From: Candidatus Aminicenantes bacterium
GTDB lineage: Bacteria; Acidobacteriota; Aminicenantia; Aminicenantales; Saccharicenantaceae
Direction of reading: 5' to 3'
NCBI GenBank assembly: GCA_017999365.1
Contig: JAGNLW010000002.1
Coordinates: forward strand, 241,348-305,347
DNA length: 64,000 nt
Numbering within the stretch: position 1 is the stretch's first letter; every line of letters starts with the position of its first letter. The position numbers and the translations under genes are program-made. A model generated the notes under the pieces. That model did no database searches. It had not been told where the DNA came from and worked only from the letters and a program-made list of their open reading frames with translations. Below are positions 1 to 64,000 of the stretch, one piece after another.

Positions 1-1225
1 CGGCCCTCCCCTGCCGGACCAGGGCCTCGCCCGAGAGGCGGACGGCCTCCCTTCCGGTCGGCATTCGCAGGGTCCGGCACGAGAAGGAGACGTCCTCGTC
101 CCCGACGAAAAAGCCGGTCGGCCCGGCCCCGGGGCTTTTCTTCAGGACGCCCGTGGCGCCGCCCTCGGCCCTGAGGTCCCCGGCGCCGGACGCGATCTCG
201 ATCGCGGGGGCCTCGACGCGGGCCTCGGCGGAATCGGCCGCGGCCTGGCCCCCGGCCGGTCCGGACACGCGGAGGACGCCGGCCGCGTCGAAGCGGGCTT
301 CCTCTCCGAAGAGGATACGGCCGGGATCCCCGGGCCCGCGGATCTCCACCCGGACGCCCCCCGTGGCCGACCAGGCCGGCCCGCCACCGGGGGGTGAGAA
401 GTCCAAACGGACCTCGGGCGAGGCGACGGTCCGGACACCCGCCTCGCCGGACCCCGCCGACAGGACGGCGCTGCCTTCGAGGACCGCGGCTTCGAGGCCG
501 GCCTCGCCCGCCGCGACGAGGAAGGAGACGGTCGCGGCCTCGGCGCGGAGGCCCTCCGCCGCGAGCGAGGCCCGGCCCGTCATGCGGCCCCGGCGCGGGC
601 CGCGCCCGTAGCTCAGGGACTCGCCCGACAGGGTCAGCGTCCCGCCGTCCGCCGCGGCGAGGCCGGCCCGGAAGCCGCCGCCGAGGCGGACCTCTCCGGC
701 CTTCTCGTCGTAGACGATCTCCCGGGCCTCCCCGGCGAGCCCGTCCGCGGTGAAGCGGCCGCCGGAGACCGTCCCGAACGTCCCGGCGGCTTCGTCGTAG
801 AGGAAGGCCTCCCCTTCGAGCGCGGCCCCGCCGGCCTCGACCCGGACCCGGCCCGTGACCTCGAATCGGAGCGCGCCCTTCGCGTAGGCGACCTCGTCGG
901 CGGTCAGGCGCGCGGCGGCTTCGCCCTCGGGAGAGAACCGGACGACCTCGACGGACCCGGTCAGGTGCTCGCGGCCGTCGGCTCCCCGGAAGGCCAGGTC
1001 GCCGCGGACCGAGACGGCCAGGCGGCCGTCGCGGAATTCCTCGTGACGGACGCGCTCCTTGCGGTCGACCGGGACCCCGGACGGGGAGGGAGGGGCGTCG
1101 GGGGTCCGGGCGGGCTCGCGCCGCCCGGCCACGCGGACGGCCAGGAGGGCGGCCAAGACGACGGCGGCTGCCGCCGCGACGAACGCGGCGACGCGGACCG
1201 GGCCCGGCGCTCTCTGGGCGCTCAT
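1..1225 (-). CDS. Hypothetical membrane-anchored protein, 3' end beyond window; possibly OstA/LptA-LptC-like
   Basis: Absent from the ORF track because no stop lies inside the window. The ATG at 1225-1223 sits 4 nt after the recJ stop. My manual translation (MSAQRAPGPVRVAAFVAAAAAVVLAALLAV...) stays open to the left edge and shows strong G/C third-position bias. It has one N-terminal hydrophobic helix followed by repeated beta-strand-like Gly/Ala/Val segments (LTADEVAYAKGALRFEVTGRVRVEAGG). The function is a guess. Confidence 0.5.
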   Translation of the reverse strand, partial: MSAQRAPGPVRVAAFVAAAAAVVLAALLAVRVAGRREPARTPDAPPSPSGVPVDRKERVRHEEFRDGRLAVSVRGDLAFRGADGREHLTGSVEVVRFSPEGEAAARLTADEVAYAKGALRFEVTGRVRVEAGGAALEGEAFLYDEAAGTFGTVSGGRFTADGLAGEAREIVYDEKAGEVRLGGGFRAGLAAADGGTLTLSGESLSYGRGPRRGRMTGRASLAAEGLRAEAATVSFLVAAGEAGLEAAVLEGSAVLSAGSGEAGVRTVASPEVRLDFSPPGGGPAWSATGGVRVEIRGPGDPGRILFGEEARFDAAGVLRVSGPAGGQAAADSAEARVEAPAIEIASGAGDLRAEGGATGVLKKSPGAGPTGFFVGDEDVSFSCRTLRMPTGREAVRLSGEALVRQGRA

Positions 1226-1229
1226 CGTC

Positions 1230-2921
1230 TCAGATCTTCAGGTCTTCGACGGACAGATTGGTCTTGGTTTCCCCGAGATATTCCGAGGTCATCAGCGAGA
1301 AGGCCAGGCTGACGCGGCCGCCGCGGCGGACGATGTGCCGCCAGTCGGCCTTGTCCCAGCCCAGGGCCTCCAGGACCCGGCCGTTGTGGCGGGCCAGGAA
1401 CTTGATGTGCTTGCCCTGCAGGACCTTGGGCTCGCTGACGACCTCGACGTTGTCGGCCATGAACAGCGGCTTGGGATTGCCGACGCCGAAGGGCACGAGC
1501 CGGCCCAGGACCTCCATGAAGCGCTCGTCGACCGCGGCGAAGTCGAGCGGGCCGTCGATCCGGATCCGCCGCCGCAGGCTGTCCTCCGGGATGCGGGCCT
1601 CGGCCAGCGGGTTGAGGGCGGCCCGGAAATCGGGCACGCGCTCGGTCGGCAGCGTGCAGCCGACGGCCAGCTTGTGCCCGCCGTAGCTCAGGAAGAGGTG
1701 GCGGCAGTCCTCGAGGAGGTCGATGAGCGGCACGTCCGAGATGCTCCGGCCCGAGCCGTGGGCCCGGCCGTTCTCGTAGGCGAACAGGACGACGGGGCGG
1801 TTGAAGCGGTCCTTGAGCTTGGAAGCGACGATGCCGATGACGCCGCGGTGCCAGTCGGGGCTGCCGAGGACGAGGCACTTGTACTTGCGGTCGAGGCCGC
1901 GGGACTCGACGCGCTCGCGGGCCTCCGTGAAAATCCTCTCCTCGGTCCGCTGGCGCAGGGCGTTGAGCTCGTCGAGCTTCTCGACCAGGGCCCTCGACTC
2001 GGCCGCGTCCTCCGTGAAGAAGAGCCGGACGGCGAGGTCGGTCATGCCCATGCGCCCGGCGGCGTTGATGCGCGGGCCGATGCGGAAGCCCAGGTCGCCC
2101 TCGGAGATCTTCCGGCGGCCCAGCCCGCAGGCCTCGATGAGCTGGCGCAGGCCGGTGTTGGCGACGCTGCGCAGGCCCTCCAGGCCGTGCTTGACGAACA
2201 GCCGGTTCTCGCCTTTGAGCTCGGCCACGTCGGCCACCGTGCCGATCGAGACGAGCTTCATGTAGTGGGGCAGCCCGGCCTCCCGGCCGGCCCGGGTCAG
2301 CAGAGCCTGGATGAGCTTGAAGGCCACGCCGACGCCGGCCAGCCCCGGATCGGGATAGCCCGCGTCGGCCAGCACGGGATCGAGCACGGCCACGGCCTCC
2401 GGCAGGGTCTCGCCGGGCCGGTGGTGGTCGGTGACGACGACGTCGATGCCCCGCTCCCGGGCCAGGGCCGTGAACTCGACGGCCTTGACGCCGCAGTCGA
2501 CGCTGACGACCAGGGTCGCCCCGCGTTCGACCGGGATGCGGACGTGCTCGGGCCTGATGCCGTAGCCGTCGGTCAGGCGCTCGGGGATGAAGTGCTCGAC
2601 GCGGGCGCCGAGGGTCGTCAGGGCCTTGACCAGCATGACCGTCGACAGGATGCCGTCGACGTCGTAGTCGCCGAAGACGAGGATCTTCTCGCCGGCGGCG
2701 ACGGCCGCCTCGATGCGGGCCACGGCCCGGTCCATACCCTTCATGAGGTAGGGATCGTGGAGCCGGTCGAGCCCGCCGTAGAGGAACTCCCGGGCCGCCT
2801 CCTCGGTCGCGATCTTGCGGTTGACGAGGACGCGGGCGATGGCCGGCGGGATGTCCAGGGCCGCGGCCAAGGCCTCGGTCTCGGGGCGCGGCGGGTGGAC
2901 GAGCCAGGCGACGTCGTTCAT
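1230..2921 (-). CDS. recJ: Single-stranded-DNA-specific exonuclease RecJ
   Basis: Track ORF 1230..2975. DHH/DHHA1-type stretches are present (ILVFGDYDVDGILST, VVVTDHH, YGGHKLAVG). I prefer the ATG at 2921 (MNDVAWLV...); the start at 2975 is not excluded. Confidence 0.9.
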   Translation of the reverse strand: MNDVAWLVHPPRPETEALAAALDIPPAIARVLVNRKIATEEAAREFLYGGLDRLHDPYLMKGMDRAVARIEAAVAAGEKILVFGDYDVDGILSTVMLVKALTTLGARVEHFIPERLTDGYGIRPEHVRIPVERGATLVVSVDCGVKAVEFTALARERGIDVVVTDHHRPGETLPEAVAVLDPVLADAGYPDPGLAGVGVAFKLIQALLTRAGREAGLPHYMKLVSIGTVADVAELKGENRLFVKHGLEGLRSVANTGLRQLIEACGLGRRKISEGDLGFRIGPRINAAGRMGMTDLAVRLFFTEDAAESRALVEKLDELNALRQRTEERIFTEARERVESRGLDRKYKCLVLGSPDWHRGVIGIVASKLKDRFNRPVVLFAYENGRAHGSGRSISDVPLIDLLEDCRHLFLSYGGHKLAVGCTLPTERVPDFRAALNPLAEARIPEDSLRRRIRIDGPLDFAAVDERFMEVLGRLVPFGVGNPKPLFMADNVEVVSEPKVLQGKHIKFLARHNGRVLEALGWDKADWRHIVRRGGRVSLAFSLMTSEYLGETKTNLSVEDLKI

Positions 2922-2968
2922 GGCGCCCCCCACTCTAGCACATCCGCCGTGGGCGCTCAACCGCGGCA

Positions 2969-2997
2969 TTGACAATTAAACACTTGAAAAATAAAAT
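2969..2997 (+). promoter_or_regulatory. Sigma-70-type promoter for ftsY (TTGACA-N17-TAAAAT)
   Basis: ttgaca at 2969-2974, a 17-nt spacer, and taaaat at 2992-2997. The -10 ends 9 nt before the ftsY ATG (3007), implying a near-leaderless transcript. Confidence 0.45.
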
Positions 2998-3006
2998 GTT
3001 AAGACC

Positions 3007-3900
3007 ATGTTCGGCAGCCTGCGCGAAAAACTGGCCCGGACCCGGAACTCCTTCCGGCGCATCGAGGACCTGTTCAAAAGCGGGCGCCGGCGCGACGAGA
3101 TCCTGGACGAGCTCGAAGAGGCCCTCATCCTCGCCGACGTCGGGGTGCCCGCCGCCGAACGCCTGCTCCGGGCCCTGCGGACGAAGACCCGCAAGGACGC
3201 CGACGAGGGCGAGCTCGACCGCGTCCTCAAGGACGAACTCGTCGCCCTGCTCTCGCCGCGGGCCGCCGCGCCGGGCCCCGCCGGGCCGGGGCCGCGGACC
3301 GTGCTCATGGTCGGCGTCAACGGCGGCGGCAAGACGACCTCGGCGGCCAAGCTGGCCGCGCTCTACAAGCGCGACGGCCGGCGGGTCGTGCTGGCGGCCG
3401 CCGACACCTTCCGGGCCGCGGCCCAGGAGCAGCTGGCGATCTGGGGCCGGCGGCTCGACGTCCCCGTCGTCCGCGGCTCCTACGGCGCCGACCCCGCGTC
3501 CATCGCCTTCGACGCAGCCCAGGCCGTCAAGGCCGGCAAGGCCGACGTCCTCGTCGTCGACACGGCCGGCCGCGTCCACACCAACGCCAACCTCATGGGC
3601 GAACTGGAGAAGGTCGGCCGCATCCTGGCCCGCGAGCTGCCCGGCGCCCGCCACGAGTCCCTGCTCGTCCTCGACGCCACGGTCGGCCAGAACGCCGTCG
3701 CCCAGGCCCGCGAGTTCCTGAAGTTCTCCGGACTGACCGGCCTCGTCCTGACCAAGATCGACGGCACCGCCAAGGGCGGCGCGGCCGTGGCCGTGGCCGT
3801 CGAGACGGGCCTGCCCATCCGCTACGTCGGCGTCGGCGAGGGCGAGGACGACGTCTACGAGTTCTCGGCCCGCGAGTTCGTGGAGGCCCTGCTGGCATGA
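3007..3900 (+). CDS. ftsY: Signal recognition particle receptor FtsY
   Basis: SRP-GTPase motifs are present: GVNGGGKTTSAAKLA, DTAGR and TKIDGTAKGG. Confidence 0.92.
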   Translation: MFGSLREKLARTRNSFRRIEDLFKSGRRRDEILDELEEALILADVGVPAAERLLRALRTKTRKDADEGELDRVLKDELVALLSPRAAAPGPAGPGPRTVLMVGVNGGGKTTSAAKLAALYKRDGRRVVLAAADTFRAAAQEQLAIWGRRLDVPVVRGSYGADPASIAFDAAQAVKAGKADVLVVDTAGRVHTNANLMGELEKVGRILARELPGARHESLLVLDATVGQNAVAQAREFLKFSGLTGLVLTKIDGTAKGGAAVAVAVETGLPIRYVGVGEGEDDVYEFSAREFVEALLA

Positions 3901-4997
3901 GCGCCGACCGCGACCGGGCTTGGATGGAGATGGCCTACGGCCTGGCCGGGAAGGGCCGCGGCCGGACCAGCCCCAATCCCCTGGTCGGGGCCGTCGTCGT
4001 CCGCGGCGGCGCGGCCGTCGGCCACGGCTTCCACGAGGAGGCCGGCCGGCCCCACGCCGAGGTCCTGGCCCTGGCCGCGGCCGGACGGAAGGCGGCCGGG
4101 GCGACCCTCTATCTGACCCTCGAGCCCTGCGTCCACTGGGGCCGGACCCCGCCCTGCGTCGACACGGTCGTCGCCGCCAAGCTCGGCCGCGTCGTCGTCT
4201 CGGCCGTCGACCCCAACCCCCTCGTCCACACGCGCGGCATCCGCCGCCTCCGGGAGGCCGGGCTCGACGTCTCGGTCGGGCTGCTGGCGGCGCGCAACGC
4301 CGTCCTCAACGAGGCCTACGCCAAGTTCATCGTCCGCCGCGTCCCGTTCGTGACGGTCAAGGCGGCCCTGTCGCTCGACGGCCGCGTCGCCTGCCGGACG
4401 GGCGACTCGAAGTGGATCACTTCGGCCGGGACGCGCGACTACGTCCACCTTCTCCGCGGCGAGCAGGACGCCATGCTGGTCGGTTCCGGAACGGTCCTGG
4501 CCGACGATCCCCTCCTGACCGTCCGCCACCCGGCCTGGCCGGAAAAGAAGCTGCTGCGGGCCGTCCTCGACGGGCGCCTGCGCGTCCCCGACGGGGCCCG
4601 GATATGGGGCACGCTCGACCGCGGCCCGGTCGTCCTTCTCGCCGGGCGCGAGGCTCCCGCCGCCCGGGCCCGGGCCCTCGAGGCCCGCGGGGCCGAAGTC
4701 GCCCGTCCGCCGGACGGGGCGGCGGCCTGGACGCTCCCCGCGGTGTTGGCCGAGCTCGGCCGGCGCGATATCGCCGCCCTCCTCGTCGAGGGCGGCTCAC
4801 GCGTCCTGACGTCCTTCGTCGAGGCCGGGCTGGCCGACAAGGCCGTCCTGACCTACGCCCCGCGACTGATCGGCGGGGAGACCGCGCCGGGCCTCGTCGG
4901 CGGCCCGGGCGCCGCCGCGGTCGGCCTGGCCGCGAAGCTCACGCGGACCCATTCCTTCGCCCTCGGGGACGACATCGTCGTGGAAGGATACTTCTGA
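3897..4997 (+). CDS. ribD: Bifunctional riboflavin biosynthesis deaminase/reductase RibD
   Basis: Has the deaminase zinc motif HAEV...PCVHWGRTPPC and a C-terminal reductase half. Its start forms an ATGA overlap with the ftsY stop. Confidence 0.92.
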   Translation: MSADRDRAWMEMAYGLAGKGRGRTSPNPLVGAVVVRGGAAVGHGFHEEAGRPHAEVLALAAAGRKAAGATLYLTLEPCVHWGRTPPCVDTVVAAKLGRVVVSAVDPNPLVHTRGIRRLREAGLDVSVGLLAARNAVLNEAYAKFIVRRVPFVTVKAALSLDGRVACRTGDSKWITSAGTRDYVHLLRGEQDAMLVGSGTVLADDPLLTVRHPAWPEKKLLRAVLDGRLRVPDGARIWGTLDRGPVVLLAGREAPAARARALEARGAEVARPPDGAAAWTLPAVLAELGRRDIAALLVEGGSRVLTSFVEAGLADKAVLTYAPRLIGGETAPGLVGGPGAAAVGLAAKLTRTHSFALGDDIVVEGYF

Positions 4998-5593
4998 TGT
5001 TCACCGGCCTCATCTCCCACCGGGGCGAGTTCCGCGGCTACCGCGAAGGCCGCAAGGCGCTGGCCCTGGCCTGCCCGGGCCTCGAAGGCCGCCTGGAGCC
5101 GGGCGGCAGCCTAGCCGTCAACGGCGTCTGTCTGACCCTGGCCGCCGCGGCCAAGGGCGAGTGGCGCTTCGACCTGTCCCGCGAGACCCTGGCCCGGACG
5201 ACGCTCGGCCGGCTGCGGCCCGGCGACCGGCTCAACCTCGAGCTGCCGTTGACCCTGGCCGCGCCCCTCGGCGGCCACCTCGTCAGCGGCCACGTCGACG
5301 GCGTCGGCCGGGTCCTCCGCCTGTCGGCCCGGCCGCCCGGCAAGCGCCTGGCCCTGTCCTTCCCGTCCGACCTCCGCCCCTTCTTCGTCGTCAAGGGCTC
5401 GGTCGCCGTCGACGGCGTCAGCCTGACGGTCGCCGCGCTCGGCCCGGCCTCGCTCGAGGTCGAGCTCGTCCCGCTGACGCTCGCCGGGACGAATCTCGGC
5501 GCCCTGCGCCCGGGCGCGGCCGTCAACCTCGAGTGTGACATGGTCGGGAAATACGTGTATAATTTCGTGTCCCGAACGACCCGGACGCGCTGA
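4997..5593 (+). CDS. ribE: Riboflavin synthase (alpha chain)
   Basis: This is the C-terminal part of track ORF 3920..5593. The ATG at 4997 overlaps the ribD stop. It has the MFTGLI start and two lumazine-binding repeats ([24 protein letters not shown]). Confidence 0.88.
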
Positions 5594-5610
5594 GAGAGGC
5601 CGCTGATCCC

Positions 5611-6828
5611 ATGACCGAAGACCGCCGCACCGCCACCGTCGAGGAGGCCCTGGAGGCCGTCCGCGCCGGCCGGATGATCATCATCGTCGACGACGAGGAC
5701 CGCGAGAACGAGGGCGACCTCATGGTCGCCGCCGAGAAGGCCACGCCCGACATCATCAACTTCATGGCCCGCGAGGCCCGCGGCCTCATCTGCCTGCCGC
5801 TGACGGGCGAGCGCCTCCAGGAGCTCAGCCTGCCGCTCATGGTCAGCGAGAACACGGCCCGCTTCCAGACGGCTTTCACCGTGTCCGTCGACGCCAAAGA
5901 AGGCGTGACCACGGGCATCTCGGCTCCCGACCGGGCCCGCACGGTCCTGGCCGCGGTCGACCCCCGGACGAAGCCCGAGGACCTGGCCCGGCCGGGCCAC
6001 GTCTTCCCGCTCCAGGCCAAGGAGAGCGGCGTGTTGACGCGGGCCGGCCAGACCGAGGCCTCGGTGGACCTGGCCCGGATGGCCGGGCTCTATCCCGCCG
6101 CGGTCATCTGCGAGATCATGGACGAGGACGGCACGATGGCCCGCCGGCCCCAGCTCGAGGAGTTCGGCCGGCGCTTCGGCATCCCCATCCTGACCATCGC
6201 CGACCTCATCCGCTACCGCATGCGCCACGAGACCCACGTCCGCAAGCTCGAGGAGACCGACCTGCCGACAGCCCACGGCCGCTTCCGCATCCACGTCTAC
6301 GAAGACACCATCCGCGGCGACCACCACGTCGCCCTGGTCAAGGGCGACGTCGCCGGCGGCGAGCCCGTGCTCGTCCGGGCCCATTCGCAGTGCCTGACCG
6401 GCGACACCTTCGGCTCGGCCCGCTGCGACTGCGGCGACCAGCTCCACATGTCCATGGAGATGATCGAGAAGGCCGGCCGGGGCGTCGTCCTGTACATCCT
6501 CAACCACGAAGGCCGCGGCATCGGCCTGGCCAACAAGATCCGGGCCTACGCCATCCAGGACAAGGGCCTCGACACGGTCGAGGCCAACCGCAAGCTGGGC
6601 TTCAAGCCCGATATGCGCGACTACGGCATCGGGGCCCAGATCCTGGTCGCCCTCGGCGTCCGCCGGCTGCGGCTCCTGACCAACAACCCCCGCAAGTTCG
6701 TCGGCCTGACCGGCTACGGCCTGGAGATCGTCGAGCGCGTCCCGCTCGAGATCGAGCCGAACGCCTGCAACCTGCGCTACCTCAAGACCAAGAAAGAGAA
6801 GCTGGGACACATCCTGGACCGGGTCTGA
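5611..6828 (+). CDS. ribBA: Bifunctional DHBP synthase / GTP cyclohydrolase II RibBA
   Basis: The N-terminal half carries [11 protein letters not shown]. The C-terminal half carries the zinc Cys motif [15 protein letters not shown]. Confidence 0.93.
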
Positions 6829-6830
6829 GG

Positions 6831-7346
6831 ATGGACCGCCCCCGCGCCCCCGAAGAAGCCGCCCCCTCCCCCGTCTGCCGCGCCTTCCTGCTCAAGTTCG
6901 GCCGGACCCCCGACCCGGCCCGGCGGCGGCGGATCCTGGCCGCCTGCATCAGGGCCGACAAGGCCTGGACCGAGGAGCTCCTCTGGGAATCCCTGGCCGA
7001 TCCCAACGAAGGCCTGCGGGACGCCGTCACCCGCGAGCTCTGCCGGCGCGGGACCCTGCGCCTCGAATGGGCCCTGCGGCGCCTGAGCCTGCCGCCCTGG
7101 TACGCCCGCAGCGCCGTGCTGGCCGTCATCGGGCGCCGCCGCATGCGCGAGGCGCTGGCGGGCGTCGGGGGAACGGTCGGGGACGCCAACGCCGACGTCC
7201 GCCGGGCGGCGGCCGAGGCCCTGGGCGAGATCGGCGGCGAGGAAGCCGTGCGCCTCCTCGTGCGGTTGAAGAAAGACGCCAATCCCTACGTCCGGGCGGC
7301 GGCGGAGGAAGCGATCGGCAAGACGAGCGGCGTGCGTTTCAGCTGA
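6831..7346 (+). CDS. HEAT-repeat (PBS-lyase-like) protein
   Basis: This is the in-frame tail of track ORF 6390..7346, starting at the ATG at 6831, 3 nt after the ribBA stop. Repeated units have the form D.N..VR.AAAEALGEIGGEEAV / DANPYVRAAAEEAIG. Confidence 0.6.
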   Translation: MDRPRAPEEAAPSPVCRAFLLKFGRTPDPARRRRILAACIRADKAWTEELLWESLADPNEGLRDAVTRELCRRGTLRLEWALRRLSLPPWYARSAVLAVIGRRRMREALAGVGGTVGDANADVRRAAAEALGEIGGEEAVRLLVRLKKDANPYVRAAAEEAIGKTSGVRFS

Positions 7347-7360
7347 CCGGCGTTCTATCA

Positions 7361-7696
7361 GATCTTCTCCCATTTCCGGGATTCCCTCTCGAGGCGGCGA
7401 GGGGATTGTTCTCGCAGATCCCCGTTGCTGGAGGAGGGGCGGCAGGGAGCGGAGCTTGCGAAGCGACCATCAGCAACGACCCGGAGCGACTCGAAGGGGC
7501 GTTGCTGGGAAATATCGTGAGAAAATGCTTTTCCGATATTTCGCAGGATCGGGACTACGGGGGCTCCGTCCCGATCCTGCCTGGTCCGCTCACCTGGGTT
7601 CGCTCCCCGTTCCCCGGGGGGCCGGGGAGCCAGAGGACATCCCCCGAGCGAAAGCCCGAGAGAGGGATTCCCCGGAATCTGGGGAAGAATCTTCTT
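7361..7696. repeat. Multi-hairpin intergenic element bounded by imperfect ~35-nt inverted repeats (MITE-like element, structured RNA or terminator array)
   Basis: The outer arms 7361-7394 and 7656-7696 are imperfectly complementary. The internal perfect stems are:
- 7401-06 with 7418-23
- 7423-30 with 7471-78 (7471-78 can alternatively pair with 7500-07)
- 7509-17 with 7534-42
- 7543-55 with 7568-80 (13 bp)
- 7602-09 with 7623-30. Confidence 0.4.
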
Positions 7697-7709
7697 CCGA
7701 ATAGTCCGG

Positions 7710-7892
7710 CTAAGAGGCGTAGCGGATATCCGAGCAAGCCTGGCAGCACATCGGGTTGGACGTGCAGTTGTCCTTGTGGTTGTAGGGCGCCACGGGCGGG
7801 GCCGTCGTGTGCTTGCAATGGCACAGGAGGGTCTCCTCGGGACGCCCCTTGAACAGGACGATGAGCTCAGGCGTCTTCCACGGCTTTTTCAT
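7710..7892 (-). CDS. Putative RiPP precursor peptide, 60 aa, six Cys
   Basis: Sequence: MKKPWKTPELIVLFKGRPEETLLCHCKHTTAPPVAPYNHKDNCTSNPMCCQACSDIRYAS. It has an ATG start, a GGAGGA Shine-Dalgarno about 9 nt upstream and its own promoter. It lies immediately downstream of radical-SAM/SPASM genes. Confidence 0.6.
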   Translation of the reverse strand: MKKPWKTPELIVLFKGRPEETLLCHCKHTTAPPVAPYNHKDNCTSNPMCCQACSDIRYAS

Positions 7893-7927
7893 GGCTCCAG
7901 ATCCTCCATAAACGCTTCCTTCTCAAT

Positions 7928-7956
7928 ATATTAGGCCGTTCGATCGGCCGTGTCAA
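7928..7956 (-). promoter_or_regulatory. Sigma-70-type promoter for the precursor peptide (TTGACA-N17-TAATAT)
   Basis: On the minus strand the -35 is at 7956-7951 and overlaps the upstream stop codon. The -10 is at 7933-7928. The 17-nt spacer contains the small palindrome GGCCG-N6-CGGCC (7935-7950). Confidence 0.5.
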
Positions 7957-9077
7957 CCGGATTTTAAGCCCTCCGCCCGGGCTTCGGCGACCCGGCAGAA
8001 CTCCTCGACCGGAAGGTCCAGCTGCCCCGTTTCCAGATAGGCGTGGGCCGGGCACCAGAGGCAGAGGTTCACGATCGGGCAGGCCCCGCACTTGTCCAGC
8101 CACTCCGCGCGGCCGGTCTCGCGGGCCAGGGCCCGGGGGAGAAATCGTGTCCAACCTTCGGACAGCCCGCCCTTCCTGAGGTCGTACAGGAAGTCGGGAT
8201 GGTGGAGGGACAGGCACGGGCGCATGAGGCCCTCCGGGCCGACGACGAAGCTGCGCTGCCCGACGCCGCAACGGAAGATGTGCCGGCAGATCTCGGCCGG
8301 CGCCTCGGCCTCGGGGCCGGGCAGGATCTCGCCGCAGGCCGCGGCCAGGGCGCCGAAGCGTTCGGGATCGGACCGCTCCAGCCGGGCCACCTCGCGGGGG
8401 CTGAGCCGCTCGGCCCGGATGAGGGCGTTGCGGGCCTCGTCGCGGTCGAACCGGAGGTGGAGCTGGGGATCGAACCGGTAGGGCTCCTTGGAATGGGCCC
8501 GGCAGAACTCGCCGATGGCGGCCATCTCGTGCTTGTTCGACCGCAGGGCCATGGCCTTGAGCCGGACCGTGACGCCGCCCGTGAGCAGTCGGTCGAGGCC
8601 GCGCCGGAAGGCCTCGAACGAGCCCGGCGCGCGGGTCACCCGCTCGTAGGTCTCGCGCGTCACGCCGTACACCGTGACCTCGACCTCGCGCGGCGGGTAC
8701 TTGCGGAAGAAGCGGACGTGCTCGTCGGTGACCAGGGCCGCGTTGGTGAAGAGCGACAGGACCAGGCCTTTGCTCAGGAGGGCCTGATAGACGTCGAAGA
8801 AGTCCTGGCGCAGGAGCGGCTCGCCGCCCGTGATCAGGCACCAGACCGCGCCGAGCGCGGTCGCCTCGGCCCCGATGCGGCCGATCTCGGCGGCCGAGAG
8901 CTCGCTCTTGCGGGCGGCCCGGTCGCCGGCCGGACGGGCGATGTAGCAGTGCCGGCAGTCGAAGTTGCAGCGCGCCGTGGCCTCGAGGTCGAAGCTGAAG
9001 ACGGCCCGGCCGGCCTCCATCTTGGACCACAGCCCGAACTCCGCGAGCGGGCGGCGGACGACGAAGCTCCCCGGCAT
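7953..9077 (-). CDS. Radical SAM/SPASM domain protein (paralogue 3)
   Basis: This is the tail of track ORF 7953..9482, starting at the ATG at 9077 (MPGSFVVRR...). It has the CNFDCRHC (CxxxCxxC) motif, GGEPLLR, and the SPASM-type CGACPIVNLCLWC. Only 1 nt separates it from the upstream gene. Confidence 0.85.
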   Translation of the reverse strand: MPGSFVVRRPLAEFGLWSKMEAGRAVFSFDLEATARCNFDCRHCYIARPAGDRAARKSELSAAEIGRIGAEATALGAVWCLITGGEPLLRQDFFDVYQALLSKGLVLSLFTNAALVTDEHVRFFRKYPPREVEVTVYGVTRETYERVTRAPGSFEAFRRGLDRLLTGGVTVRLKAMALRSNKHEMAAIGEFCRAHSKEPYRFDPQLHLRFDRDEARNALIRAERLSPREVARLERSDPERFGALAAACGEILPGPEAEAPAEICRHIFRCGVGQRSFVVGPEGLMRPCLSLHHPDFLYDLRKGGLSEGWTRFLPRALARETGRAEWLDKCGACPIVNLCLWCPAHAYLETGQLDLPVEEFCRVAEARAEGLKSG

Positions 9078-9078
9078 G

Positions 9079-9561
9079 TCAGGCCCTCCCCTCCCCGGCC
9101 CCGACGGCCCGCCGGACGCGGCGGACGAGCCGGGTGAAACCGGGACACCGCGACAGCCGGGCCGTGGCGGCGGCGAGGAGCGGCGGCGCGATGCGGAGGG
9201 CGCGGCCGCCGCGCTCGACGCCGACGACGAGGCCCAGCAGGGCCTCGCGGTCGAGAGCGCCGTCGGAGGCCAGGGCGTTGTCGCCCTTGACCAGGTAGCG
9301 GCCGGCCGCGGTCCCGACCACCCGGTGGAGGCGGACACCGCCGGTCGCCGCGTGGACGAAGGCGACGACGTCGCCCGTCCGCGGCCCGTCGTCCGCGAGC
9401 GGGGCGACGGTGACGACGTCCCCGTCCCGGACGGCGGGATACATGCTCGAGCCGCGGGCCTCGAACCGGAAGGGCTTGCCACGGCCGAGGACGTCCCGCA
9501 TCAGGCCGGCCAACGGATAGCCGTCCTCGAGCGCGGGGCGGGGGCGGGGCGACGGGTCCAT
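9079..9561 (-). CDS. S24/S26-family (signal-peptidase-I/LexA-like) Ser-Lys peptidase
   Basis: GSSMYPAVRDGDVV (Ser box) and YLVKGDN (Lys box) are present; 160 aa. Confidence 0.7.
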   Translation of the reverse strand: MDPSPRPRPALEDGYPLAGLMRDVLGRGKPFRFEARGSSMYPAVRDGDVVTVAPLADDGPRTGDVVAFVHAATGGVRLHRVVGTAAGRYLVKGDNALASDGALDREALLGLVVGVERGGRALRIAPPLLAAATARLSRCPGFTRLVRRVRRAVGAGEGRA

Positions 9562-9564
9562 AGC

Positions 9565-9870
9565 TCAGTCCTTGGCGACGATCATCCGCCGGTCGTAGAG
9601 CTCCTGCAGGAAGCCCACGACGTCGGAGGCGACCAGGCCGTCGGGCGCCTCGTATTCGGCCGTGAGCTCGCGGACGACCTCGGCCAGCGGCCGCGAGCCG
9701 TCGACGCGGTCCCAGACGGCCCGGGCCGTCTCGTTGAGAGTGAACAATTCGTCCTCGAGGTCCCCGATCCCCGAGGCCAGGGGCACGATGACGATCTCCC
9801 CCTCGATCTCCCGGACGACGACGTCCTCGGACGGCCCGTAGGTCTTGGCGAGATCGATCTTGTCGGTCAT
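9565..9870 (-). CDS. PqqD-family protein (RiPP recognition element-like)
   Basis: This is the tail of track ORF 9565..10992, starting at the ATG at 9870, which forms an ATGA overlap with the upstream stop. It is 101 aa: ...VVVREIEGEIVIVPL...LFTLNETARAVWDRVDGSRPLAEVVRELTAEYE..., a typical PqqD size and pattern. Confidence 0.8.
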   Translation of the reverse strand: MTDKIDLAKTYGPSEDVVVREIEGEIVIVPLASGIGDLEDELFTLNETARAVWDRVDGSRPLAEVVRELTAEYEAPDGLVASDVVGFLQELYDRRMIVAKD

Positions 9871-11042
9871 GGTCCGGTCCTCCTTTCCGTCCTCGATACG
9901 GGATCGCCGACGGTCCAGGCCTTCTCCCCCCGTTCGAGCAGGCCGGCGGCGACCGCCTGGGCGTGGGCCACGCCGCAGAAATATTCGACCGGCGTGTCCA
10001 GCGTGCCGTGCTCGGCCCAGGACTTCGCCGGGCACTGTTGGCAGAGCCCTTTGAGGAAGCACTTCGCGCACCGCGCCAGGTAGGCCGGGTCCGTCGCCCG
10101 GGCTTCGCGCAGGCGCGGCAGGAATTCCGTCACGGCCTCCCGGAGGGAGCCGCCGGACAGGTCGTAGACCGCGGCCGGATGGCGCAGGCCGAGGCAGAGC
10201 TGAAGCCGGCCGTAGGGATCGACCGCGGCCGAGCCGCCGGGGCCGTGGCAGGTGAAGAGCCGGTCGCCCGGCGGGCCGCCGGAGCGGGCCACGAACTCCC
10301 GCCATTCGCCGACGACGGCGTCGCCGCGGCGGCGGGCCAGGCGGACGAACTCGTCGGCGGTCGGGCGCAGGGCGGCGATGGCGGCGCTCTTGTCCCCGTC
10401 GCGGCGCGAGCGCAGGTCGAGGAGCGTGACGAGAGGGGGCGGGCCGGACTGCCCCGGCAGGCCGGCCGCCCAGGCCTCGAAGGCCTCGACCTCGCCGCGC
10501 GTCGGCGGCAGGACCGCGCCTTTGACGGCCACGGCCACGCCCGCGTCGAGCAGGCGCCCGAGACCTCTGCGGGCGGCCGCGAACGAGCCGCGGGCGCGGG
10601 TGACGGCCTCGCACGTCGCTTCCGTCATCCCGTAGACGGAGACCTCGACGGCCTCGAGCGGCGGCACCCGGGCCAGGAGCGCGGCCGTCTCGTCCGTGAC
10701 GAGCGCGGCGTTGGTGAACAGCATGATCCGCAGGCCGCGCCGGCGGGCGTGGAGGTAGATCTCGGCGAAGTCGTCGCGCAGGAGGGGCTCGCCGCCGGTG
10801 AAGCGGACGACGAGGCAGCCGAGCGCCGCGGCCTCGTCGAGCAAGGCCCGCCAGCGCGCCGCCGGCCACTCCCGCGAGCGGGCCTCGGCGTCCCCGGCCG
10901 GCCGGTTGACCGAGCAGTGGAGACAGTCGTTGTTGCACCGCTCCGTGAGCTCTATGTCGAGCCGTGTCAGCGCGGGCGCCTTGGCCGCCCACAGGCCGGA
11001 CCGGGCGGACGGGACCCGGCGGACGAACGCCTTCGCCGTCAC
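9867..11042 (-). CDS. Radical SAM/SPASM domain protein (paralogue 2)
   Basis: This is the tail of track ORF 9867..12302, starting at the GTG at 11042, which forms a GTGA overlap with the upstream stop. It has CNNDCLHC, GGEPLLRDDF and the SPASM-type CAKCFLKGLCQQC. It shares FTNAALVTDE with paralogue 3. Confidence 0.85.
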   Translation of the reverse strand: MTAKAFVRRVPSARSGLWAAKAPALTRLDIELTERCNNDCLHCSVNRPAGDAEARSREWPAARWRALLDEAAALGCLVVRFTGGEPLLRDDFAEIYLHARRRGLRIMLFTNAALVTDETAALLARVPPLEAVEVSVYGMTEATCEAVTRARGSFAAARRGLGRLLDAGVAVAVKGAVLPPTRGEVEAFEAWAAGLPGQSGPPPLVTLLDLRSRRDGDKSAAIAALRPTADEFVRLARRRGDAVVGEWREFVARSGGPPGDRLFTCHGPGGSAAVDPYGRLQLCLGLRHPAAVYDLSGGSLREAVTEFLPRLREARATDPAYLARCAKCFLKGLCQQCPAKSWAEHGTLDTPVEYFCGVAHAQAVAAGLLERGEKAWTVGDPVSRTERRTGP

Positions 11043-13015
11043 GGCCGCGCCTCCCCGGCCAGGAATTCGTCCAGGACGCCGGCGACGGCGCCGCCGCGGT
11101 CGAAGCTCAGCTCGTAGAACGGGACCTCGCGGACGATCTCGCCGGCCAGGTCGAGGGCCCGCTCCAGCCAATCGGCCGTGGTCAGCGGGCGGACGAGGCG
11201 GGGAAGGAAGCCGGCCAGGACGTCCCGGGTCCCCGGGAGCCGGTCGATCCGGTTCACCCGGGCCTGGCGCGGGAAGAAGACCGCCGCGACCGGCGCCGAG
11301 CCGGGCGAGACGCGGGGATCGTCGCCGTGGTTCCAGGTGCCGTGGACGCGCCAACCGCCCTCGCCGCGGCGGAGGGCGACCCGGTCGTCGCAGAGGACTT
11401 CGGCGCGGTCGCCGAGGAGCCCGACCAAGGTCGACTTCCCGGCTCCCGAAGCCCCCGCGAAAACGAGGCCCCGCCCGTCCACGGCGACGCCGGCGGCGTG
11501 CACGAACAGGCCGCCGAAAGCCGGCAGGGTCCGGGCCAGCACCAGCTGGTCCGAGGCCAGAAGGGCCAGGGAATCCAGCCCGCCGGCGCGGAAGGCCTCT
11601 TCGGACGGGTGGAAGATCCGGCCGCGGGTGTGCCCGTCGTCGAAGACCATGACCCGGCGGACCTCCCGGTCGTCCGGGCCCGGCGCGAGCATGAGGTAGA
11701 TCCACGAGCGGTCCCTGCGGTAGACGGCCCAGGGGGCGCGCCGGTAGACCTCGCGTCCGAGGTCCCGGCCCTCGAGGTCGGGCAGGGCGAAGTGGTGGCT
11801 CAGGACGACGTCGGCGGGCCCGCCGTCCGCGGGGGCCCGGAAGGCCGCGAACTTCGGGGCGAATGTCCCGTCCGTGATCGGCAGGTCGGACTCGACGTCG
11901 ACGGCCAGGCCGGCGATGCGGTAGCGCCGGCGGTGCCCGGCCGCCCAGGTCGTCCGGGCCCGGCGCGTCTCGCGGGCGATCTCGCACAGGGAGTCGATCT
12001 GGACCGAAGGATCGCGGTGCTCGAGCCAGGCGAAGACGGGGCACCACTTGCAGTCGGAGCGCAGCTCGCAGGCGCCGCAGCCCTCGCGGTAGGCCGGCGA
12101 CGGCGCGGCCGCGGCGGCCAGGGCCGGCAGTCGGTCCTCCCAGGCCTCGGCCAGCGGCGTCGTCCGCAGGTCGACGCGGAGCGCGGGGTCCTTGACGAAG
12201 GAGCAGAAGCTCAGCCCGCCGTACGGATCGACGTGGAAGTCGCGGCGGCCGGCCAGGCACGCGGCATAGAGCCCGGCGTCCGGCGCGGCGGCCGCGGCGC
12301 AATCGGCGTCGAAGCTTCCCTCGGGACCGCCGCCGCGGGCCGGGTCGAGCCCGACGACCTCGGCCGGCGAGAGTCGTTCGGCCGCGATCTCGCGGTCCTT
12401 GACCGCGTCTCCGGATGCGGAGAGATAGAGCCAGGTGGCTCCGATCCGCCAGCTCCGGCTCCAGGATCCGGCCAGCCGGACCATGGCCCCGTACTCGGGA
12501 AAATTCGTCCGCATGGGTACGACCTGGACGGTGAACGGGGTCCCGGCCTCGCGGAGACAGGCGACGCCTCTCGTCAGGGCCTCGAACGAGCCGGGGTTCC
12601 GGGTCACGGCGTCGTGGACGGCGGCGGTCGCGCCGTAGAGGGCGACGAGCAGGGTGCCCGGCCGCCGCAGCAGCCGGGCGATCGCCGGCGTGATCAGGCC
12701 GCCGTTGGTGTTCAGCGTGTACCAGACCGCGCGCTCCGTCAGGGCCTCGAAGATCTCAAGGAAGTCGGGCCGCAGCAGGGGCTCCCCGCCCGAGATGGCC
12801 CATTCGCGGCAGCCCAGGGCCCGGGCCTCGGCGGCGATACGGCGGATCTCCTCCGCCGTGAGCTCGGCGGCCCGTTCGGGGGCCCCGGGCGGCAGGCGCA
12901 GCCAGCAGTGGCGGCAGTCGTTCGCGCAGCGGTAGGTCAGGTCGATCGTCCCGCGCAGGGGCAGGCGCGGCAGGCTCTCGACCTTCTTCCGGGCGACGAA
13001 ACGGCTCATCGACAT
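11039..13015 (-). CDS. Fusion protein: radical SAM/SPASM domain (paralogue 1) + HPr-kinase-like P-loop domain
   Basis: The N-terminal part has CANDCRHC, GGEPLLRPDF and the SPASM-type CGACELRSDCKWC. The C-terminal ~280 aa contains GLVFAGASGAGKSTLVGLLGDRAEVLCDDRV, matching the HprK C-terminal pattern G.SG.GKS...L......L..DD.V. Confidence 0.8.
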   Translation of the reverse strand: MSMSRFVARKKVESLPRLPLRGTIDLTYRCANDCRHCWLRLPPGAPERAAELTAEEIRRIAAEARALGCREWAISGGEPLLRPDFLEIFEALTERAVWYTLNTNGGLITPAIARLLRRPGTLLVALYGATAAVHDAVTRNPGSFEALTRGVACLREAGTPFTVQVVPMRTNFPEYGAMVRLAGSWSRSWRIGATWLYLSASGDAVKDREIAAERLSPAEVVGLDPARGGGPEGSFDADCAAAAAPDAGLYAACLAGRRDFHVDPYGGLSFCSFVKDPALRVDLRTTPLAEAWEDRLPALAAAAAPSPAYREGCGACELRSDCKWCPVFAWLEHRDPSVQIDSLCEIARETRRARTTWAAGHRRRYRIAGLAVDVESDLPITDGTFAPKFAAFRAPADGGPADVVLSHHFALPDLEGRDLGREVYRRAPWAVYRRDRSWIYLMLAPGPDDREVRRVMVFDDGHTRGRIFHPSEEAFRAGGLDSLALLASDQLVLARTLPAFGGLFVHAAGVAVDGRGLVFAGASGAGKSTLVGLLGDRAEVLCDDRVALRRGEGGWRVHGTWNHGDDPRVSPGSAPVAAVFFPRQARVNRIDRLPGTRDVLAGFLPRLVRPLTTADWLERALDLAGEIVREVPFYELSFDRGGAVAGVLDEFLAGEARP

Positions 13016-13169
13016 AGTCCTCGTGTCCGGGGCAGACCCGTGCTCGCACGGGTACCCGTCCCCACTTTAGGGGGCCTGGATGCGTCCCGGCATGGCCGGG
13101 GCCGGGGAATCGGGGGATGATTTTCGGGAGCCCCGCCTCCCCTCGGGGGGTGAGACGGCGCGGCGGTCC

Positions 13170-13640
13170 TCACCCCTCGTCCGGACCGCCGGCGGCCTCC
13201 CGGCGCGAGTCGAGGATGAAGGTCACCGGGCCGTCGTTGACGATGTGGACGTCCATCGCGGCCCGGAAGACGCCCGTCTCGACCCGGGGACCGAGGGCCC
13301 GGAGGGCGGCCACGAAGGCCTCGAAGAGCTCGGCGGCGCGGCCGGGCTCCTCGGCGTCGTCGAAGCTCGGCCGGCGGCCTTTGCGGACCGAGCCGGCCAG
13401 GGTGAACTGGGAGACGGCCAGCGCCCCGCCCCCGGTCTCGAGCAGGGACAGGTTCATCTTGCCGGCCGCGTCGGGGAAGACGCGCAGTTCGGCGCACTTG
13501 CGGGCCAGACGGGCCGCGTCCGCCTCGCCGTCCCCCCGCTCGACGCCGACGAGCAGGCAGAGGCCCGGCCCGACGCGCCCGGCCGTCCGGCCGTCGACTT
13601 CGACGCGGGCGTCCTTGACCCGCTGGAGAACGATCCTCAT
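13170..13640 (-). CDS. dtd: D-aminoacyl-tRNA deacylase
   Basis: This is the tail of track ORF 13170..14141, starting at the ATG at 13640, which forms an ATGA overlap with the murJ stop. Motifs MRIVLQRV, SQFTLAG and NDGPVTF are present. Confidence 0.9.
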   Translation of the reverse strand: MRIVLQRVKDARVEVDGRTAGRVGPGLCLLVGVERGDGEADAARLARKCAELRVFPDAAGKMNLSLLETGGGALAVSQFTLAGSVRKGRRPSFDDAEEPGRAAELFEAFVAALRALGPRVETGVFRAAMDVHIVNDGPVTFILDSRREAAGGPDEG

Positions 13641-15217
13641 CGCGCCTCCTTGGCCTTCGCCCGTCTCATGAGCCCGGCCACGCTCTTGAGGTCGGCCGGG
13701 CTGACGAGCCGGAGCAGGCCCAGATAGATCAGGACGCCCGCGGCGATGGCCCCGGCCAGCGCCGCGGCCCGCGGGGCGAAGGCGGCCCCGTCCACCCCGA
13801 GCAGGGGCCAGGCCAGGCGCAGAAGGACGCCCATGGCCGCGGCCGCGGCGGCCGCGCGGACGGCCGAGGGGACCCAGGCGGCTTTCCCGGTCGGCCCGAT
13901 CTTCTTCTCCAGCCAAACGAGGAGGAGGCCGAAGTTGAGGACCTGGGAGAGCGAGAGGGCCAGGGCCAGGCCGCCGGCGCGGAGCCGGCCCATGAGGGCG
14001 AAGGACAGGGCGGCGTTGACGGCCATGACCGCGACGCCCAGGACGACGGGCGTCCGGGTGTCCTTGAGGGAGAAGAAGGCCGGGGCCACGACCTTGACTC
14101 CGGACACGAAAGGCAAACCGACGGCGAAAAAGAGCAGGCACGACCCGGCCAGGGCCGTCGAACCCGGGTCGAACCGGCCGCGCTCGAAAAGCGTGCGCAT
14201 GATGGGGGCGTTGAGGGCCATGAGCCCGGCCGCGGCCGGGAAACTGACCAGGGCCGTCAGCTTGAGGGAGAAGCCCAGGGTGCGCTTGAGCTCGCCGAGG
14301 TCGCGGGCCGCGACCTGCTCGGAGAAGGCCGGCAGCAGGGCCGCGGCCAGGGCGATGGAGAACAGCCCCAGCGTCAGCTCCTCGATGCGCGAGGCGTAAT
14401 AAAGGGCCGAGGCGCTGCCCTTCTCCAGGCCCGAGGCGAACATCCGGCTGAGGGCGAAGTTGATCTGGTAGACGCTGGCCCCGAAGACCCCGGGGACCAT
14501 CAGGCGGCCGACGCGGCGGACGTCCGGGTCGCGGAAGTCCGGGGCGAACCGGAAGCGCAGGCCCTCCTTATGGAGGAACGGGACCTGGAAGGCCAGTTGG
14601 AGGACGCCGCCGATGACGACGCCGGCGGCGAAGACGAGGGCCGGCTCCCTGGCCCCGCTCGCCCAGCCGGCCACGGCGGCGATGACGGCGGCGTTGAACA
14701 GGATCGGGGTCGAGGCCGGGACGAGGAAGCGGCCGCAGGCGTTGAGCATGCCCGAGGCCAGGGCGGCCAGGGTGATGAAGAAGAGATACGGGAACATGAC
14801 CCGGGTCATGTGGATGGTCAGGGGCCACTTGCCGGCGACGTCGCCGAAGCCGTAGGCGATGACTTTGACCAGTCCCGGGGCGACGACGACGCCCGCCGCG
14901 GTGACGGCGGCCATGACCAGGGCCAGGTCCCAGAAGGCGGCCCGGCCGAAGGCCCACAGCCGGGCCCGGTCGCCGGCCCGCCGGAGGCCGGCGAACGTCG
15001 GCACGAAAGCCGGTGTGAGGGCGCCCTCGCCGGTCAGACGGCGGAACAGGTTGGGAATGGTGTAGGCGATGGTGAAGGCGTCGGCGGCGTGCCCCGTCCC
15101 CAGGTAATAGGCCTGGAGGAGGTCCCGGACGTAGCCCAGGACCCGGCTGACCAGGGTCGGCCCGGCCACGGCGGCCGTCGAGCGGATCAGCCGGTCTCTC
15201 CGGTCGTCGCGGTCCAT
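13637..15217 (-). CDS. murJ: Lipid II flippase MurJ (MviN)
   Basis: Track ORF 13637..15277, a multi-TM MviN-like protein. I prefer the ATG at 15217 (MDRDDRRDRLIRST...) because 15249-15277 holds the divergent rpsT promoter. Confidence 0.87.
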   Translation of the reverse strand: MDRDDRRDRLIRSTAAVAGPTLVSRVLGYVRDLLQAYYLGTGHAADAFTIAYTIPNLFRRLTGEGALTPAFVPTFAGLRRAGDRARLWAFGRAAFWDLALVMAAVTAAGVVVAPGLVKVIAYGFGDVAGKWPLTIHMTRVMFPYLFFITLAALASGMLNACGRFLVPASTPILFNAAVIAAVAGWASGAREPALVFAAGVVIGGVLQLAFQVPFLHKEGLRFRFAPDFRDPDVRRVGRLMVPGVFGASVYQINFALSRMFASGLEKGSASALYYASRIEELTLGLFSIALAAALLPAFSEQVAARDLGELKRTLGFSLKLTALVSFPAAAGLMALNAPIMRTLFERGRFDPGSTALAGSCLLFFAVGLPFVSGVKVVAPAFFSLKDTRTPVVLGVAVMAVNAALSFALMGRLRAGGLALALSLSQVLNFGLLLVWLEKKIGPTGKAAWVPSAVRAAAAAAAMGVLLRLAWPLLGVDGAAFAPRAAALAGAIAAGVLIYLGLLRLVSPADLKSVAGLMRRAKAKEAR

Positions 15218-15248
15218 GGGTCGATGGTCCTCCCGGCCCCGGGGCCGT

Positions 15249-15277
15249 TTGACTTTGAGGCCCGGATATTCTATCAT
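15249..15277 (+). promoter_or_regulatory. Sigma-70-type promoter for rpsT (TTGACT-N17-TATCAT)
   Basis: ttgact at 15249-54 and tatcat at 15272-77. A GAGGAG Shine-Dalgarno lies at 15291-96 and the ATG at 15303. Confidence 0.5.
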
Positions 15278-15302
15278 AGGCCCCTTTTAAGAGGAGAAAA
15301 CA

Positions 15303-15581
15303 ATGGCCCGTCACAAATCAGCGATACGGCAGCACCGCCGCAGCCTGCGCCGGAAGGCGGTCAACACCCAGGTCAAGTCGGCCCTGCGGACCCAGATGCG
15401 GAAGATGCGCGAGACCATCGCGGACAAGGACCGCGAGGCCGCCGAAAAGCTCCTCCCCGCCGTCTTCAAGGCCATCGACACGGCCGTCAAGAAGAGCGGC
15501 ATCAAGAAGAACACGGGCAGCCGCTACAAATCGCGGCTCAGCCGTCAGGTCGCCGGGCTCACCCCCACTCCGGCGAAATAA
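15303..15581 (+). CDS. rpsT: 30S ribosomal protein S20
   Basis: MARHKSAIRQHRRSLRRKAVN... is a basic 92-aa protein typical of S20. Confidence 0.93.
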   Translation: MARHKSAIRQHRRSLRRKAVNTQVKSALRTQMRKMRETIADKDREAAEKLLPAVFKAIDTAVKKSGIKKNTGSRYKSRLSRQVAGLTPTPAK

Positions 15582-16689
15582 CCGTCCTCTTCTTCCTCGC
15601 CAGACAGTACTCGGCCACGAAGACCTCCAGGAGCGTCCGGGGGTCGGAGTCCGTCGACTTGAGCCGCTGGTCGACCTTGCGCAGCTTCCTCAGCAGGGCG
15701 TTGAGTTCGGCCGGGGAGAGCCCGTCGACGACTCCGAAGAACTGGCGCGACTTGTCCGCGTAGAGGCTCCAGCCCTTCTGGATCTTCGGGAAGAAGGCCT
15801 GGAAGACCTCGTCCCGGGTCCGGCTCTTCTCCCCGAGCCAGGTCTGGGCGGCCAGGACGTTGCGGAAGAACCCGGCCAGCCGCCCGACGATCTGCTCGGG
15901 GCGCTCGCCCTCGGCGAAGAGGTCGCCCAGGATGGCCGCGGCCCGGGCGAAGTCGGCGGCGGCCAGGGCGTCGTCGAGATCGTAGGACTCGAAGCTGCGC
16001 TGCCCGGCCGTGGCCCGGCTGACGTCGTCCTCCTCGATGCCCTTCTTGTCGCCGACGAAGACGGCCAGCTTGGCGACCTCGTTCATCATCAGGCGGAGGT
16101 CCTGGCCGACGAGCTCGAACAGCCGCCGCTTGGCCCCCTCGGTGACGGTCTTGCCGAGGGAGCGGGCCCTGTCGTCGGCCCGGCGCATGAGCTCGGCGGG
16201 ATAGAGCCGCTTCATCTCCGTGACCGAGACGGCGGCCTTGGGCAGGGAGGAGAAGAAGCGGACGACGGGATCGTCCTTGCGGTAGCGGCCGGCCCGGACG
16301 ACGACGACGACCGTGCGCGCCGGCGGGTCGGCGAAGTAGGCCTTGAGGACCTTCTGGTCGAGGGCCGAGAGGAAGCGCGAGCCGCGGCCCTCCTCCCCGT
16401 CCCCGCCCGCGGACGCGCCGCCGCCCCTGGCCGGGCCCGACTTCTTGTCGGGGACACGGACGACGATGGCCCGCCAGGGCTCGAACAGGAACGGCGCCGT
16501 CCGGGCCGCGTCGACGATCTCCGGCCACTTGGCCTCGTCGAGGTCCATGCGGGTCAGGTGGAATTCGCCGCCGGCCGCCTCCGTGAGCAGCCGCCGCAGC
16601 TCGTCGATGAACTCGTCGGCGAGATACTCCTCCTCGCCGTAGAAGAGATACCCGGCGAGCAGGGCGTCCTCGCGCAGCGGGCCGGCCAC
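15559..16689 (-). CDS. holA: DNA polymerase III delta subunit
   Basis: A 376-aa protein starting ...YLFYGEEEYL.... It lies in the conserved leuS-lptE-holA order. Confidence 0.85.
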   Translation of the reverse strand: MAGPLREDALLAGYLFYGEEEYLADEFIDELRRLLTEAAGGEFHLTRMDLDEAKWPEIVDAARTAPFLFEPWRAIVVRVPDKKSGPARGGGASAGGDGEEGRGSRFLSALDQKVLKAYFADPPARTVVVVVRAGRYRKDDPVVRFFSSLPKAAVSVTEMKRLYPAELMRRADDRARSLGKTVTEGAKRRLFELVGQDLRLMMNEVAKLAVFVGDKKGIEEDDVSRATAGQRSFESYDLDDALAAADFARAAAILGDLFAEGERPEQIVGRLAGFFRNVLAAQTWLGEKSRTRDEVFQAFFPKIQKGWSLYADKSRQFFGVVDGLSPAELNALLRKLRKVDQRLKSTDSDPRTLLEVFVAEYCLARKKRTVISPEWG

Positions 16690-16690
16690 G

Positions 16691-17239
16691 TCAGAACCCC
16701 TCCAGGAGGCTGACGACGAGGCTGCGGGCGAACTTGTCGGCGATCTTTTCGATGGCCTCGGTCTGGAGCGACTCGAAGCCCGCCCCGGTCGGGACCTCGT
16801 ACTCCTGCTGGTAGACGAAGGACGGGTCGGCGAAGATCGGCTCCCGGGCGTCCTTCTCGCGCAGCGCGACCTTGGCCGTGACGGTGACGTTGAAGCGGTC
16901 GGCCTGGCGCCCGGCGCCGAAGCCGATGGGCTGGGCCGTGAACCCGGTGATCTCGCCCTCGAGCACGGCGTCGGCGGCGGCCGGGTCGGAGACGACGCGG
17001 ACCTTGCCCCGGGCCACGAGCTCGGCGATGACGGCCCGGGTCAGCTTGACGTCGAGCTCGAAGCGCGTCGTCAGGTTCTTGAACACGGGGACGCTCACGG
17101 TGCGGATGCGGGACGGCAGCGAGGAGCCGGTGCCGCGCAGTCGGTAGCCGCAGGCGGAAGGGAAAAGGGACACGGCCGCGAGCAGACCGACCGCAGGGAG
17201 GATGCCCGGCCTCCGTCGTGCCCTTGTCATCGCGGTCAT
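16691..17239 (-). CDS. lptE: LPS-assembly lipoprotein LptE
   Basis: Has a lipobox (LFPSAC) followed by GYRLRG, as in the LptE N-terminus. It lies between leuS and holA. Confidence 0.7.
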   Translation of the reverse strand: MTAMTRARRRPGILPAVGLLAAVSLFPSACGYRLRGTGSSLPSRIRTVSVPVFKNLTTRFELDVKLTRAVIAELVARGKVRVVSDPAAADAVLEGEITGFTAQPIGFGAGRQADRFNVTVTAKVALREKDAREPIFADPSFVYQQEYEVPTGAGFESLQTEAIEKIADKFARSLVVSLLEGF

Positions 17240-17263
17240 CGGCGGCGCGCCTCGGCCCCGCCC

Positions 17264-19741
17264 TCAGACCACGATGCTGACGAGCTTGTTGCGGATGGCC
17301 ACCACCTTGCGGGGCGGCTTTCCGCCCAGCGCCGCCTGGACCTTGGGCAGGGCCAGGGCGGCCGCCTCGAGCTCGGCTTCGGGCGTGTCGGCCGCGGCCT
17401 CGAAGCGGTCCCGGACCTTGCCGTTGATCTGGACCACGACGGAAACCGTCTCCTCTCGGGCCAGGGCCGGGTCGTAGACCGGCCAATCCGAGAGCATGAG
17501 CAGCCCTTGGTGCCCGGTGCGCTCCCAGAGTTCCTCGGCCAGGTGGGGCGCGAAGGGCGAGAGCATGCGGACGATGGACTCCAGGGCCAGCCGCAGGGCG
17601 GCCCGGCCTTCGGGCGAGCCCCGCAGGGCGTCGCGGTCCTTGCGGGCCTGGTTGTAGAGCTCCATGATCGTGCTGATGGCCGTGTTGAGGTGGAAGCGGA
17701 CGCCGATGTCGTCGCTGACCTTGCGGATGGTCTGGTGGGTCTTCTTGACCAGGGCCGCGCCGGGCTCCCCTCCCCCGGGGACGGCCGGCGCCTCGGCGAA
17801 CAGGTCCAGGTTGTCGTTGACCAGGCCCCAGACGCGCAGCAGGAAGCGGTGGCAGCCCTCGAGCCCGTCCTCCGACCAGGCGAACTCCTTGTCGGGTGGC
17901 GAGGCGAACAGGATGAACAGGCGCAGGGTGTCGGCGCCGTAGCGCTGCAGGATCTCGTCGGGGTCGACGATGTTGCCCTTGGACTTGGACATGGCCGAGC
18001 CGTCCTTGGTGACCATGCCCTGGGCCAGGTAGTACGGGAAGGGCTCGGAGATGTCCGTCATCCCGAGGTCCCGCAGGACCTTGGTGAAGAAGCGCGAGTA
18101 GATGAGGTGGAGGATGGCGTGCTCGACGCCGCCGATGTAGAGGTCGACGGGGAGCCAACGGGCGGCCGCCTCGGGCCGGAAGGGCAGTGACGTCTCCCGC
18201 GGCGAGCAGTAGCGGAAGAAGTACCACGAGGAGTCGACGAAGGTATCCATCGTGTCGGTCTCGCGGCGGGCCGGGCCCTGGCACTTCGGGCAGGTCGTCC
18301 GGACGAAGCCCTCGTGGCGCTCGAGCGGCGAGCCCTCCTCGCCCGTCAGCTTGACGTCGAAGGGCAGCTCGACGGGCAGGTCGGCGTCGGGGACGCCGAC
18401 GACGCCGCAGGTGTCGCAATAGATGACGGGGATGGGCGTCCCCCAGTAGCGCTGGCGCGAGATGCCCCAGTCGCGCAGCCGGAAGACCGTGCTGCGGCGG
18501 CCGAAGCCGGCCTTCTCGGCGAACTCGCCCATCTTCTCGACGGCTTCGGCCGAGGGCAGGCCGGAGAAGGGCCCCGAGTTGACCAGGACGCCGGCGTCGG
18601 TCGTGACCTCGGCGGGCTCGCCGTCGAAGCGCTCGCCGGCCCGCTCGGCCGGCACGACGACGGTGCGGATGGGGATGCCGTAGGACTTGGCGAAGGCGAA
18701 GTCGCGTTCGTCGTGGGCCGGGACGGCCATGATGGCGCCCGTGCCGTAGTCCATGAGGACGTAGTTGGCGATCCAGACGGGGACGCGCTCGCCCGTGAAG
18801 GGGTTGACGGCCGTCTTGCCGGTGTCGACGCCGTCCTTCTCGGTCTCGCCGATCTCGCGGCGCTTGCGCATCTCGGCCACGGTCCGGGCGACCCAGGCGC
18901 CGAGCTCCTTCTCCCGCGGGCCGGCGATGAGCCCGGGCACGGCCGGGTGCTCGGCCGAGACGACCAGGAAGGTGGCCCCGAAGATCGTGTCCAGGCGGGT
19001 CGTGAAGACCTCGATGGCCTCGGCGCTGCCGTCGAGCGCGAACAGGACTTGGGCGCCGGTGCTCTTGCCGATCCAGTTCTTCTGCATCTCCAGGACGTGG
19101 GCGGGCCACTTGCCGAGGGCGGCGTGGCCGGAGAGGAGCTCGTCGGCGTAGTCCGTGATCTTGAGGAACCACTGCTCCATCTTCTTCTGCGCCACCGGCG
19201 TGTCGCAGCGCCAGCAGCCCCCGCCGACGACCTGCTCGTTGGCCAGGACGGTCCGGCACTGCGAGCACCAGTTGACCCAGCTCTCCTTGCGGAAGGCCAG
19301 GCCGCGCTCGAGCATGCGCAGGAAGATCCACTGGTTCCACTTGTAGTAATCCGGCAGGCAGGTGTTGACCTCGCGGTCCCAGTCGTAGCTGATGCCCATG
19401 CGCTTGAGCTGGGCCCGCATGTGGGCGACGTTGTCGAGGGTCCAGGTCCGGGGATGGGTGCCGTGCTTGATGGCCGCGTTCTCGGCCGGCATGCCCAGGG
19501 CGTCCCAGCCGATGGGGTGGAGGACGCTGGCCCCGGTCATGCGCTTCTGGCGGGCGATGACGTCGCCGATGGAGTAGTTGCGGACGTGGCCCATGTGGAT
19601 GCGCCCCGAGGGATAGGGGTACATCTCCAGGCAGTAGAACTTGGGCCGGGCGGGGTCCTCGACGGCGGCGAAGGCCCGCTTATCCTCCCAGGCGCGCTGC
19701 CATTTGCTCTCCAAAGCGGCGAAATCGTAGGTCTCGGTCAT
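17264..19741 (-). CDS. leuS: Leucyl-tRNA synthetase
   Basis: Track ORF 17264..19801. Contains a HIGH-type motif (YPSGRIHMGH) and a KMSKS motif (AMSKSKGN). I prefer the ATG at 19741 (MTETYDF...), which has a GGAGG Shine-Dalgarno. Confidence 0.95.
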   Translation of the reverse strand: MTETYDFAALESKWQRAWEDKRAFAAVEDPARPKFYCLEMYPYPSGRIHMGHVRNYSIGDVIARQKRMTGASVLHPIGWDALGMPAENAAIKHGTHPRTWTLDNVAHMRAQLKRMGISYDWDREVNTCLPDYYKWNQWIFLRMLERGLAFRKESWVNWCSQCRTVLANEQVVGGGCWRCDTPVAQKKMEQWFLKITDYADELLSGHAALGKWPAHVLEMQKNWIGKSTGAQVLFALDGSAEAIEVFTTRLDTIFGATFLVVSAEHPAVPGLIAGPREKELGAWVARTVAEMRKRREIGETEKDGVDTGKTAVNPFTGERVPVWIANYVLMDYGTGAIMAVPAHDERDFAFAKSYGIPIRTVVVPAERAGERFDGEPAEVTTDAGVLVNSGPFSGLPSAEAVEKMGEFAEKAGFGRRSTVFRLRDWGISRQRYWGTPIPVIYCDTCGVVGVPDADLPVELPFDVKLTGEEGSPLERHEGFVRTTCPKCQGPARRETDTMDTFVDSSWYFFRYCSPRETSLPFRPEAAARWLPVDLYIGGVEHAILHLIYSRFFTKVLRDLGMTDISEPFPYYLAQGMVTKDGSAMSKSKGNIVDPDEILQRYGADTLRLFILFASPPDKEFAWSEDGLEGCHRFLLRVWGLVNDNLDLFAEAPAVPGGGEPGAALVKKTHQTIRKVSDDIGVRFHLNTAISTIMELYNQARKDRDALRGSPEGRAALRLALESIVRMLSPFAPHLAEELWERTGHQGLLMLSDWPVYDPALAREETVSVVVQINGKVRDRFEAAADTPEAELEAAALALPKVQAALGGKPPRKVVAIRNKLVSIVV

Positions 19742-19852
19742 GGTCCTGAAAACCTCCGGGGAATGGGTTCTCATCTTAGATTCAATGCCCCCGGAAGTCA
19801 AGGAACCCCAGGCGGCGTGGCATTAAACGGAGTGACGGGCTATACTGGGGCG

Positions 19853-20644
19853 GTGAGCCTGCTCGAGGTGCGCGATCTGGAGGCCGGATACGGCGACGGG
19901 CCGGTCATCCGAGGCCTCTCGCTCTCGGTCGAGCCGGGGGAGTTCGTGGCCGTCCTGGGCCCGAACGGCTCGGGCAAGAGCACGCTCATCAAGGCCGTCC
20001 AGAACCTGCTCGCGGGGGTCCGCGGCACGGTCCGCTGCGCCGGCGAGGACTTGCCGGGCCTGTCGCCGCGCCGGATCGCCTCGATGATCGCCTACGTCCC
20101 CCAGATGGCCGAGCCGGCCTTCGAGTACACGGTCGGGGAGATCGTCCGCATGGGGCGGTTCGCCCGCCAGGGCCGGCTCGAGCGGGCCTCGGCCGGCGAC
20201 GACGCGGCCGTGGCCGAGGCCATGCGCCTGACCGAGGTCGACGGGCTGGCCGCGAAGGGACTGTCCCAGCTGAGCGGCGGCGAGCGCCAGCGGGTCTTCA
20301 TCGCCCGGGCCCTGGCCCAGGACGCGCCCCTGCTCCTGCTCGACGAGCCCAGCAGCCACCTCGACATCCGCTATCAGGCGGAGATCTACCGCATCCTGGC
20401 GGCCCTGCGCCGGGACGGGGGCAAGACGGTCGTCGTGGCCGAGCACAACGTCAACCTGGCCGCGGCCCACGCCGACCGGCTGGTCTTCCTCAAGGACGGC
20501 GCCGTGGCCGCGGCAGGGACGCCGCGCGAGACGGTCACGGCCGCCAACATCCGCCAGATCTTCGGCGCCGACGTCGATATCCGCGAGAACGCCCGCAGCG
20601 GCCTGCCGGAGATCTCGCTGGCCGGCGAACGGAGGCCGGCATGA
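19853..20644 (+). CDS. ABC transporter ATP-binding protein (FecE/BtuD type)
   Basis: This is the tail of track ORF 18314..20644. Walker A (GPNGSGKST), signature (LSGGERQR) and Walker B (LLLLDEP) are present. The GTG at 19853 is the chosen start; the GTG at 19832 is possible. Confidence 0.85.
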   Translation: MSLLEVRDLEAGYGDGPVIRGLSLSVEPGEFVAVLGPNGSGKSTLIKAVQNLLAGVRGTVRCAGEDLPGLSPRRIASMIAYVPQMAEPAFEYTVGEIVRMGRFARQGRLERASAGDDAAVAEAMRLTEVDGLAAKGLSQLSGGERQRVFIARALAQDAPLLLLDEPSSHLDIRYQAEIYRILAALRRDGGKTVVVAEHNVNLAAAHADRLVFLKDGAVAAAGTPRETVTAANIRQIFGADVDIRENARSGLPEISLAGERRPA

Positions 20645-21651
20645 GGGCGCGGGCGGCCGCGTTCGGGGTCATGTGCGCCCGGTATGTGCCCATGATCATG
20701 TTGTTGTTCACCATGAGCGATATCTCCGCGCGGCCGATCGATATAGGTGCGCCGGAGAGCCGGGGGCACGTACCTAGGGTACATGTCCCCCAGCCCGTGG
20801 CCGCGGCGGGGCAGGTCATCACCGACGACCTCGGCCGCCCCTTCCCGCTCCCGGCGAGGACACCGGAGCGCATCGTCTCCCTGGCCCCGAACGTCACGGA
20901 AACCCTCTTCGCTCTCGGCCTGGGCGACCGCGTCGCCGGCGTGACCCGCTTCTGCGACTACCCGGAGGGGGCCGCGGCCGTCCGCAAGGTCGGCGGCCTG
21001 GTCGATCCCAATATCGAGGTCGTCCGGTCCCTCGATCCGGGGCTCGTCGTCGCCTTCCGCGGCAATCCCCTCCGGCTCGTCGAGCGCATGGCCAAGCTCG
21101 GCCTGCCGGTCTTCGTCTGCGACGTCGGCGAGGGGCTCGAGGCCGTCGCCCCGTTCGTCGAGCGCCTCGGCCGGGTCACCCGGACGGAGGAGCGGGCGGC
21201 CGCGCTCGCCGCGGGCCTGCGCCGGCGGCTCGAGGCCGTGGACGCGGCCCTGCGCGGCGTCGCGGCCCGGCCCAAGGTCTTCGTCCTCCTCCACGGCCAG
21301 GGGCTGTGGACGAGCGGCGGCGAGAGCTACGTCGACGACCTCATCGCCCGGGCCGGAGGGACGAACGTGGCCGCGGCTCTGCCGAAGAAGTGGGCCCTTT
21401 ATAAAAGGGAGCGCATCGTCGAAGACGACCCCGACGTCGTCTTGGTCCTGGCCCGCTCGCCGCGGGACTTCGCCGCGAGCCGGGACTGGTTCATGAAGAT
21501 GCCGGGCGCGGACCGCGTCGCGGCCGTGCGGGCGGGGCGCATCTTCGAGATCGACGAGAACGCCGCCAGCCGCTTCGGCCCGCGCCTCGTCGACATCCTC
21601 GACCGTGTCGCCCGCCTCCTCCACCCCGAGCGCTTCGGAGGGGAGCGGTGA
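20641..21651 (+). CDS. ABC transporter periplasmic substrate-binding protein (BtuF/FhuD-like)
   Basis: Contains RIVSLAPNVTETLFALGLGDRVAGVTRFCDYP. The start forms an ATGA overlap with the ATPase stop. The ~75-aa N-terminal region is unusually long and contains a palindrome (see findings). Confidence 0.78.
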   Translation: MRARAAAFGVMCARYVPMIMLLFTMSDISARPIDIGAPESRGHVPRVHVPQPVAAAGQVITDDLGRPFPLPARTPERIVSLAPNVTETLFALGLGDRVAGVTRFCDYPEGAAAVRKVGGLVDPNIEVVRSLDPGLVVAFRGNPLRLVERMAKLGLPVFVCDVGEGLEAVAPFVERLGRVTRTEERAAALAAGLRRRLEAVDAALRGVAARPKVFVLLHGQGLWTSGGESYVDDLIARAGGTNVAAALPKKWALYKRERIVEDDPDVVLVLARSPRDFAASRDWFMKMPGADRVAAVRAGRIFEIDENAASRFGPRLVDILDRVARLLHPERFGGER

Positions 21652-22637
21652 GCGGGCGGACCGGGCGGGGGCTGTTCTGGACCGTCTGCGCCGCCCTGTG
21701 CGCCGCCGGCTTCCTGGCCTCCGTCCTCGTCGGGCCGGTCAAGACCACGCCGGCCGACCTGTGGCGGTTCATCCAGTCGCCCGACCGAATCCAGGCGGCC
21801 ATCTTCCTCGACCTGCGGCTGGCCCGGGCCGTCCTGGCCTTCCTCGTCGGGGCGGCGCTGGCCCTGTCGGGGGCCATCCTGCAGGGCTATTTCCGCAATC
21901 CCATGGCCGACCCCTTCGTCGTCGGCGTGTCCTCGGCGGCCTCGCTCGGCGCGGTCGCCGCGGCGGCCCTCGGGTTCGAGGCCGCGGCCTTCGGCTTCAG
22001 CGGCCCCGGCCTGCTGGCCTTCCTGTCCGGATTGGCCATCGTCACGCTCGTCTACGCGCTGTCGCTTCGCCGCGGCGGCTACAAGGTCGAAACAGTGCTT
22101 CTGACCGGCATCGCCGCCGGCGCCTTGGCCTCGGCCCTGACCTCGTTCCTGCTGTTCATGCGCTCGGACTCCTACGACCAAGCCGTCTTCTGGCTCCTGG
22201 GCAGCTTCCAGCTGGCCGAATGGGGCCAGGCGGCGACCATCGCGCCCTGGATCGTCCTCTCGCTCGCCGTCTCGATCTGGCTGGCCCGGGACATGGACCT
22301 CCTGGCCCTCGGCGACGAGACGGCCCGGGCCCTCGGCAGCCCGGTCGGCCGGGTCCGCAAGGTCTTCCTGGCTCTGTCGGCCCTCCTCGCGGCCCTGTCC
22401 GTCGCCGTGAGCGGCATCATCGGCTTCGTCGGCCTGGTCGTCCCCCACTGGGTCCGCATCCTCATCGGTCCCGGGCACCGCCGCCTCTTCGCCGCTGCGG
22501 CCCTGGCCGGCGGCACCTTCCTCCTCTATTGCGATCTCCTGGCCCGCACCATCCTGCCGGCCGAGCTGCCCATCGGCGTCATCACCGCCGCCGTCGGCGC
22601 CCCGTTCTTCCTCTATCTCCTCCACAAGAAACGCTAG
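21648..22637 (+). CDS. ABC transporter permease (FecCD/BtuC family)
   Basis: A 329-aa multi-TM protein of the FecCD pattern. It overlaps the preceding gene by 4 nt. Confidence 0.88.
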   Translation: MSGRTGRGLFWTVCAALCAAGFLASVLVGPVKTTPADLWRFIQSPDRIQAAIFLDLRLARAVLAFLVGAALALSGAILQGYFRNPMADPFVVGVSSAASLGAVAAAALGFEAAAFGFSGPGLLAFLSGLAIVTLVYALSLRRGGYKVETVLLTGIAAGALASALTSFLLFMRSDSYDQAVFWLLGSFQLAEWGQAATIAPWIVLSLAVSIWLARDMDLLALGDETARALGSPVGRVRKVFLALSALLAALSVAVSGIIGFVGLVVPHWVRILIGPGHRRLFAAAALAGGTFLLYCDLLARTILPAELPIGVITAAVGAPFFLYLLHKKR

Positions 22638-22686
22638 CCGGCCTGAACCGGCCGGGTCCGCGGGCCGTATCTTAGAGTGAGGCTCC

Positions 22687-23265
22687 ATGGACTTTTTCTT
22701 CGTCCGCGACCACCGCCGCCGCTTCCGTTTCTATTCCGCCGAGCCGCTCGGCCCGCTCCCGGCCCATTTCTCGAAGACCCGGGCCGTCTGGGAGAAGGCC
22801 AAGAAGAAGGTCACCGGGCTCGACCCGCGGACCCTGCTCCAGGAGCAGGCCTTCGCGCACGGCGGCCGGCCCGGCCCCGAGCCCCTCGTCATCCGCCATT
22901 CGGGCCGCCGCGACGAAGGGGCCGCCCGGGCCCGCCTCTTGTTCTTCCTGCAGCGCATGAAGACCCGCCACATCGCCATCCTCGCCACCGAGGCCGTCGT
23001 CGTCCCCTTCACCGGCCTGGCCGCCCTTCTCCCCGGCCCCAACGTCATCTTCTACGCCCTGGCCATCCTCATGGTCATCCAGTGGCAGGCCTTGCGGGGC
23101 CTCTCGCGCCTGGCCGTCAAGCGGCACGAGTTCGTCGCCGACCCCCTTCTCGCCGAGTGGGAGGACGCCGTCGAGCGCCGCGACGAAGCCCGCTACCCCG
23201 CTCTCCTCGAGCGCCTCGGCCGGGAGCTCGGCCTGCCGACTCCCCGCAAGCTCCTCTGGCGGTGA
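22687..23265 (+). CDS. Hypothetical membrane protein
   Basis: A 192-aa ORF with realistic composition and two central hydrophobic helices. No family was recognised. Confidence 0.5.
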   Translation: MDFFFVRDHRRRFRFYSAEPLGPLPAHFSKTRAVWEKAKKKVTGLDPRTLLQEQAFAHGGRPGPEPLVIRHSGRRDEGAARARLLFFLQRMKTRHIAILATEAVVVPFTGLAALLPGPNVIFYALAILMVIQWQALRGLSRLAVKRHEFVADPLLAEWEDAVERRDEARYPALLERLGRELGLPTPRKLLWR

Positions 23266-23345
23266 ACCCCGGGGACACGTCCTTAAGGGACATGTCCCCC
23301 CTTCAAATTGACTTTCGGGGGCGGTTGGCTTAGGGTATAGGTACC

Positions 23346-23714
23346 ATGACCCTGACCCTGAACCAGGTCTTATGGATCATCCTGACGGTCGCGGCCGTCG
23401 TCGCGGTCACGTTCCTGGCCCTGTTCCTGAACCAGCTGCGCAAGACCGCCCGGGAGGCCGAAAAGACCCTGGTGAAGGCCCAGGAGACGATGGACGGGCT
23501 CCAAGTGATCGAGGCCAAGATCAACGCCAGCCTGGACAACGTCGGGGAGGTCCTGGCGACGTCGAAGAAAGCGGTCTCCGGCCTGTCGGAGGTCGCCTTC
23601 TTCCTGACGTCCAAGGTCATACGGCCGTCGGCGAAGTACTGGCCGTTCCTCTTTCCGCTGGTCCGCTTCGGACTCCAGCAGCTGAAGAAAAGAAAGGAGA
23701 AGAAGGATGGGTGA
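23346..23714 (+). CDS. DUF948-like membrane protein
   Basis: Has an N-terminal TM helix followed by a coiled-coil segment. It pairs with a YtxH-like gene, as is often seen. Confidence 0.55.
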   Translation: MTLTLNQVLWIILTVAAVVAVTFLALFLNQLRKTAREAEKTLVKAQETMDGLQVIEAKINASLDNVGEVLATSKKAVSGLSEVAFFLTSKVIRPSAKYWPFLFPLVRFGLQQLKKRKEKKDG

Positions 23715-24012
23715 TAACAAAGACAGTCATTTCTGGGATTCCCTGCTGACCTTCGTCGCCGGGGCGGCTACGGGGTTCGTCGTCGGCATCCTGGTCGCCC
23801 CCGCGAGCGGCAAGGAGACGCGCAAGAAGATCAAGGAGCAGGCCGTCCGGACCGGCGAGTCCGCCAAGGACGGCTACGAGAAGGTGGCCAAGGAAGCCGA
23901 GAAGAGCATCCGCATGGTCAAGGAGAAGACCGGGGAGGGCGTCGACGCCATCCGCGACTTCATCGAGAAGAAACGGGAAGAATTCCTCCAGAAGGCCGAA
24001 GAGAAGAAATAG
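23707..24012 (+). CDS. YtxH-domain protein
   Basis: A TM helix is followed by APASGKETRKKIKE, a YtxH hallmark. The remainder is Lys/Glu-rich helical sequence. Confidence 0.7.
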   Translation: MGDNKDSHFWDSLLTFVAGAATGFVVGILVAPASGKETRKKIKEQAVRTGESAKDGYEKVAKEAEKSIRMVKEKTGEGVDAIRDFIEKKREEFLQKAEEKK

Positions 24013-24085
24013 CCCGGGCCGGCGGCCCGTCGAGGGCCGCTCGGGACCCGTCGACCGTTCGCCGGGGCGGGGGGATCGGAGCGCC

Positions 24086-25399
24086 ATGAGAATTCGCGTC
24101 TGTCTATCCACCGTCGTCCTGAGCCTGGCCGTGCTGGCCGCGGCGCCCCCGGCCGCCCGCCCCGTCGACCCGAAGACGGCCAAGCGGATCGAAGCCGAGA
24201 TCGAGCGGAACAGGGCCGAGGTCGTCAAGGTCCGCCGCTTCCTCCACATGAACCCCGAGCTCGGCAACCGCGAGGTCGAGACGGCCCGCCTCATCGCCTC
24301 CCGGCTCGAGCCCCTCGGCTTCGAGGTCCGGACCGGCGTGGCCAAGACCGGCGTCGTGGCTGTGCTCAAGGGAGGCCAGCCCGGTCCGGCCGTGGCCGTG
24401 CGGGCCGACATGGACGCCCTGCCCGTCCAGGAGGCGACCAACCTCCCCTACAAGTCCCTCAACGCCGGGGTCATGCACGCCTGCGGCCACGACGTCCACA
24501 GCTCGGTCGTGCTGGGGACGGCCCTCGTCCTGCACGCCCTGCGCGACCAGCTCAAGGGCAGCGTGACCTTCCTCTTCCAGCCCTCCGAGGAAGGCCCGCC
24601 CGAAGGCGAGGACGGCGGCGCCGACCTCATGGTCCGCGAGGGGGCCCTCGACGATCCCCCCGTCCGGGCCGTCTTCGGCTTCCACGTCTGGCCCGAGAAC
24701 GTCGGCACCGTGCTCTTCGCCCCGGGCAACGTGACCGCCGCGGCCGACACCTTCGTCGTCACGGTCAAGGGGCGCAGCGCCCACGGCGCTCGGCCCCACG
24801 AGGGCATCGACGCCGTGGTCATCGCGGCCGAGATCGTCACCGCCCTGCAGACCGTCGTCAGCCGGGCCTCCGACCCGACCGACCCGGCCGTGCTGACCGT
24901 GGGCACCATCGCCGGGGGCAGCCGCCGCAACATCATCGCCGACCGCGTCGTCCTCGAGGGCACGGTCCGGACCCTGAGCGAGGCCAGCCAGAAGAAGGTC
25001 CGCCAGCTCATGGAGAGCGTCGTCCGCAATATCACGGAGATCTACGGCGCCGGCTTCGAATTTGAGTACAAACCGGGCAACCCGTCCGTCTATAATAATC
25101 CGGAGCTGGCCTCGGCCATGACCCCAACCCTGGTCCGGCTCCTGGGGAAGGACCGGCTGCTCGATTGGAAGCCCCAGATGATCGCCGAGGACTTCGCCTT
25201 CCTGGCCCGGAAGGCCCCCGGCCTGTACTTCTTCCTGGGCGTCAAGAATCCCGCCCTGCCGACGATGGCCCCCCTCCACAGCCCCCAGTTCAGCCCGGAC
25301 GAGAGGGCCATCCCGCTGGGGATGAAGGTCCTCAGCCACCTGGTCGTCGACGCCCTCGAAGGCCAGAGCGCCCTGGCCTCGGGCGGCCCGGGCTTCTGA
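24086..25399 (+). CDS. M20-family amidohydrolase (N-acyl-amino-acid amidohydrolase/hippuricase-like), secreted
   Basis: Has a signal peptide, MHACGHD, FQPSEEG and the typical M20D layout. Confidence 0.87.
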   Translation: MRIRVCLSTVVLSLAVLAAAPPAARPVDPKTAKRIEAEIERNRAEVVKVRRFLHMNPELGNREVETARLIASRLEPLGFEVRTGVAKTGVVAVLKGGQPGPAVAVRADMDALPVQEATNLPYKSLNAGVMHACGHDVHSSVVLGTALVLHALRDQLKGSVTFLFQPSEEGPPEGEDGGADLMVREGALDDPPVRAVFGFHVWPENVGTVLFAPGNVTAAADTFVVTVKGRSAHGARPHEGIDAVVIAAEIVTALQTVVSRASDPTDPAVLTVGTIAGGSRRNIIADRVVLEGTVRTLSEASQKKVRQLMESVVRNITEIYGAGFEFEYKPGNPSVYNNPELASAMTPTLVRLLGKDRLLDWKPQMIAEDFAFLARKAPGLYFFLGVKNPALPTMAPLHSPQFSPDERAIPLGMKVLSHLVVDALEGQSALASGGPGF

Positions 25400-27780
25400 G
25401 GGTCAGCCCCTATCCCTTCGTCCATCTGACCTCGGCCTTCGTCCTGGGCATCGTGCTGGGGCGTGTTCTCCCGTCGGCGGCCGGCCCGCCGTGGGCCCCG
25501 CCCCTGGCCTTCGCCGCCGCCGCCTGGCTCTTCTTCGCCCGACGGTCCGACCGGGCCGCGGCCGTCTGCCTGCTGGCCGCCGTCACCGCCGCCGGCGCGG
25601 CCCGCCTGGCCGCCCACGACCGCGATTATCGGGCCAACGCCCTGCGCAGCCTGAGGGCCGAAGGCTACGTCGACGTCGCCGGGCGCCTGGCCCGCTCGCC
25701 CGGCCGGGAGCGCGACCGGGACGTCCTGTTCATCGACGTCCGGAGCGTCGCTGCGGCGGGCCGGGAACGCCCCGTCCGGGGCCGTCTCCGCCTGAGCGTG
25801 CCCTTCGCCCGGGACGGCCGCGGCCGCCTCGACTTCCTGGCCGGCGACACCGTCCGGGCCTCGGTCCGCCTCGGCACGGGCGGCTCCTTCCGCAACTTCG
25901 GCGGGTTCTCTTACGAGCGCTATCTCCAGGGCCTCGGCGTCCACCGCCGGGCCTCGACGAAATCCCCGCTCCTCGTAGCGCGCGTCCGGCCGGCGCCGCC
26001 CGGTTCGCCCCGGACCTGGATCGCCCGCGCCCGCCGCGGCGTCCAACGCCTCCTCGAGCGCCGCTTCCCGGCCCCCGACGGCCGGGACATCTCGCCCGAC
26101 GGGGCGGTTCTCGAAGCGCTCCTCCTCGGCGAGGACGGCCGGATGGACGAGGCCACGGTCGAGAACCTCCAGGCGACCGGGCTCTACCACCTCTTCGCCA
26201 TCTCCGGCGGCCACATCGCCATCCTGAACGTCCTGCTGTTCTCGCTCTTCCGCCTCGTCCGCCTGTCCCGGCGGGCCTCGGGCCTGGCCCTGGCCGCCTT
26301 CCTCGTCTTCTACACGGTCCTCGTCGAGGGCAGCCCGTCCGTCCTCCGGGCCACGCTCATGACCCTGGCCTACCTCGCCGGCAGACACCTGTGGAAGGAC
26401 GTCCACGTCCTCAACACCATCGCCGCCAGCGCCTTCGTCCTGCTTCTCGCCAATCCCTCGAGCCTGTTCGACATCGGCTTCCGTCTGACCTACGCCGCGA
26501 CCCTGACCATCATCCTGTTCACGCCGCCGCTTCTCCGCCGGCTGCCGCGGCTCCCCCTCAAGACGACCGAGCTCGCCCTCCTGTCGCTCACCGCGGGGCT
26601 CGGCGCCGCGCCCATCATCGCCGCGAGTTTCAACCGGGTCTCGCTGTCCTCGCTCGTCCTCAATCTGGCCGCCATCCCGCTCACCGGCGTCGTCATGGCC
26701 CTGGGCTATGTCTTCCTGCCGTTCGCGGCGGCCTTCCCCTCGGCCGCAGGACCTCCGGCGGCCCTCCTGGCCTTCCTCGTCAGGCTCTTCGGGCGCGTCT
26801 CCCACGCCCTCGACGGGCTGCCGTTCCTGTCCTTCCGGGTCGCGACGCCGCGGCCCTGGGTCCTGGCCGGTTACACCCTGGCCTTGGGATTGGTCCTCGT
26901 CCGGCCCCGCTTCCGCGGACAGCGCGCCCTGGCCGCCGGCGCCGCCGCCGTCTTCGCCCTCCTCCTCGTCTTCCCGCCGCCGCGGCCCGCCTCGCCCGAC
27001 CTCCGGGTCACACTGATCGACGTCGGCCAGGGGGAGTCCATCCTGGTCGAGCTGCCGGGCCGGCGGGTCCTTCTCGTGGACGGCGGCGGCCTGGCCGGCA
27101 GCCCGTTCGACGTCGGCGAGAGGGTCGTCTCCCCTTTCCTGTGGCGCAAGGGCATCCGGGCGGTCGACCGCATGGTCCTGACCCACCCCCACCCCGACCA
27201 TCTCGCCGGCCTGCTCGCCGTCGCCGGGAACTTTTGCGTCGGCGAGCTCTGGGAAGGCCGGCCGGCCCCGGGAGACCCCCTCTACGAAGAACTCGGGCGG
27301 CGGCTGCCTCGAAAGATGATCCGGCGCCGCCTGGCCGCCGGCGACTGCATCGCCATGGACGGCGTCACGATCGATGTCCTCCACCCTCCGCCCGCCGGAA
27401 AGCCCCTCCCCGCCCCTCCCGGCAACGAGGACTCCCTCGTTCTCCGTCTCACCTACGGCCGGGTGTCCATCCTCCTCGCGGGCGACAGCGGCGCCGCCAC
27501 CGAGCGGCTCATCGCCGGTCAGGACGTCCCGCTCCGTTGCGAAGTGCTCAAGGCCGGCCATCACGGCAGCGCCGGTTCGACCGGCCCGCCCTTCCTCGAG
27601 GCCGTCCGGCCCCGGTTCGTTCTCGTCTCAGTGGGCGACGGCAACTCTTACGGCTTCCCCAGCCCCGAGGTCCTGGCCCGCTGCCGGAAGGCCGGGGCCG
27701 GGGTCTTGCGGACCGACCTCGACGGGGCCGTCGAGGTCCGGACGGACGGGCGGCGGGTCCGGGTCCGGACTTCCGTTTGA
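25396..27780 (+). CDS. comEC: DNA internalization-related competence protein ComEC/Rec2
   Basis: This is the tail of track ORF 25165..27780. It has a multi-TM competence domain and a C-terminal metallo-beta-lactamase motif (HPHPDHLAG). The start codon is uncertain: the CTG at 25396 or a downstream GTG near 25452. Confidence 0.83.
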   Translation: MRVSPYPFVHLTSAFVLGIVLGRVLPSAAGPPWAPPLAFAAAAWLFFARRSDRAAAVCLLAAVTAAGAARLAAHDRDYRANALRSLRAEGYVDVAGRLARSPGRERDRDVLFIDVRSVAAAGRERPVRGRLRLSVPFARDGRGRLDFLAGDTVRASVRLGTGGSFRNFGGFSYERYLQGLGVHRRASTKSPLLVARVRPAPPGSPRTWIARARRGVQRLLERRFPAPDGRDISPDGAVLEALLLGEDGRMDEATVENLQATGLYHLFAISGGHIAILNVLLFSLFRLVRLSRRASGLALAAFLVFYTVLVEGSPSVLRATLMTLAYLAGRHLWKDVHVLNTIAASAFVLLLANPSSLFDIGFRLTYAATLTIILFTPPLLRRLPRLPLKTTELALLSLTAGLGAAPIIAASFNRVSLSSLVLNLAAIPLTGVVMALGYVFLPFAAAFPSAAGPPAALLAFLVRLFGRVSHALDGLPFLSFRVATPRPWVLAGYTLALGLVLVRPRFRGQRALAAGAAAVFALLLVFPPPRPASPDLRVTLIDVGQGESILVELPGRRVLLVDGGGLAGSPFDVGERVVSPFLWRKGIRAVDRMVLTHPHPDHLAGLLAVAGNFCVGELWEGRPAPGDPLYEELGRRLPRKMIRRRLAAGDCIAMDGVTIDVLHPPPAGKPLPAPPGNEDSLVLRLTYGRVSILLAGDSGAATERLIAGQDVPLRCEVLKAGHHGSAGSTGPPFLEAVRPRFVLVSVGDGNSYGFPSPEVLARCRKAGAGVLRTDLDGAVEVRTDGRRVRVRTSV

Positions 27781-27833
27781 CACGCGCGACTAAAAGCATG
27801 ATAATCGTCGCGGTCCACAGGAGTCTCAGCGAC

Positions 27834-28502
27834 ATGGGAAAGACGAAACTGACGGTCACTCTTTGCCTTACGCTCCTCCTGGCCGGCTTCCTCCAGGCCC
27901 AGAGCCTGGCCGACCTGGCCAAGAAGGAGAAGGATCGGCGGGCCGCCCTGAAGGGCCGGGCCACGATCATCACCTCGGCCGATATCGCCAAGGTCAAGAA
28001 GAGGCCGGCCGTCGAGACGGCCGCCGTCGAGCAGACGGCGGGCGAGGATCAGGCCGCCCAGGCCGGCGAGGCCGGCGCCGCGGTCCCGCCGGAAGGCGCC
28101 GCGACGGTCCAAGCCGGCGCGGAAGCCGCGGCGGCCGTGACGGGCGCCGAGGAAGCCGTCGCCGAACCGCCCGCCGCGGACAAGCCCGCCGAGGCCGCCC
28201 CGCCCGAAGCGGCGCCGGCCATGACCGACAAGGACGTCCAGGCCCGGGCCCTCGAGCTGACCAAAGCCGTCGAGGACAAGCAGGAACGGGTCGACCTCCT
28301 GACCCTCAAGATGAACTCCCTCTACCAGGAGTTCTACAGCCTCGACAACCTCAAGTCCCGCGAGATGCTGCAGGCCCAGATCAGCGACACCTACGACAAG
28401 CTCCTCCAGGCCGAGAGCGACGCCCGCAAGGCCGAAAAGGAGCTCGAGGACTTCCTGGCCCAGGTCAAGAAGGGCCAGGCGCCGGCGATCTGGATCAAGT
28501 AG
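27834..28502 (+). CDS. Secreted coiled-coil protein (paralogue A)
   Basis: This is the tail of track ORF 25491..28502, starting at the ATG at 27834. After a signal peptide comes AQSLADLAKKEKDRRAALKGRATIITSADIAKVKKRPAVE, then an Ala/Pro/Glu linker and a C-terminal coiled coil. Confidence 0.6.
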   Translation: MGKTKLTVTLCLTLLLAGFLQAQSLADLAKKEKDRRAALKGRATIITSADIAKVKKRPAVETAAVEQTAGEDQAAQAGEAGAAVPPEGAATVQAGAEAAAAVTGAEEAVAEPPAADKPAEAAPPEAAPAMTDKDVQARALELTKAVEDKQERVDLLTLKMNSLYQEFYSLDNLKSREMLQAQISDTYDKLLQAESDARKAEKELEDFLAQVKKGQAPAIWIK

Positions 28503-29290
28503 TGGATCCCGTCCGCTCCGGCAAGCGCACGCCGACGCAGCTGCGGCCGGTCAAGATCTCCATCGACACCCTCGATTTCGCCGACGGCTCGGCCCTCATC
28601 GAGTGGGGCCGGACCCGCGTCCTGGCCGCGGCCACCATCGACGAGCGGGTGCCGCAGTTCCTGAAGGGCACCGGGCGCGGCTGGGTCACGGCCGAGTACG
28701 CCATGCTGCCCCGGGCCACCGTCGAGCGGACGCCGCGCGAACGGACGGCCGGGCGCGTCTCGGGCCGGACCCAGGAGATCCAGCGCCTCGTCGGCCGGGC
28801 CCTGCGGGCCGTCACCGACCTCAAGGCCCTCGGCGAGCGGCAGATCATCATCGACTGCGACGTCCTCCAGGCCGACGGCGGCACGCGCTCGGCTTCGGTC
28901 ACGGCCGGCTGCGTCGCCCTCGGGCTGGCCCTCAAGAAGATGATCGACGAGGGCAAGATCGACCACATGCCCCTGCGCCACCTCGTCGCCGGGGTCAGCG
29001 TCGGCATCGTCCGGGGCCGGGCCCTGGTCGACCTCGACTACGCCGAGGACTCCCAGGCCGACCTGGACATGAACATCATCGAGACCGACCGCGGCGAGCT
29101 CGTCGAGGTCCAGGCCGGGGCGGAGAAGAATCCCTTCTCCCGCAAGGAGCTGCTCGGGCTGCTCCGGATGGCCGACCGCGGCATCGCCCGGGTCATCAAG
29201 CTCCAAAAAGAGACCCTCAAGAAGAAGAGCATCCTGTTCATGGCCTACGGGTATAAAGACAAGCCCGTCCCCGAGAAGGGGACGGGCTGA
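28502..29290 (+). CDS. rph: Ribonuclease PH
   Basis: This is the tail of track ORF 27863..29290, starting at the GTG at 28502. Motifs GSALIEWGRTRVL, TAEYAMLPRAT and LQADGGTRSAS are present. Confidence 0.9.
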   Translation: MDPVRSGKRTPTQLRPVKISIDTLDFADGSALIEWGRTRVLAAATIDERVPQFLKGTGRGWVTAEYAMLPRATVERTPRERTAGRVSGRTQEIQRLVGRALRAVTDLKALGERQIIIDCDVLQADGGTRSASVTAGCVALGLALKKMIDEGKIDHMPLRHLVAGVSVGIVRGRALVDLDYAEDSQADLDMNIIETDRGELVEVQAGAEKNPFSRKELLGLLRMADRGIARVIKLQKETLKKKSILFMAYGYKDKPVPEKGTG

Positions 29291-29351
29291 CACAAATCGG
29301 GGACATGACGCATTTCTCCTGAAATGGGATCGTGTCCCCTTGATTTGTGTC
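29289..29351. other. Long interrupted hairpin overlapping the rph stop
   Basis: GACACAAATCGGGGACA (29289-29305) pairs with TGTCCCC-TT-GATTTGTGTC (29333-29351). No T-tract follows. Confidence 0.45.
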
Positions 29352-29507
29352 GAGGCGGGGACTTCCGAACGGCTTGACATCCCTCCCGGATAATCAATAG
29401 AATCAATCCTCAGTAAACCACTAAGAGAGGCCCCCATTCCGGCGGGTGAGGTCTTTTTTTCGATTTTTTGCCCGGCCGCGGGGAGCCAGCCCGAGTAGGA
29501 GGTCGCC

Positions 29508-30917
29508 ATGAACCTGACATCCGGACTCATCGTCGTCGGCGCCGTCGTCGTCCTCGCCGCCCTGGTCATCCTGGTCCTGGCCCTGCGCTACCGCAAGGTC
29601 GGGCCCAACGAGGCCCTCATCATCGCCGGGGGCCGCAAACACACCGTCACCCTGGCCGACGGGACCAAACAGAAGGTCGGCTACCGCTACCGCCTCGGCG
29701 GCGGCGTGTTCGTCTGGCCCGGCATGGAGAAGGTCTACGTCCTCCCCATGGACATCATCCCCGTCTCGATCCGCACGCCCGAGGTCCTGACGAGCGGCGG
29801 CGTCCCGATCATGGCCGAGGCCTCGGCCCAAGTCAAGATCGACTCGTCCGACGAGACCATCCACCGGGCCGCCGAGCAGTTCCTGGGCATCGGCCGCGAC
29901 GGCATCCGCGACGTCGTCGTCAACGTCCTCGAGGGCAAGGTCCGCGAGGTCATCGGCGGCATGTCCGTCGAGGAGATCTACCGCGGCCGGCAGGAGTTCT
30001 CCAAGCGCGTCGTCGCCGCCGTCCGCGAGGACTTCCGGGCCATGGGCCTGGTCATGCTGTCGTTCGCCCTTAAGGACATCAGCGACACCCAGGGCTACAT
30101 CGACGCCCTGAGCAAGCCCCAGATCGCCGCGGCCAAGCGCGACGCGGCCATCGCCCAGGCCGAGACCGAGAAGGAATCCATCATCAAGGCCTCCGCGGCC
30201 CGCAAAGAGGCCGAGGTGGCCCGCCTGCAGTCCGAGGCCCAGATCGCCAAGGCCCAGTGGGAGAACGAGGCCAAGAAGGCCGAGAGCCAGGTCTTCGTCA
30301 ACACCAAGAAGGCCCAGGCCGACTTCTCCTACGAGCTCGAGCGCAACCGCATCAGCCAGGAGCTGAAGAAGGAGGAGGCCAAGGTCAAGCAGGTCGAGAA
30401 GGAAGAGGCCATCAAGATCGAGGGGCTCGAGATCGCCCGCAAGGAGAAGGAGCTCGAGGCCACGGTCATCAAGCCGGCCGACGCCCGCAAGTACCAGATC
30501 AAGGCCGAGGCCGAGGCCGAGGAGTTCCGCATCGCCGCCGAGGCCAAGGGCAAGTCCGAGGCCCTCAAGCTCGAGGGCCTGGCCGAAGCCGACGAGATCC
30601 GGGCCAAGGGCGCGGCCGAGGCCGAGGCCATGATGAAGAAGGCCCAGGCCTGGGAGAAGTACACCCAGGCGGCCGTCCTCGACACCTACATCAAGGCCCT
30701 GCCCGAGCTGGCCCGGGCCGTCTCCGAGCCCCTGTCCAAGGTCGACAAGATCGTCATCGTCGGCGGCGACAAGGAGCTCGGCACGGCCAAGATCACCGGG
30801 CAGGTGGCCCAGGTCCTGGCCCAGATGCCCGAGGTGGTCAAATCCCTGACGGGCGCCGACATCAGGGAGTTCCTCAAAACCAAGCTCTCCCCCGAGGCCA
30901 AAGACGCGAGGAAATGA
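29508..30917 (+). CDS. Flotillin-like SPFH/band-7 protein
   Basis: Has an N-terminal TM helix, an SPFH domain and a long Ala/Glu/Lys coiled-coil region. A GGAGG Shine-Dalgarno precedes the start. Confidence 0.88.
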   Translation: MNLTSGLIVVGAVVVLAALVILVLALRYRKVGPNEALIIAGGRKHTVTLADGTKQKVGYRYRLGGGVFVWPGMEKVYVLPMDIIPVSIRTPEVLTSGGVPIMAEASAQVKIDSSDETIHRAAEQFLGIGRDGIRDVVVNVLEGKVREVIGGMSVEEIYRGRQEFSKRVVAAVREDFRAMGLVMLSFALKDISDTQGYIDALSKPQIAAAKRDAAIAQAETEKESIIKASAARKEAEVARLQSEAQIAKAQWENEAKKAESQVFVNTKKAQADFSYELERNRISQELKKEEAKVKQVEKEEAIKIEGLEIARKEKELEATVIKPADARKYQIKAEAEAEEFRIAAEAKGKSEALKLEGLAEADEIRAKGAAEAEAMMKKAQAWEKYTQAAVLDTYIKALPELARAVSEPLSKVDKIVIVGGDKELGTAKITGQVAQVLAQMPEVVKSLTGADIREFLKTKLSPEAKDARK

Positions 30918-30948
30918 CGGCCCGGCGGGGCGTCGTGCGAGGTGAACC

Positions 30949-33297
30949 ATGATCTCCGAAAAAGTCCAGCGCATCGGCGCCTCCCCCACGCTGAAGATCT
31001 CGGCCAAGGCCAAGGCCATGAAGGCCGAGGGCATCGACGTCGTCGACCTCAGCGTCGGCGAGCCGGATTTCCCGACCCCGGAGAACATCAAAGAGGCCGG
31101 GATCCAGGCCATCCGCGACAACTTCACGAAATACACGGCGAGCGACGGCATCCTGCCCCTGCGCAAGGCCATCGCCAAGCGCCTCAAAGAGGACTACGGC
31201 GTCGCTTACGATCCCAAGCAGATCATCGTCTCGGCCGGGGCCAAGGCCTCCCTCTTCCACCTCGTCCAGGCCCTGGTCGACGAGGGCGAGGAGGTCATCG
31301 TCCCGGCCCCCTACTGGGTGACCTATCCCGAGTGCGTGGCCCTGGCCAAGGGCCGGCCGGTCGTCGTCCGGACCCGCGAGGAGGACGGCTTCCGGCTGAC
31401 GCCCGAGGCCCTCAAGGCCGCCATCTCGCCGGCCACCAAGGCCCTCATCCTCAACAATCCCTCGAACCCGACCGGCGGGGCCTACACCAGGGACCAGCTC
31501 CTGGCCCTGGCCGAGGTCGTCAAGGGCGAGGACCTCTATGTCGTCGCCGACGAGATCTACGCCAGCCTGGTCTACGACAACTTCAAGTTCACGAGCTTCG
31601 CCGCGCTGGGCGAGGACGTCAAGAAGAAGACGGTCATCGTCAACGGCGTGTCCAAGTCCTACTCCATGACCGGCTGGCGGATCGGCTTCGCGGCCGGGCC
31701 GGCCGAGGTCATCGACGGCATGTCGAAGATCCAGAGCCACACGACCTCCAACGCCTGCTCCATCGCCCAGAAGGCCTCGCTCGAGGCCTACGACGGGCCC
31801 CAGTACGAGGTCGCCCGAATGATCGCCGAGTTCCAGCGCCGCCGCAACTACTGCCTGATGCGGCTGGCCGCCGTGCCGGGGCTGTCGTGCTTCAAGCCCC
31901 AGGGCGCCTTCTACCTCTTCCCCAACGTCAAGGCCTTCTACGACAAGGAGGCCAACGGGGCCAAGATCCGCAACTCCTACGGCCTGGCCTACTACCTGCT
32001 CAAAGAGGCCCGGGTGGCCATCGTGCCCGGCGACGCCTTCGGCGCCGACGACTACATCCGCCTGTCCTACGCCACCTCGATGGCCAACCTCGAGAAGAGC
32101 ATGGACCGCATCGTCGAGGCCCTGGGCAAGCTCAAGACGGCCAAAAAGGTCCAGCGGGTGGCCCTGCAGAACGCCGTCACCCGGGTCAAGAAGGCCGTCC
32201 CGGTCGAGGCCGTGGCCGAGGCCCGGATGCGCGACGCCCTGGTCGCCGAGATGGAGAGCCACCTCGGGGTCGAGGGCCGCTACGAGTGGAACGCCCGGGT
32301 CGGCGGGGCCGTCCTCCAGCTGCGGACCAACGCCGTCCACCTCAACGACTTCTGGATCGAGAACTTCCCGCCCGCCCCCGGCGAGGCCGGCGTCAAGCCG
32401 CACGGCGTCCTTTACGCCGTCGACGGCGTGGCCGGCCGCGAGCCGCGAGCCTTCACCCACGAGGCGACCCGGACGGGGGTCCTGGTCAACAGCGACCACT
32501 ACGGCACGCTCCGCGGGCTGGCTATCGGCCTGGCCACGGACATCGCCGCCCGGGCCGACGGGGCCGGGGCAGCCGGGGCCGTGCGCGGCATGTCGGTCGA
32601 CGCCGACGGCCGCGGCCTGGTCCTGGTCGGGCCGCCGGGGACGAGGAAGACCGAGCTGTTCTTCGAGCTGCTGGCCGACCCCCGCGTCAAGCTCCACTCG
32701 AACGACGTCGTCTTCGTCGAGGTCGCCGGCGGCCGGGCCGCGGCCGACAGCGTCGAGCGCAAGCTCTACATGCCGACGGCGGCGGTCGAGCTCGACCGGC
32801 GGCTGGCCCCTCTCTTCGACCGCAGCAAGTGCGAGAACGTCGTCGTCCGCAAGGAGGACTGCCAGGACCTCGCGTGCCAGAGGGGCGACGACTGCCGGCT
32901 CGACCGGGGCTCGGCCTACTGCTACAAAGCGGCCAAGGAGGCCCACGCCCTCCTCGACCCGGCCTGGCTCGGCCCGGCCGCCTCGGTCCGCCGGACGGAC
33001 CTGCGCTGGCTCGTCCTGCTGCGCAACGACGCCACCTCGCCGGCCGTGGTCGAGCTCTCCCGGGACGAGGCCCTGCGGGCCCTCGAGGCCGGGGAGGCCG
33101 CCGGGGCCAAGAAGGCCCTGACCGCCGGCAAGGCCCAGCCCTTCTGGAACCCCCACCTCCTCGGGACGGGCCCCGAGAAGATCGAGGCCCAGAAGGCCTT
33201 TTTCGAACGGCTCCTGGGCCCCGTCCGGTGCGTCCTCTTCAACAGCGGCGCGGCCGGGGCGGACAAGCTCAAGGAGCTCCTGTTCTCCGGCCGTTGA
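30949..33297 (+). CDS. Fusion protein: class-I aspartate aminotransferase + ~380-aa HprK/PEPCK-like P-loop domain
   Basis: The N-terminal ~400 aa is AspC-like (NNPSNPTG; PLP lysine in SKSYSMTGWRIG). The C-terminal part contains GLVLVGPPGTRKTELFFELLADPRVKLHSNDVVFV and a Cys cluster (CENVVVRKEDCQDLACQRGDDCRLDRGSAYC). Confidence 0.85.
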   Translation: MISEKVQRIGASPTLKISAKAKAMKAEGIDVVDLSVGEPDFPTPENIKEAGIQAIRDNFTKYTASDGILPLRKAIAKRLKEDYGVAYDPKQIIVSAGAKASLFHLVQALVDEGEEVIVPAPYWVTYPECVALAKGRPVVVRTREEDGFRLTPEALKAAISPATKALILNNPSNPTGGAYTRDQLLALAEVVKGEDLYVVADEIYASLVYDNFKFTSFAALGEDVKKKTVIVNGVSKSYSMTGWRIGFAAGPAEVIDGMSKIQSHTTSNACSIAQKASLEAYDGPQYEVARMIAEFQRRRNYCLMRLAAVPGLSCFKPQGAFYLFPNVKAFYDKEANGAKIRNSYGLAYYLLKEARVAIVPGDAFGADDYIRLSYATSMANLEKSMDRIVEALGKLKTAKKVQRVALQNAVTRVKKAVPVEAVAEARMRDALVAEMESHLGVEGRYEWNARVGGAVLQLRTNAVHLNDFWIENFPPAPGEAGVKPHGVLYAVDGVAGREPRAFTHEATRTGVLVNSDHYGTLRGLAIGLATDIAARADGAGAAGAVRGMSVDADGRGLVLVGPPGTRKTELFFELLADPRVKLHSNDVVFVEVAGGRAAADSVERKLYMPTAAVELDRRLAPLFDRSKCENVVVRKEDCQDLACQRGDDCRLDRGSAYCYKAAKEAHALLDPAWLGPAASVRRTDLRWLVLLRNDATSPAVVELSRDEALRALEAGEAAGAKKALTAGKAQPFWNPHLLGTGPEKIEAQKAFFERLLGPVRCVLFNSGAAGADKLKELLFSGR

Positions 33298-33435
33298 GGC
33301 CCGCCGGGCGGCTAGCCGGCCGCGATGAGGCCGGCCCCCCGAAAAATCACCCCGGTTTTCACCGAACGCGATGATTGCCCGGGGCGGCGGCCGGCCCCAT
33401 AATCAACATCGGCGGACCAGCCCCGGGGGGCTGTA

Positions 33436-33463
33436 TTGAAGAGGTGCCGCGTTTGCTATATAA
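33436..33463 (+). promoter_or_regulatory. Candidate promoter of the minor-pilin operon (sigma-54-like GG-N10-GC, or sigma-70 TTGAAG-N17-TATAAA)
   Basis: aGGtgccgcgtttGCt at 33442-33457 has GG/GC spacing compatible with a -24/-12 promoter. The same DNA can be read as TTGAAG (33436-41) followed by TATAAA. The type is ambiguous. Confidence 0.3.
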
Positions 33464-33497
33464 AAGAAGGAAAACGGGATACACAGAGGGAGATACC

Positions 33498-34034
33498 ATG
33501 ACCACCCTGTCCTTCCGGCACCGGGCGCCGCGGGGCTTCACCCTGATCGAGGCCCTCGTCGTCCTCGGCATCATCGGCATCTTCGTGGCCGTGTCGTACC
33601 CGAGCATCCTCAACGTCATGGCCGTGAGGAAGCTCGACAACGCCACCCGCCAGGTCCAGACCTATTTCCAGCTGACCAAGCTCCGGGCCGTCGACACCAA
33701 GGTCGTCCACAGGGTCCGGTTCTCCCAGGAGGCCGGAGGCTATTGGGCCTACGAGATGGAAGCGCTCCAGGCGGACGGGACCTGGGCCCGGGTCGGCGGC
33801 GCCCCCCGCAAGTCGATCCCGGCGGACTTCAACGTCACCATCACCTTCCCCTTGGACGGGGCCGACCGCCAGGCCGTCTTCTCGCCCCTGGGGACCTTCC
33901 CGGAGTTCGCCATCGGCCAGAACTCCCTGACCATCCAAAGCCCCAAGCTCGCCCGCCCCGGACAAATGGACGAGCGGGTCCTGAGCATCTTCATGGGCGG
34001 GGCCATCCAATACGTCAAGAGAGCGAGCGCGTGA
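33498..34034 (+). CDS. Minor pilin, GspH/FimT-like (prepilin-type N-terminal methylation motif)
   Basis: This is the tail of track ORF 33375..34034, starting at the ATG at 33498. Contains RGFTLIEALVVLGIIGIFVAV. Confidence 0.75.
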   Translation: MTTLSFRHRAPRGFTLIEALVVLGIIGIFVAVSYPSILNVMAVRKLDNATRQVQTYFQLTKLRAVDTKVVHRVRFSQEAGGYWAYEMEALQADGTWARVGGAPRKSIPADFNVTITFPLDGADRQAVFSPLGTFPEFAIGQNSLTIQSPKLARPGQMDERVLSIFMGGAIQYVKRASA

Positions 34035-34035
34035 C

Positions 34036-34476
34036 ATGATCAAAAGAAAAGCACCGCGCGGTTTCAGTCTCATCGAGGTCCTGGTCGCCGTCTTCCTGGT
34101 CGGCGTGGCCGTTCTGGGCCTGGCCCAGCTCTTCCTGGTCGCCGTGGCCAACAACCTCAAGGCCGACCGGGTGGCCAACGCGACCTTCCTGGCCCAGCAG
34201 CAGATCGACTGGCTGCGCGGCTTCACCCGGGAAGAGCTGGACGTCCTGAGCACGACCGCCTCCGGCATCCGGGACGAGATCATGGACATCAACGGGGACG
34301 GCACCAACGATTTCCGCCGCATCACCGTCGTCCCGGTGCCCATCGACAACGTCTTCCAGGTCATGGTCCACGTCTACTCGGCCGAGAAGATCTCCGGCCT
34401 GACGGCCTCGGAGCTCCTGGCGGACCCGGTCCATCACCGGCCCCGCGCGGAGTTCTCGACCCTGATCAGCCGGTGA
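34036..34476 (+). CDS. Minor pilin, PilV-like
   Basis: Contains RGFSLIEVLVAVFLVGVAVLGL; 146 aa. Confidence 0.7.
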   Translation: MIKRKAPRGFSLIEVLVAVFLVGVAVLGLAQLFLVAVANNLKADRVANATFLAQQQIDWLRGFTREELDVLSTTASGIRDEIMDINGDGTNDFRRITVVPVPIDNVFQVMVHVYSAEKISGLTASELLADPVHHRPRAEFSTLISR

Positions 34477-34489
34477 GGGAGCGGCAGCC

Positions 34490-35590
34490 ATGAGAACGCA
34501 TCCGACCGCGCGCCGCCGGGACGGCGGCTTCACCCTGCTCGAGGTCCTCGTCGGCGGCACGATCATGCTGATGGCCGTCATCGGGGCCCTGCTCATCTAC
34601 GGGCGCAGCAACAAGGTCTCCGTCGAGCAGCAGATGGTCACCGAGGTCCAGAACGACGTCCGGGCCTCGATGTACTTCGTCACCCGGGACCTGCGGATGG
34701 CCGGGGCCGGCCTGCCCGTCGAGTTCTCGGCCTATTACATCGATGGCGTCGACAACGAGGACCAGGGCGGCGGCGAGGTCCAGCCCGACCGGATCACCCT
34801 GATGGGCAACATCGACGACCCGCTCAACCTGCCCATCGACCAGTACCAGGGCTCCTCCGTCACCCTGGACATCCACGACTTCAGCTTCGAGCTCTACGGC
34901 TACCCGGACGAGTTCTACGATAACAAGGTCGTCCTCGTCCTGCCCAATCCGACCTCGAGCTGCCGGGCCGGCGAGGTCCGCCAGATCACCCACGTCACCC
35001 ATAACACGGGCGGGACGACCGAGAAGCTCAACTTCTCCCCCGGCCTGGCCCCCGGCATCGACCCCCCGGGCGGCCTGTCGGGGACCTGCCCCGACGCGAA
35101 CGATTACGACGGCGGTTCGGTCTCGTTCATCAACGTCAAGACCTATTGGCTCGACACGACGGGCAACGCGGCCGGCCTGACCGCCGGGGTCCGCGGCTAC
35201 ATCGGCGGCGGGGTGGGCGGCGTCCTCTACTGCACCCACAACTCCGTCCACTTCCCCATCGCCCGCAACATCGAGAACTTCCAGATCGAGTACAACGGCG
35301 ACATGAACAACGACAGCTTCCTCGACGGCTGGTCGGTCTGGGACGACACCTGGACGCTCGAGGAGGTCGGCCGCATCCAGCAGGTCCGGGTCTGGGTCCT
35401 CGGCCGGACGGCCCAGCCGTTCACGTCCGTCGGCGGGACGCCGCCCGGCGGCATCCACACCTACCGCCGGCCGCTCATCTCCAACAGCCCGGCCGCCGCG
35501 GCCGACGACCGGCACAGGCGGATCCTGCTCGACTCGACCTCCAATATCCGCAACATGAGCCTCAACCTCTATAACCTGGGACAGCGGTGA
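34490..35590 (+). CDS. Minor pilin, PilW-like
   Basis: Contains [16 protein letters not shown]; 366 aa. Its size and position are typical of PilW. Confidence 0.68.
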   Translation: MRTHPTARRRDGGFTLLEVLVGGTIMLMAVIGALLIYGRSNKVSVEQQMVTEVQNDVRASMYFVTRDLRMAGAGLPVEFSAYYIDGVDNEDQGGGEVQPDRITLMGNIDDPLNLPIDQYQGSSVTLDIHDFSFELYGYPDEFYDNKVVLVLPNPTSSCRAGEVRQITHVTHNTGGTTEKLNFSPGLAPGIDPPGGLSGTCPDANDYDGGSVSFINVKTYWLDTTGNAAGLTAGVRGYIGGGVGGVLYCTHNSVHFPIARNIENFQIEYNGDMNNDSFLDGWSVWDDTWTLEEVGRIQQVRVWVLGRTAQPFTSVGGTPPGGIHTYRRPLISNSPAAAADDRHRRILLDSTSNIRNMSLNLYNLGQR

Positions 35591-35600
35591 GGAGCGCGCC

Positions 35601-36155
35601 ATGAGACATCGCCCGATCTTCGCTTCCCGCGAACGGGGCTCCGGCCTCATCGTCGTCATCATGATCGTGGCCTTCATGCTGGCCGTCGGCATGCTCCTCC
35701 TGACCGTCACCGGGACGAGCCCGAAGGCCTCCGACAGCCTGCGCCTCCAGGGCATGGCCTTCGACGCCGCCGAGGCCGGCTTCAACGCCGCCTGGGCCGC
35801 GCTCAACGACGGCTTCAACAGCGGCGTCTACATGTCCTTCGCCGGGCTCTACCGGACGACCTTCGCCGGCGCCGAGGGGCTGGACGACCCGACCCGGCCG
35901 GATTCCTACTTCCGGAACCTGACCGACGAGCAGATCTACAACGACTGCGTCGCCAACCCCGACCCTACGGTCTTGCTCTTCAACGCCGAGCCGCTGGCCA
36001 CCGATACGCGCTGCTCCTACACCGTCTTCCTCATCAGCGACGAACCGCCCAACACCATCGCCCCCAACGACAACGACGCCATCCTCCTCTGCATCGGCCG
36101 GGGTCCGAGGAACACCTTCAAGCGCCTCGAGATCCTCATCGAGTGCCCCCAATAA
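35601..36155 (+). CDS. PilX-like pilus assembly protein
   Basis: Has an N-terminal hydrophobic segment without Glu5 (GSGLIVVIMIVAFML). It lies between the PilW-like and PilY1-like genes. Confidence 0.6.
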   Translation: MRHRPIFASRERGSGLIVVIMIVAFMLAVGMLLLTVTGTSPKASDSLRLQGMAFDAAEAGFNAAWAALNDGFNSGVYMSFAGLYRTTFAGAEGLDDPTRPDSYFRNLTDEQIYNDCVANPDPTVLLFNAEPLATDTRCSYTVFLISDEPPNTIAPNDNDAILLCIGRGPRNTFKRLEILIECPQ

Positions 36156-36165
36156 GGAGGGAGCC

Positions 36166-39100
36166 ATGAAAAAGATCGCCACTCTCGCCCTCGCGGCCGC
36201 CGTCGCCGCCGGGCTGATCGTCCTCACCCCGGGCCAGGCCCAGACGACCACCCCGACCTGTGATATCGTCGCCGGGCCGAGGATCCTCGGCTACCTGGGC
36301 GGCCCGGGCTCGGACTCCTACCTGTCCGAGAAGAACAACGTCGAGAACGACATCTCCCTCCAGGCCATCCGCCTGCGCGGGCTGGGGGCCAATTTCTACG
36401 GCACCAGCAACTATCCGGTGACCTCGAACTACCGGATGACGGCGGCCTCGGCCGACTTCAACCTCGACGGCCTGGACGACCTCGTCCAGGGCGGCCGTGA
36501 CTGCGACAACCACAACTACGTCGCCGGCGACACGAACCTGTCCATCCACATCTGCCGGGGCGTCGATCCCATGGACACGAACCGGTTCCTGTTCGACGCA
36601 GGCTTCTACATCAACTACTACGCGACCATCCCCGGCGGCACCTACGAGATGATCGGCCTGGCCGCCGGCGACTACGACCGCGACGGCGACCCCGACTTCG
36701 CGACCCTCGACTGGAACGGCACGGTCTGGATCTTCTGGAACCGCTTCATCGAGGATTCGCAAAGCCCCGGGGCGGTCCCTCACTTCGACAGCGTCCCCAC
36801 GCCCATCCTGCCGGGCGCCGCGGCCAACTCCAACGTCACCCGGGACAACTACGGCCAGTACGGCACGTCGACGTCCCACTGGCGCTGGGAGACGAACCTG
36901 GCCTCGGGCGACCTCGACAACGACGGCGACCTCGACATCTTCGTGGCCGTGCCGACCAACTGGTACCGCTGGGGCCAGGTCGTCGTCTTCATCAACAACG
37001 GTTCGGGCGTCTTCTCCCGCGGCAACGCCTACAACCCCTACTCGACCTCGACGAGCTTCCTCTACGGCGCCTGCGGCATCGCCGTCGGCGACTACAACAG
37101 CGACGGCCGGCTCGACTTCATCACCTGCTCCGTCAGCGACAGCACGGGCGGCCACCCCGACAGCCGCCTCTACCTCTACCGCGGCGACGGCTTGGGCGGT
37201 TTCACCAAGATCAACGCCCGGACCATCGCCTTCGAGTACGTCAACAGCTACGGCTTCCCCAACTTCCTCCGAGGGGCCGATCTCGACAGCGACGGCGACC
37301 AGGACTTCGTCCTGGCCACCGACGGCTACCTGTCCTCTCCGCTTTGGCGGGGCGGCTACGTCTACTGGTACCGCAACGAGGGCAACGAGACCTTCACCAA
37401 GGTCTGTATCCCGCCCTCCTGCGCCCGGGTCTCGAGCTCAGGCGACAGCGATTCGGGCGCCGTGGGCGACTTCGACGGCGACGGCGACCCCGACTTCTTC
37501 GTCGCCGACGGCAACGACTCGATGCGCTGCTACTTCTTCATGAACAACACCTTCCCTATTTATGTGCCGACGGGCACGGCTTCCTCGCGCAACCGCTTCG
37601 ACTGCAGCTTCCTCGACTCGGACCAGGCGGTCATCTCGGCCACGATCTACGTCACCGAGACCAAGCCGGCCAACACGGGCATCGCCTACTATCTGTCGAA
37701 CTCCAACACCGAAGCCGGCGTGCCGCGCTGGGAAGGCCCGGTCACCCCCGGCGTCGAGTGGAACTTCAACGCCCCCGGCAACTTTCTGCGCTGGCGGGCC
37801 GTCCTCAGCTCGACCAACAATCTGGTCACGCCCAGCCTGCGGCGGGTCGACCTCGACTACAAGTACCTGACCAAGCGCGAGTACTCGCGCACCTCGCAGA
37901 CCCTGGCCATGGTCGACGTCGGCGGCGGCGACGAGAAGGAGGAGATCCTCTACTCGGCCTCCTTCGAGTTCCCCAAGTGGCAGGGCCATCTCCGGTCCTG
38001 GGACGTCACCGACCTCAGCCTGGCCTACACCCGGAACTCCGAGATCAAGGACATCAAGACGGCCGACGCCGTCCTTCTCCGGGACGCCGGCATCGAGCTC
38101 AACGCCAAGTCCTGGTCGGCCCGGACGGTCTATACCGCCCACGACGGCCAGAGCGACGGCCGCTACAACGACCGCATCCGCTTCGCCATCTCCACGATCA
38201 CCACGCTCGACGACTATCTCGGCCTGGGCCAGGACAGCCCCGAGGTGCCCCCCCTGGTCCGGTTCGTCCTGGGCTACAACGACGCCAGCGCCCGAGAGCG
38301 GCCCTGGAAGCTCGGCGACATCAACCACTCCTCGCCGCAGACCCTCCTGCCGCCCAACGACAACGTGGCCCGCATGGGGGCCGGCTACGAGGCCTTCGTC
38401 AACGACAACGCCGACCGGCCCAAGGTCGTCCTGGTCGGGGCCAACGACGGCATGCTCCACTGCTTCGACCCGGTCACCCTCGAGGAGCTCTGGGGCTTCA
38501 TCCCCAACAACCTCCTGCCCAAGCTGCGGCGCATGCGCTACGTCGACCCCGACTGCGGCGAGTACGTCAACCACGAGTTCTTCGTCGACGGCACGCCGGC
38601 CATCCACGACGTCTACTACGGCGGGGCCTGGCGCACGGTCGTCGTCTGCGGCCAGGGCGCCGGTTGGGGCCGCAACAACCTCTGTTATTACTTCTGCCTC
38701 GACGTCACCGATCCCATGAACCCCCAGCCGCTCTGGGAGTTCACCGACGCCGCGACCATCGGCCAGACCTGGTCGACGCCGGCCATCGGCCGTCTCAACG
38801 GCACGGGCCGGTGGGTGGCCGTGTTCGGTTCGGGCTACGACAACAACACGACCGAGGTCGTCGGCAACCGCCTCTACATCGTCGACATCGAGACCGGCGC
38901 GGCCGTCAAGACGATCGAGCTCAGCGAGAACAGAGAATCGAGCCCCTACGGCATCCAGAACACCCTGCCCGGCGCGCCGGCCCTTATCGACTTCGACAGC
39001 GACGGCTACGTCGACGCCGTCTTCATCGGCGACATGCACGGCCGGATGTGGCGCGTCAACCTGACCGAAGCCGTCAATCGCTGGGACGGCGAAGTCATCT

Positions 39101-39765
39101 TCCGAGATCCCTATAAGAACCCCATCATCACCAAACCGGCCGTCGAGATCAACGCCTCCGAGACGTACGCCACGCTCTACTTCGGCACAGGCGGCGACGA
39201 ACTTGCTCCCAACAGCGGTTCTTACGCCTTCTACGCCCTTCGGGCCGCCGTCGACGGGCCGGCTTCGGTCAACTGGTACATGGGACCCGACGCCGTGGCC
39301 GCCAGCCTCGGGATCTCCTCCGTGGCCAAGAAGGGCGAGCTGGGGCAGGGAGAGAAGGTCTGGGCCGACCCGGTCGTCTCGAACCACATCGTCTACATCG
39401 CCACCCTGTTCTACAGCATCGAGAACCTCAATCCCTGCATGACCCTGACCGGCAGCGGCAAGATCTACGCCCGCTACACGATCGGCGACAAGGTCGGCGC
39501 CTCCGCCCTCCTCGGGCAGACGGGCGAGACCATCCAGTCCCTCTACACCAAGCAGAAGGTCCGCTCGGCCGTCGTCCTGGGCGAGATCCAGGCGGTCCAG
39601 CAGGGCGGCCAGCCGGCCATCAACAAGCAGAAGGTCTTCATCCAGGACTATACGGCGCCCGCCGGCGAGGGGCCGGAGCCGCCGAGCGAGGTCCTGGCCA
39701 TCTCCGTCCAGGCCTCCAAGCTGCTCATTAAGCAGTGGCGGGAGATCTACCGCATCATCCGCTAG
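36166..39765 (+). CDS. pilY1: PilY1-like pilus tip protein with N-terminal FG-GAP/VCBS repeats
   Basis: After a signal peptide there are at least six D.D.DG..D FG-GAP-like repeats, including GDYDRDGDPDF, GDLDNDGDLDIF, GDYNSDGRLDF, DLDSDGDQDF and GDFDGDGDPDFF. The C-terminal part has PilY1 hallmarks: LVGANDGMLHCFD and DFDSDGYVDAVFIGDMHGRMWRVNL. Confidence 0.8.
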   Translation: MKKIATLALAAAVAAGLIVLTPGQAQTTTPTCDIVAGPRILGYLGGPGSDSYLSEKNNVENDISLQAIRLRGLGANFYGTSNYPVTSNYRMTAASADFNLDGLDDLVQGGRDCDNHNYVAGDTNLSIHICRGVDPMDTNRFLFDAGFYINYYATIPGGTYEMIGLAAGDYDRDGDPDFATLDWNGTVWIFWNRFIEDSQSPGAVPHFDSVPTPILPGAAANSNVTRDNYGQYGTSTSHWRWETNLASGDLDNDGDLDIFVAVPTNWYRWGQVVVFINNGSGVFSRGNAYNPYSTSTSFLYGACGIAVGDYNSDGRLDFITCSVSDSTGGHPDSRLYLYRGDGLGGFTKINARTIAFEYVNSYGFPNFLRGADLDSDGDQDFVLATDGYLSSPLWRGGYVYWYRNEGNETFTKVCIPPSCARVSSSGDSDSGAVGDFDGDGDPDFFVADGNDSMRCYFFMNNTFPIYVPTGTASSRNRFDCSFLDSDQAVISATIYVTETKPANTGIAYYLSNSNTEAGVPRWEGPVTPGVEWNFNAPGNFLRWRAVLSSTNNLVTPSLRRVDLDYKYLTKREYSRTSQTLAMVDVGGGDEKEEILYSASFEFPKWQGHLRSWDVTDLSLAYTRNSEIKDIKTADAVLLRDAGIELNAKSWSARTVYTAHDGQSDGRYNDRIRFAISTITTLDDYLGLGQDSPEVPPLVRFVLGYNDASARERPWKLGDINHSSPQTLLPPNDNVARMGAGYEAFVNDNADRPKVVLVGANDGMLHCFDPVTLEELWGFIPNNLLPKLRRMRYVDPDCGEYVNHEFFVDGTPAIHDVYYGGAWRTVVVCGQGAGWGRNNLCYYFCLDVTDPMNPQPLWEFTDAATIGQTWSTPAIGRLNGTGRWVAVFGSGYDNNTTEVVGNRLYIVDIETGAAVKTIELSENRESSPYGIQNTLPGAPALIDFDSDGYVDAVFIGDMHGRMWRVNLTEAVNRWDGEVIFRDPYKNPIITKPAVEINASETYATLYFGTGGDELAPNSGSYAFYALRAAVDGPASVNWYMGPDAVAASLGISSVAKKGELGQGEKVWADPVVSNHIVYIATLFYSIENLNPCMTLTGSGKIYARYTIGDKVGASALLGQTGETIQSLYTKQKVRSAVVLGEIQAVQQGGQPAINKQKVFIQDYTAPAGEGPEPPSEVLAISVQASKLLIKQWREIYRIIR

Positions 39766-39875
39766 CGCCCGCCCTCCGTCGAACGATGACAGCCCGTCCC
39801 GGCCCCGGCCGGGACGGGCTTTTTCTTGCGGATTTGACAGGACCGGAGGGCGGGCGGATAATGGTCGTGATGCCC

Positions 39876-40430
39876 ATGAAAAGAATCCTCATCGTCGTCG
39901 CCGTCCTCGGATTGGCCGCCTCCCTGAGCGCCCAGAGCCTCGTCGAACTGGCCAAGCGCGAGAAGGAGCGCCGCGAGGCCCTCAAGGACCGTCACGCCGC
40001 CGTCATCACCAACCGGGACCTCCTCCGGGTCAAGAAAGTCCCCGCTGTCGAGGTCGGCCTGCCGCCGGGCGGGTTCGACGATACCTTGTATACGGAGTCG
40101 TGGCCCGAGGCCGGCCAGGAGCCGCCTATGGCGGGGACGGGCCCGGCCGGTGGAGCCGTTCCGGGCGAGGTCGCCGAAGGCGGCGGGCCGCTCGAGGAAC
40201 AGCTGCGGGTCGTCGACGAGGTCGTCGAGGGCCTGACCCAGGAGATGAACGCCCTCCGCCAGCAGTTCGAGGCCCAGAACACGATGGTCCCCGGTTCCGT
40301 CATCCAGCAGCAGATGGAGGAGACGAACCTGCGGCTCGAGCAGGCCAAGACCCGGCAGGCCGGCATCCGGGCCAAGATGGAGCGGCAGGGGATCCCCGTC
40401 AAGAAGGTCGCCGAGCCCGAGATCCGCTAG
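39876..40430 (+). CDS. Secreted coiled-coil protein (paralogue B)
   Basis: This is the tail of track ORF 39735..40430. The start is the ATG at 39876 (MKRIL); 39861 and 39870 are also possible. After a signal peptide comes AQSLVELAKREKERREALKDRHAAVITNRDLLRVKKVPAVE. Confidence 0.6.
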   Translation: MKRILIVVAVLGLAASLSAQSLVELAKREKERREALKDRHAAVITNRDLLRVKKVPAVEVGLPPGGFDDTLYTESWPEAGQEPPMAGTGPAGGAVPGEVAEGGGPLEEQLRVVDEVVEGLTQEMNALRQQFEAQNTMVPGSVIQQQMEETNLRLEQAKTRQAGIRAKMERQGIPVKKVAEPEIR

Positions 40431-41161
40431 ATCTCGCGGGACCTTTTCCCCGCCATCCCCGTCTCCCCCGTCCCTCCCCCCGATATGGCCGCCCGGACCC
40501 TGTCCATGAGCTCCGGCATGGTCTCGACGGTGAGGCCGGCCGTCGGCAACGCCTCGTGGAACACGATCCCGACCCGTCCCGGGCGCGCCGTGGATCGCCC
40601 TTTGGGCATGAGCTCGCCCGAGCCGGTGACGGTGACGGGAACGATGGGCGCGCCGGTCTCCAGGGCCAGGAAGAAGCCGCCCCGCCGGAACGGCCCGAGC
40701 CGGCCGTCGAGGCTGCGCGTCCCCTCGGGGAAGATGAGGTAGGAATACCCGCGCTCCTTCATGAACGCGGCGGCCCGGGCGATGCTCTTCTTGCCGCCTT
40801 CGACGCCCCTTCGGTCGACAGGCACGAAGCCGACGAAACGCATGGCCGTGCCGACGAGAGGGACGCGCAGGATGGACCTCTTGAGGATGACCCGGGCGGC
40901 GCCCGGGATGGCCAGCATGACCAGGGGCCCGTCGAGGAAGCTCGTGTGGTTCGGCATGTAGATCCGGGGCGTCCCCGGCGCGAGGGCCGCGGCCCCGGAG
41001 ACGTCCAGGGAGATGCCGGCGATGCGCCGGCAGACGCGGGCGATGCCCAGCCCGAAGGCGAGGAGAGGCTCCCGTAAGCCGGCGGCCAGGCAGACGAGGA
41101 CGAACGGCAGCCCGGCCAGGACCGCGAGAACGGCGAACGCGACGGCGAGGGTGGAGCGCAT
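40427..41161 (-). CDS. plsC: 1-acyl-sn-glycerol-3-phosphate acyltransferase
   Basis: Has the HX4D motif NHTSFLD, plus FPEGTRS. Confidence 0.85.
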   Translation of the reverse strand: MRSTLAVAFAVLAVLAGLPFVLVCLAAGLREPLLAFGLGIARVCRRIAGISLDVSGAAALAPGTPRIYMPNHTSFLDGPLVMLAIPGAARVILKRSILRVPLVGTAMRFVGFVPVDRRGVEGGKKSIARAAAFMKERGYSYLIFPEGTRSLDGRLGPFRRGGFFLALETGAPIVPVTVTGSGELMPKGRSTARPGRVGIVFHEALPTAGLTVETMPELMDRVRAAISGGGTGETGMAGKRSREI

Positions 41162-41225
41162 AAAAGGATCACAATGATAGCACAGGCCTGGCTCTCATAG
41201 AAATATATCGAGCCATTCAATCAAG

Positions 41226-41278
41226 CCTTACGTCACGCCTTACGTCACGCTTGACACAAATCGAAATTATTCTATATC
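41226..41278 (+). promoter_or_regulatory. Tandem 12-mer (ccttacgtcacg x2) followed by a sigma-70-type promoter (TTGACA-N16-TATATC)
   Basis: The repeat units are at 41226-37 and 41238-49. ttgaca is at 41251-56 and tatatc at 41273-78, upstream of the sulfatase-family gene. Confidence 0.4.
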
Positions 41279-41356
41279 CTTTGCGGGATCGGAGCCTGTG
41301 ACATCAACGTAAATCGGGACCTGATCTCGGGTTCCGGAGTTTAAGGGACAATTTCG

Positions 41357-43360
41357 ATGAAAACCACGCGAGATGAGTCTGAAGCGAAACTGCTTAAGTT
41401 GAGCTACTTCTTATATGCCGGGTTGCTCCTCACGGAATTGGCCGTCAAGGCTCTGGCGGTATACGGGATGTTTTCCGGTCACAAGGTGACATCCTCTATC
41501 GTTTCCAGGGCTGGCACCGGCTTATGGATGCTCATTTCACATCTCGTCCTTTATGCTATCAAGGTGTCCGCGATATATTTCGTTTTTGCCGTTCTTAACG
41601 CTCATTTCGTCCTCTCACTTGCTCGCTGGCTCTCCCAAAGAAAGCCACACTGGGGACCGTTCAAGGATATCTTGGCTTTTTTATCGGTCCACCTATCGTT
41701 CTTAGCCATCGTCTACGCCATTAATGCCTATTACTATCCTACTTCCGCATTAGCCTCCGGCATACCCGGATTCATCAAAGAAGGAACGGGACACACCGCA
41801 ATCGGCACGGTCCTCATGGGAATGTTAGCGTTCTATGCGGTGGTGTTCATCCTTTTTCTTCTGAATCTTCGCCGCAAAATATTGGCTTGGGCGGCGATTT
41901 CGCTGGTTGCGCTCCTGTTCCTGGCATCCCTCGATCCCGTGCACCTGGCCAAGGGGTTGTTCCCCCGTCCGGCAGCGAACCGTAACACAGGCCCCAACGT
42001 CGTCTTCATCGGCCTGGACTCGTTAAACCCCCTCCATACCGGATATTCGGGATATCCGTTGCCGATCAGCCCGAATCTGGATGCATTCCTTGAGAAAAGT
42101 CTGTACTTCAAGAACGCATACACACCGATCGCAAGGACTTTTCCGGCCTGGTACTCGATCTTGACCGGGCAGTATCCGAAGTCCTCGGGAGTCCGCCTCA
42201 ATCTCATGAAAAGGAAGTATATTAGATCCAAGGACCAATGCTTGGGTCACGCCCTCGGCCGCGAAGGCTATAAGACGCTTCATTTCACGGACGAGGTCCG
42301 GTTCAGCAACATAACGGCCGAAGACGGTTTCGACCATCTGGCCCATCCTCCGATGGGGATCTTGGATTTCGTCTTCGGGAGCATTCACGATTTCAGTCTC
42401 ACGAACGTTTTCTTCAACAACCCCCTCGGCTACGGCATCTTCCCTTTTCTTAAGAACAACCGGGCGGTATCCCATCTTTATGACGGGCGCTATTTTATGA
42501 ACTCGATCGAGGACACGATCGCGGCGCTAAAAAATGAGGAGAATTTCTTTCTGACGGTACACCTCTGCCTCGCCCACTGGCCCTATTTTCATGCGTCCCC
42601 ACACACCTTCGACCCCGTTCCCGGGACGGACCCCCAGATGTCCTTTTATGATTCCGCGGTATTCAAGGTCGATCAACAATTGGGCCGCATTCTGGGAGCC
42701 CTGCATCGCCATGGACTCTATGACAATTCGATCATCGTCGTGCTTTCAGACCACGGGGAATCCGTCGAGGGACATGGCTCGGATCTCAAGGAATCGGAGC
42801 AAAACCGGACGCTCCTGGCCTGGAAACCGACCGAGAACCTGCCGCATCGGGAGATCGACACTCTGGTCCGGACTATCGATATCGCGCCAACCGTCATGGA
42901 TTCGCTTGGATTGCCTCTGGACGGAATGAATTATGACGGCGCGAGCCTGCGCCCCCTTTTTACGACATCGGCTCAGTCGGAAGAAGCTCGGGATGAATCC
43001 GTGTTCATGGAGACGGAATTCTCGTTGGATACCCCGGGAGGGATCGGGCTTGCGGTACAATCCATGATCGAACAAGGGATAGATTTCTATGAATTCGATA
43101 AAACAGGCCTAATCACCGTTCGCGATGAATATCACGACATACTCATCCGGCGTCGGAACCGGGCCTTCCTGACGCCGGAATGGAAGCTGATCGCAGAAGT
43201 CCTTGTTCGGGGAGAAAAGGAGCGATTCCATTTTTCTCTATTCGACATCCGGAAGGACCCATCTTGCACGCATGATGTCGCCGACGAACACCCCGATATA
43301 TATAGCTATTTTTCCAATCGTATGCGCTCCTATTATGGACCTGAGATTGCCGGCAAGTAG
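41357..43360 (+). CDS. Membrane-anchored sulfatase/alkaline-phosphatase-superfamily protein
   Basis: The N-terminal ~190 aa is multi-TM. The sulfatase-type domain follows (VVFIGLDSLNPLHTGYSGYP, VVLSDHGES). G+C is visibly lower than in the flanks. Confidence 0.8.
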   Translation: MKTTRDESEAKLLKLSYFLYAGLLLTELAVKALAVYGMFSGHKVTSSIVSRAGTGLWMLISHLVLYAIKVSAIYFVFAVLNAHFVLSLARWLSQRKPHWGPFKDILAFLSVHLSFLAIVYAINAYYYPTSALASGIPGFIKEGTGHTAIGTVLMGMLAFYAVVFILFLLNLRRKILAWAAISLVALLFLASLDPVHLAKGLFPRPAANRNTGPNVVFIGLDSLNPLHTGYSGYPLPISPNLDAFLEKSLYFKNAYTPIARTFPAWYSILTGQYPKSSGVRLNLMKRKYIRSKDQCLGHALGREGYKTLHFTDEVRFSNITAEDGFDHLAHPPMGILDFVFGSIHDFSLTNVFFNNPLGYGIFPFLKNNRAVSHLYDGRYFMNSIEDTIAALKNEENFFLTVHLCLAHWPYFHASPHTFDPVPGTDPQMSFYDSAVFKVDQQLGRILGALHRHGLYDNSIIVVLSDHGESVEGHGSDLKESEQNRTLLAWKPTENLPHREIDTLVRTIDIAPTVMDSLGLPLDGMNYDGASLRPLFTTSAQSEEARDESVFMETEFSLDTPGGIGLAVQSMIEQGIDFYEFDKTGLITVRDEYHDILIRRRNRAFLTPEWKLIAEVLVRGEKERFHFSLFDIRKDPSCTHDVADEHPDIYSYFSNRMRSYYGPEIAGK

Positions 43361-43448
43361 GAACCCGAATCCTCTCTTCAACATGGAAATAGATCACGGC
43401 CAGGCATATCCAGGCTTTTAATTCATAAAGAGCGCCGATATAAAAAAT

Positions 43449-43474
43449 GAGGGGGCGGCCGAAGCCGCCCCCTC
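43449..43474 (-). terminator. Intrinsic terminator of pilA
   Basis: GAGGGGGCGGC-cgaa-GCCGCCCCCTC is a perfect 11-bp stem. On the minus strand it is followed by ATTTTTTAT. Confidence 0.75.
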
Positions 43475-43500
43475 GGGAAGAATTCGATAAGGACTTAGCG

Positions 43501-44061
43501 TCAGCTGCCGGAGGCGCCAACGTTCGTGCGGGGACCGATGACCCAGTTCCCACCCCAGGCCACCAGGTCGTTGTCGAACGAGGTCATCCCTTGGACAGGG
43601 TAGAACCCGGCGGTAGGCGTCGCCGGATCATACACGAGCGTCCCGAGCGCCTGATCTCTTCCGGTCGAGGCGATGACGAAATCATCGACACCGAAGTCAT
43701 CGGTGGCAGCCGCACAATAGTCGCCCGGATCGTCGCCAAGCCAAACCCGATAGTGCCCGTTCCAGGGGTCATAGATGGGGATGGTCTTGACATAGAAGGA
43801 GCCGAGCTCGGTAGGAAAAGTACCCGCTCCCGTCGCCATTGCGGCACCGCCGGGATTCGCGATCCCCGTCCAATCACCGTGGTCGGTGATGTAGTCGGCG
43901 GCGGCCGTGGACATGGTCATGATCTCCTTCATGGCCGATTTCTGCTTGGCCTTCTGCATGGCGGCCAGAGCGTTCGGGATGAGGAGAGCGGCCAGGATGC
44001 CGATGATCGCGACGACGATCAGCAGCTCGATGAGGGTGAAGCCTCTCATCTTCTTGATCAT
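43501..44061 (-). CDS. pilA: Type IV major pilin / GspG-like pseudopilin
   Basis: Starts MIKKMRGFTLIELLIVVAIIGILAALLIP and also contains DPWNGHY. An AGGAGG Shine-Dalgarno precedes it, and it lies next to pilR/pilS. Confidence 0.8.
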   Translation of the reverse strand: MIKKMRGFTLIELLIVVAIIGILAALLIPNALAAMQKAKQKSAMKEIMTMSTAAADYITDHGDWTGIANPGGAAMATGAGTFPTELGSFYVKTIPIYDPWNGHYRVWLGDDPGDYCAAATDDFGVDDFVIASTGRDQALGTLVYDPATPTAGFYPVQGMTSFDNDLVAWGGNWVIGPRTNVGASGS

Positions 44062-44138
44062 TGAAAACCTCCTTTAAATTCCCTGGCTGATCTCCTCAGC
44101 CGGGTTATTTGCCACTCATAGTTGGCACCCCTATTATA

Positions 44139-44153
44139 GCAAGTTGCGTGCCA
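44139..44153 (-). promoter_or_regulatory. Sigma-54 (-24/-12) promoter of pilA
   Basis: The minus strand reads TGGCAC-GCAAC-TTGC, an exact match to the TGGCAC-N5-TTGC consensus. It lies ~78 nt upstream of the pilA ATG, and a sigma-54 activator gene (pilR) is adjacent. Confidence 0.72.
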
Positions 44154-44260
44154 ACTTCACAATCGTCTTATATCGTTGATATTAAACAATATATAAACAT
44201 TGTCGGATGGTCTGACGAAAAAAAGACGCCGCTTTTTGTCACTTTTGACACAAATTGTCG

Positions 44261-45676
<1,416 letters not shown>

Positions 45677-45680
45677 CGGT

Positions 45681-46964
45681 CTACCCCTGCGCCGCCGCCG
45701 GCCGGCGCCGCGGCAGCGTGATGACGACCTCGGTCCCCCGCTCCGGCCCCGATCGCAGGTCGATGCGGCCGTCGTAATCGTCGACGATCTTGCGGACGAT
45801 GGACAGGCCCAGCCCGCGGCCGTTGCCGAAGCCGGAATAGAAGGGCTCGAAGAGGTGCTCGCGGTCCTCCTCGGTCAGGCCCCGGCCCGTGTCGGCGACG
45901 ACGACGCGGACCTCCTTCCGGTTCGGCTGGAGGACGTCGAGGGTCAGGCGGCCGCCGTCGGGCATGGCCTTGAGCGCGTTCTTGATGAGGTTCCAGAAGA
46001 CCTGTTTGAACTGGCCGGCGTTGCCGACGAACGGGACGTCGGCCTCCCGGAAGTTGCCGCCGAGCTCGACACGGCCGTTGAGCTCGCCCCCGGCTTTAAG
46101 GACCTTGACCGTCTCGTCCATGAGGCGGCCGAGTTCGATGGGCGAGAAGACCTGCTTGGCCGGCAGGGCGAAATCGAGGAACTGCTCCAGGCTCTGGGAG
46201 ACCCGCTCCGATTCCTTGAGGACGATGCCCATGAGCTCCCCCTGCTCGGGGGTCAGGGCCAATTCCTTCTTCAGGACCTGGACGGAGCCGGAGATGGCGG
46301 CCAGAGGGTTGCGGATCTCGTGGGCCAGGCTGGCCGAGACGCGGCCGGCCTCGGCCAGGCGCTCGCGGACGAGGAGCTCCTTCTCGGCCGCCCGCAGGGC
46401 CTCGCGGGTCCGCCGCAGGCTGCCCGTGAGCCGGCTCATGAGGGCGGCGATGACGAAGAAGACGCCCCAGGCCACGAACATCTGGACCAGCATCGAGCCC
46501 AGGGGCGGCCGGACCGCGTGCTCGGGCCGGAAGCCGGGGATGAAGCCGAAATAGAGCCCGTCGGCCAGGACCCCGAAGAGGACGGCCGAGAGCGCGGCCG
46601 CCAGGTACCCGGCCCGCCCGGAGACGACCAGGCTCGCGGCGATGATCGGGAACAGGTACAGGAAGTACATCGACGAGCCCAGGCCGCCGGAGATGTAGAC
46701 GAAGGCGGTGATGAGCAGGAGGTCGAAGACGATCTGGAGGTAGGCCTGGGCGGCCAGACGCCGGCCGCCGGCGTAGAGAACGAAGAAGGCGGCCGCAAAA
46801 ACGTAGGCCCCGAGGATGAGGTAATAGAAGGGGAGGTTCGACGGCGCTTCGGGCGAGGACAGCTGGATGATGATGGCCGAGACGAGGAGCGAGGTCAGGA
46901 CGACGAGGCGGTAGACATTGTAGAAGAAGACGTGTCGCCGCTCGACCGTCACTTCCGGCTTCAT
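45681..46964 (-). CDS. pilS: Sensor histidine kinase (PilS-like)
   Basis: The N-terminal part is multi-TM. The H-box LAHEIRNPL and the G-box ADTGRGL are present. Confidence 0.8.
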   Translation of the reverse strand: MKPEVTVERRHVFFYNVYRLVVLTSLLVSAIIIQLSSPEAPSNLPFYYLILGAYVFAAAFFVLYAGGRRLAAQAYLQIVFDLLLITAFVYISGGLGSSMYFLYLFPIIAASLVVSGRAGYLAAALSAVLFGVLADGLYFGFIPGFRPEHAVRPPLGSMLVQMFVAWGVFFVIAALMSRLTGSLRRTREALRAAEKELLVRERLAEAGRVSASLAHEIRNPLAAISGSVQVLKKELALTPEQGELMGIVLKESERVSQSLEQFLDFALPAKQVFSPIELGRLMDETVKVLKAGGELNGRVELGGNFREADVPFVGNAGQFKQVFWNLIKNALKAMPDGGRLTLDVLQPNRKEVRVVVADTGRGLTEEDREHLFEPFYSGFGNGRGLGLSIVRKIVDDYDGRIDLRSGPERGTEVVITLPRRRPAAAQG

Positions 46965-46986
46965 CGTCCGCTCCCTTCCGCCCGCC

Positions 46987-48189
46987 TCAGAACTGCTGCA
47001 TCAGGCTGAAGATCGGCAGGTACATCGAGACGACCAGGCCGCCGACAAGACCGCCGATAAAGATGAGCATGATGGGCTCGAGGACCGACAGGAGGGCGGC
47101 CACGGCGGCGTCGACCTCCTCGTCGTAGAAGTTAGCCAGCTTGTTGAGCATCTCGTCGAGCGTGCCGGTGGCCTCGCCGACGTTGATCATCTGGAGCATC
47201 ATGGTCGGGAACTTGCCGGCCTGCTTGAAGGACTCGTTCAGGGTCTTGCCTTCGGAAACGAGCTTGCGGGCCTCGACGATCTCCTTCTCGATGACGACGT
47301 TGCCGGCCGTCGTCGAAGTGATCTTGAGGGCCTCGAGCATGGGCACGCCGCCCGAGATGAGGGTGGCCAGGGTGCGGGTGACGCGGGTCATGGCCACCTT
47401 GTGCATGAGCTTGCCGAACAGGGGCATCTTCAGAAGGAGTGTGTCGGTCTGCCAGCGGCCGGGCGTCGTGCTCCGGTAATACCGGAAGGCCAGGACGAGG
47501 GCCACCAGGCCGGCGAAGATGAGGAAGATGTATTTTTGGACGAATTCGCTCATGGCCACGACGGCCGCCGTGATCAAAGGCAACTCGGCCCCTAAGTCGC
47601 GGAAGATCGAGGCGAAGACAGGAATGACCTTCCAGAGCATGAAGATCGTCACCACGACGGCGAAGATCAGGATGCCCACCGGGTAGATCATGGCCTGCTT
47701 GATCTTGGAGCGCAGGCGGACGTTCTTCTCGATGAACTCCGACAGGCGCCGGAGCATGACGTCGAGGGAGCCCGACTGCTCGCCCGAGGCGATGAGGTTG
47801 CAGTACAGGTCGTCGAAGGCCTTGGGGTGCTTGCGCTTGGCCTGGTTCAGGGTCGAGCCGGCCTCGACGTCCTCTTTGACGGTCTTGATGACGTTCTTGA
47901 AGTAGGCGTTCTTCTGCTGCTCCTCGAGGATGCCCAGGCTCTGGATGAGGGGCAGCTCGGCGTCGATGAGGACGGACAGCTGGCGGCTGTAGACGGCCAG
48001 GTCCTTGAGCTTGACCTTCTCGCGCTTGAGGAACGGGATGGCGAACCCGCCCTTGGCCCCGCCGATGCTGAGGACCGTGATCTGGTCCTTCTGGAGCATC
48101 CGGCCGAGCTCCTCCTTGGACGCGGCGACGCGCTCGCCGCCGACCGTGTCCCCGTAGCGGTTCTTGCCCTTCCAAACGTACGTCGGCAT
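46987..48189 (-). CDS. pilC: Type IV pilus platform protein PilC (GspF family)
   Basis: A 400-aa protein with the duplicated GspF-type domain organisation and three hydrophobic segments. Confidence 0.92.
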   Translation of the reverse strand: MPTYVWKGKNRYGDTVGGERVAASKEELGRMLQKDQITVLSIGGAKGGFAIPFLKREKVKLKDLAVYSRQLSVLIDAELPLIQSLGILEEQQKNAYFKNVIKTVKEDVEAGSTLNQAKRKHPKAFDDLYCNLIASGEQSGSLDVMLRRLSEFIEKNVRLRSKIKQAMIYPVGILIFAVVVTIFMLWKVIPVFASIFRDLGAELPLITAAVVAMSEFVQKYIFLIFAGLVALVLAFRYYRSTTPGRWQTDTLLLKMPLFGKLMHKVAMTRVTRTLATLISGGVPMLEALKITSTTAGNVVIEKEIVEARKLVSEGKTLNESFKQAGKFPTMMLQMINVGEATGTLDEMLNKLANFYDEEVDAAVAALLSVLEPIMLIFIGGLVGGLVVSMYLPIFSLMQQF

Positions 48190-48216
48190 GGTTGACCTCG
48201 CTTTGCGGTGCGTTCC

Positions 48217-49332
48217 TTATTTGCGGTACGAGCCGGCCGAGGGGGCCGGCGCGATCTTGACGCCCTCGCGGCGCTGGACGATGTCGGTCAGCTCTTCCGG
48301 GAAGGAGGTCATGGCCATGATCGTGTCCAGCGAGACGAGCTTCCGGAAATACAGGTTGGCCAGGGACTGGTTGAAGGTCTGCATCCCGAACTTCTCCTGG
48401 CCCATCTGCATGGCCGAGTAGATCTGGTGGATCTTGTTCTCGCGGATGAGGTTGCGGATGGCCGGATTGGGGATGAGGATCTCCATGGCCAGGACCCGGC
48501 CCTTGCCGTCGGCCCGGGGCAGGAGGGCCTGGGTCATGACGGCCTCGAGGGACATCGACAGCATGATCCGGACCTGGGTCTGATACTGGCTGGGGAAGAT
48601 GTCGATGATGCGGCTGATGGACTCGACGGCCGAGTTCGTGTGCAGGGTCGAGAAGGTCAGGTGCCCGGTCTCGGCGACGCGCAGCGCGGCTTCGACCGTC
48701 TCGAAGTCGCGCATCTCGCCGACCAGGACGACGTCGGGGTCCTCGCGCAGGACCGAGCGCAGGGCGTTGCCGTAGGACATGGTGTCGGCGTAGAGCTCGC
48801 GCTGGTTGATGATGGCCTTGCGCGGCGTGAGGTAGTATTCGATGGGGTCCTCGATGGTGACGATGTGGACCGGGCGCTCGGCGTTGATGTGCTCGATCAT
48901 GCAGGCCAGGGTCGTCGACTTGCCGCAGCCCGTCGGGCCGGTGACGAGGATGAGGCCCCGGGGCAGGTAGCAGAGCTGCTGGATGCGCTGGGGGATGCCC
49001 AGCTGGGCGAAGCTCCACATGGACGGCAGGAAGCGCCGGAAGGCCCCGGCCACGGCGCCCTTCTGCATGAAGACGTTGGCCCGGAAGCGGCCCAGCTCCT
49101 TGACGCCGAAGGAGAAGTCGAGCTCAAGCTTCTCCTCGAACAGCCGCTTCTGCTTGTCGGTCATGATGCTGTAGATGATCTCCTTGGTCTCGGCCGGCGT
49201 CAGGGAGGGGTGGTCGAGGTCCTTGAGCACGCCGTGGACGCGGATGCGCGGCGGGATGTAGGTCGTGATGTGCAGGTCGCTGGCGTCGCCCTCGACGCAG
49301 GCCTTGAGCAGCTCGAATATCGGCTTGGCCAT
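48217..49332 (-). CDS. pilT: Twitching-motility retraction ATPase PilT
   Basis: Has Walker A (GPTGCGKSTT) and the PilT-type AIRNLIRE motif. Confidence 0.93.
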   Translation of the reverse strand: MAKPIFELLKACVEGDASDLHITTYIPPRIRVHGVLKDLDHPSLTPAETKEIIYSIMTDKQKRLFEEKLELDFSFGVKELGRFRANVFMQKGAVAGAFRRFLPSMWSFAQLGIPQRIQQLCYLPRGLILVTGPTGCGKSTTLACMIEHINAERPVHIVTIEDPIEYYLTPRKAIINQRELYADTMSYGNALRSVLREDPDVVLVGEMRDFETVEAALRVAETGHLTFSTLHTNSAVESISRIIDIFPSQYQTQVRIMLSMSLEAVMTQALLPRADGKGRVLAMEILIPNPAIRNLIRENKIHQIYSAMQMGQEKFGMQTFNQSLANLYFRKLVSLDTIMAMTSFPEELTDIVQRREGVKIAPAPSAGSYRK

Positions 49333-49360
49333 GAGAACCTCCGTTAGCGGGTTTCGGGGA

Positions 49361-51088
49361 TCATTCGTCGCGGATGGTCTCGCGCAGGACCTCTTCGACC
49401 GAGGTGACGCCGTTCTTGATCTTGATGAGGCCGCTGCGGCGGAGGGTCAGCATCCCCTTCTCGATGGCCTTCCGCTTGATCTCGCGCGACTGGGCCCGGG
49501 TCAGGATCATGGTCCGGATGTCGTCGTCGATCTTCATGACCTCGAACAGGGCCGTCCGGCCCTTGTAGCCGGTCTTGTTGCAGGCGTCGCAGCCGCCCGG
49601 CTTCATGGCCTGGAGCCCCTTGAGCTCGCTCTTCTGGTAGCCCATCTCGAGCAGCGCGGCCTCGGGCAGGGGGTGCGGCTGGGCGCACTTCTTGCAGAGC
49701 CGCCGGACGAGCCGCTGGGCGACGACAAGGATGAGGGAGTCGGCGATCAGGAAGGGCTCGATGTTCATGTTCTCCATGCGGGTGATGGAGCTGGCGGCGT
49801 CGTTGGTGTGGATGGTCGAGAAGACGAGGTGGCCGGTCAGGGCGGCCTTGATGGCGATGTCGACGGTCTCCTGGTCGCGCATCTCGCCGACGAGCATGAC
49901 GTCGGGGTCCTGGCGGAGGAAGCTCCGCAGGCAGGCGGCGAAGGTCAGGCCGATCTCTTCCTTGATCTGGACCTGGTTGATGTTGGGCACGTTGAACTCG
50001 ACCGGGTCCTCGGCGGTCATGATGTTCATGTCCGGCGAGTTGATGGTCGAGATGGCCGAGTAGAGCGTGTTGGTCTTGCCGCTGCCGGTCGGCCCGGTGA
50101 CCAGGACGATGCCCCAGGGCTTGCCGATGGCGTCCTGGAAGATGGCCAGGGACTCCTCCTCGAAGCCGAGCTGGGTCAGGTCGAGCTTGAGCATCTCCTT
50201 GTCGAGGATGCGGGCGACGATCTTCTCCCCCCACAGGGTCGGCAGGGAGGAGACGCGCATGTCGACCTCCTTCTTCTTGCCGTTGTCGAGGCGCAGGCGC
50301 ATCTTGATCCGGCCGTCCTGGGGCAGGCGCTTCTCGGCGATGTCCATGTTCGACAGGATCTTGACGCGGGAGATGACCGGGCTGCGGTACTTGAGGGGCA
50401 GGTTGACGATCTCGTAGAGGTCGCCGTCCATGCGGTAGCGGACGCGGAAGCTCGTCTCGTAGGGCTCGAAGTGGACGTCGCTGGCGCCCCGCTTGATGGC
50501 GTCGATGAAGGTCTGGTTGACCAGCTTGATGATGGGGGCCTCTTCGGCCTCGTTGTCCTCGTCGGTCAGGACGTCGCTGTCCTTGTCGTCCTCGATGATG
50601 TTGACCCGGCCGTCGTCGGCCAGGGCGATGTCCTCGATGATCTTCTTGACCCGGATGGCGTCGGCCGTGCCGTAGTACTTGTTGATGGCGTTGACGACGC
50701 CCGTCTCCGAGGCGATGACCGGCTGGATGGACAGGCCGGTGCGGAAGCGGACGTCCTCGATGATCTCGAGGTCGGTCGGGTCGACCATGGCCAGGGTCAG
50801 GAAGGAGCGGATGCGGTGGATCGGCATGACCAGGTACTTCTTGGCCACGTCGACCGGGATGAGGCTGATGACCTCGGAGTAGACGTCGAACTGGTCGAGG
50901 TCGATGTACGGGTAGCCGAGTTGCCGGCTGAGGGCCTGGGCGATGTCCTCCTCCGTCAGGTAGCCGAGTTGGACGAGCGAGGTGCCGATCGGCAGGCTGT
51001 TCTTCTTCTGGAAGTCCAGGGCGGACTTCAGCTGGTCGACGGAAAGGATCTTTTCCCTCAGGAGCAGTTCGCCCAGGTTGGATGCCAT
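49361..51088 (-). CDS. pilB: Type IV pilus assembly ATPase PilB (GspE family)
   Basis: Has an N-terminal GspE-N domain, Walker A (GPTGSGKTNT) and a tetracysteine motif (CKKC...CDAC). Confidence 0.93.
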   Translation of the reverse strand: MASNLGELLLREKILSVDQLKSALDFQKKNSLPIGTSLVQLGYLTEEDIAQALSRQLGYPYIDLDQFDVYSEVISLIPVDVAKKYLVMPIHRIRSFLTLAMVDPTDLEIIEDVRFRTGLSIQPVIASETGVVNAINKYYGTADAIRVKKIIEDIALADDGRVNIIEDDKDSDVLTDEDNEAEEAPIIKLVNQTFIDAIKRGASDVHFEPYETSFRVRYRMDGDLYEIVNLPLKYRSPVISRVKILSNMDIAEKRLPQDGRIKMRLRLDNGKKKEVDMRVSSLPTLWGEKIVARILDKEMLKLDLTQLGFEEESLAIFQDAIGKPWGIVLVTGPTGSGKTNTLYSAISTINSPDMNIMTAEDPVEFNVPNINQVQIKEEIGLTFAACLRSFLRQDPDVMLVGEMRDQETVDIAIKAALTGHLVFSTIHTNDAASSITRMENMNIEPFLIADSLILVVAQRLVRRLCKKCAQPHPLPEAALLEMGYQKSELKGLQAMKPGGCDACNKTGYKGRTALFEVMKIDDDIRTMILTRAQSREIKRKAIEKGMLTLRRSGLIKIKNGVTSVEEVLRETIRDE

Positions 51089-51101
51089 TTTTTATTCCGT
51101 C

Positions 51102-51130
51102 ATCTTAATATTTTGGACAATTCCTGTCAA
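51102..51130 (-). promoter_or_regulatory. Candidate pilB promoter P1 (TTGACA-N17-TAAGAT)
   Basis: On the minus strand the -35 is at 51130-51125 and the -10 at 51107-51102. Only 13 nt lie between the -10 and the ATG, and there is no Shine-Dalgarno. Confidence 0.35.
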
Positions 51131-51229
51131 TCCTAACCAGTACGGCGTTCCCTCCCCAAGATAAGACGCCCGGGGAGGCAATATTTCTCGCACGGCTCTC
51201 TGTAACAAAGTTAGGCTCCGATGCCACCT

Positions 51230-51257
51230 ATTCTACGTCAAAGACAATTTCCGTCAA
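51230..51257 (-). promoter_or_regulatory. Candidate pilB promoter P2 (TTGACG-N16-TAGAAT)
   Basis: On the minus strand the -35 is at 51257-51252 and the -10 at 51235-51230. It lies within a near-duplicate of the P1 module. Confidence 0.3.
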
Positions 51258-51450
51258 TCACCCGGGGTGAGCATTGCCTGGGTGAAATTACCAAAAATTG
51301 TCTCCTCGCGGGGGGTGAGGGCGGCCCTCTCTCCAGGCAGGGCCGCGGCGCCGGTAGCGCTTGCCCCCCTGGGCCGGGGGGTGAGGGCAGCCGACCGGGC
51401 CGGGGCGCAGGCGGCCGGAAAAAAATTTGTCGGCAGGGCGGGCCCGGGGC

Positions 51451-52011
51451 TCAGCGCCGGGCCCGGAACCGGAGGCGCTCGGCGTTGGCCTCGACGACGA
51501 TCTCCCGGAATCCGGCTCTCTCGAGCCGCCCGCCGAACGTCGCGGGGTCCAGCGGGACCAGGATATCTCCGATATGGATGAGCCGCATGCTGAAGCTGGC
51601 CAGGCTGTCGACGCCGGCGAACAGCCCGCCGGGCTTGAGGACCCGGGCGACCTCCCGCAGGACCCGGTCCTGCAGCCCGGGCGAAGGGACGTGGTGGAGC
51701 ATCGTCAAGGCCACCGCTCCCGAGAATCTCGCTTCGGGGAAAGGGAGCGCCAGGGCGTCCCCTTGGACGATCGTCACGCCGGCGCCAGCAAGCCTCGCCT
51801 TCAAGGACCTGACCAGGCGGGGATCGATCTCGACGGCGGTCAGCTTAGGGACGATCCGGCTCAGGAGCTCCGTCGTCAGGCCGGGACCGGGCCCGATCTC
51901 GAGAACGTCTTCGCCGAGGTCCACACCCGCCAGGGCGAAGGGCAGGATGCGGTCCTCGAGCTTCCTCCTCCACTTCTCCGACCGGCACAGCCGTCGATGG
52001 AAAAGGTTCAT
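51451..52011 (-). CDS. Class I SAM-dependent methyltransferase
   Basis: This is the tail of track ORF 51451..53256, starting at the ATG at 52011, which forms an ATGA overlap with the upstream stop. Contains VLEIGPGPG (motif I) and LKPGGLF. Confidence 0.8.
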   Translation of the reverse strand: MNLFHRRLCRSEKWRRKLEDRILPFALAGVDLGEDVLEIGPGPGLTTELLSRIVPKLTAVEIDPRLVRSLKARLAGAGVTIVQGDALALPFPEARFSGAVALTMLHHVPSPGLQDRVLREVARVLKPGGLFAGVDSLASFSMRLIHIGDILVPLDPATFGGRLERAGFREIVVEANAERLRFRARR

Positions 52012-53711
52012 CGGGACGGCCGGGGCCGCTCGTAGACGACCTGCCCTCCGACCATGGTCATCGTCACCCGGGCGTCCTTGATCTTCGCCGGTTCGATCGC
52101 GAACAGGTCCCGGTCGAGGACGACGAGGTCGGCCAGCTTGCCCTCGGCAACGGACCCTTTGACGTCTTCGGCGAACGCGGCGTAGGCGCCGTTCCAGGTG
52201 TAGCCCTTGATGGCCTCTTCCAGGGAGATCTTCTGTTCGGGATGCCAGCCCTGCGGGTTCTTGCCGTCGGTCGTCTGGCGCGTGACGGCGGCGTGGATGC
52301 CCGTGAGCGGGTCGAGCGGGGCCACCGGCCAATCGGAACCGAGGGCCAGGACGGCCCCGCCGTCCAGCAGGGACTTGAAGGCGTAGGTCGTCCGGCAGCG
52401 CTCGGCCCCGATCCGGGTCTCGACCCAGCGGCCGTCGTCGACGGCGTGGAACGGCTGGACCGAAGCGACGACCCCGAGCCGGCCGAACCGCCCGAGGTCC
52501 TCGTCGCGCAGGTGCTGGGCGTGCTCGATACGGAAGCGCTTGTCCCTGATCGGCCCGGCCGCGGCCAGGCGTTCGTAGATGTCCAGGATGAGCGCGTTGG
52601 CCTTGTCCCCGATGGCGTGGATAGAGGCCTGGAGGCCGGCCGCGACGGCCCGGCGGACGCGCGCCTCCATGATGCCCTCCGGGAGCATCTGGGGGGCCAG
52701 CAGGCCGCGGTTCCCGGCGTCGTCCGCGTAGGGCTCGTAGAAGTAAGCCGTGCTCGCCCCGACGCCGCCGTCGGCGAAAGCCTTCAGGCCGCCGATCGTC
52801 AGCCAATTGTTCCCGAAGGGGGTCTTCAGCCGGAGCTCTTCGAAGAGCTCCATCTTGTCGATGGGGATGTAGAAATAGATCCTCGTCTTCAGGAGGCCGT
52901 CCGCGAGGAGCTTCTGGTAGGTCTCGAAGCTTTGGTCGAAGATGGGGGCCTCGGCCATGTCGTTGACCGAGGTCACGCCGAATTCCGCGGCATGCCGGAG
53001 CGCGGCGGTCGCCGCGCGCGCCCGGGCGTTCAGGTTCGGCTCGGGCACGTGCTTCGTGACCAGAGCCAGCGCCGCGTCCCTGACGATCCCGGTCGGCTCT
53101 CCCGTCACGGGGTCCTTTTGGATCTCCCCGCCCTCGGGCGAGGGAGAGTCCCTGGTGATCCCGGCCAGTTTCAGAGCCAGGCTGTTGGCCAGGGCGATAT
53201 GAAGGTCGTAGCGGGTCACACAGACGGGATTGTCGGACGAGACGGCGTCGACCCACTCCTTACGGGGGAGCTCCGCCGGGGTGAACTGCTCGTGGTCCCA
53301 GTTGCCCTCGAGGATCCACTCCCCTTTCTCGAGCTCCCGGGCCTTGGCGGCCACCCTCGCGGTGAATTCCTCGCGGCCGGTCACGTCCCGGAGCTGGACG
53401 CTGGCCAGGGCCATGCCGCCCTTGAGGAAATGAGTGTGACTGTCGATGAATCCGGGCAGCACCAGGGCCCCGCCCAGGTCCACGACCTTGGTCTCCCGGC
53501 CGACGAGCGGCTTGATCTCCCGGCTCGTGCCGACGCGCGAGATCCTGTCGCCGTCGACCGCCACGGCCTCCGCCCAGGGACGGGACGGATCGACGGTCCA
53601 GATCTTGCCGTTCAAGAGGACCAGGTCAGCCATTTTCGCCTCGGATCGCGAGCAGTTCGCTCCTATTATAGCCACGATCAGGACCAGACAAACGGACTTG
53701 ATGACGTTCAT
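52008..53711 (-). CDS. Amidohydrolase-family metallohydrolase (YtcJ/amidohydrolase_3-like), lipoprotein
   Basis: Has a lipobox (IIGANCS) and the HxH motif in PGFIDSHTHF; 567 aa. Confidence 0.85.
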   Translation of the reverse strand: MNVIKSVCLVLIVAIIGANCSRSEAKMADLVLLNGKIWTVDPSRPWAEAVAVDGDRISRVGTSREIKPLVGRETKVVDLGGALVLPGFIDSHTHFLKGGMALASVQLRDVTGREEFTARVAAKARELEKGEWILEGNWDHEQFTPAELPRKEWVDAVSSDNPVCVTRYDLHIALANSLALKLAGITRDSPSPEGGEIQKDPVTGEPTGIVRDAALALVTKHVPEPNLNARARAATAALRHAAEFGVTSVNDMAEAPIFDQSFETYQKLLADGLLKTRIYFYIPIDKMELFEELRLKTPFGNNWLTIGGLKAFADGGVGASTAYFYEPYADDAGNRGLLAPQMLPEGIMEARVRRAVAAGLQASIHAIGDKANALILDIYERLAAAGPIRDKRFRIEHAQHLRDEDLGRFGRLGVVASVQPFHAVDDGRWVETRIGAERCRTTYAFKSLLDGGAVLALGSDWPVAPLDPLTGIHAAVTRQTTDGKNPQGWHPEQKISLEEAIKGYTWNGAYAAFAEDVKGSVAEGKLADLVVLDRDLFAIEPAKIKDARVTMTMVGGQVVYERPRPSR

Positions 53712-53714
53712 CCA

Positions 53715-54107
53715 TCATTTCTCCTCGGAGTTCCCTTGCTTATCATGAACCGCGGCCGCTTCGGCGTCCCGGTCGAAATGGGGCATGGCCCAGGGGATCT
53801 CGATGGTCATATCCAGGTAGCCGGCATATTGGCCGTCCCGGGACCAGGGGGTCTGGAAGACGAGCTTTCGCCGGCCGTCCTTCCGGATCGTGTAGACGTT
53901 CTGCTTGCGGCTCTCGAACAGCTCGGCCAGCCGCGTCCGGGCCGGTTCCGGGTGGCAGTCGAAGATCAGCGAGCCGATGAGCGCCCGACCGCCCCGGTCC
54001 GCGAACTGCCGGGCGGAGGCGTCGTTGAGGTCGACGATGATGCCGTCCTTGTCGCAGACGGTGATGGTGCCGGGGAATCCCTCGACCCAGGGGTGCGTCT
54101 CTTTCAT
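53715..54107 (-). CDS. PAS-domain protein
   Basis: A 130-aa protein with a PAS-fold-like pattern (ITVCDKDGIIVDLNDASARQF...). Confidence 0.55.
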   Translation of the reverse strand: MKETHPWVEGFPGTITVCDKDGIIVDLNDASARQFADRGGRALIGSLIFDCHPEPARTRLAELFESRKQNVYTIRKDGRRKLVFQTPWSRDGQYAGYLDMTIEIPWAMPHFDRDAEAAAVHDKQGNSEEK

Positions 54108-54136
54108 ATCTCTCTCCGTGTCCTTCGTCCTCGATC

Positions 54137-55378
54137 TCAGGCCCCGGGGCCCGCGACGACCCGGCCGCCGACGATGACCGCCCGGGCCCGCGCGGGCGTC
54201 AGGATCGGATCGCCGTCCCAGATCACGATATCGGCGTGTTTCCCTTTTTCGAGGGAGCCCAGGCGGTCGGCGACGCCGAAGATCTCCGCGGGAGCGACGG
54301 TCAGGGCCCGCAGCGCCGCTTCGGAGCTCAAACCGGACCGGACCGCGGCCTGGACCGCCGCGAGCAGGCCGCCGAGGTCCTGGATGCCTCCGGACTGGAA
54401 GGCGATCGGGACGCCGGCGGCCTGGAGCAGGGCGGCGTTATCGCGCCTCGCCCCGTCCGTCTCGACGGTCGTCCCTGCCCCGGTCCTCAGCCCCAGGATG
54501 ACGGGGACCTTCCGGGCGGCCAGCCGGTCCTTGATCCGCCAGGCCTGCGCGCCTCCGTCGATGACGATCCGGACATCGAATTCCCCGGCGATCCGGAGCG
54601 CGGTCAGCTGGTCGTCCATCCGGTTGGCGGCGATGACCAGGGGCAGCTCTCGTTTGAGCACCGGGACCAAGGCCTCGAGCTGTGGCTGAAGGGCCGGCTT
54701 CGGGGCCGTCCCGGGCCGGAGCTTGGAATCGAGATAATGGCGGGCGTCCGACAGAGTCTGCCTGAGGAGCGCCGCAGCGCCCATGCGCGTGGACGGGTAG
54801 ACCGTGCCTTCTTTCGAACGCGACCTCAGGACGTCGCCGAGGCTGCCGTGGACCGCGGCCGACGGCAGGACGGCCAAGACCCGCGGATCCCGTGCCCCCC
54901 CCAGCCGGACGAGCGCGCTCTGGCCGGACAGGAGGTTGCCTCTCGAGGGCCTCAGCAGGGCGGTCGTGATCCCATCCTTCAGGGCTTCGGGGATCAGCCG
55001 GCTGTCCGGGTTGAACGCGTCCAGGGCCCTCATCTGAGGGGTCACCGGCGCGGCCGGCTCGTCGTCGTCCCGTTCGACGGTCTCGAGCTCGGCAGTGCCC
55101 AGGTTCGTGCCGACGTCGATGAACCCGGGGCAGATGAAAGAGGCGGCGGCCTCGATGATCCGGGCGTCCGGCGGGATGGCCGCGTCTGGGCCGATGTCCT
55201 CGATCTTCCCGTCCCGGACGACGATGACGCCGTGATCGAGGATCCCCTGGGTCACCGTATGGATCCGGCCGCCGCGGATAACGATCGGCCCGTCGCCCGG
55301 CGCGGGCCGGCCGGCGAGGCCGAGGGATAGCGCCAGGGCCGCGACGCCGGCGGCCCCGATCATGATAGGGCTTCGCAT
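54137..55378 (-). CDS. Amidohydrolase-fold protein lacking the HxH metal motif
   Basis: Track ORF 54137..55426; I prefer the ATG at 55378 (MRSPIMIG..., a signal peptide). PGFIDVGTNLG occupies the place of PG.D.H.H. It is paralogous to the C-terminal half of the next gene. Confidence 0.82.
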   Translation of the reverse strand: MRSPIMIGAAGVAALALSLGLAGRPAPGDGPIVIRGGRIHTVTQGILDHGVIVVRDGKIEDIGPDAAIPPDARIIEAAASFICPGFIDVGTNLGTAELETVERDDDEPAAPVTPQMRALDAFNPDSRLIPEALKDGITTALLRPSRGNLLSGQSALVRLGGARDPRVLAVLPSAAVHGSLGDVLRSRSKEGTVYPSTRMGAAALLRQTLSDARHYLDSKLRPGTAPKPALQPQLEALVPVLKRELPLVIAANRMDDQLTALRIAGEFDVRIVIDGGAQAWRIKDRLAARKVPVILGLRTGAGTTVETDGARRDNAALLQAAGVPIAFQSGGIQDLGGLLAAVQAAVRSGLSSEAALRALTVAPAEIFGVADRLGSLEKGKHADIVIWDGDPILTPARARAVIVGGRVVAGPGA

Positions 55379-55394
55379 CTCGATGCTCCCGCCT

Positions 55395-57932
55395 CTACCG
55401 GGCGGTCCCCTCGGCCGCGGCGCCATGCGTCCGTTCGTAGACGAGCTTGCCGTCGAGGAAGACGGCGTCGGCGACCGAGCCCGTCCGGAAAGGATGCCCG
55501 CGCAGGATGAGGATGTCGGCGTCCTTCCCCGGTTCGAGGCTGCCGACGCGCGCGTCGATGCCGGCGATCCGGGCGGCGTCGAGGGTGACGGCCCGGAGAG
55601 CGGCTTCCTCCGGCATGCCGTTGCGGCAGGCGTAGGCGGCGATCTCGAGGAGATCGCCTCCCGCCGTCCCGGCGGCCGGCCACTGCCACAGGCCGTCCTC
55701 GGCCCGGAAGGCCAGGCGGATGCCCGCCTTGGCCAAAACGGCCGGATTGGCCTCGTTGAAGCCGGCGTCCTCGACGTTCCCGACGCCTCGGAAGATCTCG
55801 CCGAGGATGACGGGGATGTCCCTTTTCTTGATCTCGTCGGCGAGAGCGTAGGCTTCCGTCGCCCCGTCCAGGATCGCCTTCAGCTTGAACTCGTCGGCCA
55901 GCCGCAGGGCGGTCAGGATATCGTCCTTCCTGTCGCAATGGATGATGACCGGCATCTCGCCCCTGACGACGGGGACGAGGGCTTCGAGATGCAGGTCCCG
56001 CGGCGGCGCGGGGCTCTTATTGTCCTTCCGGCTCGCGTCGAGCGCGTCCCTGTACTCCCGGGCCTTGGTCAGGGTCTCCCGGAGCAGGGCGGCGATGCCC
56101 ATCCGCGTCGAGGGCATCTGCTGTTTCCGCTTGGCTTTCGAGCCCAGGCCGAAGACCATGACCGCCTGGTCCTTGACGATCATGCGGTCCACGACGCCGC
56201 CGCGGGTCTTCAGGGCCAGGCCGCGGCCGCCGATCACGTTGAGGTCGCCGGGCGTGACGAGGGCCGACGTGACCCCCAGTTCGGGCAGCAGATAGAAATG
56301 GGGGGCCTGGGGCTCGACCGCGTGCTTGGCTTCGATCTCGGGGGTCGCGGGCTTGGAGGTCTCGTCGGTCGAGCTCTGCATCCGCCAGTTCGAGGTCAGG
56401 CCGAGCTGGGTCCGGGCCAGGACGAGGCCCGGCATGACGACGCGGCCGCCGGCGTCGACGACCGGATAACCCGCGGGGACCGGGAGGTCCCGGCCGACCT
56501 TTTCGATCTTGCCGTCCCTCACCAGGACGACGCCGGCCGCGACGGGCTCGCCGGCCATGGTGTAGACCGTCCCGCCGCGGATCGCGTAGGCGGAGGCCGT
56601 CTTCACGCCGGCCGGCAATCCCAGCGGGCCCGAAGCCGGTGGCGGGGACGGACGGGCCGGAGCCTGTCCGCCGGGGGACTTCTGGTATTCCACCCGGCCG
56701 TCGATGATGACGGTCTCGACGGACGTCAGGAACTCGAAAGGCTCGCCGTCGAGCAGGACCAGGTCCGCGTCCTTGCCCGCCTCGAGGCTCCCGATGCGGT
56801 CCCCGAGGTCCGCGCCCTCGGCCGCGTTGATGGTGATGGAGCGGAGGGCGTCCTCCTCGCTCATCCCGTAGCGGACGCAGAGGGCGGCCGATTCGCGGAG
56901 GTTCTGCTGTTTGGCGCTGCCGTCGATCTGCAGCGAGACCTTGAGGCCGGCCCGGGCCAGGATGGCGGGCACGTTGGCGAACTCCAGGGAGTTCTGGTAG
57001 TAGGTGTCGAAGAGGGCGGGACCGACGTTGTAATAGATGTCCTTGCGCTTGGCCAGCTCGTCGACGATCAAGTACGTCTTGTCGCAGTGGCCGAGGCTCA
57101 GGCGCAGGCGGAACTCGTCGGCCAGCCGGATGGCGGTCATGGCCTCCGAGGCCGTGTAGACGTGGATGTGGACCGGCATCTCCCTCTTGAGGACACGGAC
57201 GAGGACGTCTTTGCCGTGGTCCCTCTTGGGCGGGACGGCGTTCCGGTCCTTCTTCTTATCGGCCTCGTACTTGTCCCAGGCCTTCTGGTACTCCTGGGCC
57301 TCGACGAAGGCCTGCCGGGCCACGTGATACACGGCCATGACGGTGGACGGCATCTGTTTGAGGCCGGCGTAGTAGCCCGAGGGATTGCCCTCGATGGCCA
57401 TCTTCAGGTCGCAGTCCTCCTTGAGGACCATCTCCTCGGGAGAGGCCTTTTTGATCTTGACGGCCACGCTCGTGCCGCAGATGACGTTGAGGCTGCCCGG
57501 GCGGGCGATGACCGTGGTGACCCCCGCGGCGCGGGCGGGCGGGATGGAGAGGTCGTCGAAGTTGAAGCCCTCGAAGGCCCGGGCCTGCGGGGTGACGGGG
57601 TTGGTGGCCTCGTTCCCGTCGTAGTTCTCCTCGACCAGGGGCATGGCATAGACGCCCATGTGGCTGTGCAGGTCGACGAGGCCGGGGATGGCGACCTTGG
57701 CGGCGATCTCCCGGGCCCCGGCGGGGACGGCGAGACCGGACCCGATCCGGACGATCTTGCCGTTCTCGATGACGATCACGCCGTGCTCGATCGTGCCTTT
57801 CGTGGCCGTATGGATCCGGTCGGCCTTGACGACCAGGGTATCCGCGGCCGCCGCCCGTGACGGGCTCAAGGCCGGGACCAGGACCGCGAGTATGACCAGC
57901 GCAACGGAGATCTTGGGATGAAGGCGTGCCAT
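55395..57932 (-). CDS. Tandem double amidohydrolase-fold protein, secreted
   Basis: 845 aa with a signal peptide. The first half has PGLVDLHSHMG and the second half has PGLVLARTQLG (no HxH). The two halves are mutually similar. Confidence 0.85.
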   Translation of the reverse strand: MARLHPKISVALVILAVLVPALSPSRAAAADTLVVKADRIHTATKGTIEHGVIVIENGKIVRIGSGLAVPAGAREIAAKVAIPGLVDLHSHMGVYAMPLVEENYDGNEATNPVTPQARAFEGFNFDDLSIPPARAAGVTTVIARPGSLNVICGTSVAVKIKKASPEEMVLKEDCDLKMAIEGNPSGYYAGLKQMPSTVMAVYHVARQAFVEAQEYQKAWDKYEADKKKDRNAVPPKRDHGKDVLVRVLKREMPVHIHVYTASEAMTAIRLADEFRLRLSLGHCDKTYLIVDELAKRKDIYYNVGPALFDTYYQNSLEFANVPAILARAGLKVSLQIDGSAKQQNLRESAALCVRYGMSEEDALRSITINAAEGADLGDRIGSLEAGKDADLVLLDGEPFEFLTSVETVIIDGRVEYQKSPGGQAPARPSPPPASGPLGLPAGVKTASAYAIRGGTVYTMAGEPVAAGVVLVRDGKIEKVGRDLPVPAGYPVVDAGGRVVMPGLVLARTQLGLTSNWRMQSSTDETSKPATPEIEAKHAVEPQAPHFYLLPELGVTSALVTPGDLNVIGGRGLALKTRGGVVDRMIVKDQAVMVFGLGSKAKRKQQMPSTRMGIAALLRETLTKAREYRDALDASRKDNKSPAPPRDLHLEALVPVVRGEMPVIIHCDRKDDILTALRLADEFKLKAILDGATEAYALADEIKKRDIPVILGEIFRGVGNVEDAGFNEANPAVLAKAGIRLAFRAEDGLWQWPAAGTAGGDLLEIAAYACRNGMPEEAALRAVTLDAARIAGIDARVGSLEPGKDADILILRGHPFRTGSVADAVFLDGKLVYERTHGAAAEGTAR

Positions 57933-57953
57933 CGTCGTTCTCCTCCCCTCAGG

Positions 57954-57984
57954 AAAAAAGGGGCCCCTCCGGCGGAGGGGCCCC
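57954..57984 (-). terminator. Intrinsic terminator after the outer-membrane receptor gene
   Basis: GGGGCCCCTCC-ggc-GGAGGGGCCCC has an 11-bp stem at 57960-57984. On the minus strand it is followed by TTTTTT (57954-57959). Confidence 0.7.
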
Positions 57985-58005
57985 TCGTCCTGTCGAAATT
58001 CCCGA

Positions 58006-60720
58006 TCAGAAATCGAACTTGACCCCGAGCCGGAAGACCCGGGGATCGCAGACGTACAGGGGCAGGCCCATGTCGTCGCCGTAGAACACCTGGACGTAGG
58101 TCCCGTACTGGCCCCAGGGAATGGCCTGGTTGAGCACGTTGAACACGTCCAGCATGAGCGAGAAGCGCATGCTGTTGAAGGCGAAGGACTTCTCGAGCCG
58201 GAAGTCGAGGTTGTTATTGGCCTTCATCCGGGTCGAACCGGACGGCTCGAGGAGCAGGTAGGGCTTGGTGGCCTGGTCCACTTCCGTCAGCGTGGTCGTC
58301 TTGGTCCAGGTCCGTCCCGAGTTGTAGGTGTAGACGGCGCTGGCGTTGATGTCCCACGGCAGGATGTAGGTCGCCATGAGCTTGAAGATGTGCGGTGGGC
58401 TGATGGAGGACCGGCCGTAGAGGTTGATCTGGAGGTTGGGGTCGTAGTAGTTCCCCGTCCCGCCCGTGCCGTACGAGCCCGTGGCCGTGTGGGAGTTGGA
58501 ATAGCTGCCCTCTTCCTTGCTGTAGGTGTAGGAAGCAAACATCTGCCATTTGTCCGCGAACCGCTTGTTGAGGGTGAACTGGACGCCGACGTACTTGCGG
58601 GACGGATCGACCATGACGATGTCCGGGTCCGCCGCGCCGATGTCGCGGCCGACCTTGGGATTGGTGATCAGGTAGTGGGGCTGGGTCCCGACGTTGGTCT
58701 GGTTGTAGACGGTCATGGACTCGCCCGTGAGCGGGTTCTTGTAGGCCATGGGCTCGAACGTCGCGTTGAGGTCGACGACGTCGATGATATTGAGCCACTT
58801 CTTGTAGATGACCGAAACGCTGGCCGACAGGTTCGGGCCGAGGATCTGCTCGAGGCCGAAGACGGCCTGGTCCATCGACGGGACCTTGATCGCGGGATCG
58901 ACGGAGTAGAGGTCCTCGCCGTAGACCGTGTACCAGTAATCGAGGGTGTCGAAATCGGGGGTCAGGTAATAGATGATGTCCCCCTGGGGCGTCAAGTTCC
59001 AGAAGTTGTAGGAACGGGTCCCTTCGTAGTACTTGCCGAAATGGGCCTTGAGGACCGTCTTCTGCCTTCCGGTGACGTCCCACGCGAAGCCGATCCGGGG
59101 CTCGAGGCCCTGGTGCGGTTTCCAGACCGTTTCGTCGATGCCCGGCACCGTGCCCCGGGCGATGTTGTAGCGGAGGCCCGGGTTGATGGTCAGGGTCTTG
59201 CCGATCTTCCAGTCGTCCTGGAGGTACCAGGAGAACAGCCAGTTGTCGAAGCCCTGGTAGCCGTGCTGGGCGAAGGCCATGTAGGGCTCGTTGTCGAGCG
59301 TGTAGTAGGCGACGCCGCCGGGCAGGGTCATGTCCCAGTACCCGCCGCTGCGCTCGGCCTCGAAGCCCGCCTTGAAGTCGTGGGAGCCGGCCAGATCGTC
59401 GACGGCCTGGGTGAAGGCCGTCCTCAGCGTGTACTTGTGGTCCGGCTGGTAGGACCACCAGTAGCAGGCGTGGGTCCCGTTGACGAGGTCCCAGAACCCG
59501 GATTGATCGCGGTTCTTATGGGAGGGATAGCGGGCCCAGCTGCCCCAGTTGCCGCCGATCTTGAGCTCGAGGGTGGAATCCGCCGAGAACGTGTGGAGAT
59601 AGGAGACGTTGAACAGATTGGACTTCCACTTGTCGTCCCAGTTGCCGTCGGCCGTGACCAGCGTATCCATCTGGGTCCTGAGGGCCGTGTAGGTATGGGT
59701 CTCGAAGGAGGCCTGGACGCGGTCCTTCTGGGACGGCTGGTAGGTCAATTTGAAGAAGAATTTCGGCAGGGTCCGCGGGCTGTCCTTGCCGGTCGACTCC
59801 AGCATGATGGTCTCTTTGTTGTACTCGGCGCCGCCGAAGAACCACAGCCGGTCCTTGATGATCGGGCCGCCCAGATGGAAGCTGCCGCTGAAATCGTTCG
59901 TGGAGGGCGTCTCGCCCAGGAGCCGCCAGGTCTCGTCGGTCGCGCTGACGTTCGAGCTCTGCCAGGACTTGCCCCGGTAGAGGACCTGCGCGTCGCCGTG
60001 GAACTGGTTGCCTCCCGACTTGGTGATGATGTTGACGTAGACGCCGGTGAAGCCGCCGTACTCGGCCGGCGCGCCCAGGCCGACGACCTGCTGCTCCTCG
60101 ACGGTGTTGTAGGCGATGGGCGTCGAGTACTGGCCGCCCCCGAACCAGGCGCTGCTGACCTCGGTGCCGTCGATGGTCCAGGAATTGCCGACCTGGTCGC
60201 CGCCGCCGTAGGCGCTGAGCTGGGTCACGCCCGGGGCGAGGTTCAGGATGGCGTGCGTATCCTGGGCCGTGGGGAGCTTGAGAAGAAGGTCCTTCGTGAT
60301 GTAGGTCTTGGCCAGCGACGCGTCGGTGATGTCGATGACCGGGGCGGCCCCGATGACCGTCACTTCCGTCTCGATCCTGGCCGAGGACAGGACGAAGTCC
60401 AGGGTCGCGGTCATGCCCACGTGGAGATTGACGTTCGAGATCTTCTTCGGGGCGAAACCGCTCATCGTCACTTCGACTTCGTAGATACCGGTCAGGAGCC
60501 CCCGGAACCGGTAGCGCCCGTCCTGATCCGTGACGGCCGCCGGCTTCCCCATGACGCTCGGAGAGCTGGCCGTGACCGAGGCGCCGGGAAGCGGCGCGCC
60601 CGTGTCGTCCGTGACCTGGCCCTGGATCGACGCCGTTTCCCTCGTCTGAGCCGAGAGGGAGACGGCGGCCAGGAGCAAGATCACCAGGGCCGATGCCCAG
60701 GTCCGTTTTGAAAACGACAT
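58006..60720 (-). CDS. TonB-dependent-receptor-like outer-membrane protein with CarboxypepD_reg-like N-terminal domain
   Basis: This is the tail of track ORF 58006..61161, starting at the ATG at 60720 with an AGGAGGAGG Shine-Dalgarno. After a signal peptide comes IQGQVTDDTGAPLPGASVTA...DGRYRFRGLLTGIYEVEV. It is 904 aa and ends in the C-terminal sequence KFDF. Confidence 0.83.
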   Translation of the reverse strand: MSFSKRTWASALVILLLAAVSLSAQTRETASIQGQVTDDTGAPLPGASVTASSPSVMGKPAAVTDQDGRYRFRGLLTGIYEVEVTMSGFAPKKISNVNLHVGMTATLDFVLSSARIETEVTVIGAAPVIDITDASLAKTYITKDLLLKLPTAQDTHAILNLAPGVTQLSAYGGGDQVGNSWTIDGTEVSSAWFGGGQYSTPIAYNTVEEQQVVGLGAPAEYGGFTGVYVNIITKSGGNQFHGDAQVLYRGKSWQSSNVSATDETWRLLGETPSTNDFSGSFHLGGPIIKDRLWFFGGAEYNKETIMLESTGKDSPRTLPKFFFKLTYQPSQKDRVQASFETHTYTALRTQMDTLVTADGNWDDKWKSNLFNVSYLHTFSADSTLELKIGGNWGSWARYPSHKNRDQSGFWDLVNGTHACYWWSYQPDHKYTLRTAFTQAVDDLAGSHDFKAGFEAERSGGYWDMTLPGGVAYYTLDNEPYMAFAQHGYQGFDNWLFSWYLQDDWKIGKTLTINPGLRYNIARGTVPGIDETVWKPHQGLEPRIGFAWDVTGRQKTVLKAHFGKYYEGTRSYNFWNLTPQGDIIYYLTPDFDTLDYWYTVYGEDLYSVDPAIKVPSMDQAVFGLEQILGPNLSASVSVIYKKWLNIIDVVDLNATFEPMAYKNPLTGESMTVYNQTNVGTQPHYLITNPKVGRDIGAADPDIVMVDPSRKYVGVQFTLNKRFADKWQMFASYTYSKEEGSYSNSHTATGSYGTGGTGNYYDPNLQINLYGRSSISPPHIFKLMATYILPWDINASAVYTYNSGRTWTKTTTLTEVDQATKPYLLLEPSGSTRMKANNNLDFRLEKSFAFNSMRFSLMLDVFNVLNQAIPWGQYGTYVQVFYGDDMGLPLYVCDPRVFRLGVKFDF

Positions 60721-60809
60721 CTTCTCCTCCTCCTTGGAATAGGGATTATGAAAACAGCCGGATCCCAGCCAAACGGGCCAAGGTCGGAACGGCACGGGGG
60801 ACGGCTTCT

Positions 60810-61598
60810 TCATTTGATGACCGCGGAGATATCCTGCCCCAGCTTCAGCAGGGGCTTGACGTATCTCTTCTCGACCTCCGCGAGCGAGGCCTGGGAGGTC
60901 AGGAAATCGAACGAGACCGCGCCGACGGGCCGGTCCGTCTTCGGGTCGCAGAACGGGGCGGCGATCGTGATCAGGCCGTTGATGTACTCTTCGTCGTTCG
61001 TCGCGTAGCCGCGCACCCGGACGCGCTTCAGGTCGGCCAGAAGCTCCCGTTTTTCGGTGATGGAATTCCGGGTCCGCCCGACGAGGGGCAGGTGCTCCAG
61101 GATGTCGGTCAACTCGTCTTCGGGGAGAAAGGCCAGGATGGCCTTGCCCAGGCCGGTGCAATGGATGGCCGGATTGATGATGAGGGCCTTGTAGACCGGG
61201 GAATCCTTGGCCCCCCGGAAATAGAGCTGGAGAAGGGCCCGGTCCTCGAGGACGCAGGAATCGACGCTGATGTTGTAGCGCTCGTTGACTTCGTCGATGA
61301 AGGGCTTGACGACGTCGAGCAGGCTGAAGCTGTTGACGATGCCCAGGCCCAGCAGATAGGCCTTCTTGCCCAGCGAGAGGGTTTTCTGCCTGGCGTCCTT
61401 GTTCAGGTAATTGAGCTGGACGAGCGTGTTCGTGAACCGGAAGGCCGAGCTGGGGCTGACTTTCAGGGCGTCCGAGATCTCTTTCAGGCTGAGGGTCTGG
61501 TGCTCGGGATCGAAGAGCCGGAGGATCCGCAGCCCCTTGGCGAAGGGCTCGGAGTAGTAAGGCCGGGCGCGGTTCGTTCGTTTGGCGGGAGGGGTCAT
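60810..61598 (-). CDS. IclR-family transcriptional regulator
   Basis: Track ORF 60810..61601, whose start is TTG; I prefer the ATG at 61598. It has a winged HTH (LSLKEISDALKVSPSSAFRFTNTLVQLNYL) and an IclR effector domain. Confidence 0.85.
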   Translation of the reverse strand: MTPPAKRTNRARPYYSEPFAKGLRILRLFDPEHQTLSLKEISDALKVSPSSAFRFTNTLVQLNYLNKDARQKTLSLGKKAYLLGLGIVNSFSLLDVVKPFIDEVNERYNISVDSCVLEDRALLQLYFRGAKDSPVYKALIINPAIHCTGLGKAILAFLPEDELTDILEHLPLVGRTRNSITEKRELLADLKRVRVRGYATNDEEYINGLITIAAPFCDPKTDRPVGAVSFDFLTSQASLAEVEKRYVKPLLKLGQDISAVIK

Positions 61599-61711
61599 CA
61601 AATTACGAATATCGTAACTGCATTCTCACATTCATAATAATGAAGAAAACGCGGCATGCTTGTCAAGCGGAATTTTATCCGGCTCGGCCGCGGCTCGGGC
61701 GGGAGCGCCGG

Positions 61712-62536
61712 TCAGGGCCCGAAGCGGGGCTCGATCTCCATGGTTTGGCGGGCGCAGGACAGGCAGGCGAGGCAGCGCAGGCACCGCGGGCCGTTGGCGT
61801 CCTTCTCCGGGTCCAGCCCCGCGGGACAGGCCTTCCGGCACTGCGCGCAGTCCGAGCACCGGTCCTTCCGGGCGCCCAGGCGGAGGAACGAGATCTTGTT
61901 GAAGAGCCCGAAGAGTCCGCCCAGCGGGCAGAGGACCCGGCACCAGGGCCGCTCGAAGACGAAGATGGCGCCCAGGAAGAGCATCAGGATGACGAGCTTG
62001 GGCGCGTCGGGCCAGATCGCGGGGCCCGGCAGGAGGGCGGTCCTGACGAGCCGCGGGACCGAGACCTCGAGCCCGGCGGCGGGGCAGACGCGGCAAATGA
62101 ACAGCGCGTGGTCGCCCCCGAACATGATCGGCACGGCCAGGACGGCCACCGCCAGAACGACATAGCGAAAATGGCCCGCTGCGCGCGGGATCGGCCACCG
62201 CCGGATCGGGACCTTGGCGGCCAGGGACTGGAGCCAACCGAAGGGGCAGGCCCAGCCGCAGGTCAACGTCCCCAGGCTCAAGCCGACGACCAGGAGCGTG
62301 CCCACGGCCGCCACGGGGAAGACGTGCAGCGCCCCGGCGCGGGCGATCGATCCGATCGGGCAGGCGAAGCTGGCCAAGGGACAGGCGTTGCAGTGGAAGA
62401 CGGGGGCGCAGACGCTGAACCAATGGAGCGGCGCCAGCCAGGCCGCCGCGAACACGGCTTGGACGCGGTCCCGGTGGGCGAGCAGGCGGTAAAAGAACCC
62501 GGTCGTTCCGCGGCGGGCCTTGGCGGGGTTCTTCAT
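61712..62536 (-). CDS. Membrane 4Fe-4S-binding protein (NapH/MauN-like polyferredoxin)
   Basis: Track ORF 61712..62566; I prefer the ATG at 62536, which forms an ATGA overlap with the upstream stop. Cys motifs present: CPFGWLQ, CRVCPAAG, CSDCAQCRKACP and CLRCLACLSC. Confidence 0.7.
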   Translation of the reverse strand: MKNPAKARRGTTGFFYRLLAHRDRVQAVFAAAWLAPLHWFSVCAPVFHCNACPLASFACPIGSIARAGALHVFPVAAVGTLLVVGLSLGTLTCGWACPFGWLQSLAAKVPIRRWPIPRAAGHFRYVVLAVAVLAVPIMFGGDHALFICRVCPAAGLEVSVPRLVRTALLPGPAIWPDAPKLVILMLFLGAIFVFERPWCRVLCPLGGLFGLFNKISFLRLGARKDRCSDCAQCRKACPAGLDPEKDANGPRCLRCLACLSCARQTMEIEPRFGP

Positions 62537-64000
62537 TGATCCGCGGGCTTCTTTCTTTTTTCCCATTCGGCGATCAGAACGAGGGCGCGGGCCCGCCGGG
62601 CGCCGTCCGTCTCAGGGGCGGCCGACACGTAGGCCCGCATCCAGCGGACGGCCTCGGGGAACATGCCGGCTTTGGCGAGGACGAGCGCGTACGCGTGGTA
62701 GGTATCCGGGCCCGGATGGCGCCGCACGGCCGCCTCGAGCGTCAGGCGCGCTTGGACGATCTGGCCGGTCCTCTCGTAGACCTGGCCGATATCCAGGTCG
62801 AAGACATGATCCCCCGGAAACTCGTCTTTCAGCTTCCGATAGGCGGCCAGGGACTCCTCGGTCCGGCCGACGGCGGCCAGGGCGAACGCGTGTCGCTGGC
62901 GGAGGAGCTTGTTCTCCGGCTCGACCCTCAAGGCTCCCTCGTAAAGTTCGAGCGCTTCGTCCCATTTCCCAAGCATGGCGTAGGCGCTCCCCGATAGGAA
63001 CAGGGCGTCGAAGTCGTCGGGCCACAGGTCGAGAAGGGCCTTTCCGGCCGCGATGGCCTCGTTCCAACGCTCGGCCTTCAGGTAGAAGCTCATCAAACGC
63101 GAGAAGACCAGGGCGGACGACGGGAACCGGGCCCTGGCCTTTTCCAGCAAGGCGATGGCTTCCGCGGTCCTGTCCATTTTCATCAGCACGAAGGCCGCGC
63201 TGACGGCGTAGGAGGGCACGCCGGTGTTCCGGCGCGCCAATTCGTCATAACACTCGAGGGCGGCGGCGAGGTTCCCCTCGCCTTCCATCAGGCCGCCGCG
63301 ATGGTGGAGGAGGTAATCGTCGATCCTGTCCTTGGGATCGGCCTTCGGGCCGGTCTCGGGCGCCTCCGGCCGGCCGCCGCCCAGATACCCCAGCGATCGC
63401 AGCCGCTCCTGGTCCCGGGTGGACAGCGGCCTCGTCGGCGAGGGCGCCGGCCGCGCGGACCGCTCGATCAGGTCTCGGAGGTCCCTCATCATCTTCCGGG
63501 CACGGGAGGCCTCCCTCTCGAACAGATCGACGGTTTCGCGCGGATCGCTCGCGAGGTCGTAGAGCTCGGGGCGAGGGGCCTGGACGAGCTTCCAGCGGCC
63601 GTCGGTGATCCCTTTCAGCTCGGACCAGCCGAACGTCTCGAACGGATAGTAGGTTTCGAGGTAGACCGGCAGGTCGGCGCTCTTTCGTCCGCCGATCCAC
63701 GGCATCAGCGAAACGCCCTGGACGGACTTGGCCTTCGGCAGGCCGGCCAGCTCGAGCACGGTCGGCATGACGTCGGTCAACCGGACCGCGGCGGGGACGG
63801 TCTTTCCCCGGGGCAGCGCCCGGCCGTGGACGAACAGGAGCGGGACCCTGACCGCGGCTTCGTAGAGGAAGAGGCCGTGGTCGATCTCGCGGTGGTCCCC
63901 CAGGGCCTCGCCGTGATCGCCGGCGACGACGATCAGGGTGTCGTCGAGGATCCTCTGCTCCTCGAGCGCGTCCAGGATCCGACCCAGCTCCGAATCCACG
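62533..64000 (-). CDS. Sulfatase-family domain fused to TPR repeats (5' end beyond window)
   Basis: Contains VVAGDHGEALGDH...GLFLYEAAVRVPL (the C-terminal part of a sulfatase domain), followed by several TPR-like repeats. The ORF runs off the right edge of the window. Confidence 0.8.
   Translation of the reverse strand, partial: VDSELGRILDALEEQRILDDTLIVVAGDHGEALGDHREIDHGLFLYEAAVRVPLLFVHGRALPRGKTVPAAVRLTDVMPTVLELAGLPKAKSVQGVSLMPWIGGRKSADLPVYLETYYPFETFGWSELKGITDGRWKLVQAPRPELYDLASDPRETVDLFEREASRARKMMRDLRDLIERSARPAPSPTRPLSTRDQERLRSLGYLGGGRPEAPETGPKADPKDRIDDYLLHHRGGLMEGEGNLAAALECYDELARRNTGVPSYAVSAAFVLMKMDRTAEAIALLEKARARFPSSALVFSRLMSFYLKAERWNEAIAAGKALLDLWPDDFDALFLSGSAYAMLGKWDEALELYEGALRVEPENKLLRQRHAFALAAVGRTEESLAAYRKLKDEFPGDHVFDLDIGQVYERTGQIVQARLTLEAAVRRHPGPDTYHAYALVLAKAGMFPEAVRWMRAYVSAAPETDGARRARALVLIAEWEKRKKPADQ

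Follow-up and report, generated by a model that had tools for sequence, protein, structure and literature searches.

Six co-oriented genes on the minus strand of a Candidatus Aminicenantes genome (positions 7710-13015 of the window, i.e. of the whole stretch of 64,000 nucleotides that was analysed) are, on balance, probably a biosynthetic operon for an unnamed and uncharacterised RiPP family. The short peptide P6 is genetically locked to a fusion of a radical SAM (rSAM)/SPASM enzyme with a kinase, to two further rSAM/SPASM paralogues, to a PqqD protein and to a soluble S26 peptidase, and the catalytic motifs are kept in all enzymes of the cassette. Leader binding by the PqqD protein, cross-linking by the rSAM enzymes, phosphorylation of a Ser/Thr residue and cleavage by the peptidase are inferred. 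A RiPP cassette had already been proposed in a sequence-only reading of this DNA, and that proposal is now supported by a precursor family in which the leader is conserved and the core varies, by the constant link of this peptide to the enzymes, and by RiPP tailoring enzymes in related loci.

Gene organisation and precursor peptide

The genes are tightly coupled in one operon, with the packed junctions that had been described before, and all of them are encoded on the minus strand. P1 (11039-13015, 658 aa) is the fusion protein, with a radical SAM/SPASM module at aa 1-345 (11981-13015) and a P-loop kinase-like module of the HprK/PEPCK fold at aa 346-658 (11039-11980). The P1 stop codon is overlapped by the GTG start of P2 (9867-11042, 391 aa; second rSAM/SPASM paralogue) in a GTGA at 11039-11042, and P2 overlaps with P3 (9565-9870, 101 aa; PqqD-family peptide chaperone, RRE) in an ATGA at 9867-9870. 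After a gap of 3 nt follows P4 (9079-9561, 160 aa), a signal-peptidase-like protease of the Sec11/archaeal S26 type, after 1 nt P5 (7953-9077, 374 aa), the third rSAM/SPASM paralogue that adjoins the peptide gene, and after 60 nt the precursor peptide gene P6 (7710-7892, 60 aa, six Cys).

P6 is clearly a gene that is translated, and it has a promoter of its own. A search of 7300-13300 for promoter-like sites, with 0.1 expected by chance, yields this sigma-70-type promoter alone (7928-7956, minus strand, TTGACA-17-TAATAT). It contains a GCCG..CGGC dyad within its spacer, and it is kept upstream of the peptide in 13 of 13 orthologous loci. Purifying selection is evident from 246 differences at third positions versus 140 at first and second positions together. 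The precursor family comprises 2,682 clusters at 50% identity (E<=1e-3). Its leader (about aa 1-25, 7818-7892; MKKPWKTPELIVLFKGRPEETLLCH; boundary inferred) has the invariant pattern WxxPxL…G.PEE..L..CK, with W5, P8, L10, L13, G16, P18, E19, E20 and L23 being invariant family-wide, and the aromatic-xx-P-x-L motif therein is similar to YxxPxL in lasso leaders, a motif bound by PqqD-like B1 proteins (PMC6784204). The core (about aa 26-60 and stop, 7710-7817; CKHTTAPPVAPYNHKDNCTSNPMCCQACSDIRYAS) is variable except for C-K...C...CxxC. The peptide of 60 residues with six Cys that had been singled out is thus real, but only four of its six Cys are conserved in the wider family (C26-K27, C43, C50, C53). 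S60 is invariant in the P6 family alignment, and 152 of 153 family members end in Ser or Thr (Ser 133, Thr 19, other 1), as do 89 of 90 peptides taken from loci. This invariant C-terminal Ser/Thr, the most telling feature and, beside an HPr-kinase-like enzyme, the hallmark of the family, had been missed by the sequence-only reading.

The radical SAM/SPASM enzymes

The N-terminal module of P1, P2 and P5 contain the CxxxCxxC motifs CANDCRHC, CNNDCLHC and CNFDCRHC and have GGEPLL and CxxCx5CxxC in common, the latter making up seven SPASM Cys per module together with three other aligned Cys. With these motifs and a mutual identity of 35-41.5% over 340-370 residues (35% between P2 and the P1 module, 41.5% between P2 and P5), the earlier view of three paralogous rSAM/SPASM enzymes holds. 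Pfam Radical_SAM is matched with 65-76 bits (75.7 bits by the P1 module), and SPASM (PF13186) remains below its cut-off of 21.5 with 15-18 bits, yet is matched over the full model. In P1, the CxxxCxxC motif is formed by C30/C34/C37, and the SPASM Cys C253, C271, C313, C316, C322, C325 and C344 are invariant or nearly invariant in 45 homologues. The N-terminal half of the AF2 model of entire P1 (pLDDT 85) matches SkfB, PqqE, SuiB, anSME and CteB in Foldseek; SkfB is the top match, and also MoaA is found among the neighbours.

None of this points to one chemistry. The best NCBIfam scores of P2 are about 80 bits, far under every cut-off, with StsB at the top (83 versus 625). By sequence, the best solved relatives of both P1 and P2 include PqqE, which ranks first for P1, and the best NCBIfam match of P1 is the mycofactocin maturase MftC; all of these matches are weak. 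In NCBIfam, AhbD, NirJ and MoaA are matched as strongly as RiPP maturases. No chemistry has been shown, and by Foldseek and NCBIfam the rSAMs are about equally close to SPASM enzymes that make thioethers, to those that make C-C links, to epimerase-type ones and to non-RiPP ones, which counts against the proposed mechanism. In most related loci, the gene immediately upstream of the peptide gene encodes a P5-like rSAM. The number of rSAM genes does not follow the number of Cys across these loci: minimal loci with a single rSAM-kinase fusion encode peptides with four Cys, and the peptides of one locus with 3-4 rSAMs have three Cys.

The kinase-like domain

The presence of an HprK-like domain in cis with an rSAM had been correctly recognised. 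Precomputed Pfam assigns PF27840 (ScmC) to the kinase half of P1 and to all homologues, and the AF2 model of this half (pLDDT 88.5) finds PEPCK (E 1e-7) and HprK/P (E 2e-4) in Foldseek. By sequence, the likeness to HprK is weak (17-42 bits; PDB E = 0.014), and the NCBIfam scores, 41.9 bits for HprK_rel_B, 37.9 for ScmC and 17 for HPr(Ser) kinase, are all below cut-offs. H506, K527, D543 and D544 do not vary among 44-45 diverse members, so that P-loop Lys, DD metal site and His are all kept, which argues for catalysis. A His-Lys-Asp-Asp motif is required in kinases that modify the C-terminal Ser of lasso peptides (PMC9266682; PMC6993621), and the four invariant residues correspond to this motif, although no direct comparison with the PadeK or PsmK sequences was made. 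PadeK, ThcoK and PsmK phosphorylate the C-terminal Ser side chain of lasso precursors (PMC9266682; PMC6993621), and it is the invariant C-terminal Ser/Thr of the peptide that links the P1 domain to these paeninodin-type kinases. In related loci, an uncharacterised nucleotidyltransferase (PF14907) adjoins the kinase, and the uncharacterised NTP transferase PsmN shares the pseudomycoidin cluster with PsmK (PMC6993621).

The PqqD protein and the peptidase

P3 reaches 59.2 bits with Pfam PqqD (gathering score 23.4) over the full model, and its nearest solved relatives, found by sequence in the PDB, comprise PqqD (3g2b) and B1 chaperones of lasso systems (9x90_B, TbiB1, TfuB1), in agreement with its earlier designation as a likely RRE. 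P4 had been addressed as an S24/S26 peptidase of the Ser-Lys type, and only the former can be kept. The Peptidase_S24 score (22.9 bits) is slightly below the gathering score of 23.3, and the family profile finds human SEC11C (E 3e-6) and SEC11A (E 9e-6) in the PDB, so that P4 is specifically of the Sec11/archaeal Ser-His type. The SM.P, HRV and KGDN..D motifs are paired in this alignment, including the catalytic Ser and His, and G37, M40, P42, H79, R80 and D100 are invariant, S39 nearly so. There is no hydrophobic segment in P4, a soluble S26 protease that is likely the leader peptidase. Neither PqqD nor the peptidase can be strictly required, as both are absent from the vicinity of the minimal loci L016 and L089.

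Conservation and alternative readings

It had been proposed to look for the six-gene order elsewhere, and the identical order indeed occurs in 16 Aminicenantes/Acidobacteriota genomes at the same chromosomal site, holA-rpsT-murJ-dtd | ribBA. Enzyme identity follows housekeeping identity across genomes, and in Aminicenantes the cassette has been passed on vertically and stays at one housekeeping site. The whole arrangement is kept in 14 genome loci and in dozens of metagenome loci, with kinase, rSAMs, PqqD and S26 peptidase in 21 of 21 loci that have sufficient enzyme-side flank, and in homologous cassettes the small ORF is no accidental neighbour, since it accompanies the enzymes in every locus examined. 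Also a peptide arginase, a LynF/TruF-like prenyltransferase and an ABC exporter are encoded in related loci.

The same RiPP cassette might make a conserved endogenous molecule and not a secreted antimicrobial, such as a peptide-derived redox cofactor of the kind of PQQ and mycofactocin, or a peptide that binds metal or serves as a signal, with C-C or other non-thioether links being formed by the rSAMs and phospho-Ser being a handle or intermediate. This is a minor possibility, which would agree with the core-genome position at one site between dtd and riboflavin genes in Aminicenantes, with the weak matches to MftC and PqqE, and with the lack of an exporter gene that had been pointed out before and that extends to immunity genes and membrane proteins in the Aminicenantes locus; in closer genomes, the peptide is moreover the most conserved gene (83-97% identity versus 57-85% for the enzymes). 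At larger distance, however, the core outpaces the enzymes in divergence: between the window and P0140, identity is ~34% in the core versus 75% in the leader (counted by eye on the alignment) and 53% in the whole peptide, versus 59-63% in the enzymes and 70-77% in housekeeping proteins. In other lineages, single loci hold several divergent copies of the peptide gene (L098, L078, L103), and exporters and optional tailoring enzymes occur as well. This is the pattern of a secondary-metabolite RiPP and not of a cofactor, and the cassette has no linked oxidoreductase that could act as a partner.

As to the kinase-like domain, it is improbable that, in place of phosphorylating the C-terminal Ser/Thr as a last decoration, it activates this residue for elimination or C-terminal processing, or serves the P1 rSAM as a module that binds the peptide without catalysis or in an ATP-dependent manner. 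It is fused to, or immediately ahead of, an rSAM in all loci, and as minimal loci consist of the peptide and the rSAM-kinase pair alone, without PqqD, this pair may itself recognise the peptide. HprK/P enzymes are, in addition, bifunctional kinase/phosphorylases. The invariant catalytic residues speak against such roles, and the sole characterised RiPP enzymes of the superfamily are C-terminal-Ser kinases (PMC9266682; PMC6993621). It can hardly be maintained that the rSAM/SPASM enzymes are protein maturases, like anSME for sulfatases, or cofactor/heme-type enzymes beside an incidental small ORF. The AhbD, NirJ and MoaA scores and the anSME and MoaA models among the Foldseek neighbours leave room for this, and there is a sulfatase-superfamily gene in the window (41357-43360), but that gene lies in a low-GC patch at a distance of 28 kb and lacks the C/S-x-P-x-R motif (by eye), in none of the related loci is a sulfatase linked to the cassette, and the small ORF, always found beside the enzymes, shows purifying selection and is preceded by a conserved promoter of its own, with PqqD and the leader-like N-terminus as RiPP hallmarks.

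Relation to named systems

As had been suspected, no named RiPP class fits, and none of the cassette enzymes reaches an NCBIfam equivalog cut-off. Among named systems, the SynChlorMet (SCM) cassette of TIGRFAMs/NCBIfam comes closest and has its domain set in common with the present one: the HprK-related ScmC, ScmD as homologue of PqqD, and ScmE and ScmF as paralogous rSAM/SPASM enzymes. Some of the better NCBIfam matches of P1, P2 and P5 are to ScmE and ScmF, but scores are far under the cut-offs (ScmC 37.9 versus 125, ScmD 22 versus 100, ScmE/F 58-81 versus 400), and the kinase-rSAM fusion, the third rSAM, the S26 peptidase and an identified precursor peptide set the cassette described here apart. 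With the paeninodin and pseudomycoidin lasso clusters (PadeK, ThcoK, PsmK and B1) it shares the PqqD-like chaperone and the aromatic-xx-P-x-L leader, and its relatives share the neighbouring nucleotidyltransferase, whereas the Asn-synthetase-like C lasso cyclase and the B2 transglutaminase-type protease are missing and a Cys-rich core, rSAM/SPASM enzymes and an S26-type leader peptidase are present instead. Sacti- and ranthipeptide systems (AlbA, SkfB, CteB/SCIFF, PapB, StsB) likewise have rSAMs with SPASM/Twitch auxiliary clusters, RRE recognition and a Cys-rich precursor, but here a separate PqqD protein takes the place of an N-terminal RRE domain, the maturases are three paralogues and come with a kinase and an S26 peptidase, the cut-offs are unmet for PapB (39 versus 340) as for StsB, and thioether chemistry is no more than inferred. 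PQQ (PqqE/PqqD) and mycofactocin (MftC/MftB) synthesis also relies on an rSAM/SPASM enzyme that works together with a PqqD-type chaperone on a peptide that is small and conserved, but the precursor is unrelated, downstream cofactor-processing genes are missing from the cassette, and scores are low (MftC 73-87 bits versus 265, PqqE 45-64 versus 381). The sequence-only reading was reminded of GeoRSP, which shares the rSAM/SPASM and PqqD superfamilies, and of HPr-rel-A, which shares an HprK-related kinase and a PqqD-related protein, but the cut-offs for membership are far from reached in either case (GeoRSP_rSAM 39-52 versus 400, geo_PqqD_fam 24 versus 100; HprK_rel_A 24 versus 200). HPr-rel-B falls short as well (HprK_rel_B 42 versus 200).

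Proposed maturation and role

If the cassette is a RiPP operon, P3 would bind the aromatic-xx-P-x-L leader like lasso B1 proteins and other RREs and present the peptide to the enzymes, and each of the three rSAM/SPASM paralogues would make a radical cross-link that involves the conserved Cys, most likely a Cys-to-carbon thioether of the sacti/ranthipeptide type. The HprK/PEPCK-fold domain of P1 may then use ATP to place a side-chain phosphate on the C-terminal Ser/Thr, as is known from PadeK, ThcoK and PsmK, and P4, as a predicted cytoplasmic Sec11-type Ser-His(-Asp) peptidase, would remove the leader near the ..L..CK junction. Given the fixed housekeeping site, the vertical inheritance and the absence of an exporter, the product in Aminicenantes may act intracellularly or leave the cell via an unlinked route. 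No experimental characterisation of this rSAM-RiPP family was found, and the cassette belongs to a large and widespread family of peptide maturation that is so far uncharacterised.

The cassette and the promoter of the peptide gene

The six tightly packed minus-strand genes at 7710-13015 are present exactly as the sequence-only reading had described them. P1 (11039-13015, minus, 658 aa) is a fusion of a radical SAM (rSAM)/SPASM enzyme and an HprK-like kinase. It is followed by the rSAM paralogue P2 (9867-11042, minus, 391 aa), the GTG start of which lies inside the GTGA overlap with the P1 stop, by the PqqD protein P3 (9565-9870, minus, 101 aa; ATGA overlap), by the S26-type peptidase P4 (9079-9561, minus, 160 aa; 3-nt gap), and by the third rSAM enzyme, P5 (7953-9077, minus, 374 aa; 1-nt gap). 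The Cys-rich peptide P6 (7710-7892, minus, 60 aa; MKKPWKTPELIVLFKGRPEETLLCHCKHTTAPPVAPYNHKDNCTSNPMCCQACSDIRYAS) closes the cassette and has a 60-nt spacer ahead of it. A hydrophobic segment was found in none of the six proteins. The spacer ahead of P6 contains TTGACA-17-TAATAT, the sole sigma-70-like site within 6 kb (0.1 expected by chance), and this promoter is kept in every orthologous locus. The 17 nt between its -35 and -10 hexamers are filled by a GCCG-N5-6-CGGC dyad (7928-7956, minus; also in the orthologous loci L001-L014), which is retained in nearly all of these loci with differing centre bases and could be an operator for a repressor.

The precursor family

P6 is a genuine gene, and the family to which it belongs is very large. 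Among the 14 orthologues, its codons differ at 246 third, 81 first and 59 second positions, and the changes are synonymous in 200 cases versus 99 non-synonymous ones. With a profile of 20 peptides, 2,682 clusters (representatives at 50% identity) were recovered at E<=1e-3 among 1.84 billion proteins, and no match for the peptide itself exists in Pfam or NCBIfam. The family members are 55-70 aa long and begin with the near-invariant K-x-W-x-x-P-x-L-[IV]-[IV]-L-x-[RK]-G-x-P-E-E-x-[IV]-L-x-x-C-K, after which there come a variable middle, one further Cys, a CxxC and a short tail. Four Cys are present in most members, C24 and C49 of the window peptide being lineage-specific extras. Of 153 family peptides, 133 end in Ser, 19 in Thr and 1 in another residue, and among the distinct peptides from the retrieved loci 89/90 end in Ser or Thr, the one exception being a frameshift. 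A comparison of the window peptide with a distant one from Aminicenantes gives about 75% identity for the leader and about 34% for the core (counted by eye on the alignment), and such a conserved leader with a divergent core is the usual RiPP pattern. The system is found mostly in uncultured anaerobic lineages, namely Aminicenantes/Acidobacteriota, Desulfobacterota, Omnitrophota, WOR-1/3, Planctomycetota, Eremiobacterota, and a methanogen.

The enzymes of the cassette

The three rSAM modules are true paralogues, as had been proposed, with 35-41.5% identity over 340-370 residues, and each of them carries the CxxxCxxC that had been noticed before, GGEPLL, and seven aligned, invariant C-terminal Cys that include the CxxCx5CxxC. 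All three are above the cut-off of Pfam Radical_SAM (65-76 bits), and SPASM PF13186 is matched over the full model at 15-18 bits, below the gathering score of 21.5. The best NCBIfam scores of about 60-110 bits compare with cut-offs of 265-850 and are spread over MftC, AhbD, NirJ, ScmE/F, StsB, PqqE and MoaA, and the clade is therefore not tied to one chemistry. Solved relatives by sequence are PqqE, BlsE, MoaA and SkfB, and Foldseek with a full AF2 model of P1 (pLDDT 85) found SkfB, PqqE, BlsE, SuiB, anSME, MoaA and CteB at E 1e-11 to 1e-7. Thioether, C-C and other rSAM chemistries were not told apart by Foldseek on AF2 models.

The C-terminal half of P1 meets the test for the HprK/PEPCK P-loop kinase superfamily, with a PEPCK-like fold, the P-loop GxxGxGKS, and the His and Asp-Asp residues. 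Its NCBIfam scores are all weak (HprK_rel_B 41.9 bits, ScmC 37.9, HprK_rel_A 24.1, HPr(Ser) kinase 17), and P1 homologues carry the new Pfam family PF27840 'ScmC', so that the kinase-like family is already in curated databases. PEPCK and HprK/P belong to one fold superfamily, and the AF2 model of the kinase half (pLDDT 88.5) matched ATP-dependent PEPCK at E 1e-7, followed by HprK/P at E 2e-4 to 1e-3. H506, K527, D543 and D544 do not vary among 44-45 diverse members. Exactly such a His-Lys-Asp-Asp set is required by PadeK, ThcoK and PsmK, which add a phosphate to the side chain of the Ser at the C-terminus of lasso precursors (PMC9266682, PMC6993621).

P3 scores 59.2 bits with PF05402, versus a gathering score of 23.4, and its nearest solved relatives in the PDB are PqqD and the lasso B1 chaperones TbiB1 and TfuB1. 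The earlier suggestion that this PqqD-size protein is a likely RRE is thus borne out as far as sequence goes, and P3 qualifies as a putative RiPP recognition element of the PqqD family, without a fold model or binding data. As to P4, the single sequence reaches 22.9 bits with Peptidase_S24, just below the gathering score of 23.3, and likewise stays just below the NCBIfam cut-offs. A 12-sequence profile of P4 found human SEC11C (E 3e-6) and SEC11A (E 9e-6) in the PDB, with aligned SM.P (Ser), HRV (His) and KGDN..D boxes that are conserved among the homologues. P4 therefore has a signal-peptidase fold of the ER/archaeal type, with Ser-His(-Asp), and lacks a membrane anchor, and it meets the test for peptidase family S26 of the Sec11/archaeal type (SM.P Ser, HR(V) His, GDN..D box). 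In one distant homologue, that of the locus L020, a Cys replaces the Ser; this S26-like peptidase (L020:3585-4439) reads GTCMYP at the nucleophile and has a long C-terminal extension, and the same locus combines an Arg-rich peptide with a FlmR/OhkR-family peptide arginase.

Linkage of peptide and enzymes in other genomes

More than 1,700 relatives of P1 exist, the best 120 of which, all from Aminicenantes/Acidobacteriota assemblies, are full-length fusions 650-680 aa long. In a scan with one genome per species, the six-gene order recurred, as the sequence-only reading had proposed to check, identically in 14 loci, and one distant Desulfobacteraceae locus was recovered as well. A metagenome scan with [IV][VI]LxRG[RK]PEE, a motif from a 12-sequence alignment, gave 272 relatives and 80 retrieved loci, which were annotated with phmmer/hmmsearch. 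The kinase domain, rSAM enzymes, PqqD and S26 peptidase occur together in 21/21 loci whose flank on the enzyme side is 6.5 kb or longer, usually in the gene order of the window, and an rSAM enzyme or kinase is found in 56/61 loci with at least 1.2 kb of flank. Cassettes without any adjacent small Cys-rich gene had been named as a refuting outcome, but the loci with the identical six-gene order do include the peptide gene.

Within this linkage there is much variation. The peptide gene can be first (L092, L102) or in the middle (L079, L083, L020), it can be present in two to four divergent copies (L078, L080, L098, L103), and the kinase can be unfused (L015, L103). Across loci, the number of rSAM enzymes does not keep step with the number of Cys. 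The minimal loci L016, L089 and L090 consist of an rSAM-kinase fusion with one or two peptides and nothing else, and as they have neither PqqD nor peptidase, the rSAM-kinase pair is the class-defining core, which may recognise the peptide unaided. Optional in other lineages are a peptide arginase, an ABC exporter, HlyD/M50-like genes, a LynF/TruF-like prenyltransferase with a geranylgeranyl-reductase-like flavoprotein, and the uncharacterised nucleotidyltransferase PF14907 directly upstream of the kinase, and such added genes are typical of RiPP gene clusters. A Deltaproteobacteria MAG locus (L103:8045-17268) combines an unfused cassette with an extra short rSAM/SPASM enzyme, the PF14907 nucleotidyltransferase, the LynF/TruF-like prenyltransferase, the geranylgeranyl-reductase-like flavoprotein, and two peptides with a final Thr.

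The chromosomal site in Aminicenantes

The cassette lies between holA-rpsT-murJ-dtd and ribBA, and this site is the same in the loci with the identical order and in two more distant genomes. The window and the orthologous locus L001 are 90-98% identical. In the Aminicenantes lineage the cassette enzymes diverge in pace with their housekeeping neighbours, and the cassette is therefore, on the evidence of such comparisons, a vertically inherited core-genome locus in this lineage. In an Aminicenantes MAG with a 2.4-Mb scaffold (L006:11700-17968), the cassette ends inside P4, the third rSAM enzyme and the peptide being absent, and the next genes encode an Asp/Glu racemase, the Lon protease and trigger factor; this is either a deletion or rearrangement or else a scaffolding mis-join.

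Between ribBA and the peptide gene, and convergent with the cassette, a 168-aa HEAT-repeat protein is encoded at 6840-7346 (plus). The gap between peptide gene and ribBA is about 530-670 nt in the close relatives L001 and L003, which leaves room for this gene, and about 140 nt in the distant loci L021 and L022, which is too short; judged by these gap sizes only, as the gene itself was not sought in the loci, it would seem to go with the riboflavin operon side.

Elsewhere in the window, a 667-aa membrane protein with a sulfatase-superfamily domain is encoded at 41357-43360 (plus). It resembles phosphoglycerol or phosphoethanolamine transferases, and no C/S-x-P-x-R motif was seen in it. The gene sits in the window's sole patch of low GC (55% versus about 70%), so it may be horizontally acquired, and this sulfatase-like gene at 41.4 kb is unrelated to the cassette. 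It is followed at 43501-46964 (minus) by genes of a type IV pilin-like protein, which has a methylation motif at its N-terminus, of a sigma-54-dependent response regulator and of a membrane histidine kinase, an arrangement that resembles PilS/PilR. Rfam and tRNA scans found no tRNA genes and no Rfam families at gathering score in the 64-kb window, and also no FMN riboswitch near the rib genes.

Relation to named systems

That the cassette cannot be assigned to a named class, as had been stated before, agrees with the NCBIfam scores, as no cassette enzyme passes an equivalog cut-off, and SynChlorMet (SCM), GeoRSP, HPr-rel-A/B, PQQ, mycofactocin, PapB, StsB and AlbA were rejected as its identity for this reason. 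The nearest named system is SynChlorMet, which has the same domain set. The C-terminal domain of P1 reaches 37.9 bits versus 125 for ScmC (TIGR04249), P3 22.1 versus 100 for ScmD (TIGR04248), and P1, P2 and P5 58-81 versus 400 each for ScmE and ScmF; every SCM cut-off is missed widely, and the cassette is therefore related to SCM but not a member of it. GeoRSP and HPr-rel-A/B are further away. The suggested resemblance to GeoRSP and HPr-rel-A did not translate into membership, the scores being far under the cut-offs: the rSAM enzymes have 39-52 bits versus 400 for GeoRSP_rSAM (TIGR04303), P3 has 24.2 versus 100 for geo_PqqD_fam (TIGR04302), and the kinase 24.1 and 41.9 versus 200 for HprK_rel_A (TIGR04352) and HprK_rel_B (TIGR04355).

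A lasso peptide locus would account for a B1-like protein, a kinase and a C-terminal Ser, which together are like the paeninodin-type tailoring module, and lasso precursors with split PqqD-like B1 proteins bear a YxxPxL leader motif (PMC6784204) where the P6 leader has WxxPxL. It was rejected, since neither the six genes nor their flanks encode an Asn-synthetase-like cyclase (C) or a transglutaminase-like protease (B2). The sacti/ranthipeptide systems are partly alike, but the cassette differs by its separate RRE, its three maturases and its other accessory enzymes, and the models AlbA, StsB and PapB are not met. A grouping of the rSAM enzymes with sulfatase-maturating enzymes, which would have spoken against a RiPP, was not seen: many Foldseek neighbours of P1 are as near as anSME, and since none of the loci has a sulfatase linked to the cassette, a sulfatase reading was rejected. 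No paper describing this system was found, and the RRE-Finder paper and the rSAM-RiPP compendium paper make no mention of kinases or S24/S26 peptidases. The RiPP interpretation of the cassette is supported by the peptide family and the enzyme linkage, without any chemistry having been shown.

Proposed maturation and its meaning

The analysis demonstrates that P6 is a translated precursor, that it is genetically linked to the enzymes, and that their catalytic motifs are intact; the steps of maturation are inferred. PqqD (P3) would bind the leader, and the three paralogous rSAM/SPASM enzymes would cross-link the Cys-containing core; since it is Cys that the core conserves, thioethers are the simplest guess. 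The kinase would phosphorylate the terminal Ser/Thr, and the soluble S26 peptidase (P4) would cut off the leader. The cut might, with little confidence, be placed at the ..L-x-x-C|K junction, where small residues prevail at positions -1 and -3. Two observations sit awkwardly with this scheme, as the number of rSAM enzymes does not go with that of Cys, and as the minimal loci do without PqqD and peptidase.

The locus belongs to a large RiPP family that has neither a name nor any experimental work behind it, and so is not unique to this genome. A further-reaching proposal can be made only tentatively, and we consider it rather doubtful as a whole: that this is a new, very widespread RiPP class marked by an rSAM/SPASM enzyme and an HprK-like kinase, as a pair or in one protein, and by precursors that combine a WxxPxL...PEE..L..CK leader with a C-terminal Ser/Thr that is always required, that C-terminal phospho-Ser/Thr and radical cross-links together make up a scaffold not seen so far, and that the Aminicenantes version is a vertically inherited core-genome trait with a physiological and not an antibiotic role.

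Four features deserve attention: a Ser/Thr is obligatory at the C-terminus of the peptide, an rSAM enzyme is fused to the kinase, the inferred leader peptidase is of Sec11 type, and in Aminicenantes the cassette is fixed in the core genome. The family would put a large group of RiPPs with thousands of precursors on the map, and it is a candidate substrate class for the long-orphaned ScmC/SynChlorMet-type cassettes, with the testable rule that the target of the kinase is the C-terminal Ser/Thr. A Sec11-type signal-peptidase fold would have been co-opted as a soluble leader peptidase, if leader removal is inferred correctly, and three paralogous rSAM/SPASM enzymes per small substrate are useful for studying the division of labour among radical enzymes in RiPPs. 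For Aminicenantes, the fixed core-genome position poses the question of what role the peptide has in the cell.

Follow-up and report, generated by a model that had tools for sequence, protein, structure and literature searches.

A conserved radical SAM/SPASM–ScmC fusion as a candidate bifunctional RiPP maturase in Aminicenantes

HprK homologues occur beside PqqD proteins, and those of lasso-peptide systems phosphorylate a C-terminal Ser (PMC8498205, PMC13381572), as a preliminary description of the locus analysed here had correctly stated. The lasso kinases PadeK, ThcoK and SyanK modify the C-terminal Ser of the linear precursor and show little specificity beyond that residue, and kinase-associated precursors share little else (PMC8498205); paeninodin leaders use a WxxP motif (PMC13381572). 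In linear polyphosphorylated peptide (LPP) systems (genes LppK, LppB, LppS, LppN and LppD), a core of kinase, discrete RRE and SpI-type peptidase has been characterised experimentally: the kinase polyphosphorylates one Ser at core position 3, LppS is an RRE-dependent leader peptidase, and the systems are reported to be restricted to Bacillota with a patchy horizontal distribution (PMC13381572, Nat Commun 2026). A further system, SynChlorMet (SCM), comprises ScmC, ScmD, ScmE and ScmF and has been defined by bioinformatics alone. To our knowledge the SCM precursor has never been identified (TIGRFAMs description).

We analysed a 64,000-nucleotide stretch of a Candidatus Aminicenantes genome (the window) in which a single minus-strand ORF, running from an ATG at 13015 to a stop at 11039, encodes a radical SAM/SPASM enzyme (residues 1–361) joined to a ScmC domain of the PEPCK/HprK P-loop fold (residues 362–658; Table 1). 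Most orthologues start at MSRF, two codons downstream of the window ATG. The preliminary description had proposed a radical SAM/SPASM enzyme fused in one polypeptide to an HprK-like P-loop domain, with a boundary near residue 370; the fusion holds, and the boundary lies close by, at about 361/362. Free-standing scmC genes adjoin separate radical SAM (rSAM) genes in other lineages (L006, L008, L009, L090 and L092), as they might if the window ORF were really two genes joined by an assembly, sequencing or gene-calling artefact. Such an origin is effectively refuted already: both domains lie in one uninterrupted ORF in 40 of 40 independent complete loci from many samples, and full-length fused homologues form more than 120 clusters at 90% identity. 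About 20 very divergent fused representatives exist besides, with N-domains orthologous to that of the window fusion rather than to the paralogues rSAM2 or rSAM3. In a confident full-length model (pTM 0.81), moreover, the SPASM helix runs straight into the ScmC domain with no disordered linker. Intact loci, clusters and model together rule out a frameshift and confirm that the fusion is genuine. The earlier remark that no characterised example was known stands insofar as a literature search found no paper characterising the fused radical SAM–ScmC architecture, but the architecture itself is common in sequence databases.

Table 1. Coordinates of the fusion, its motifs and the neighbouring cassette genes in the window
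Feature	Position	Strand	Basis or remark
Fusion gene, 658 aa	11039..13015	-	ORF, domain matches, 78 aligned full-length orthologues, models
Radical SAM cluster motif C30-x3-C34-x2-C37 (CANDCRHC)	12905..12928	-	Invariant in 78 orthologues
SPASM auxiliary-cluster region, 7 Cys	11984..12259	-	Invariance in orthologues and structure matches
ScmC domain, residues 362–655	11051..11932	-	Beta-rich N-subdomain, then P-loop subdomain
His506	11498..11500	-	At HprK/P active-site His position, 5' of P-loop; invariant
Walker A G521-A-S-G-A-G526-K527-S528-T529	11429..11455	-	Conserved in fused and free-standing ScmC
Acidic pair C542-D543-D544-R545, counterpart of HprK 'ADD'	11381..11392	-	Orthologue conservation
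G559-T-W-N-H563-G564, ScmC family signature	11324..11341	-	Fused and free-standing alignments
rSAM2, second radical SAM/SPASM paralogue, 391 aa	9867..11042	-	Domain matches; position shared by 39 loci
Discrete PqqD-family RiPP recognition element, 101 aa	9565..9870	-	Pfam PqqD E = 5e-16
Archaeal/ER-type signal-peptidase-like (S24/S26) protease, 160 aa, putative leader peptidase	9079..9561	-	HMM matches
rSAM3, third radical SAM/SPASM paralogue, 374 aa	7953..9077	-	Domain matches
Sigma-70-like promoter TTGACA-17-TAATAT	7928..7956	-	Directly 5' of precursor gene
Precursor peptide gene, 60 aa	7710..7892	-	66 distinct orthologous peptides

The fusion heads a tightly coupled operon of six genes. Behind it come rSAM2, the PqqD-family RRE, a signal-peptidase-like protease of archaeal type, rSAM3 and the gene for a 60-aa precursor, which has a separate, conserved promoter; this order is fixed in 39 of the 40 complete loci. 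The GTG start of rSAM2 overlaps the fusion stop (GTGA), and the PqqD gene overlaps rSAM2 by ATGA. The protease matches TIGR02228 sigpep_I_arch (E = 3.7e-8) and Peptidase_S24 (E = 7e-5) and has S39 (GSSMYP), H79 (LHRVV) and D94/D100 in place. The precursor promoter is the sole promoter match in 6 kb, where 0.1 would be expected, and its -35 element and TAnnAT are invariant across five orthologous loci.

In composition this cassette is analogous to SynChlorMet: both combine a ScmC domain resembling HprK with a protein of the PqqD family and several rSAM/SPASM enzymes of the PqqE type, and the HMM matches of the window proteins are to ScmC, ScmD, ScmE and ScmF. The families nevertheless differ, since all the scores stay far below the equivalog cutoffs for ScmC (TIGR04249, E = 1.2e-9, 38 versus 125 bits over domain residues 130–222), ScmD (22.1 versus 100 bits) and ScmE/ScmF (58–81 versus 400 bits for the three rSAMs). 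Unlike SCM, the window cassette has ScmC fused to an rSAM enzyme, three rSAMs, a signal-peptidase-like protease and an identified precursor. With LPP systems it has in common an HprK-like kinase (here the C-terminal domain of the fusion, likened to LppK by description), a discrete RRE, an archaeal-type SpI-like peptidase whose gene adjoins that for PqqD, and a [Y/W]xxPx[L/V] leader motif, reading YxxPxVLxHQxIxFETxxS in LPP and WxxPxL...GxPEE in the window. The LPP core of kinase, RRE and SpI-like peptidase favours reading the cassette as a kinase system (PMC13381572). LPPs are linear and made without rSAM enzymes, however, whereas the window encodes three rSAM/SPASM enzymes, a fused kinase and a precursor with a C-terminal Ser, and the patchy occurrence reported for LPPs in Bacillota contrasts with a cassette that Acidobacteriota/Aminicenantes inherit at one fixed, syntenic site of the core genome. 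The LPP-type NTP-transferase (NTP_transf_5) and MsbA-like exporter are also missing: tblastn, queried with four NTP_transf_5 and two exporter proteins, found neither in the window, L001, L004 or L005, where it matched just unrelated ABC nucleotide-binding domains, whereas free-standing ScmC loci do carry NTP-transferase and exporter genes. Paeninodin-type lasso systems share the WxxP leader and a C-terminal Ser as predicted kinase target with the window, but no lasso cyclase (C) or B2 leader peptidase domain was found in the six cassette genes or in syntenic loci. Unlike the lasso kinases, the window domain, likened to PadeK by description, is fused to one of the rSAM/SPASM enzymes predicted to carry out crosslinking.

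The N-terminal half of the fusion belongs to the radical SAM superfamily (Pfam Radical_SAM, PF04055, residues 26–170, E = 6e-21, 75.7 bits versus a cutoff of 29.5). Seven SPASM Cys (C253, C271, C313, C316, C322, C325 and C344), including a CxxCx5CxxC core, are invariant in 78 orthologues; the Pfam SPASM profile (PF13186) reaches 13.5 bits versus a cutoff of 21.5 (E = 0.089). Structural matches for the modelled N-terminal half are SuiB, PqqE, SkfB, anSME and CteB, with RiPP maturase structures at E values of 1e-10 to 1e-7; its sequence passes none of the curated rSAM family cutoffs, MftC coming closest at 87 versus 265 bits. The RiPP maturases SuiB, PqqE, SkfB, CteB and MftC share with the fusion a CxxxCxxC motif, a seven-Cys region and a PqqD partner; unlike the fusion, none of them has a kinase domain.

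The C-terminal domain falls into an existing Pfam family, ScmC (PF27840), which is related to TIGR04249. Precomputed PF27840 matches, labelled 'ScmC' in the locus tables, lie on a cluster representative 100% identical to the window protein and on all listed orthologues, and free-standing ScmC homologues are 40–50% identical across the whole domain. The HprK-like string GLVFAGASGAGKSTLVGLLGDRAEVLCDDRV quoted in the preliminary description is present at residues 516–546, and the upstream His, Walker A GxxGxGKS, acidic DD pair and P-loop fold of HprK/P are all found. Membership of HprK/P itself or of the TIGR HprK-related A or B families we reject, all scores lying far below the cutoffs. Pfam PF07475, one of the profiles suggested for checking, gave only E = 0.079 (12.9 versus 33.3 bits) and TIGR00679 HprK E = 2.5e-3 (17.1 versus 240 bits); the HprK-related models, also suggested, did yield local matches, TIGR04352 HprK-related A over about 35 residues (E = 1.6e-5, 24.1 bits) and TIGR04355 HprK_rel_B over about 70 residues (E = 6.5e-11, 40.6–41.9 bits), but below their cutoffs of 200 bits. 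In the proposed structural comparison, an AlphaFold model of the domain (pLDDT 95.3, pTM 0.91) retrieved ATP-dependent PEP carboxykinase (PEPCK; E about 2e-6) and Lactobacillus casei HprK/P (E = 6e-5) in Foldseek, with 1kkl, 1kkm and 2qmh at E values of 6e-5 to 1e-3, at a modest structural similarity (TM 0.3–0.5). The profile and structure matches mark the C-terminal half as more than a P-loop arisen by chance. H506–L548, a 43-residue stretch that includes His506, the P-loop and the DD pair, can be aligned with L. casei HprK/P, and a phmmer alignment to 1jb1_A begins at His506. The domain has the P-loop fold and the His/Walker A/acidic-pair arrangement in common with HprK/P and PEPCK; it differs from HprK/P in its N-subdomain and in a genomic context unconnected to PTS or carbon catabolite control.

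Conservation of these motifs favours catalytic competence. G521, G526, K527, S528 and T529 are invariant both in 78 fused orthologues and in free-standing ScmC, disposing of the objection that the Walker A might not be conserved. The DD pair is at least 90% conserved in the fused orthologues (n = 78) and invariant in free-standing homologues, with DE, ED and EE as its only variants among distant fused proteins; H563 shows invariance or at least 90% conservation in the orthologues and is conserved in free-standing ScmC. A non-catalytic ScmC domain that serves folding or peptide and partner binding, leaving the protein purely an rSAM crosslinker, would fit the sub-threshold kinase-family scores and one fused lineage, P0373, which lacks the P-loop and acidic pair but retains the domain and the whole cassette, so that the domain can evidently persist without kinase motifs. 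We regard such a pseudokinase as improbable: near-invariance of the Walker A Lys/Ser/Thr, His506 and acidic pair across 78 orthologues and free-standing homologues, with these positions retained in 19 of 20 divergent fused representatives, is not expected of a pseudoenzyme, and in P0373 the loss of the motifs coincides with loss of the precursor's C-terminal Ser. The pairing of ScmC with PqqD and a small ORF at L093, where no rSAM is present, likewise points to ScmC being a catalyst in its own right.

The precursor has a leader of the form W5xxP8xL10...P18-E-E, a Cys-rich core and a C-terminal Ser60. All 66 distinct precursors of the window's clade end in Ser; 65 are 60 aa long, and in these unique 60-mers W5, P8, L10 and S60 are invariant. 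Precursors at a distant fused locus (3/3) and most of those beside free-standing ScmC genes (6/8, with leaders related to the window's) also end in Ser, and the residue is kept in distant ScmC-linked precursors despite unrelated cores. In P0373, the one fused homologue with degenerate motifs, by contrast, the precursor ends in Met, a single observation. Intact kinase motifs co-vary with a C-terminal Ser on the precursor, the loss side of the correlation being one case. These observations lend indirect support to phosphorylation of the C-terminal Ser. Against it stand the candidate peptides at L006 and L093, which do not end in Ser although the free-standing ScmC P-loops there are intact (the peptide calls are uncertain), the single instance of motif loss, the sub-cutoff kinase scores, the modest TM values and the core position 3 of the LPP Ser; we also count against a kinase reading that a literature search found no paper on ScmC or SynChlorMet. 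The invariant Ser could instead be needed by one of the rSAM enzymes.

The kinase might also act elsewhere, either at a different site of the precursor (Thr7, position 21 and the variable Ser/Thr of the core are examples) or on some other protein or small molecule. LppK itself targets core Ser3 and not a C-terminus (PMC13381572), 62 of 65 precursors have Thr7, and position 21 carries T, A or S. We give this alternative a low probability: Ser60 alone is invariant among the precursor's hydroxyl residues, distant precursors with unrelated cores keep the terminal Ser, and at +3 from the predicted cut the precursors have Cys, Thr or Val.

Taken together, we favour with moderate confidence a bifunctional RiPP maturase that couples rSAM crosslinking to phosphorylation of the C-terminal Ser. 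Its N-terminal rSAM/SPASM domain, one of three paralogues, probably crosslinks the precursor within its Cys-rich core. ScmC, predicted to be an active P-loop enzyme of the HprK/PEPCK superfamily, probably transfers phosphate from ATP to the precursor, with Ser60 as the likeliest acceptor by analogy with the lasso-peptide HprK kinases. The discrete PqqD would bind the W-x-x-P-x-L leader motif and hand the peptide to the enzymes, and the soluble signal-peptidase-like protease would then cut off the leader, with the cut placed after small residue 21 by analogy with LPP; prior modification may gate this cleavage.

A different use of the nucleotide, in which ScmC binds NTP and the phosphate is lost from the product, appears unlikely. 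Phosphorylation could then be a transient activation that creates, for instance, a leaving group for an elimination or crosslinking step. Alternatively, ScmC could be a clamp or chaperone driven by NTP, docking the peptide C-terminus and setting the order in which the three rSAM enzymes act. The linkerless, confidently modelled fusion is compatible with a fixed two-domain assembly of this kind, the fused cassette lacks the NTP-transferase that builds on phospho-Ser in related systems, and LPP phosphorylation gates leader cleavage and so has a control function (PMC13381572). However, the characterised HprK-like RiPP kinases all leave stable phosphates or polyphosphates (PMC13381572, PMC8498205), and the cassette contains no lyase or other phosphate-eliminating enzyme.

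The cassette locus is fixed between dtd and the riboflavin operon in Acidobacteriota/Aminicenantes while its enzymes are only 57–77% identical; precursor length is essentially fixed and the non-leader residues 24–60 average 64% identity; and the fused cassette has no immunity gene, exporter or NTP-transferase. These features hint, tentatively, that the cassette makes a conserved, vertically inherited, crosslinked and phosphorylated peptide-derived molecule, like PQQ or mycofactocin and not a variable antibiotic, with a housekeeping role in these bacteria such as that of a cofactor, redox carrier or metal binder, although we consider this doubtful as yet. C-terminal Ser phosphorylation by the fused kinase would then be a mandatory control step that sets the sequence of the three radical SAM reactions on a single scaffold and, if true, the fusion would be the first rSAM–kinase bifunctional RiPP maturase.

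The gene at the head of the cassette encodes a single polypeptide in which both halves proposed in the preliminary description, a radical SAM (rSAM)/SPASM enzyme and an HPr-kinase-like P-loop domain, are present. The boundary falls at about residues 361/362, close to the original estimate of ~370, and the quoted string containing the Walker A motif lies at residues 516–546. Most fusion orthologues start at MSRF, two codons downstream of the ATG in the window. The N-terminal half matches Pfam Radical_SAM over residues 26–170 (E=6e-21; 75.7 bits, cutoff 29.5), carries the cluster motif C30-x3-C34-x2-C37 and seven more cysteines in a SPASM-type pattern (C253, C271, C313, C316, C322, C325 and C344), and structurally resembles SuiB, PqqE, SkfB, anSME and CteB.

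Likeness of the C-terminal half to HprK/P is not significant against Pfam PF07475 (E=0.079), the model first suggested for it, and homology therefore had to rest on local NCBIfam hits, profile searches and fold comparison. The isolated C-terminal 288 amino acids gave local NCBIfam hits to the HprK-related kinases B (TIGR04355; E=6.5e-11) and A (TIGR04352; E=1.6e-5), to ScmC of the SynChlorMet (SCM) cassette (TIGR04249; E=1.2e-9) and to HprK/P (TIGR00679; E=2.5e-3), all far below the family cutoffs; likeness to kinases A and B thus stands as significant local similarity and fails as a family assignment. An AlphaFold2 model of the domain built from 76 homologues is very confident (pLDDT 95.3, pTM 0.91), and comparison of this model with known structures bore out the HprK/P connection. 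The top Foldseek matches in the PDB are ATP-dependent PEP carboxykinases (E~2e-6) and HprK/P, with no other kind of protein among them, and the HprK/P matches (L. casei, M. pneumoniae and S. xylosus) have E values of 6e-5 to 1e-3 and TM scores that reach 0.50 when normalised to the HprK domain. PEP carboxykinase and HprK/P share one common P-loop fold. Searches of PDB sequences, whether by the whole domain or by its core, mainly returned generic Walker A matches (RsgA and ABC transporters); the domain profile gave a 60-residue match to L. casei HprK/P (E=0.0026), outranked by ABC transporters that mostly match a 24-residue stretch around Walker A and at most 46 residues. The single-sequence alignment with 1jb1_A runs from His506 to Leu548, interrupted by one indel of a single residue, and takes in the His ahead of the P-loop, the P-loop itself and the acidic pair; by the alignment coordinates and the construct numbering, His506 is the putative counterpart of L. 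casei His140. Together with the precomputed Pfam annotation PF27840, called 'ScmC' in our locus tables, the local NCBIfam hits, the model and its Foldseek matches, and the profile and 1jb1_A alignments place the C-terminal half in the HprK/PEPCK P-loop superfamily and, more precisely, in the already named ScmC family, outside HprK/P proper. A role as a true HprK/P in carbon catabolite control was rejected on genomic context and scores.

Fusion of the two halves is conserved. A whole-protein search returned more than 120 clusters (90% identity) of 618–684 amino acids, nearly all ~650, at 97–100% query coverage and 57–77% identity, from sources named Candidatus Aminicenantes, Aminicenantales, Acidobacteriota and Terriglobales. 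We retrieved 80 metagenomic loci using the precursor gene as anchor and pooled them with loci fetched earlier: in all 40 loci whose upstream region is complete, one stop-to-stop ORF encodes the two halves, and 39 of these 40 keep the order fusion, rSAM2, PqqD, peptidase, rSAM3, precursor. Nine apparent exceptions to the fusion comprise six cuts at contig ends and three true split systems of other lineages. The possibility raised at the outset that a frameshift had merged two genes is ruled out by these loci, and an artefactual fusion is effectively refuted. The full-length model (pLDDT 85.5, pTM 0.81) shows no disordered stretch between the domains: the helix that closes SPASM (341–361) passes directly into the first ScmC strand (362–367). 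We regard a bifunctional rSAM and ScmC architecture as highly probable.

Exhaustive profile searching of 1.84 billion representatives identified 411 ScmC-like proteins at E≤1e-30; about 20 among the best 150 are fused forms (570–680 amino acids), and free-standing proteins of ~300 amino acids, 40–50% identical across the whole domain, form the majority. A scan of species genomes with the ScmC alignment added at least three distant loci. The N-terminal domains of all 20 divergent fused forms match the rSAM half of the fusion (141–389 bits) far better than rSAM2 or rSAM3 (72–189 bits), and this sequence pattern fits a single ancient fusion into a distinct rSAM subfamily. Two loci (L008 and L009) have a separate rSAM gene directly upstream of scmC, the arrangement from which such a fusion would arise.

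Among 78 fused orthologues, C30/C34/C37, the seven SPASM cysteines, His506, G516, G521, G526-K527-S528-T529 and H563 are invariant, and C542-D543-D544-R545 and G559-T-W are ≥90% conserved. The His, Walker A, CDDR and GxWxHG positions stay invariant when free-standing ScmC proteins are added, so the Walker A stretch on which the domain was first recognised is conserved well beyond the window. The P-loop is kept in 19 of 20 very divergent fused representatives, and the acidic pair varies only as DE, ED or EE apart from one representative, P0373, in which P-loop, acidic pair and GTW motif are all gone. Because His506, Walker A, CDDR and GxWxHG are conserved in both fused and free-standing ScmC, the pattern, judged at the level of sequence, is that of an active nucleotide-dependent enzyme and not of a scaffold. 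A non-catalytic scaffold would agree with the motif loss in the P0373 lineage, but conservation of the motifs otherwise makes it improbable for the family.

The fusion is the first gene of a tightly packed, translationally coupled minus-strand operon (table). The three operon rSAM enzymes are paralogues (35–42% identical), each with CxxxCxxC and seven SPASM cysteines, and the S24/S26 protease has Ser39, His79 and Asp94/100. The predicted promoter ahead of the 60-amino-acid ORF is the one such match within the 6-kb cassette, versus 0.1 expected by chance; its −35 element and TAnnAT are invariant in five loci (the window, L001, L002, L004 and L005) whose enzymes are 57–77% identical, and a GGAGG Shine–Dalgarno sequence follows it. 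This conserved promoter of its own argues that the ORF is a genuine gene with its own expression, in keeping with a RiPP precursor, and its transcription is probably separate from, and stronger than, that of the enzyme genes.

Features of the cassette and of two divergent fused loci, L094 (P0373) and L095 (P0277)
Locus	Feature	Position	Strand	Remarks
Window	Fusion gene	11039–13015	−	658-aa ORF; ATG at 13015, stop at 11039
Window	rSAM2	9867–11042	−	GTG start overlapping fusion stop (GTGA)
Window	PqqD-family RiPP recognition element (RRE)	9565–9870	−	101 aa; ATGA overlap
Window	S24/S26 protease	9079–9561	−	160 aa; best match signal peptidase I (SpI) of archaeal type, E=3.7e-8
Window	rSAM3	7953–9077	−	
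Window	Sigma-70-like promoter, TTGACA-17-TAATAT	7956→7928	−	Just upstream of 60-aa ORF; short gap after rSAM3
Window	Precursor ORF	7710–7892	−	60 aa
L094	Precursor	3837–4028	−	Divergently upstream of fused homologue
L094	Fused homologue	4494–6458	+	Degenerate ScmC
L095	Precursors	3392–3607, 7340–7519, 7530–7706		Very divergent fused locus, motifs intact; 3/3 end in Ser

In all four distinct orthologous loci examined (L001, L002/L003, L004 and L005) the cassette occupies the same chromosomal position as in the window (window 5611–15277): dtd, followed farther out by murJ, rpsT, holA, lptE and leuS, lies on one side, and on the other are a HEAT-repeat gene in convergent orientation and the ribBA/ribE/ribD riboflavin operon. 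This fixed position indicates vertical inheritance, and such strict synteny, unusual for a RiPP cluster, suggests a possible housekeeping function. No FMN riboswitch was detected in the window despite the riboflavin operon left of the cassette, and no tRNA gene or Rfam family reached threshold in the whole 64 kb (1–64000). Elsewhere, a low-GC stretch (~0.55 versus ~0.70 for the window) at 41357–43360 (+) encodes a 667-amino-acid sulfatase-family protein of LTA-synthase/phosphoethanolamine-transferase type, which may be a horizontally acquired envelope gene, and a sigma-54-dependent response regulator lies at 44261–45676 (−).

We recovered 66 distinct precursors, all of 60 amino acids save one of 59. 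In the 65 unique 60-mers, M1, W5, P8, L10, L13, F14, G16, R17, P18, E19, E20 and L23 are invariant within what we read from sequence as the leader, followed by C26, K27, P36, C43, C50, C53 and S60. All 66 end in Ser, and Ser60 is the sole invariant hydroxyl residue. NCBIfam yielded no model for the precursor family, only insignificant lasso-leader matches (E 0.05–0.6). Precursors beside free-standing ScmC, in Leptolinea, Clostridia, Planctomycetota and other MAGs, have a common leader, W-x-x-P-x-L…P-E-E-x-V-L-x-x-C-K, and unrelated cores; 6/8 candidates end in Ser, and exceptions with an intact P-loop (L006 and L093) are both uncertain peptide calls. L095 encodes two further rSAM enzymes besides the fused gene; PqqD and S24 peptidase were not recognisable among its called genes and may lie elsewhere or be too divergent for detection. 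In L094 the ScmC domain has lost its P-loop, acidic pair and Pfam ScmC match, and the precursor retains a WxxP leader and ends in …AQGM, with Met in place of Ser; the locus keeps the rSAM2-PqqD-S24-rSAM3 cassette, adjoined by an ABC exporter and a sigma-54 activator. The locus of the EE variant (L096, P0329) ends at a contig edge before any readable precursor. Intact kinase motifs thus co-vary with the C-terminal Ser of the precursor. We consider it reasonably likely that the ScmC domain phosphorylates the precursor, and assign the site to Ser60 tentatively, at a little short of an even chance; another site, or another substrate altogether, appears improbable.

In paeninodin-type lasso clusters, the HPr kinase homologues target the C-terminal Ser of the linear precursor, which they phosphorylate with few other sequence requirements and in some cases repeatedly, and kinase-associated lasso precursors from different phyla have little in common except that Ser (PMC8498205; PMC12639078). 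In the linear polyphosphorylated peptides (LPPs) described by Popov et al. (Nat Commun 2026; PMC13381572), the kinase LppK polyphosphorylates one Ser, and the leader peptidase LppS requires the RRE LppB and cuts unphosphorylated precursor poorly. The leader motif is YxxP in LPP and WxxP in paeninodin, both groups are stated to be Bacillota-restricted and patchily distributed, and the LPP paper mentions no radical SAM enzyme (PMC13381572). Set against this literature, the window cassette therefore combines the kinase, RRE and SpI-peptidase trio of LPPs with the WxxP leader and C-terminal Ser of paeninodin-type systems, and differs from both in its three rSAM/SPASM enzymes. Free-standing ScmC clusters (L006, L090, L091 and L092) regularly contain an NTP_transf_5 gene and an ABC exporter, which in lasso and LPP systems serve phospho-Ser glycosylation and export; the fused Aminicenantes-type cassette, by contrast, is without them, and neither an NTP-transferase nor an exporter was found in the window or in its syntenic relatives L001, L004 and L005. 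In L093, PqqD-ScmC-PqqD, a 49-amino-acid ORF and an ABC exporter occur without rSAM (6699–9222), surrounded by polysaccharide export and chain-length genes (Wzy_C, Poly_export and Wzz/GNVR) with a PEP-CTERM domain protein near, a setting reminiscent of LPP clusters, which are reported to co-localise with loci for capsular polysaccharide.

We propose that PqqD would bind the W5xxP8xL10 leader motif, that the three rSAM/SPASM enzymes would install crosslinks using the four invariant cysteines, thioethers being obvious candidates, and that the ScmC domain would move phosphate from ATP onto Ser60. The SpI-like protease would take off the leader, putatively behind position 21, a small residue (T, A or S), by analogy with LPP FET|xxS, and modification may gate this cut. 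On a shared bound substrate, the fusion would link phosphorylation to one crosslinking step or set their order. A less likely reading of the same domain is transient phosphorylation or an NTP-driven clamp, either of which would leave no phosphate on the product.

Already known are the ScmC family, cassettes of the SCM type, HprK-like kinases of RiPP pathways and the kinase/RRE/SpI module, and sequence databases contain the fused architecture in abundance; the system does not form a new category. Phosphorylation of peptides is rare among natural-product pathways, and to our knowledge the HprK-like kinases characterised to date from RiPP pathways (lasso and LPP) are stand-alone, with radical SAM partners unreported. 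Our searches found no relevant publication on ScmC, the SynChlorMet cassette or HPr kinase with radical SAM and PqqD, and no description of a covalent rSAM–kinase fusion as a conserved subfamily, an LPP-type module merged with multi-rSAM crosslinking, a precursor family with an invariant C-terminal Ser, or an exporter-less fixed core-genome location in Acidobacteriota/Aminicenantes. The locus joins a kinase, RRE and signal-peptidase-like module to radical SAM crosslinking, as predicted activities, and across a large, ancient subfamily one of the rSAM enzymes carries the kinase by covalent fusion. For the SynChlorMet cassette itself we know of no identified precursor; the SCM-like/ScmC systems analysed now have a candidate precursor family, marked by a WxxPxL…PEE leader and a C-terminal Ser. 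Ser60 is a concrete, testable substrate prediction that makes the hypothesis biochemically clear, and the compact six-gene operon suits heterologous expression. We consider it possible, if unlikely, that the product is a conserved peptide of cofactor-like nature, both phosphorylated and crosslinked, with the kinase step as a checkpoint; such a molecule would be of wider physiological interest in Aminicenantes, a largely uncultured lineage.
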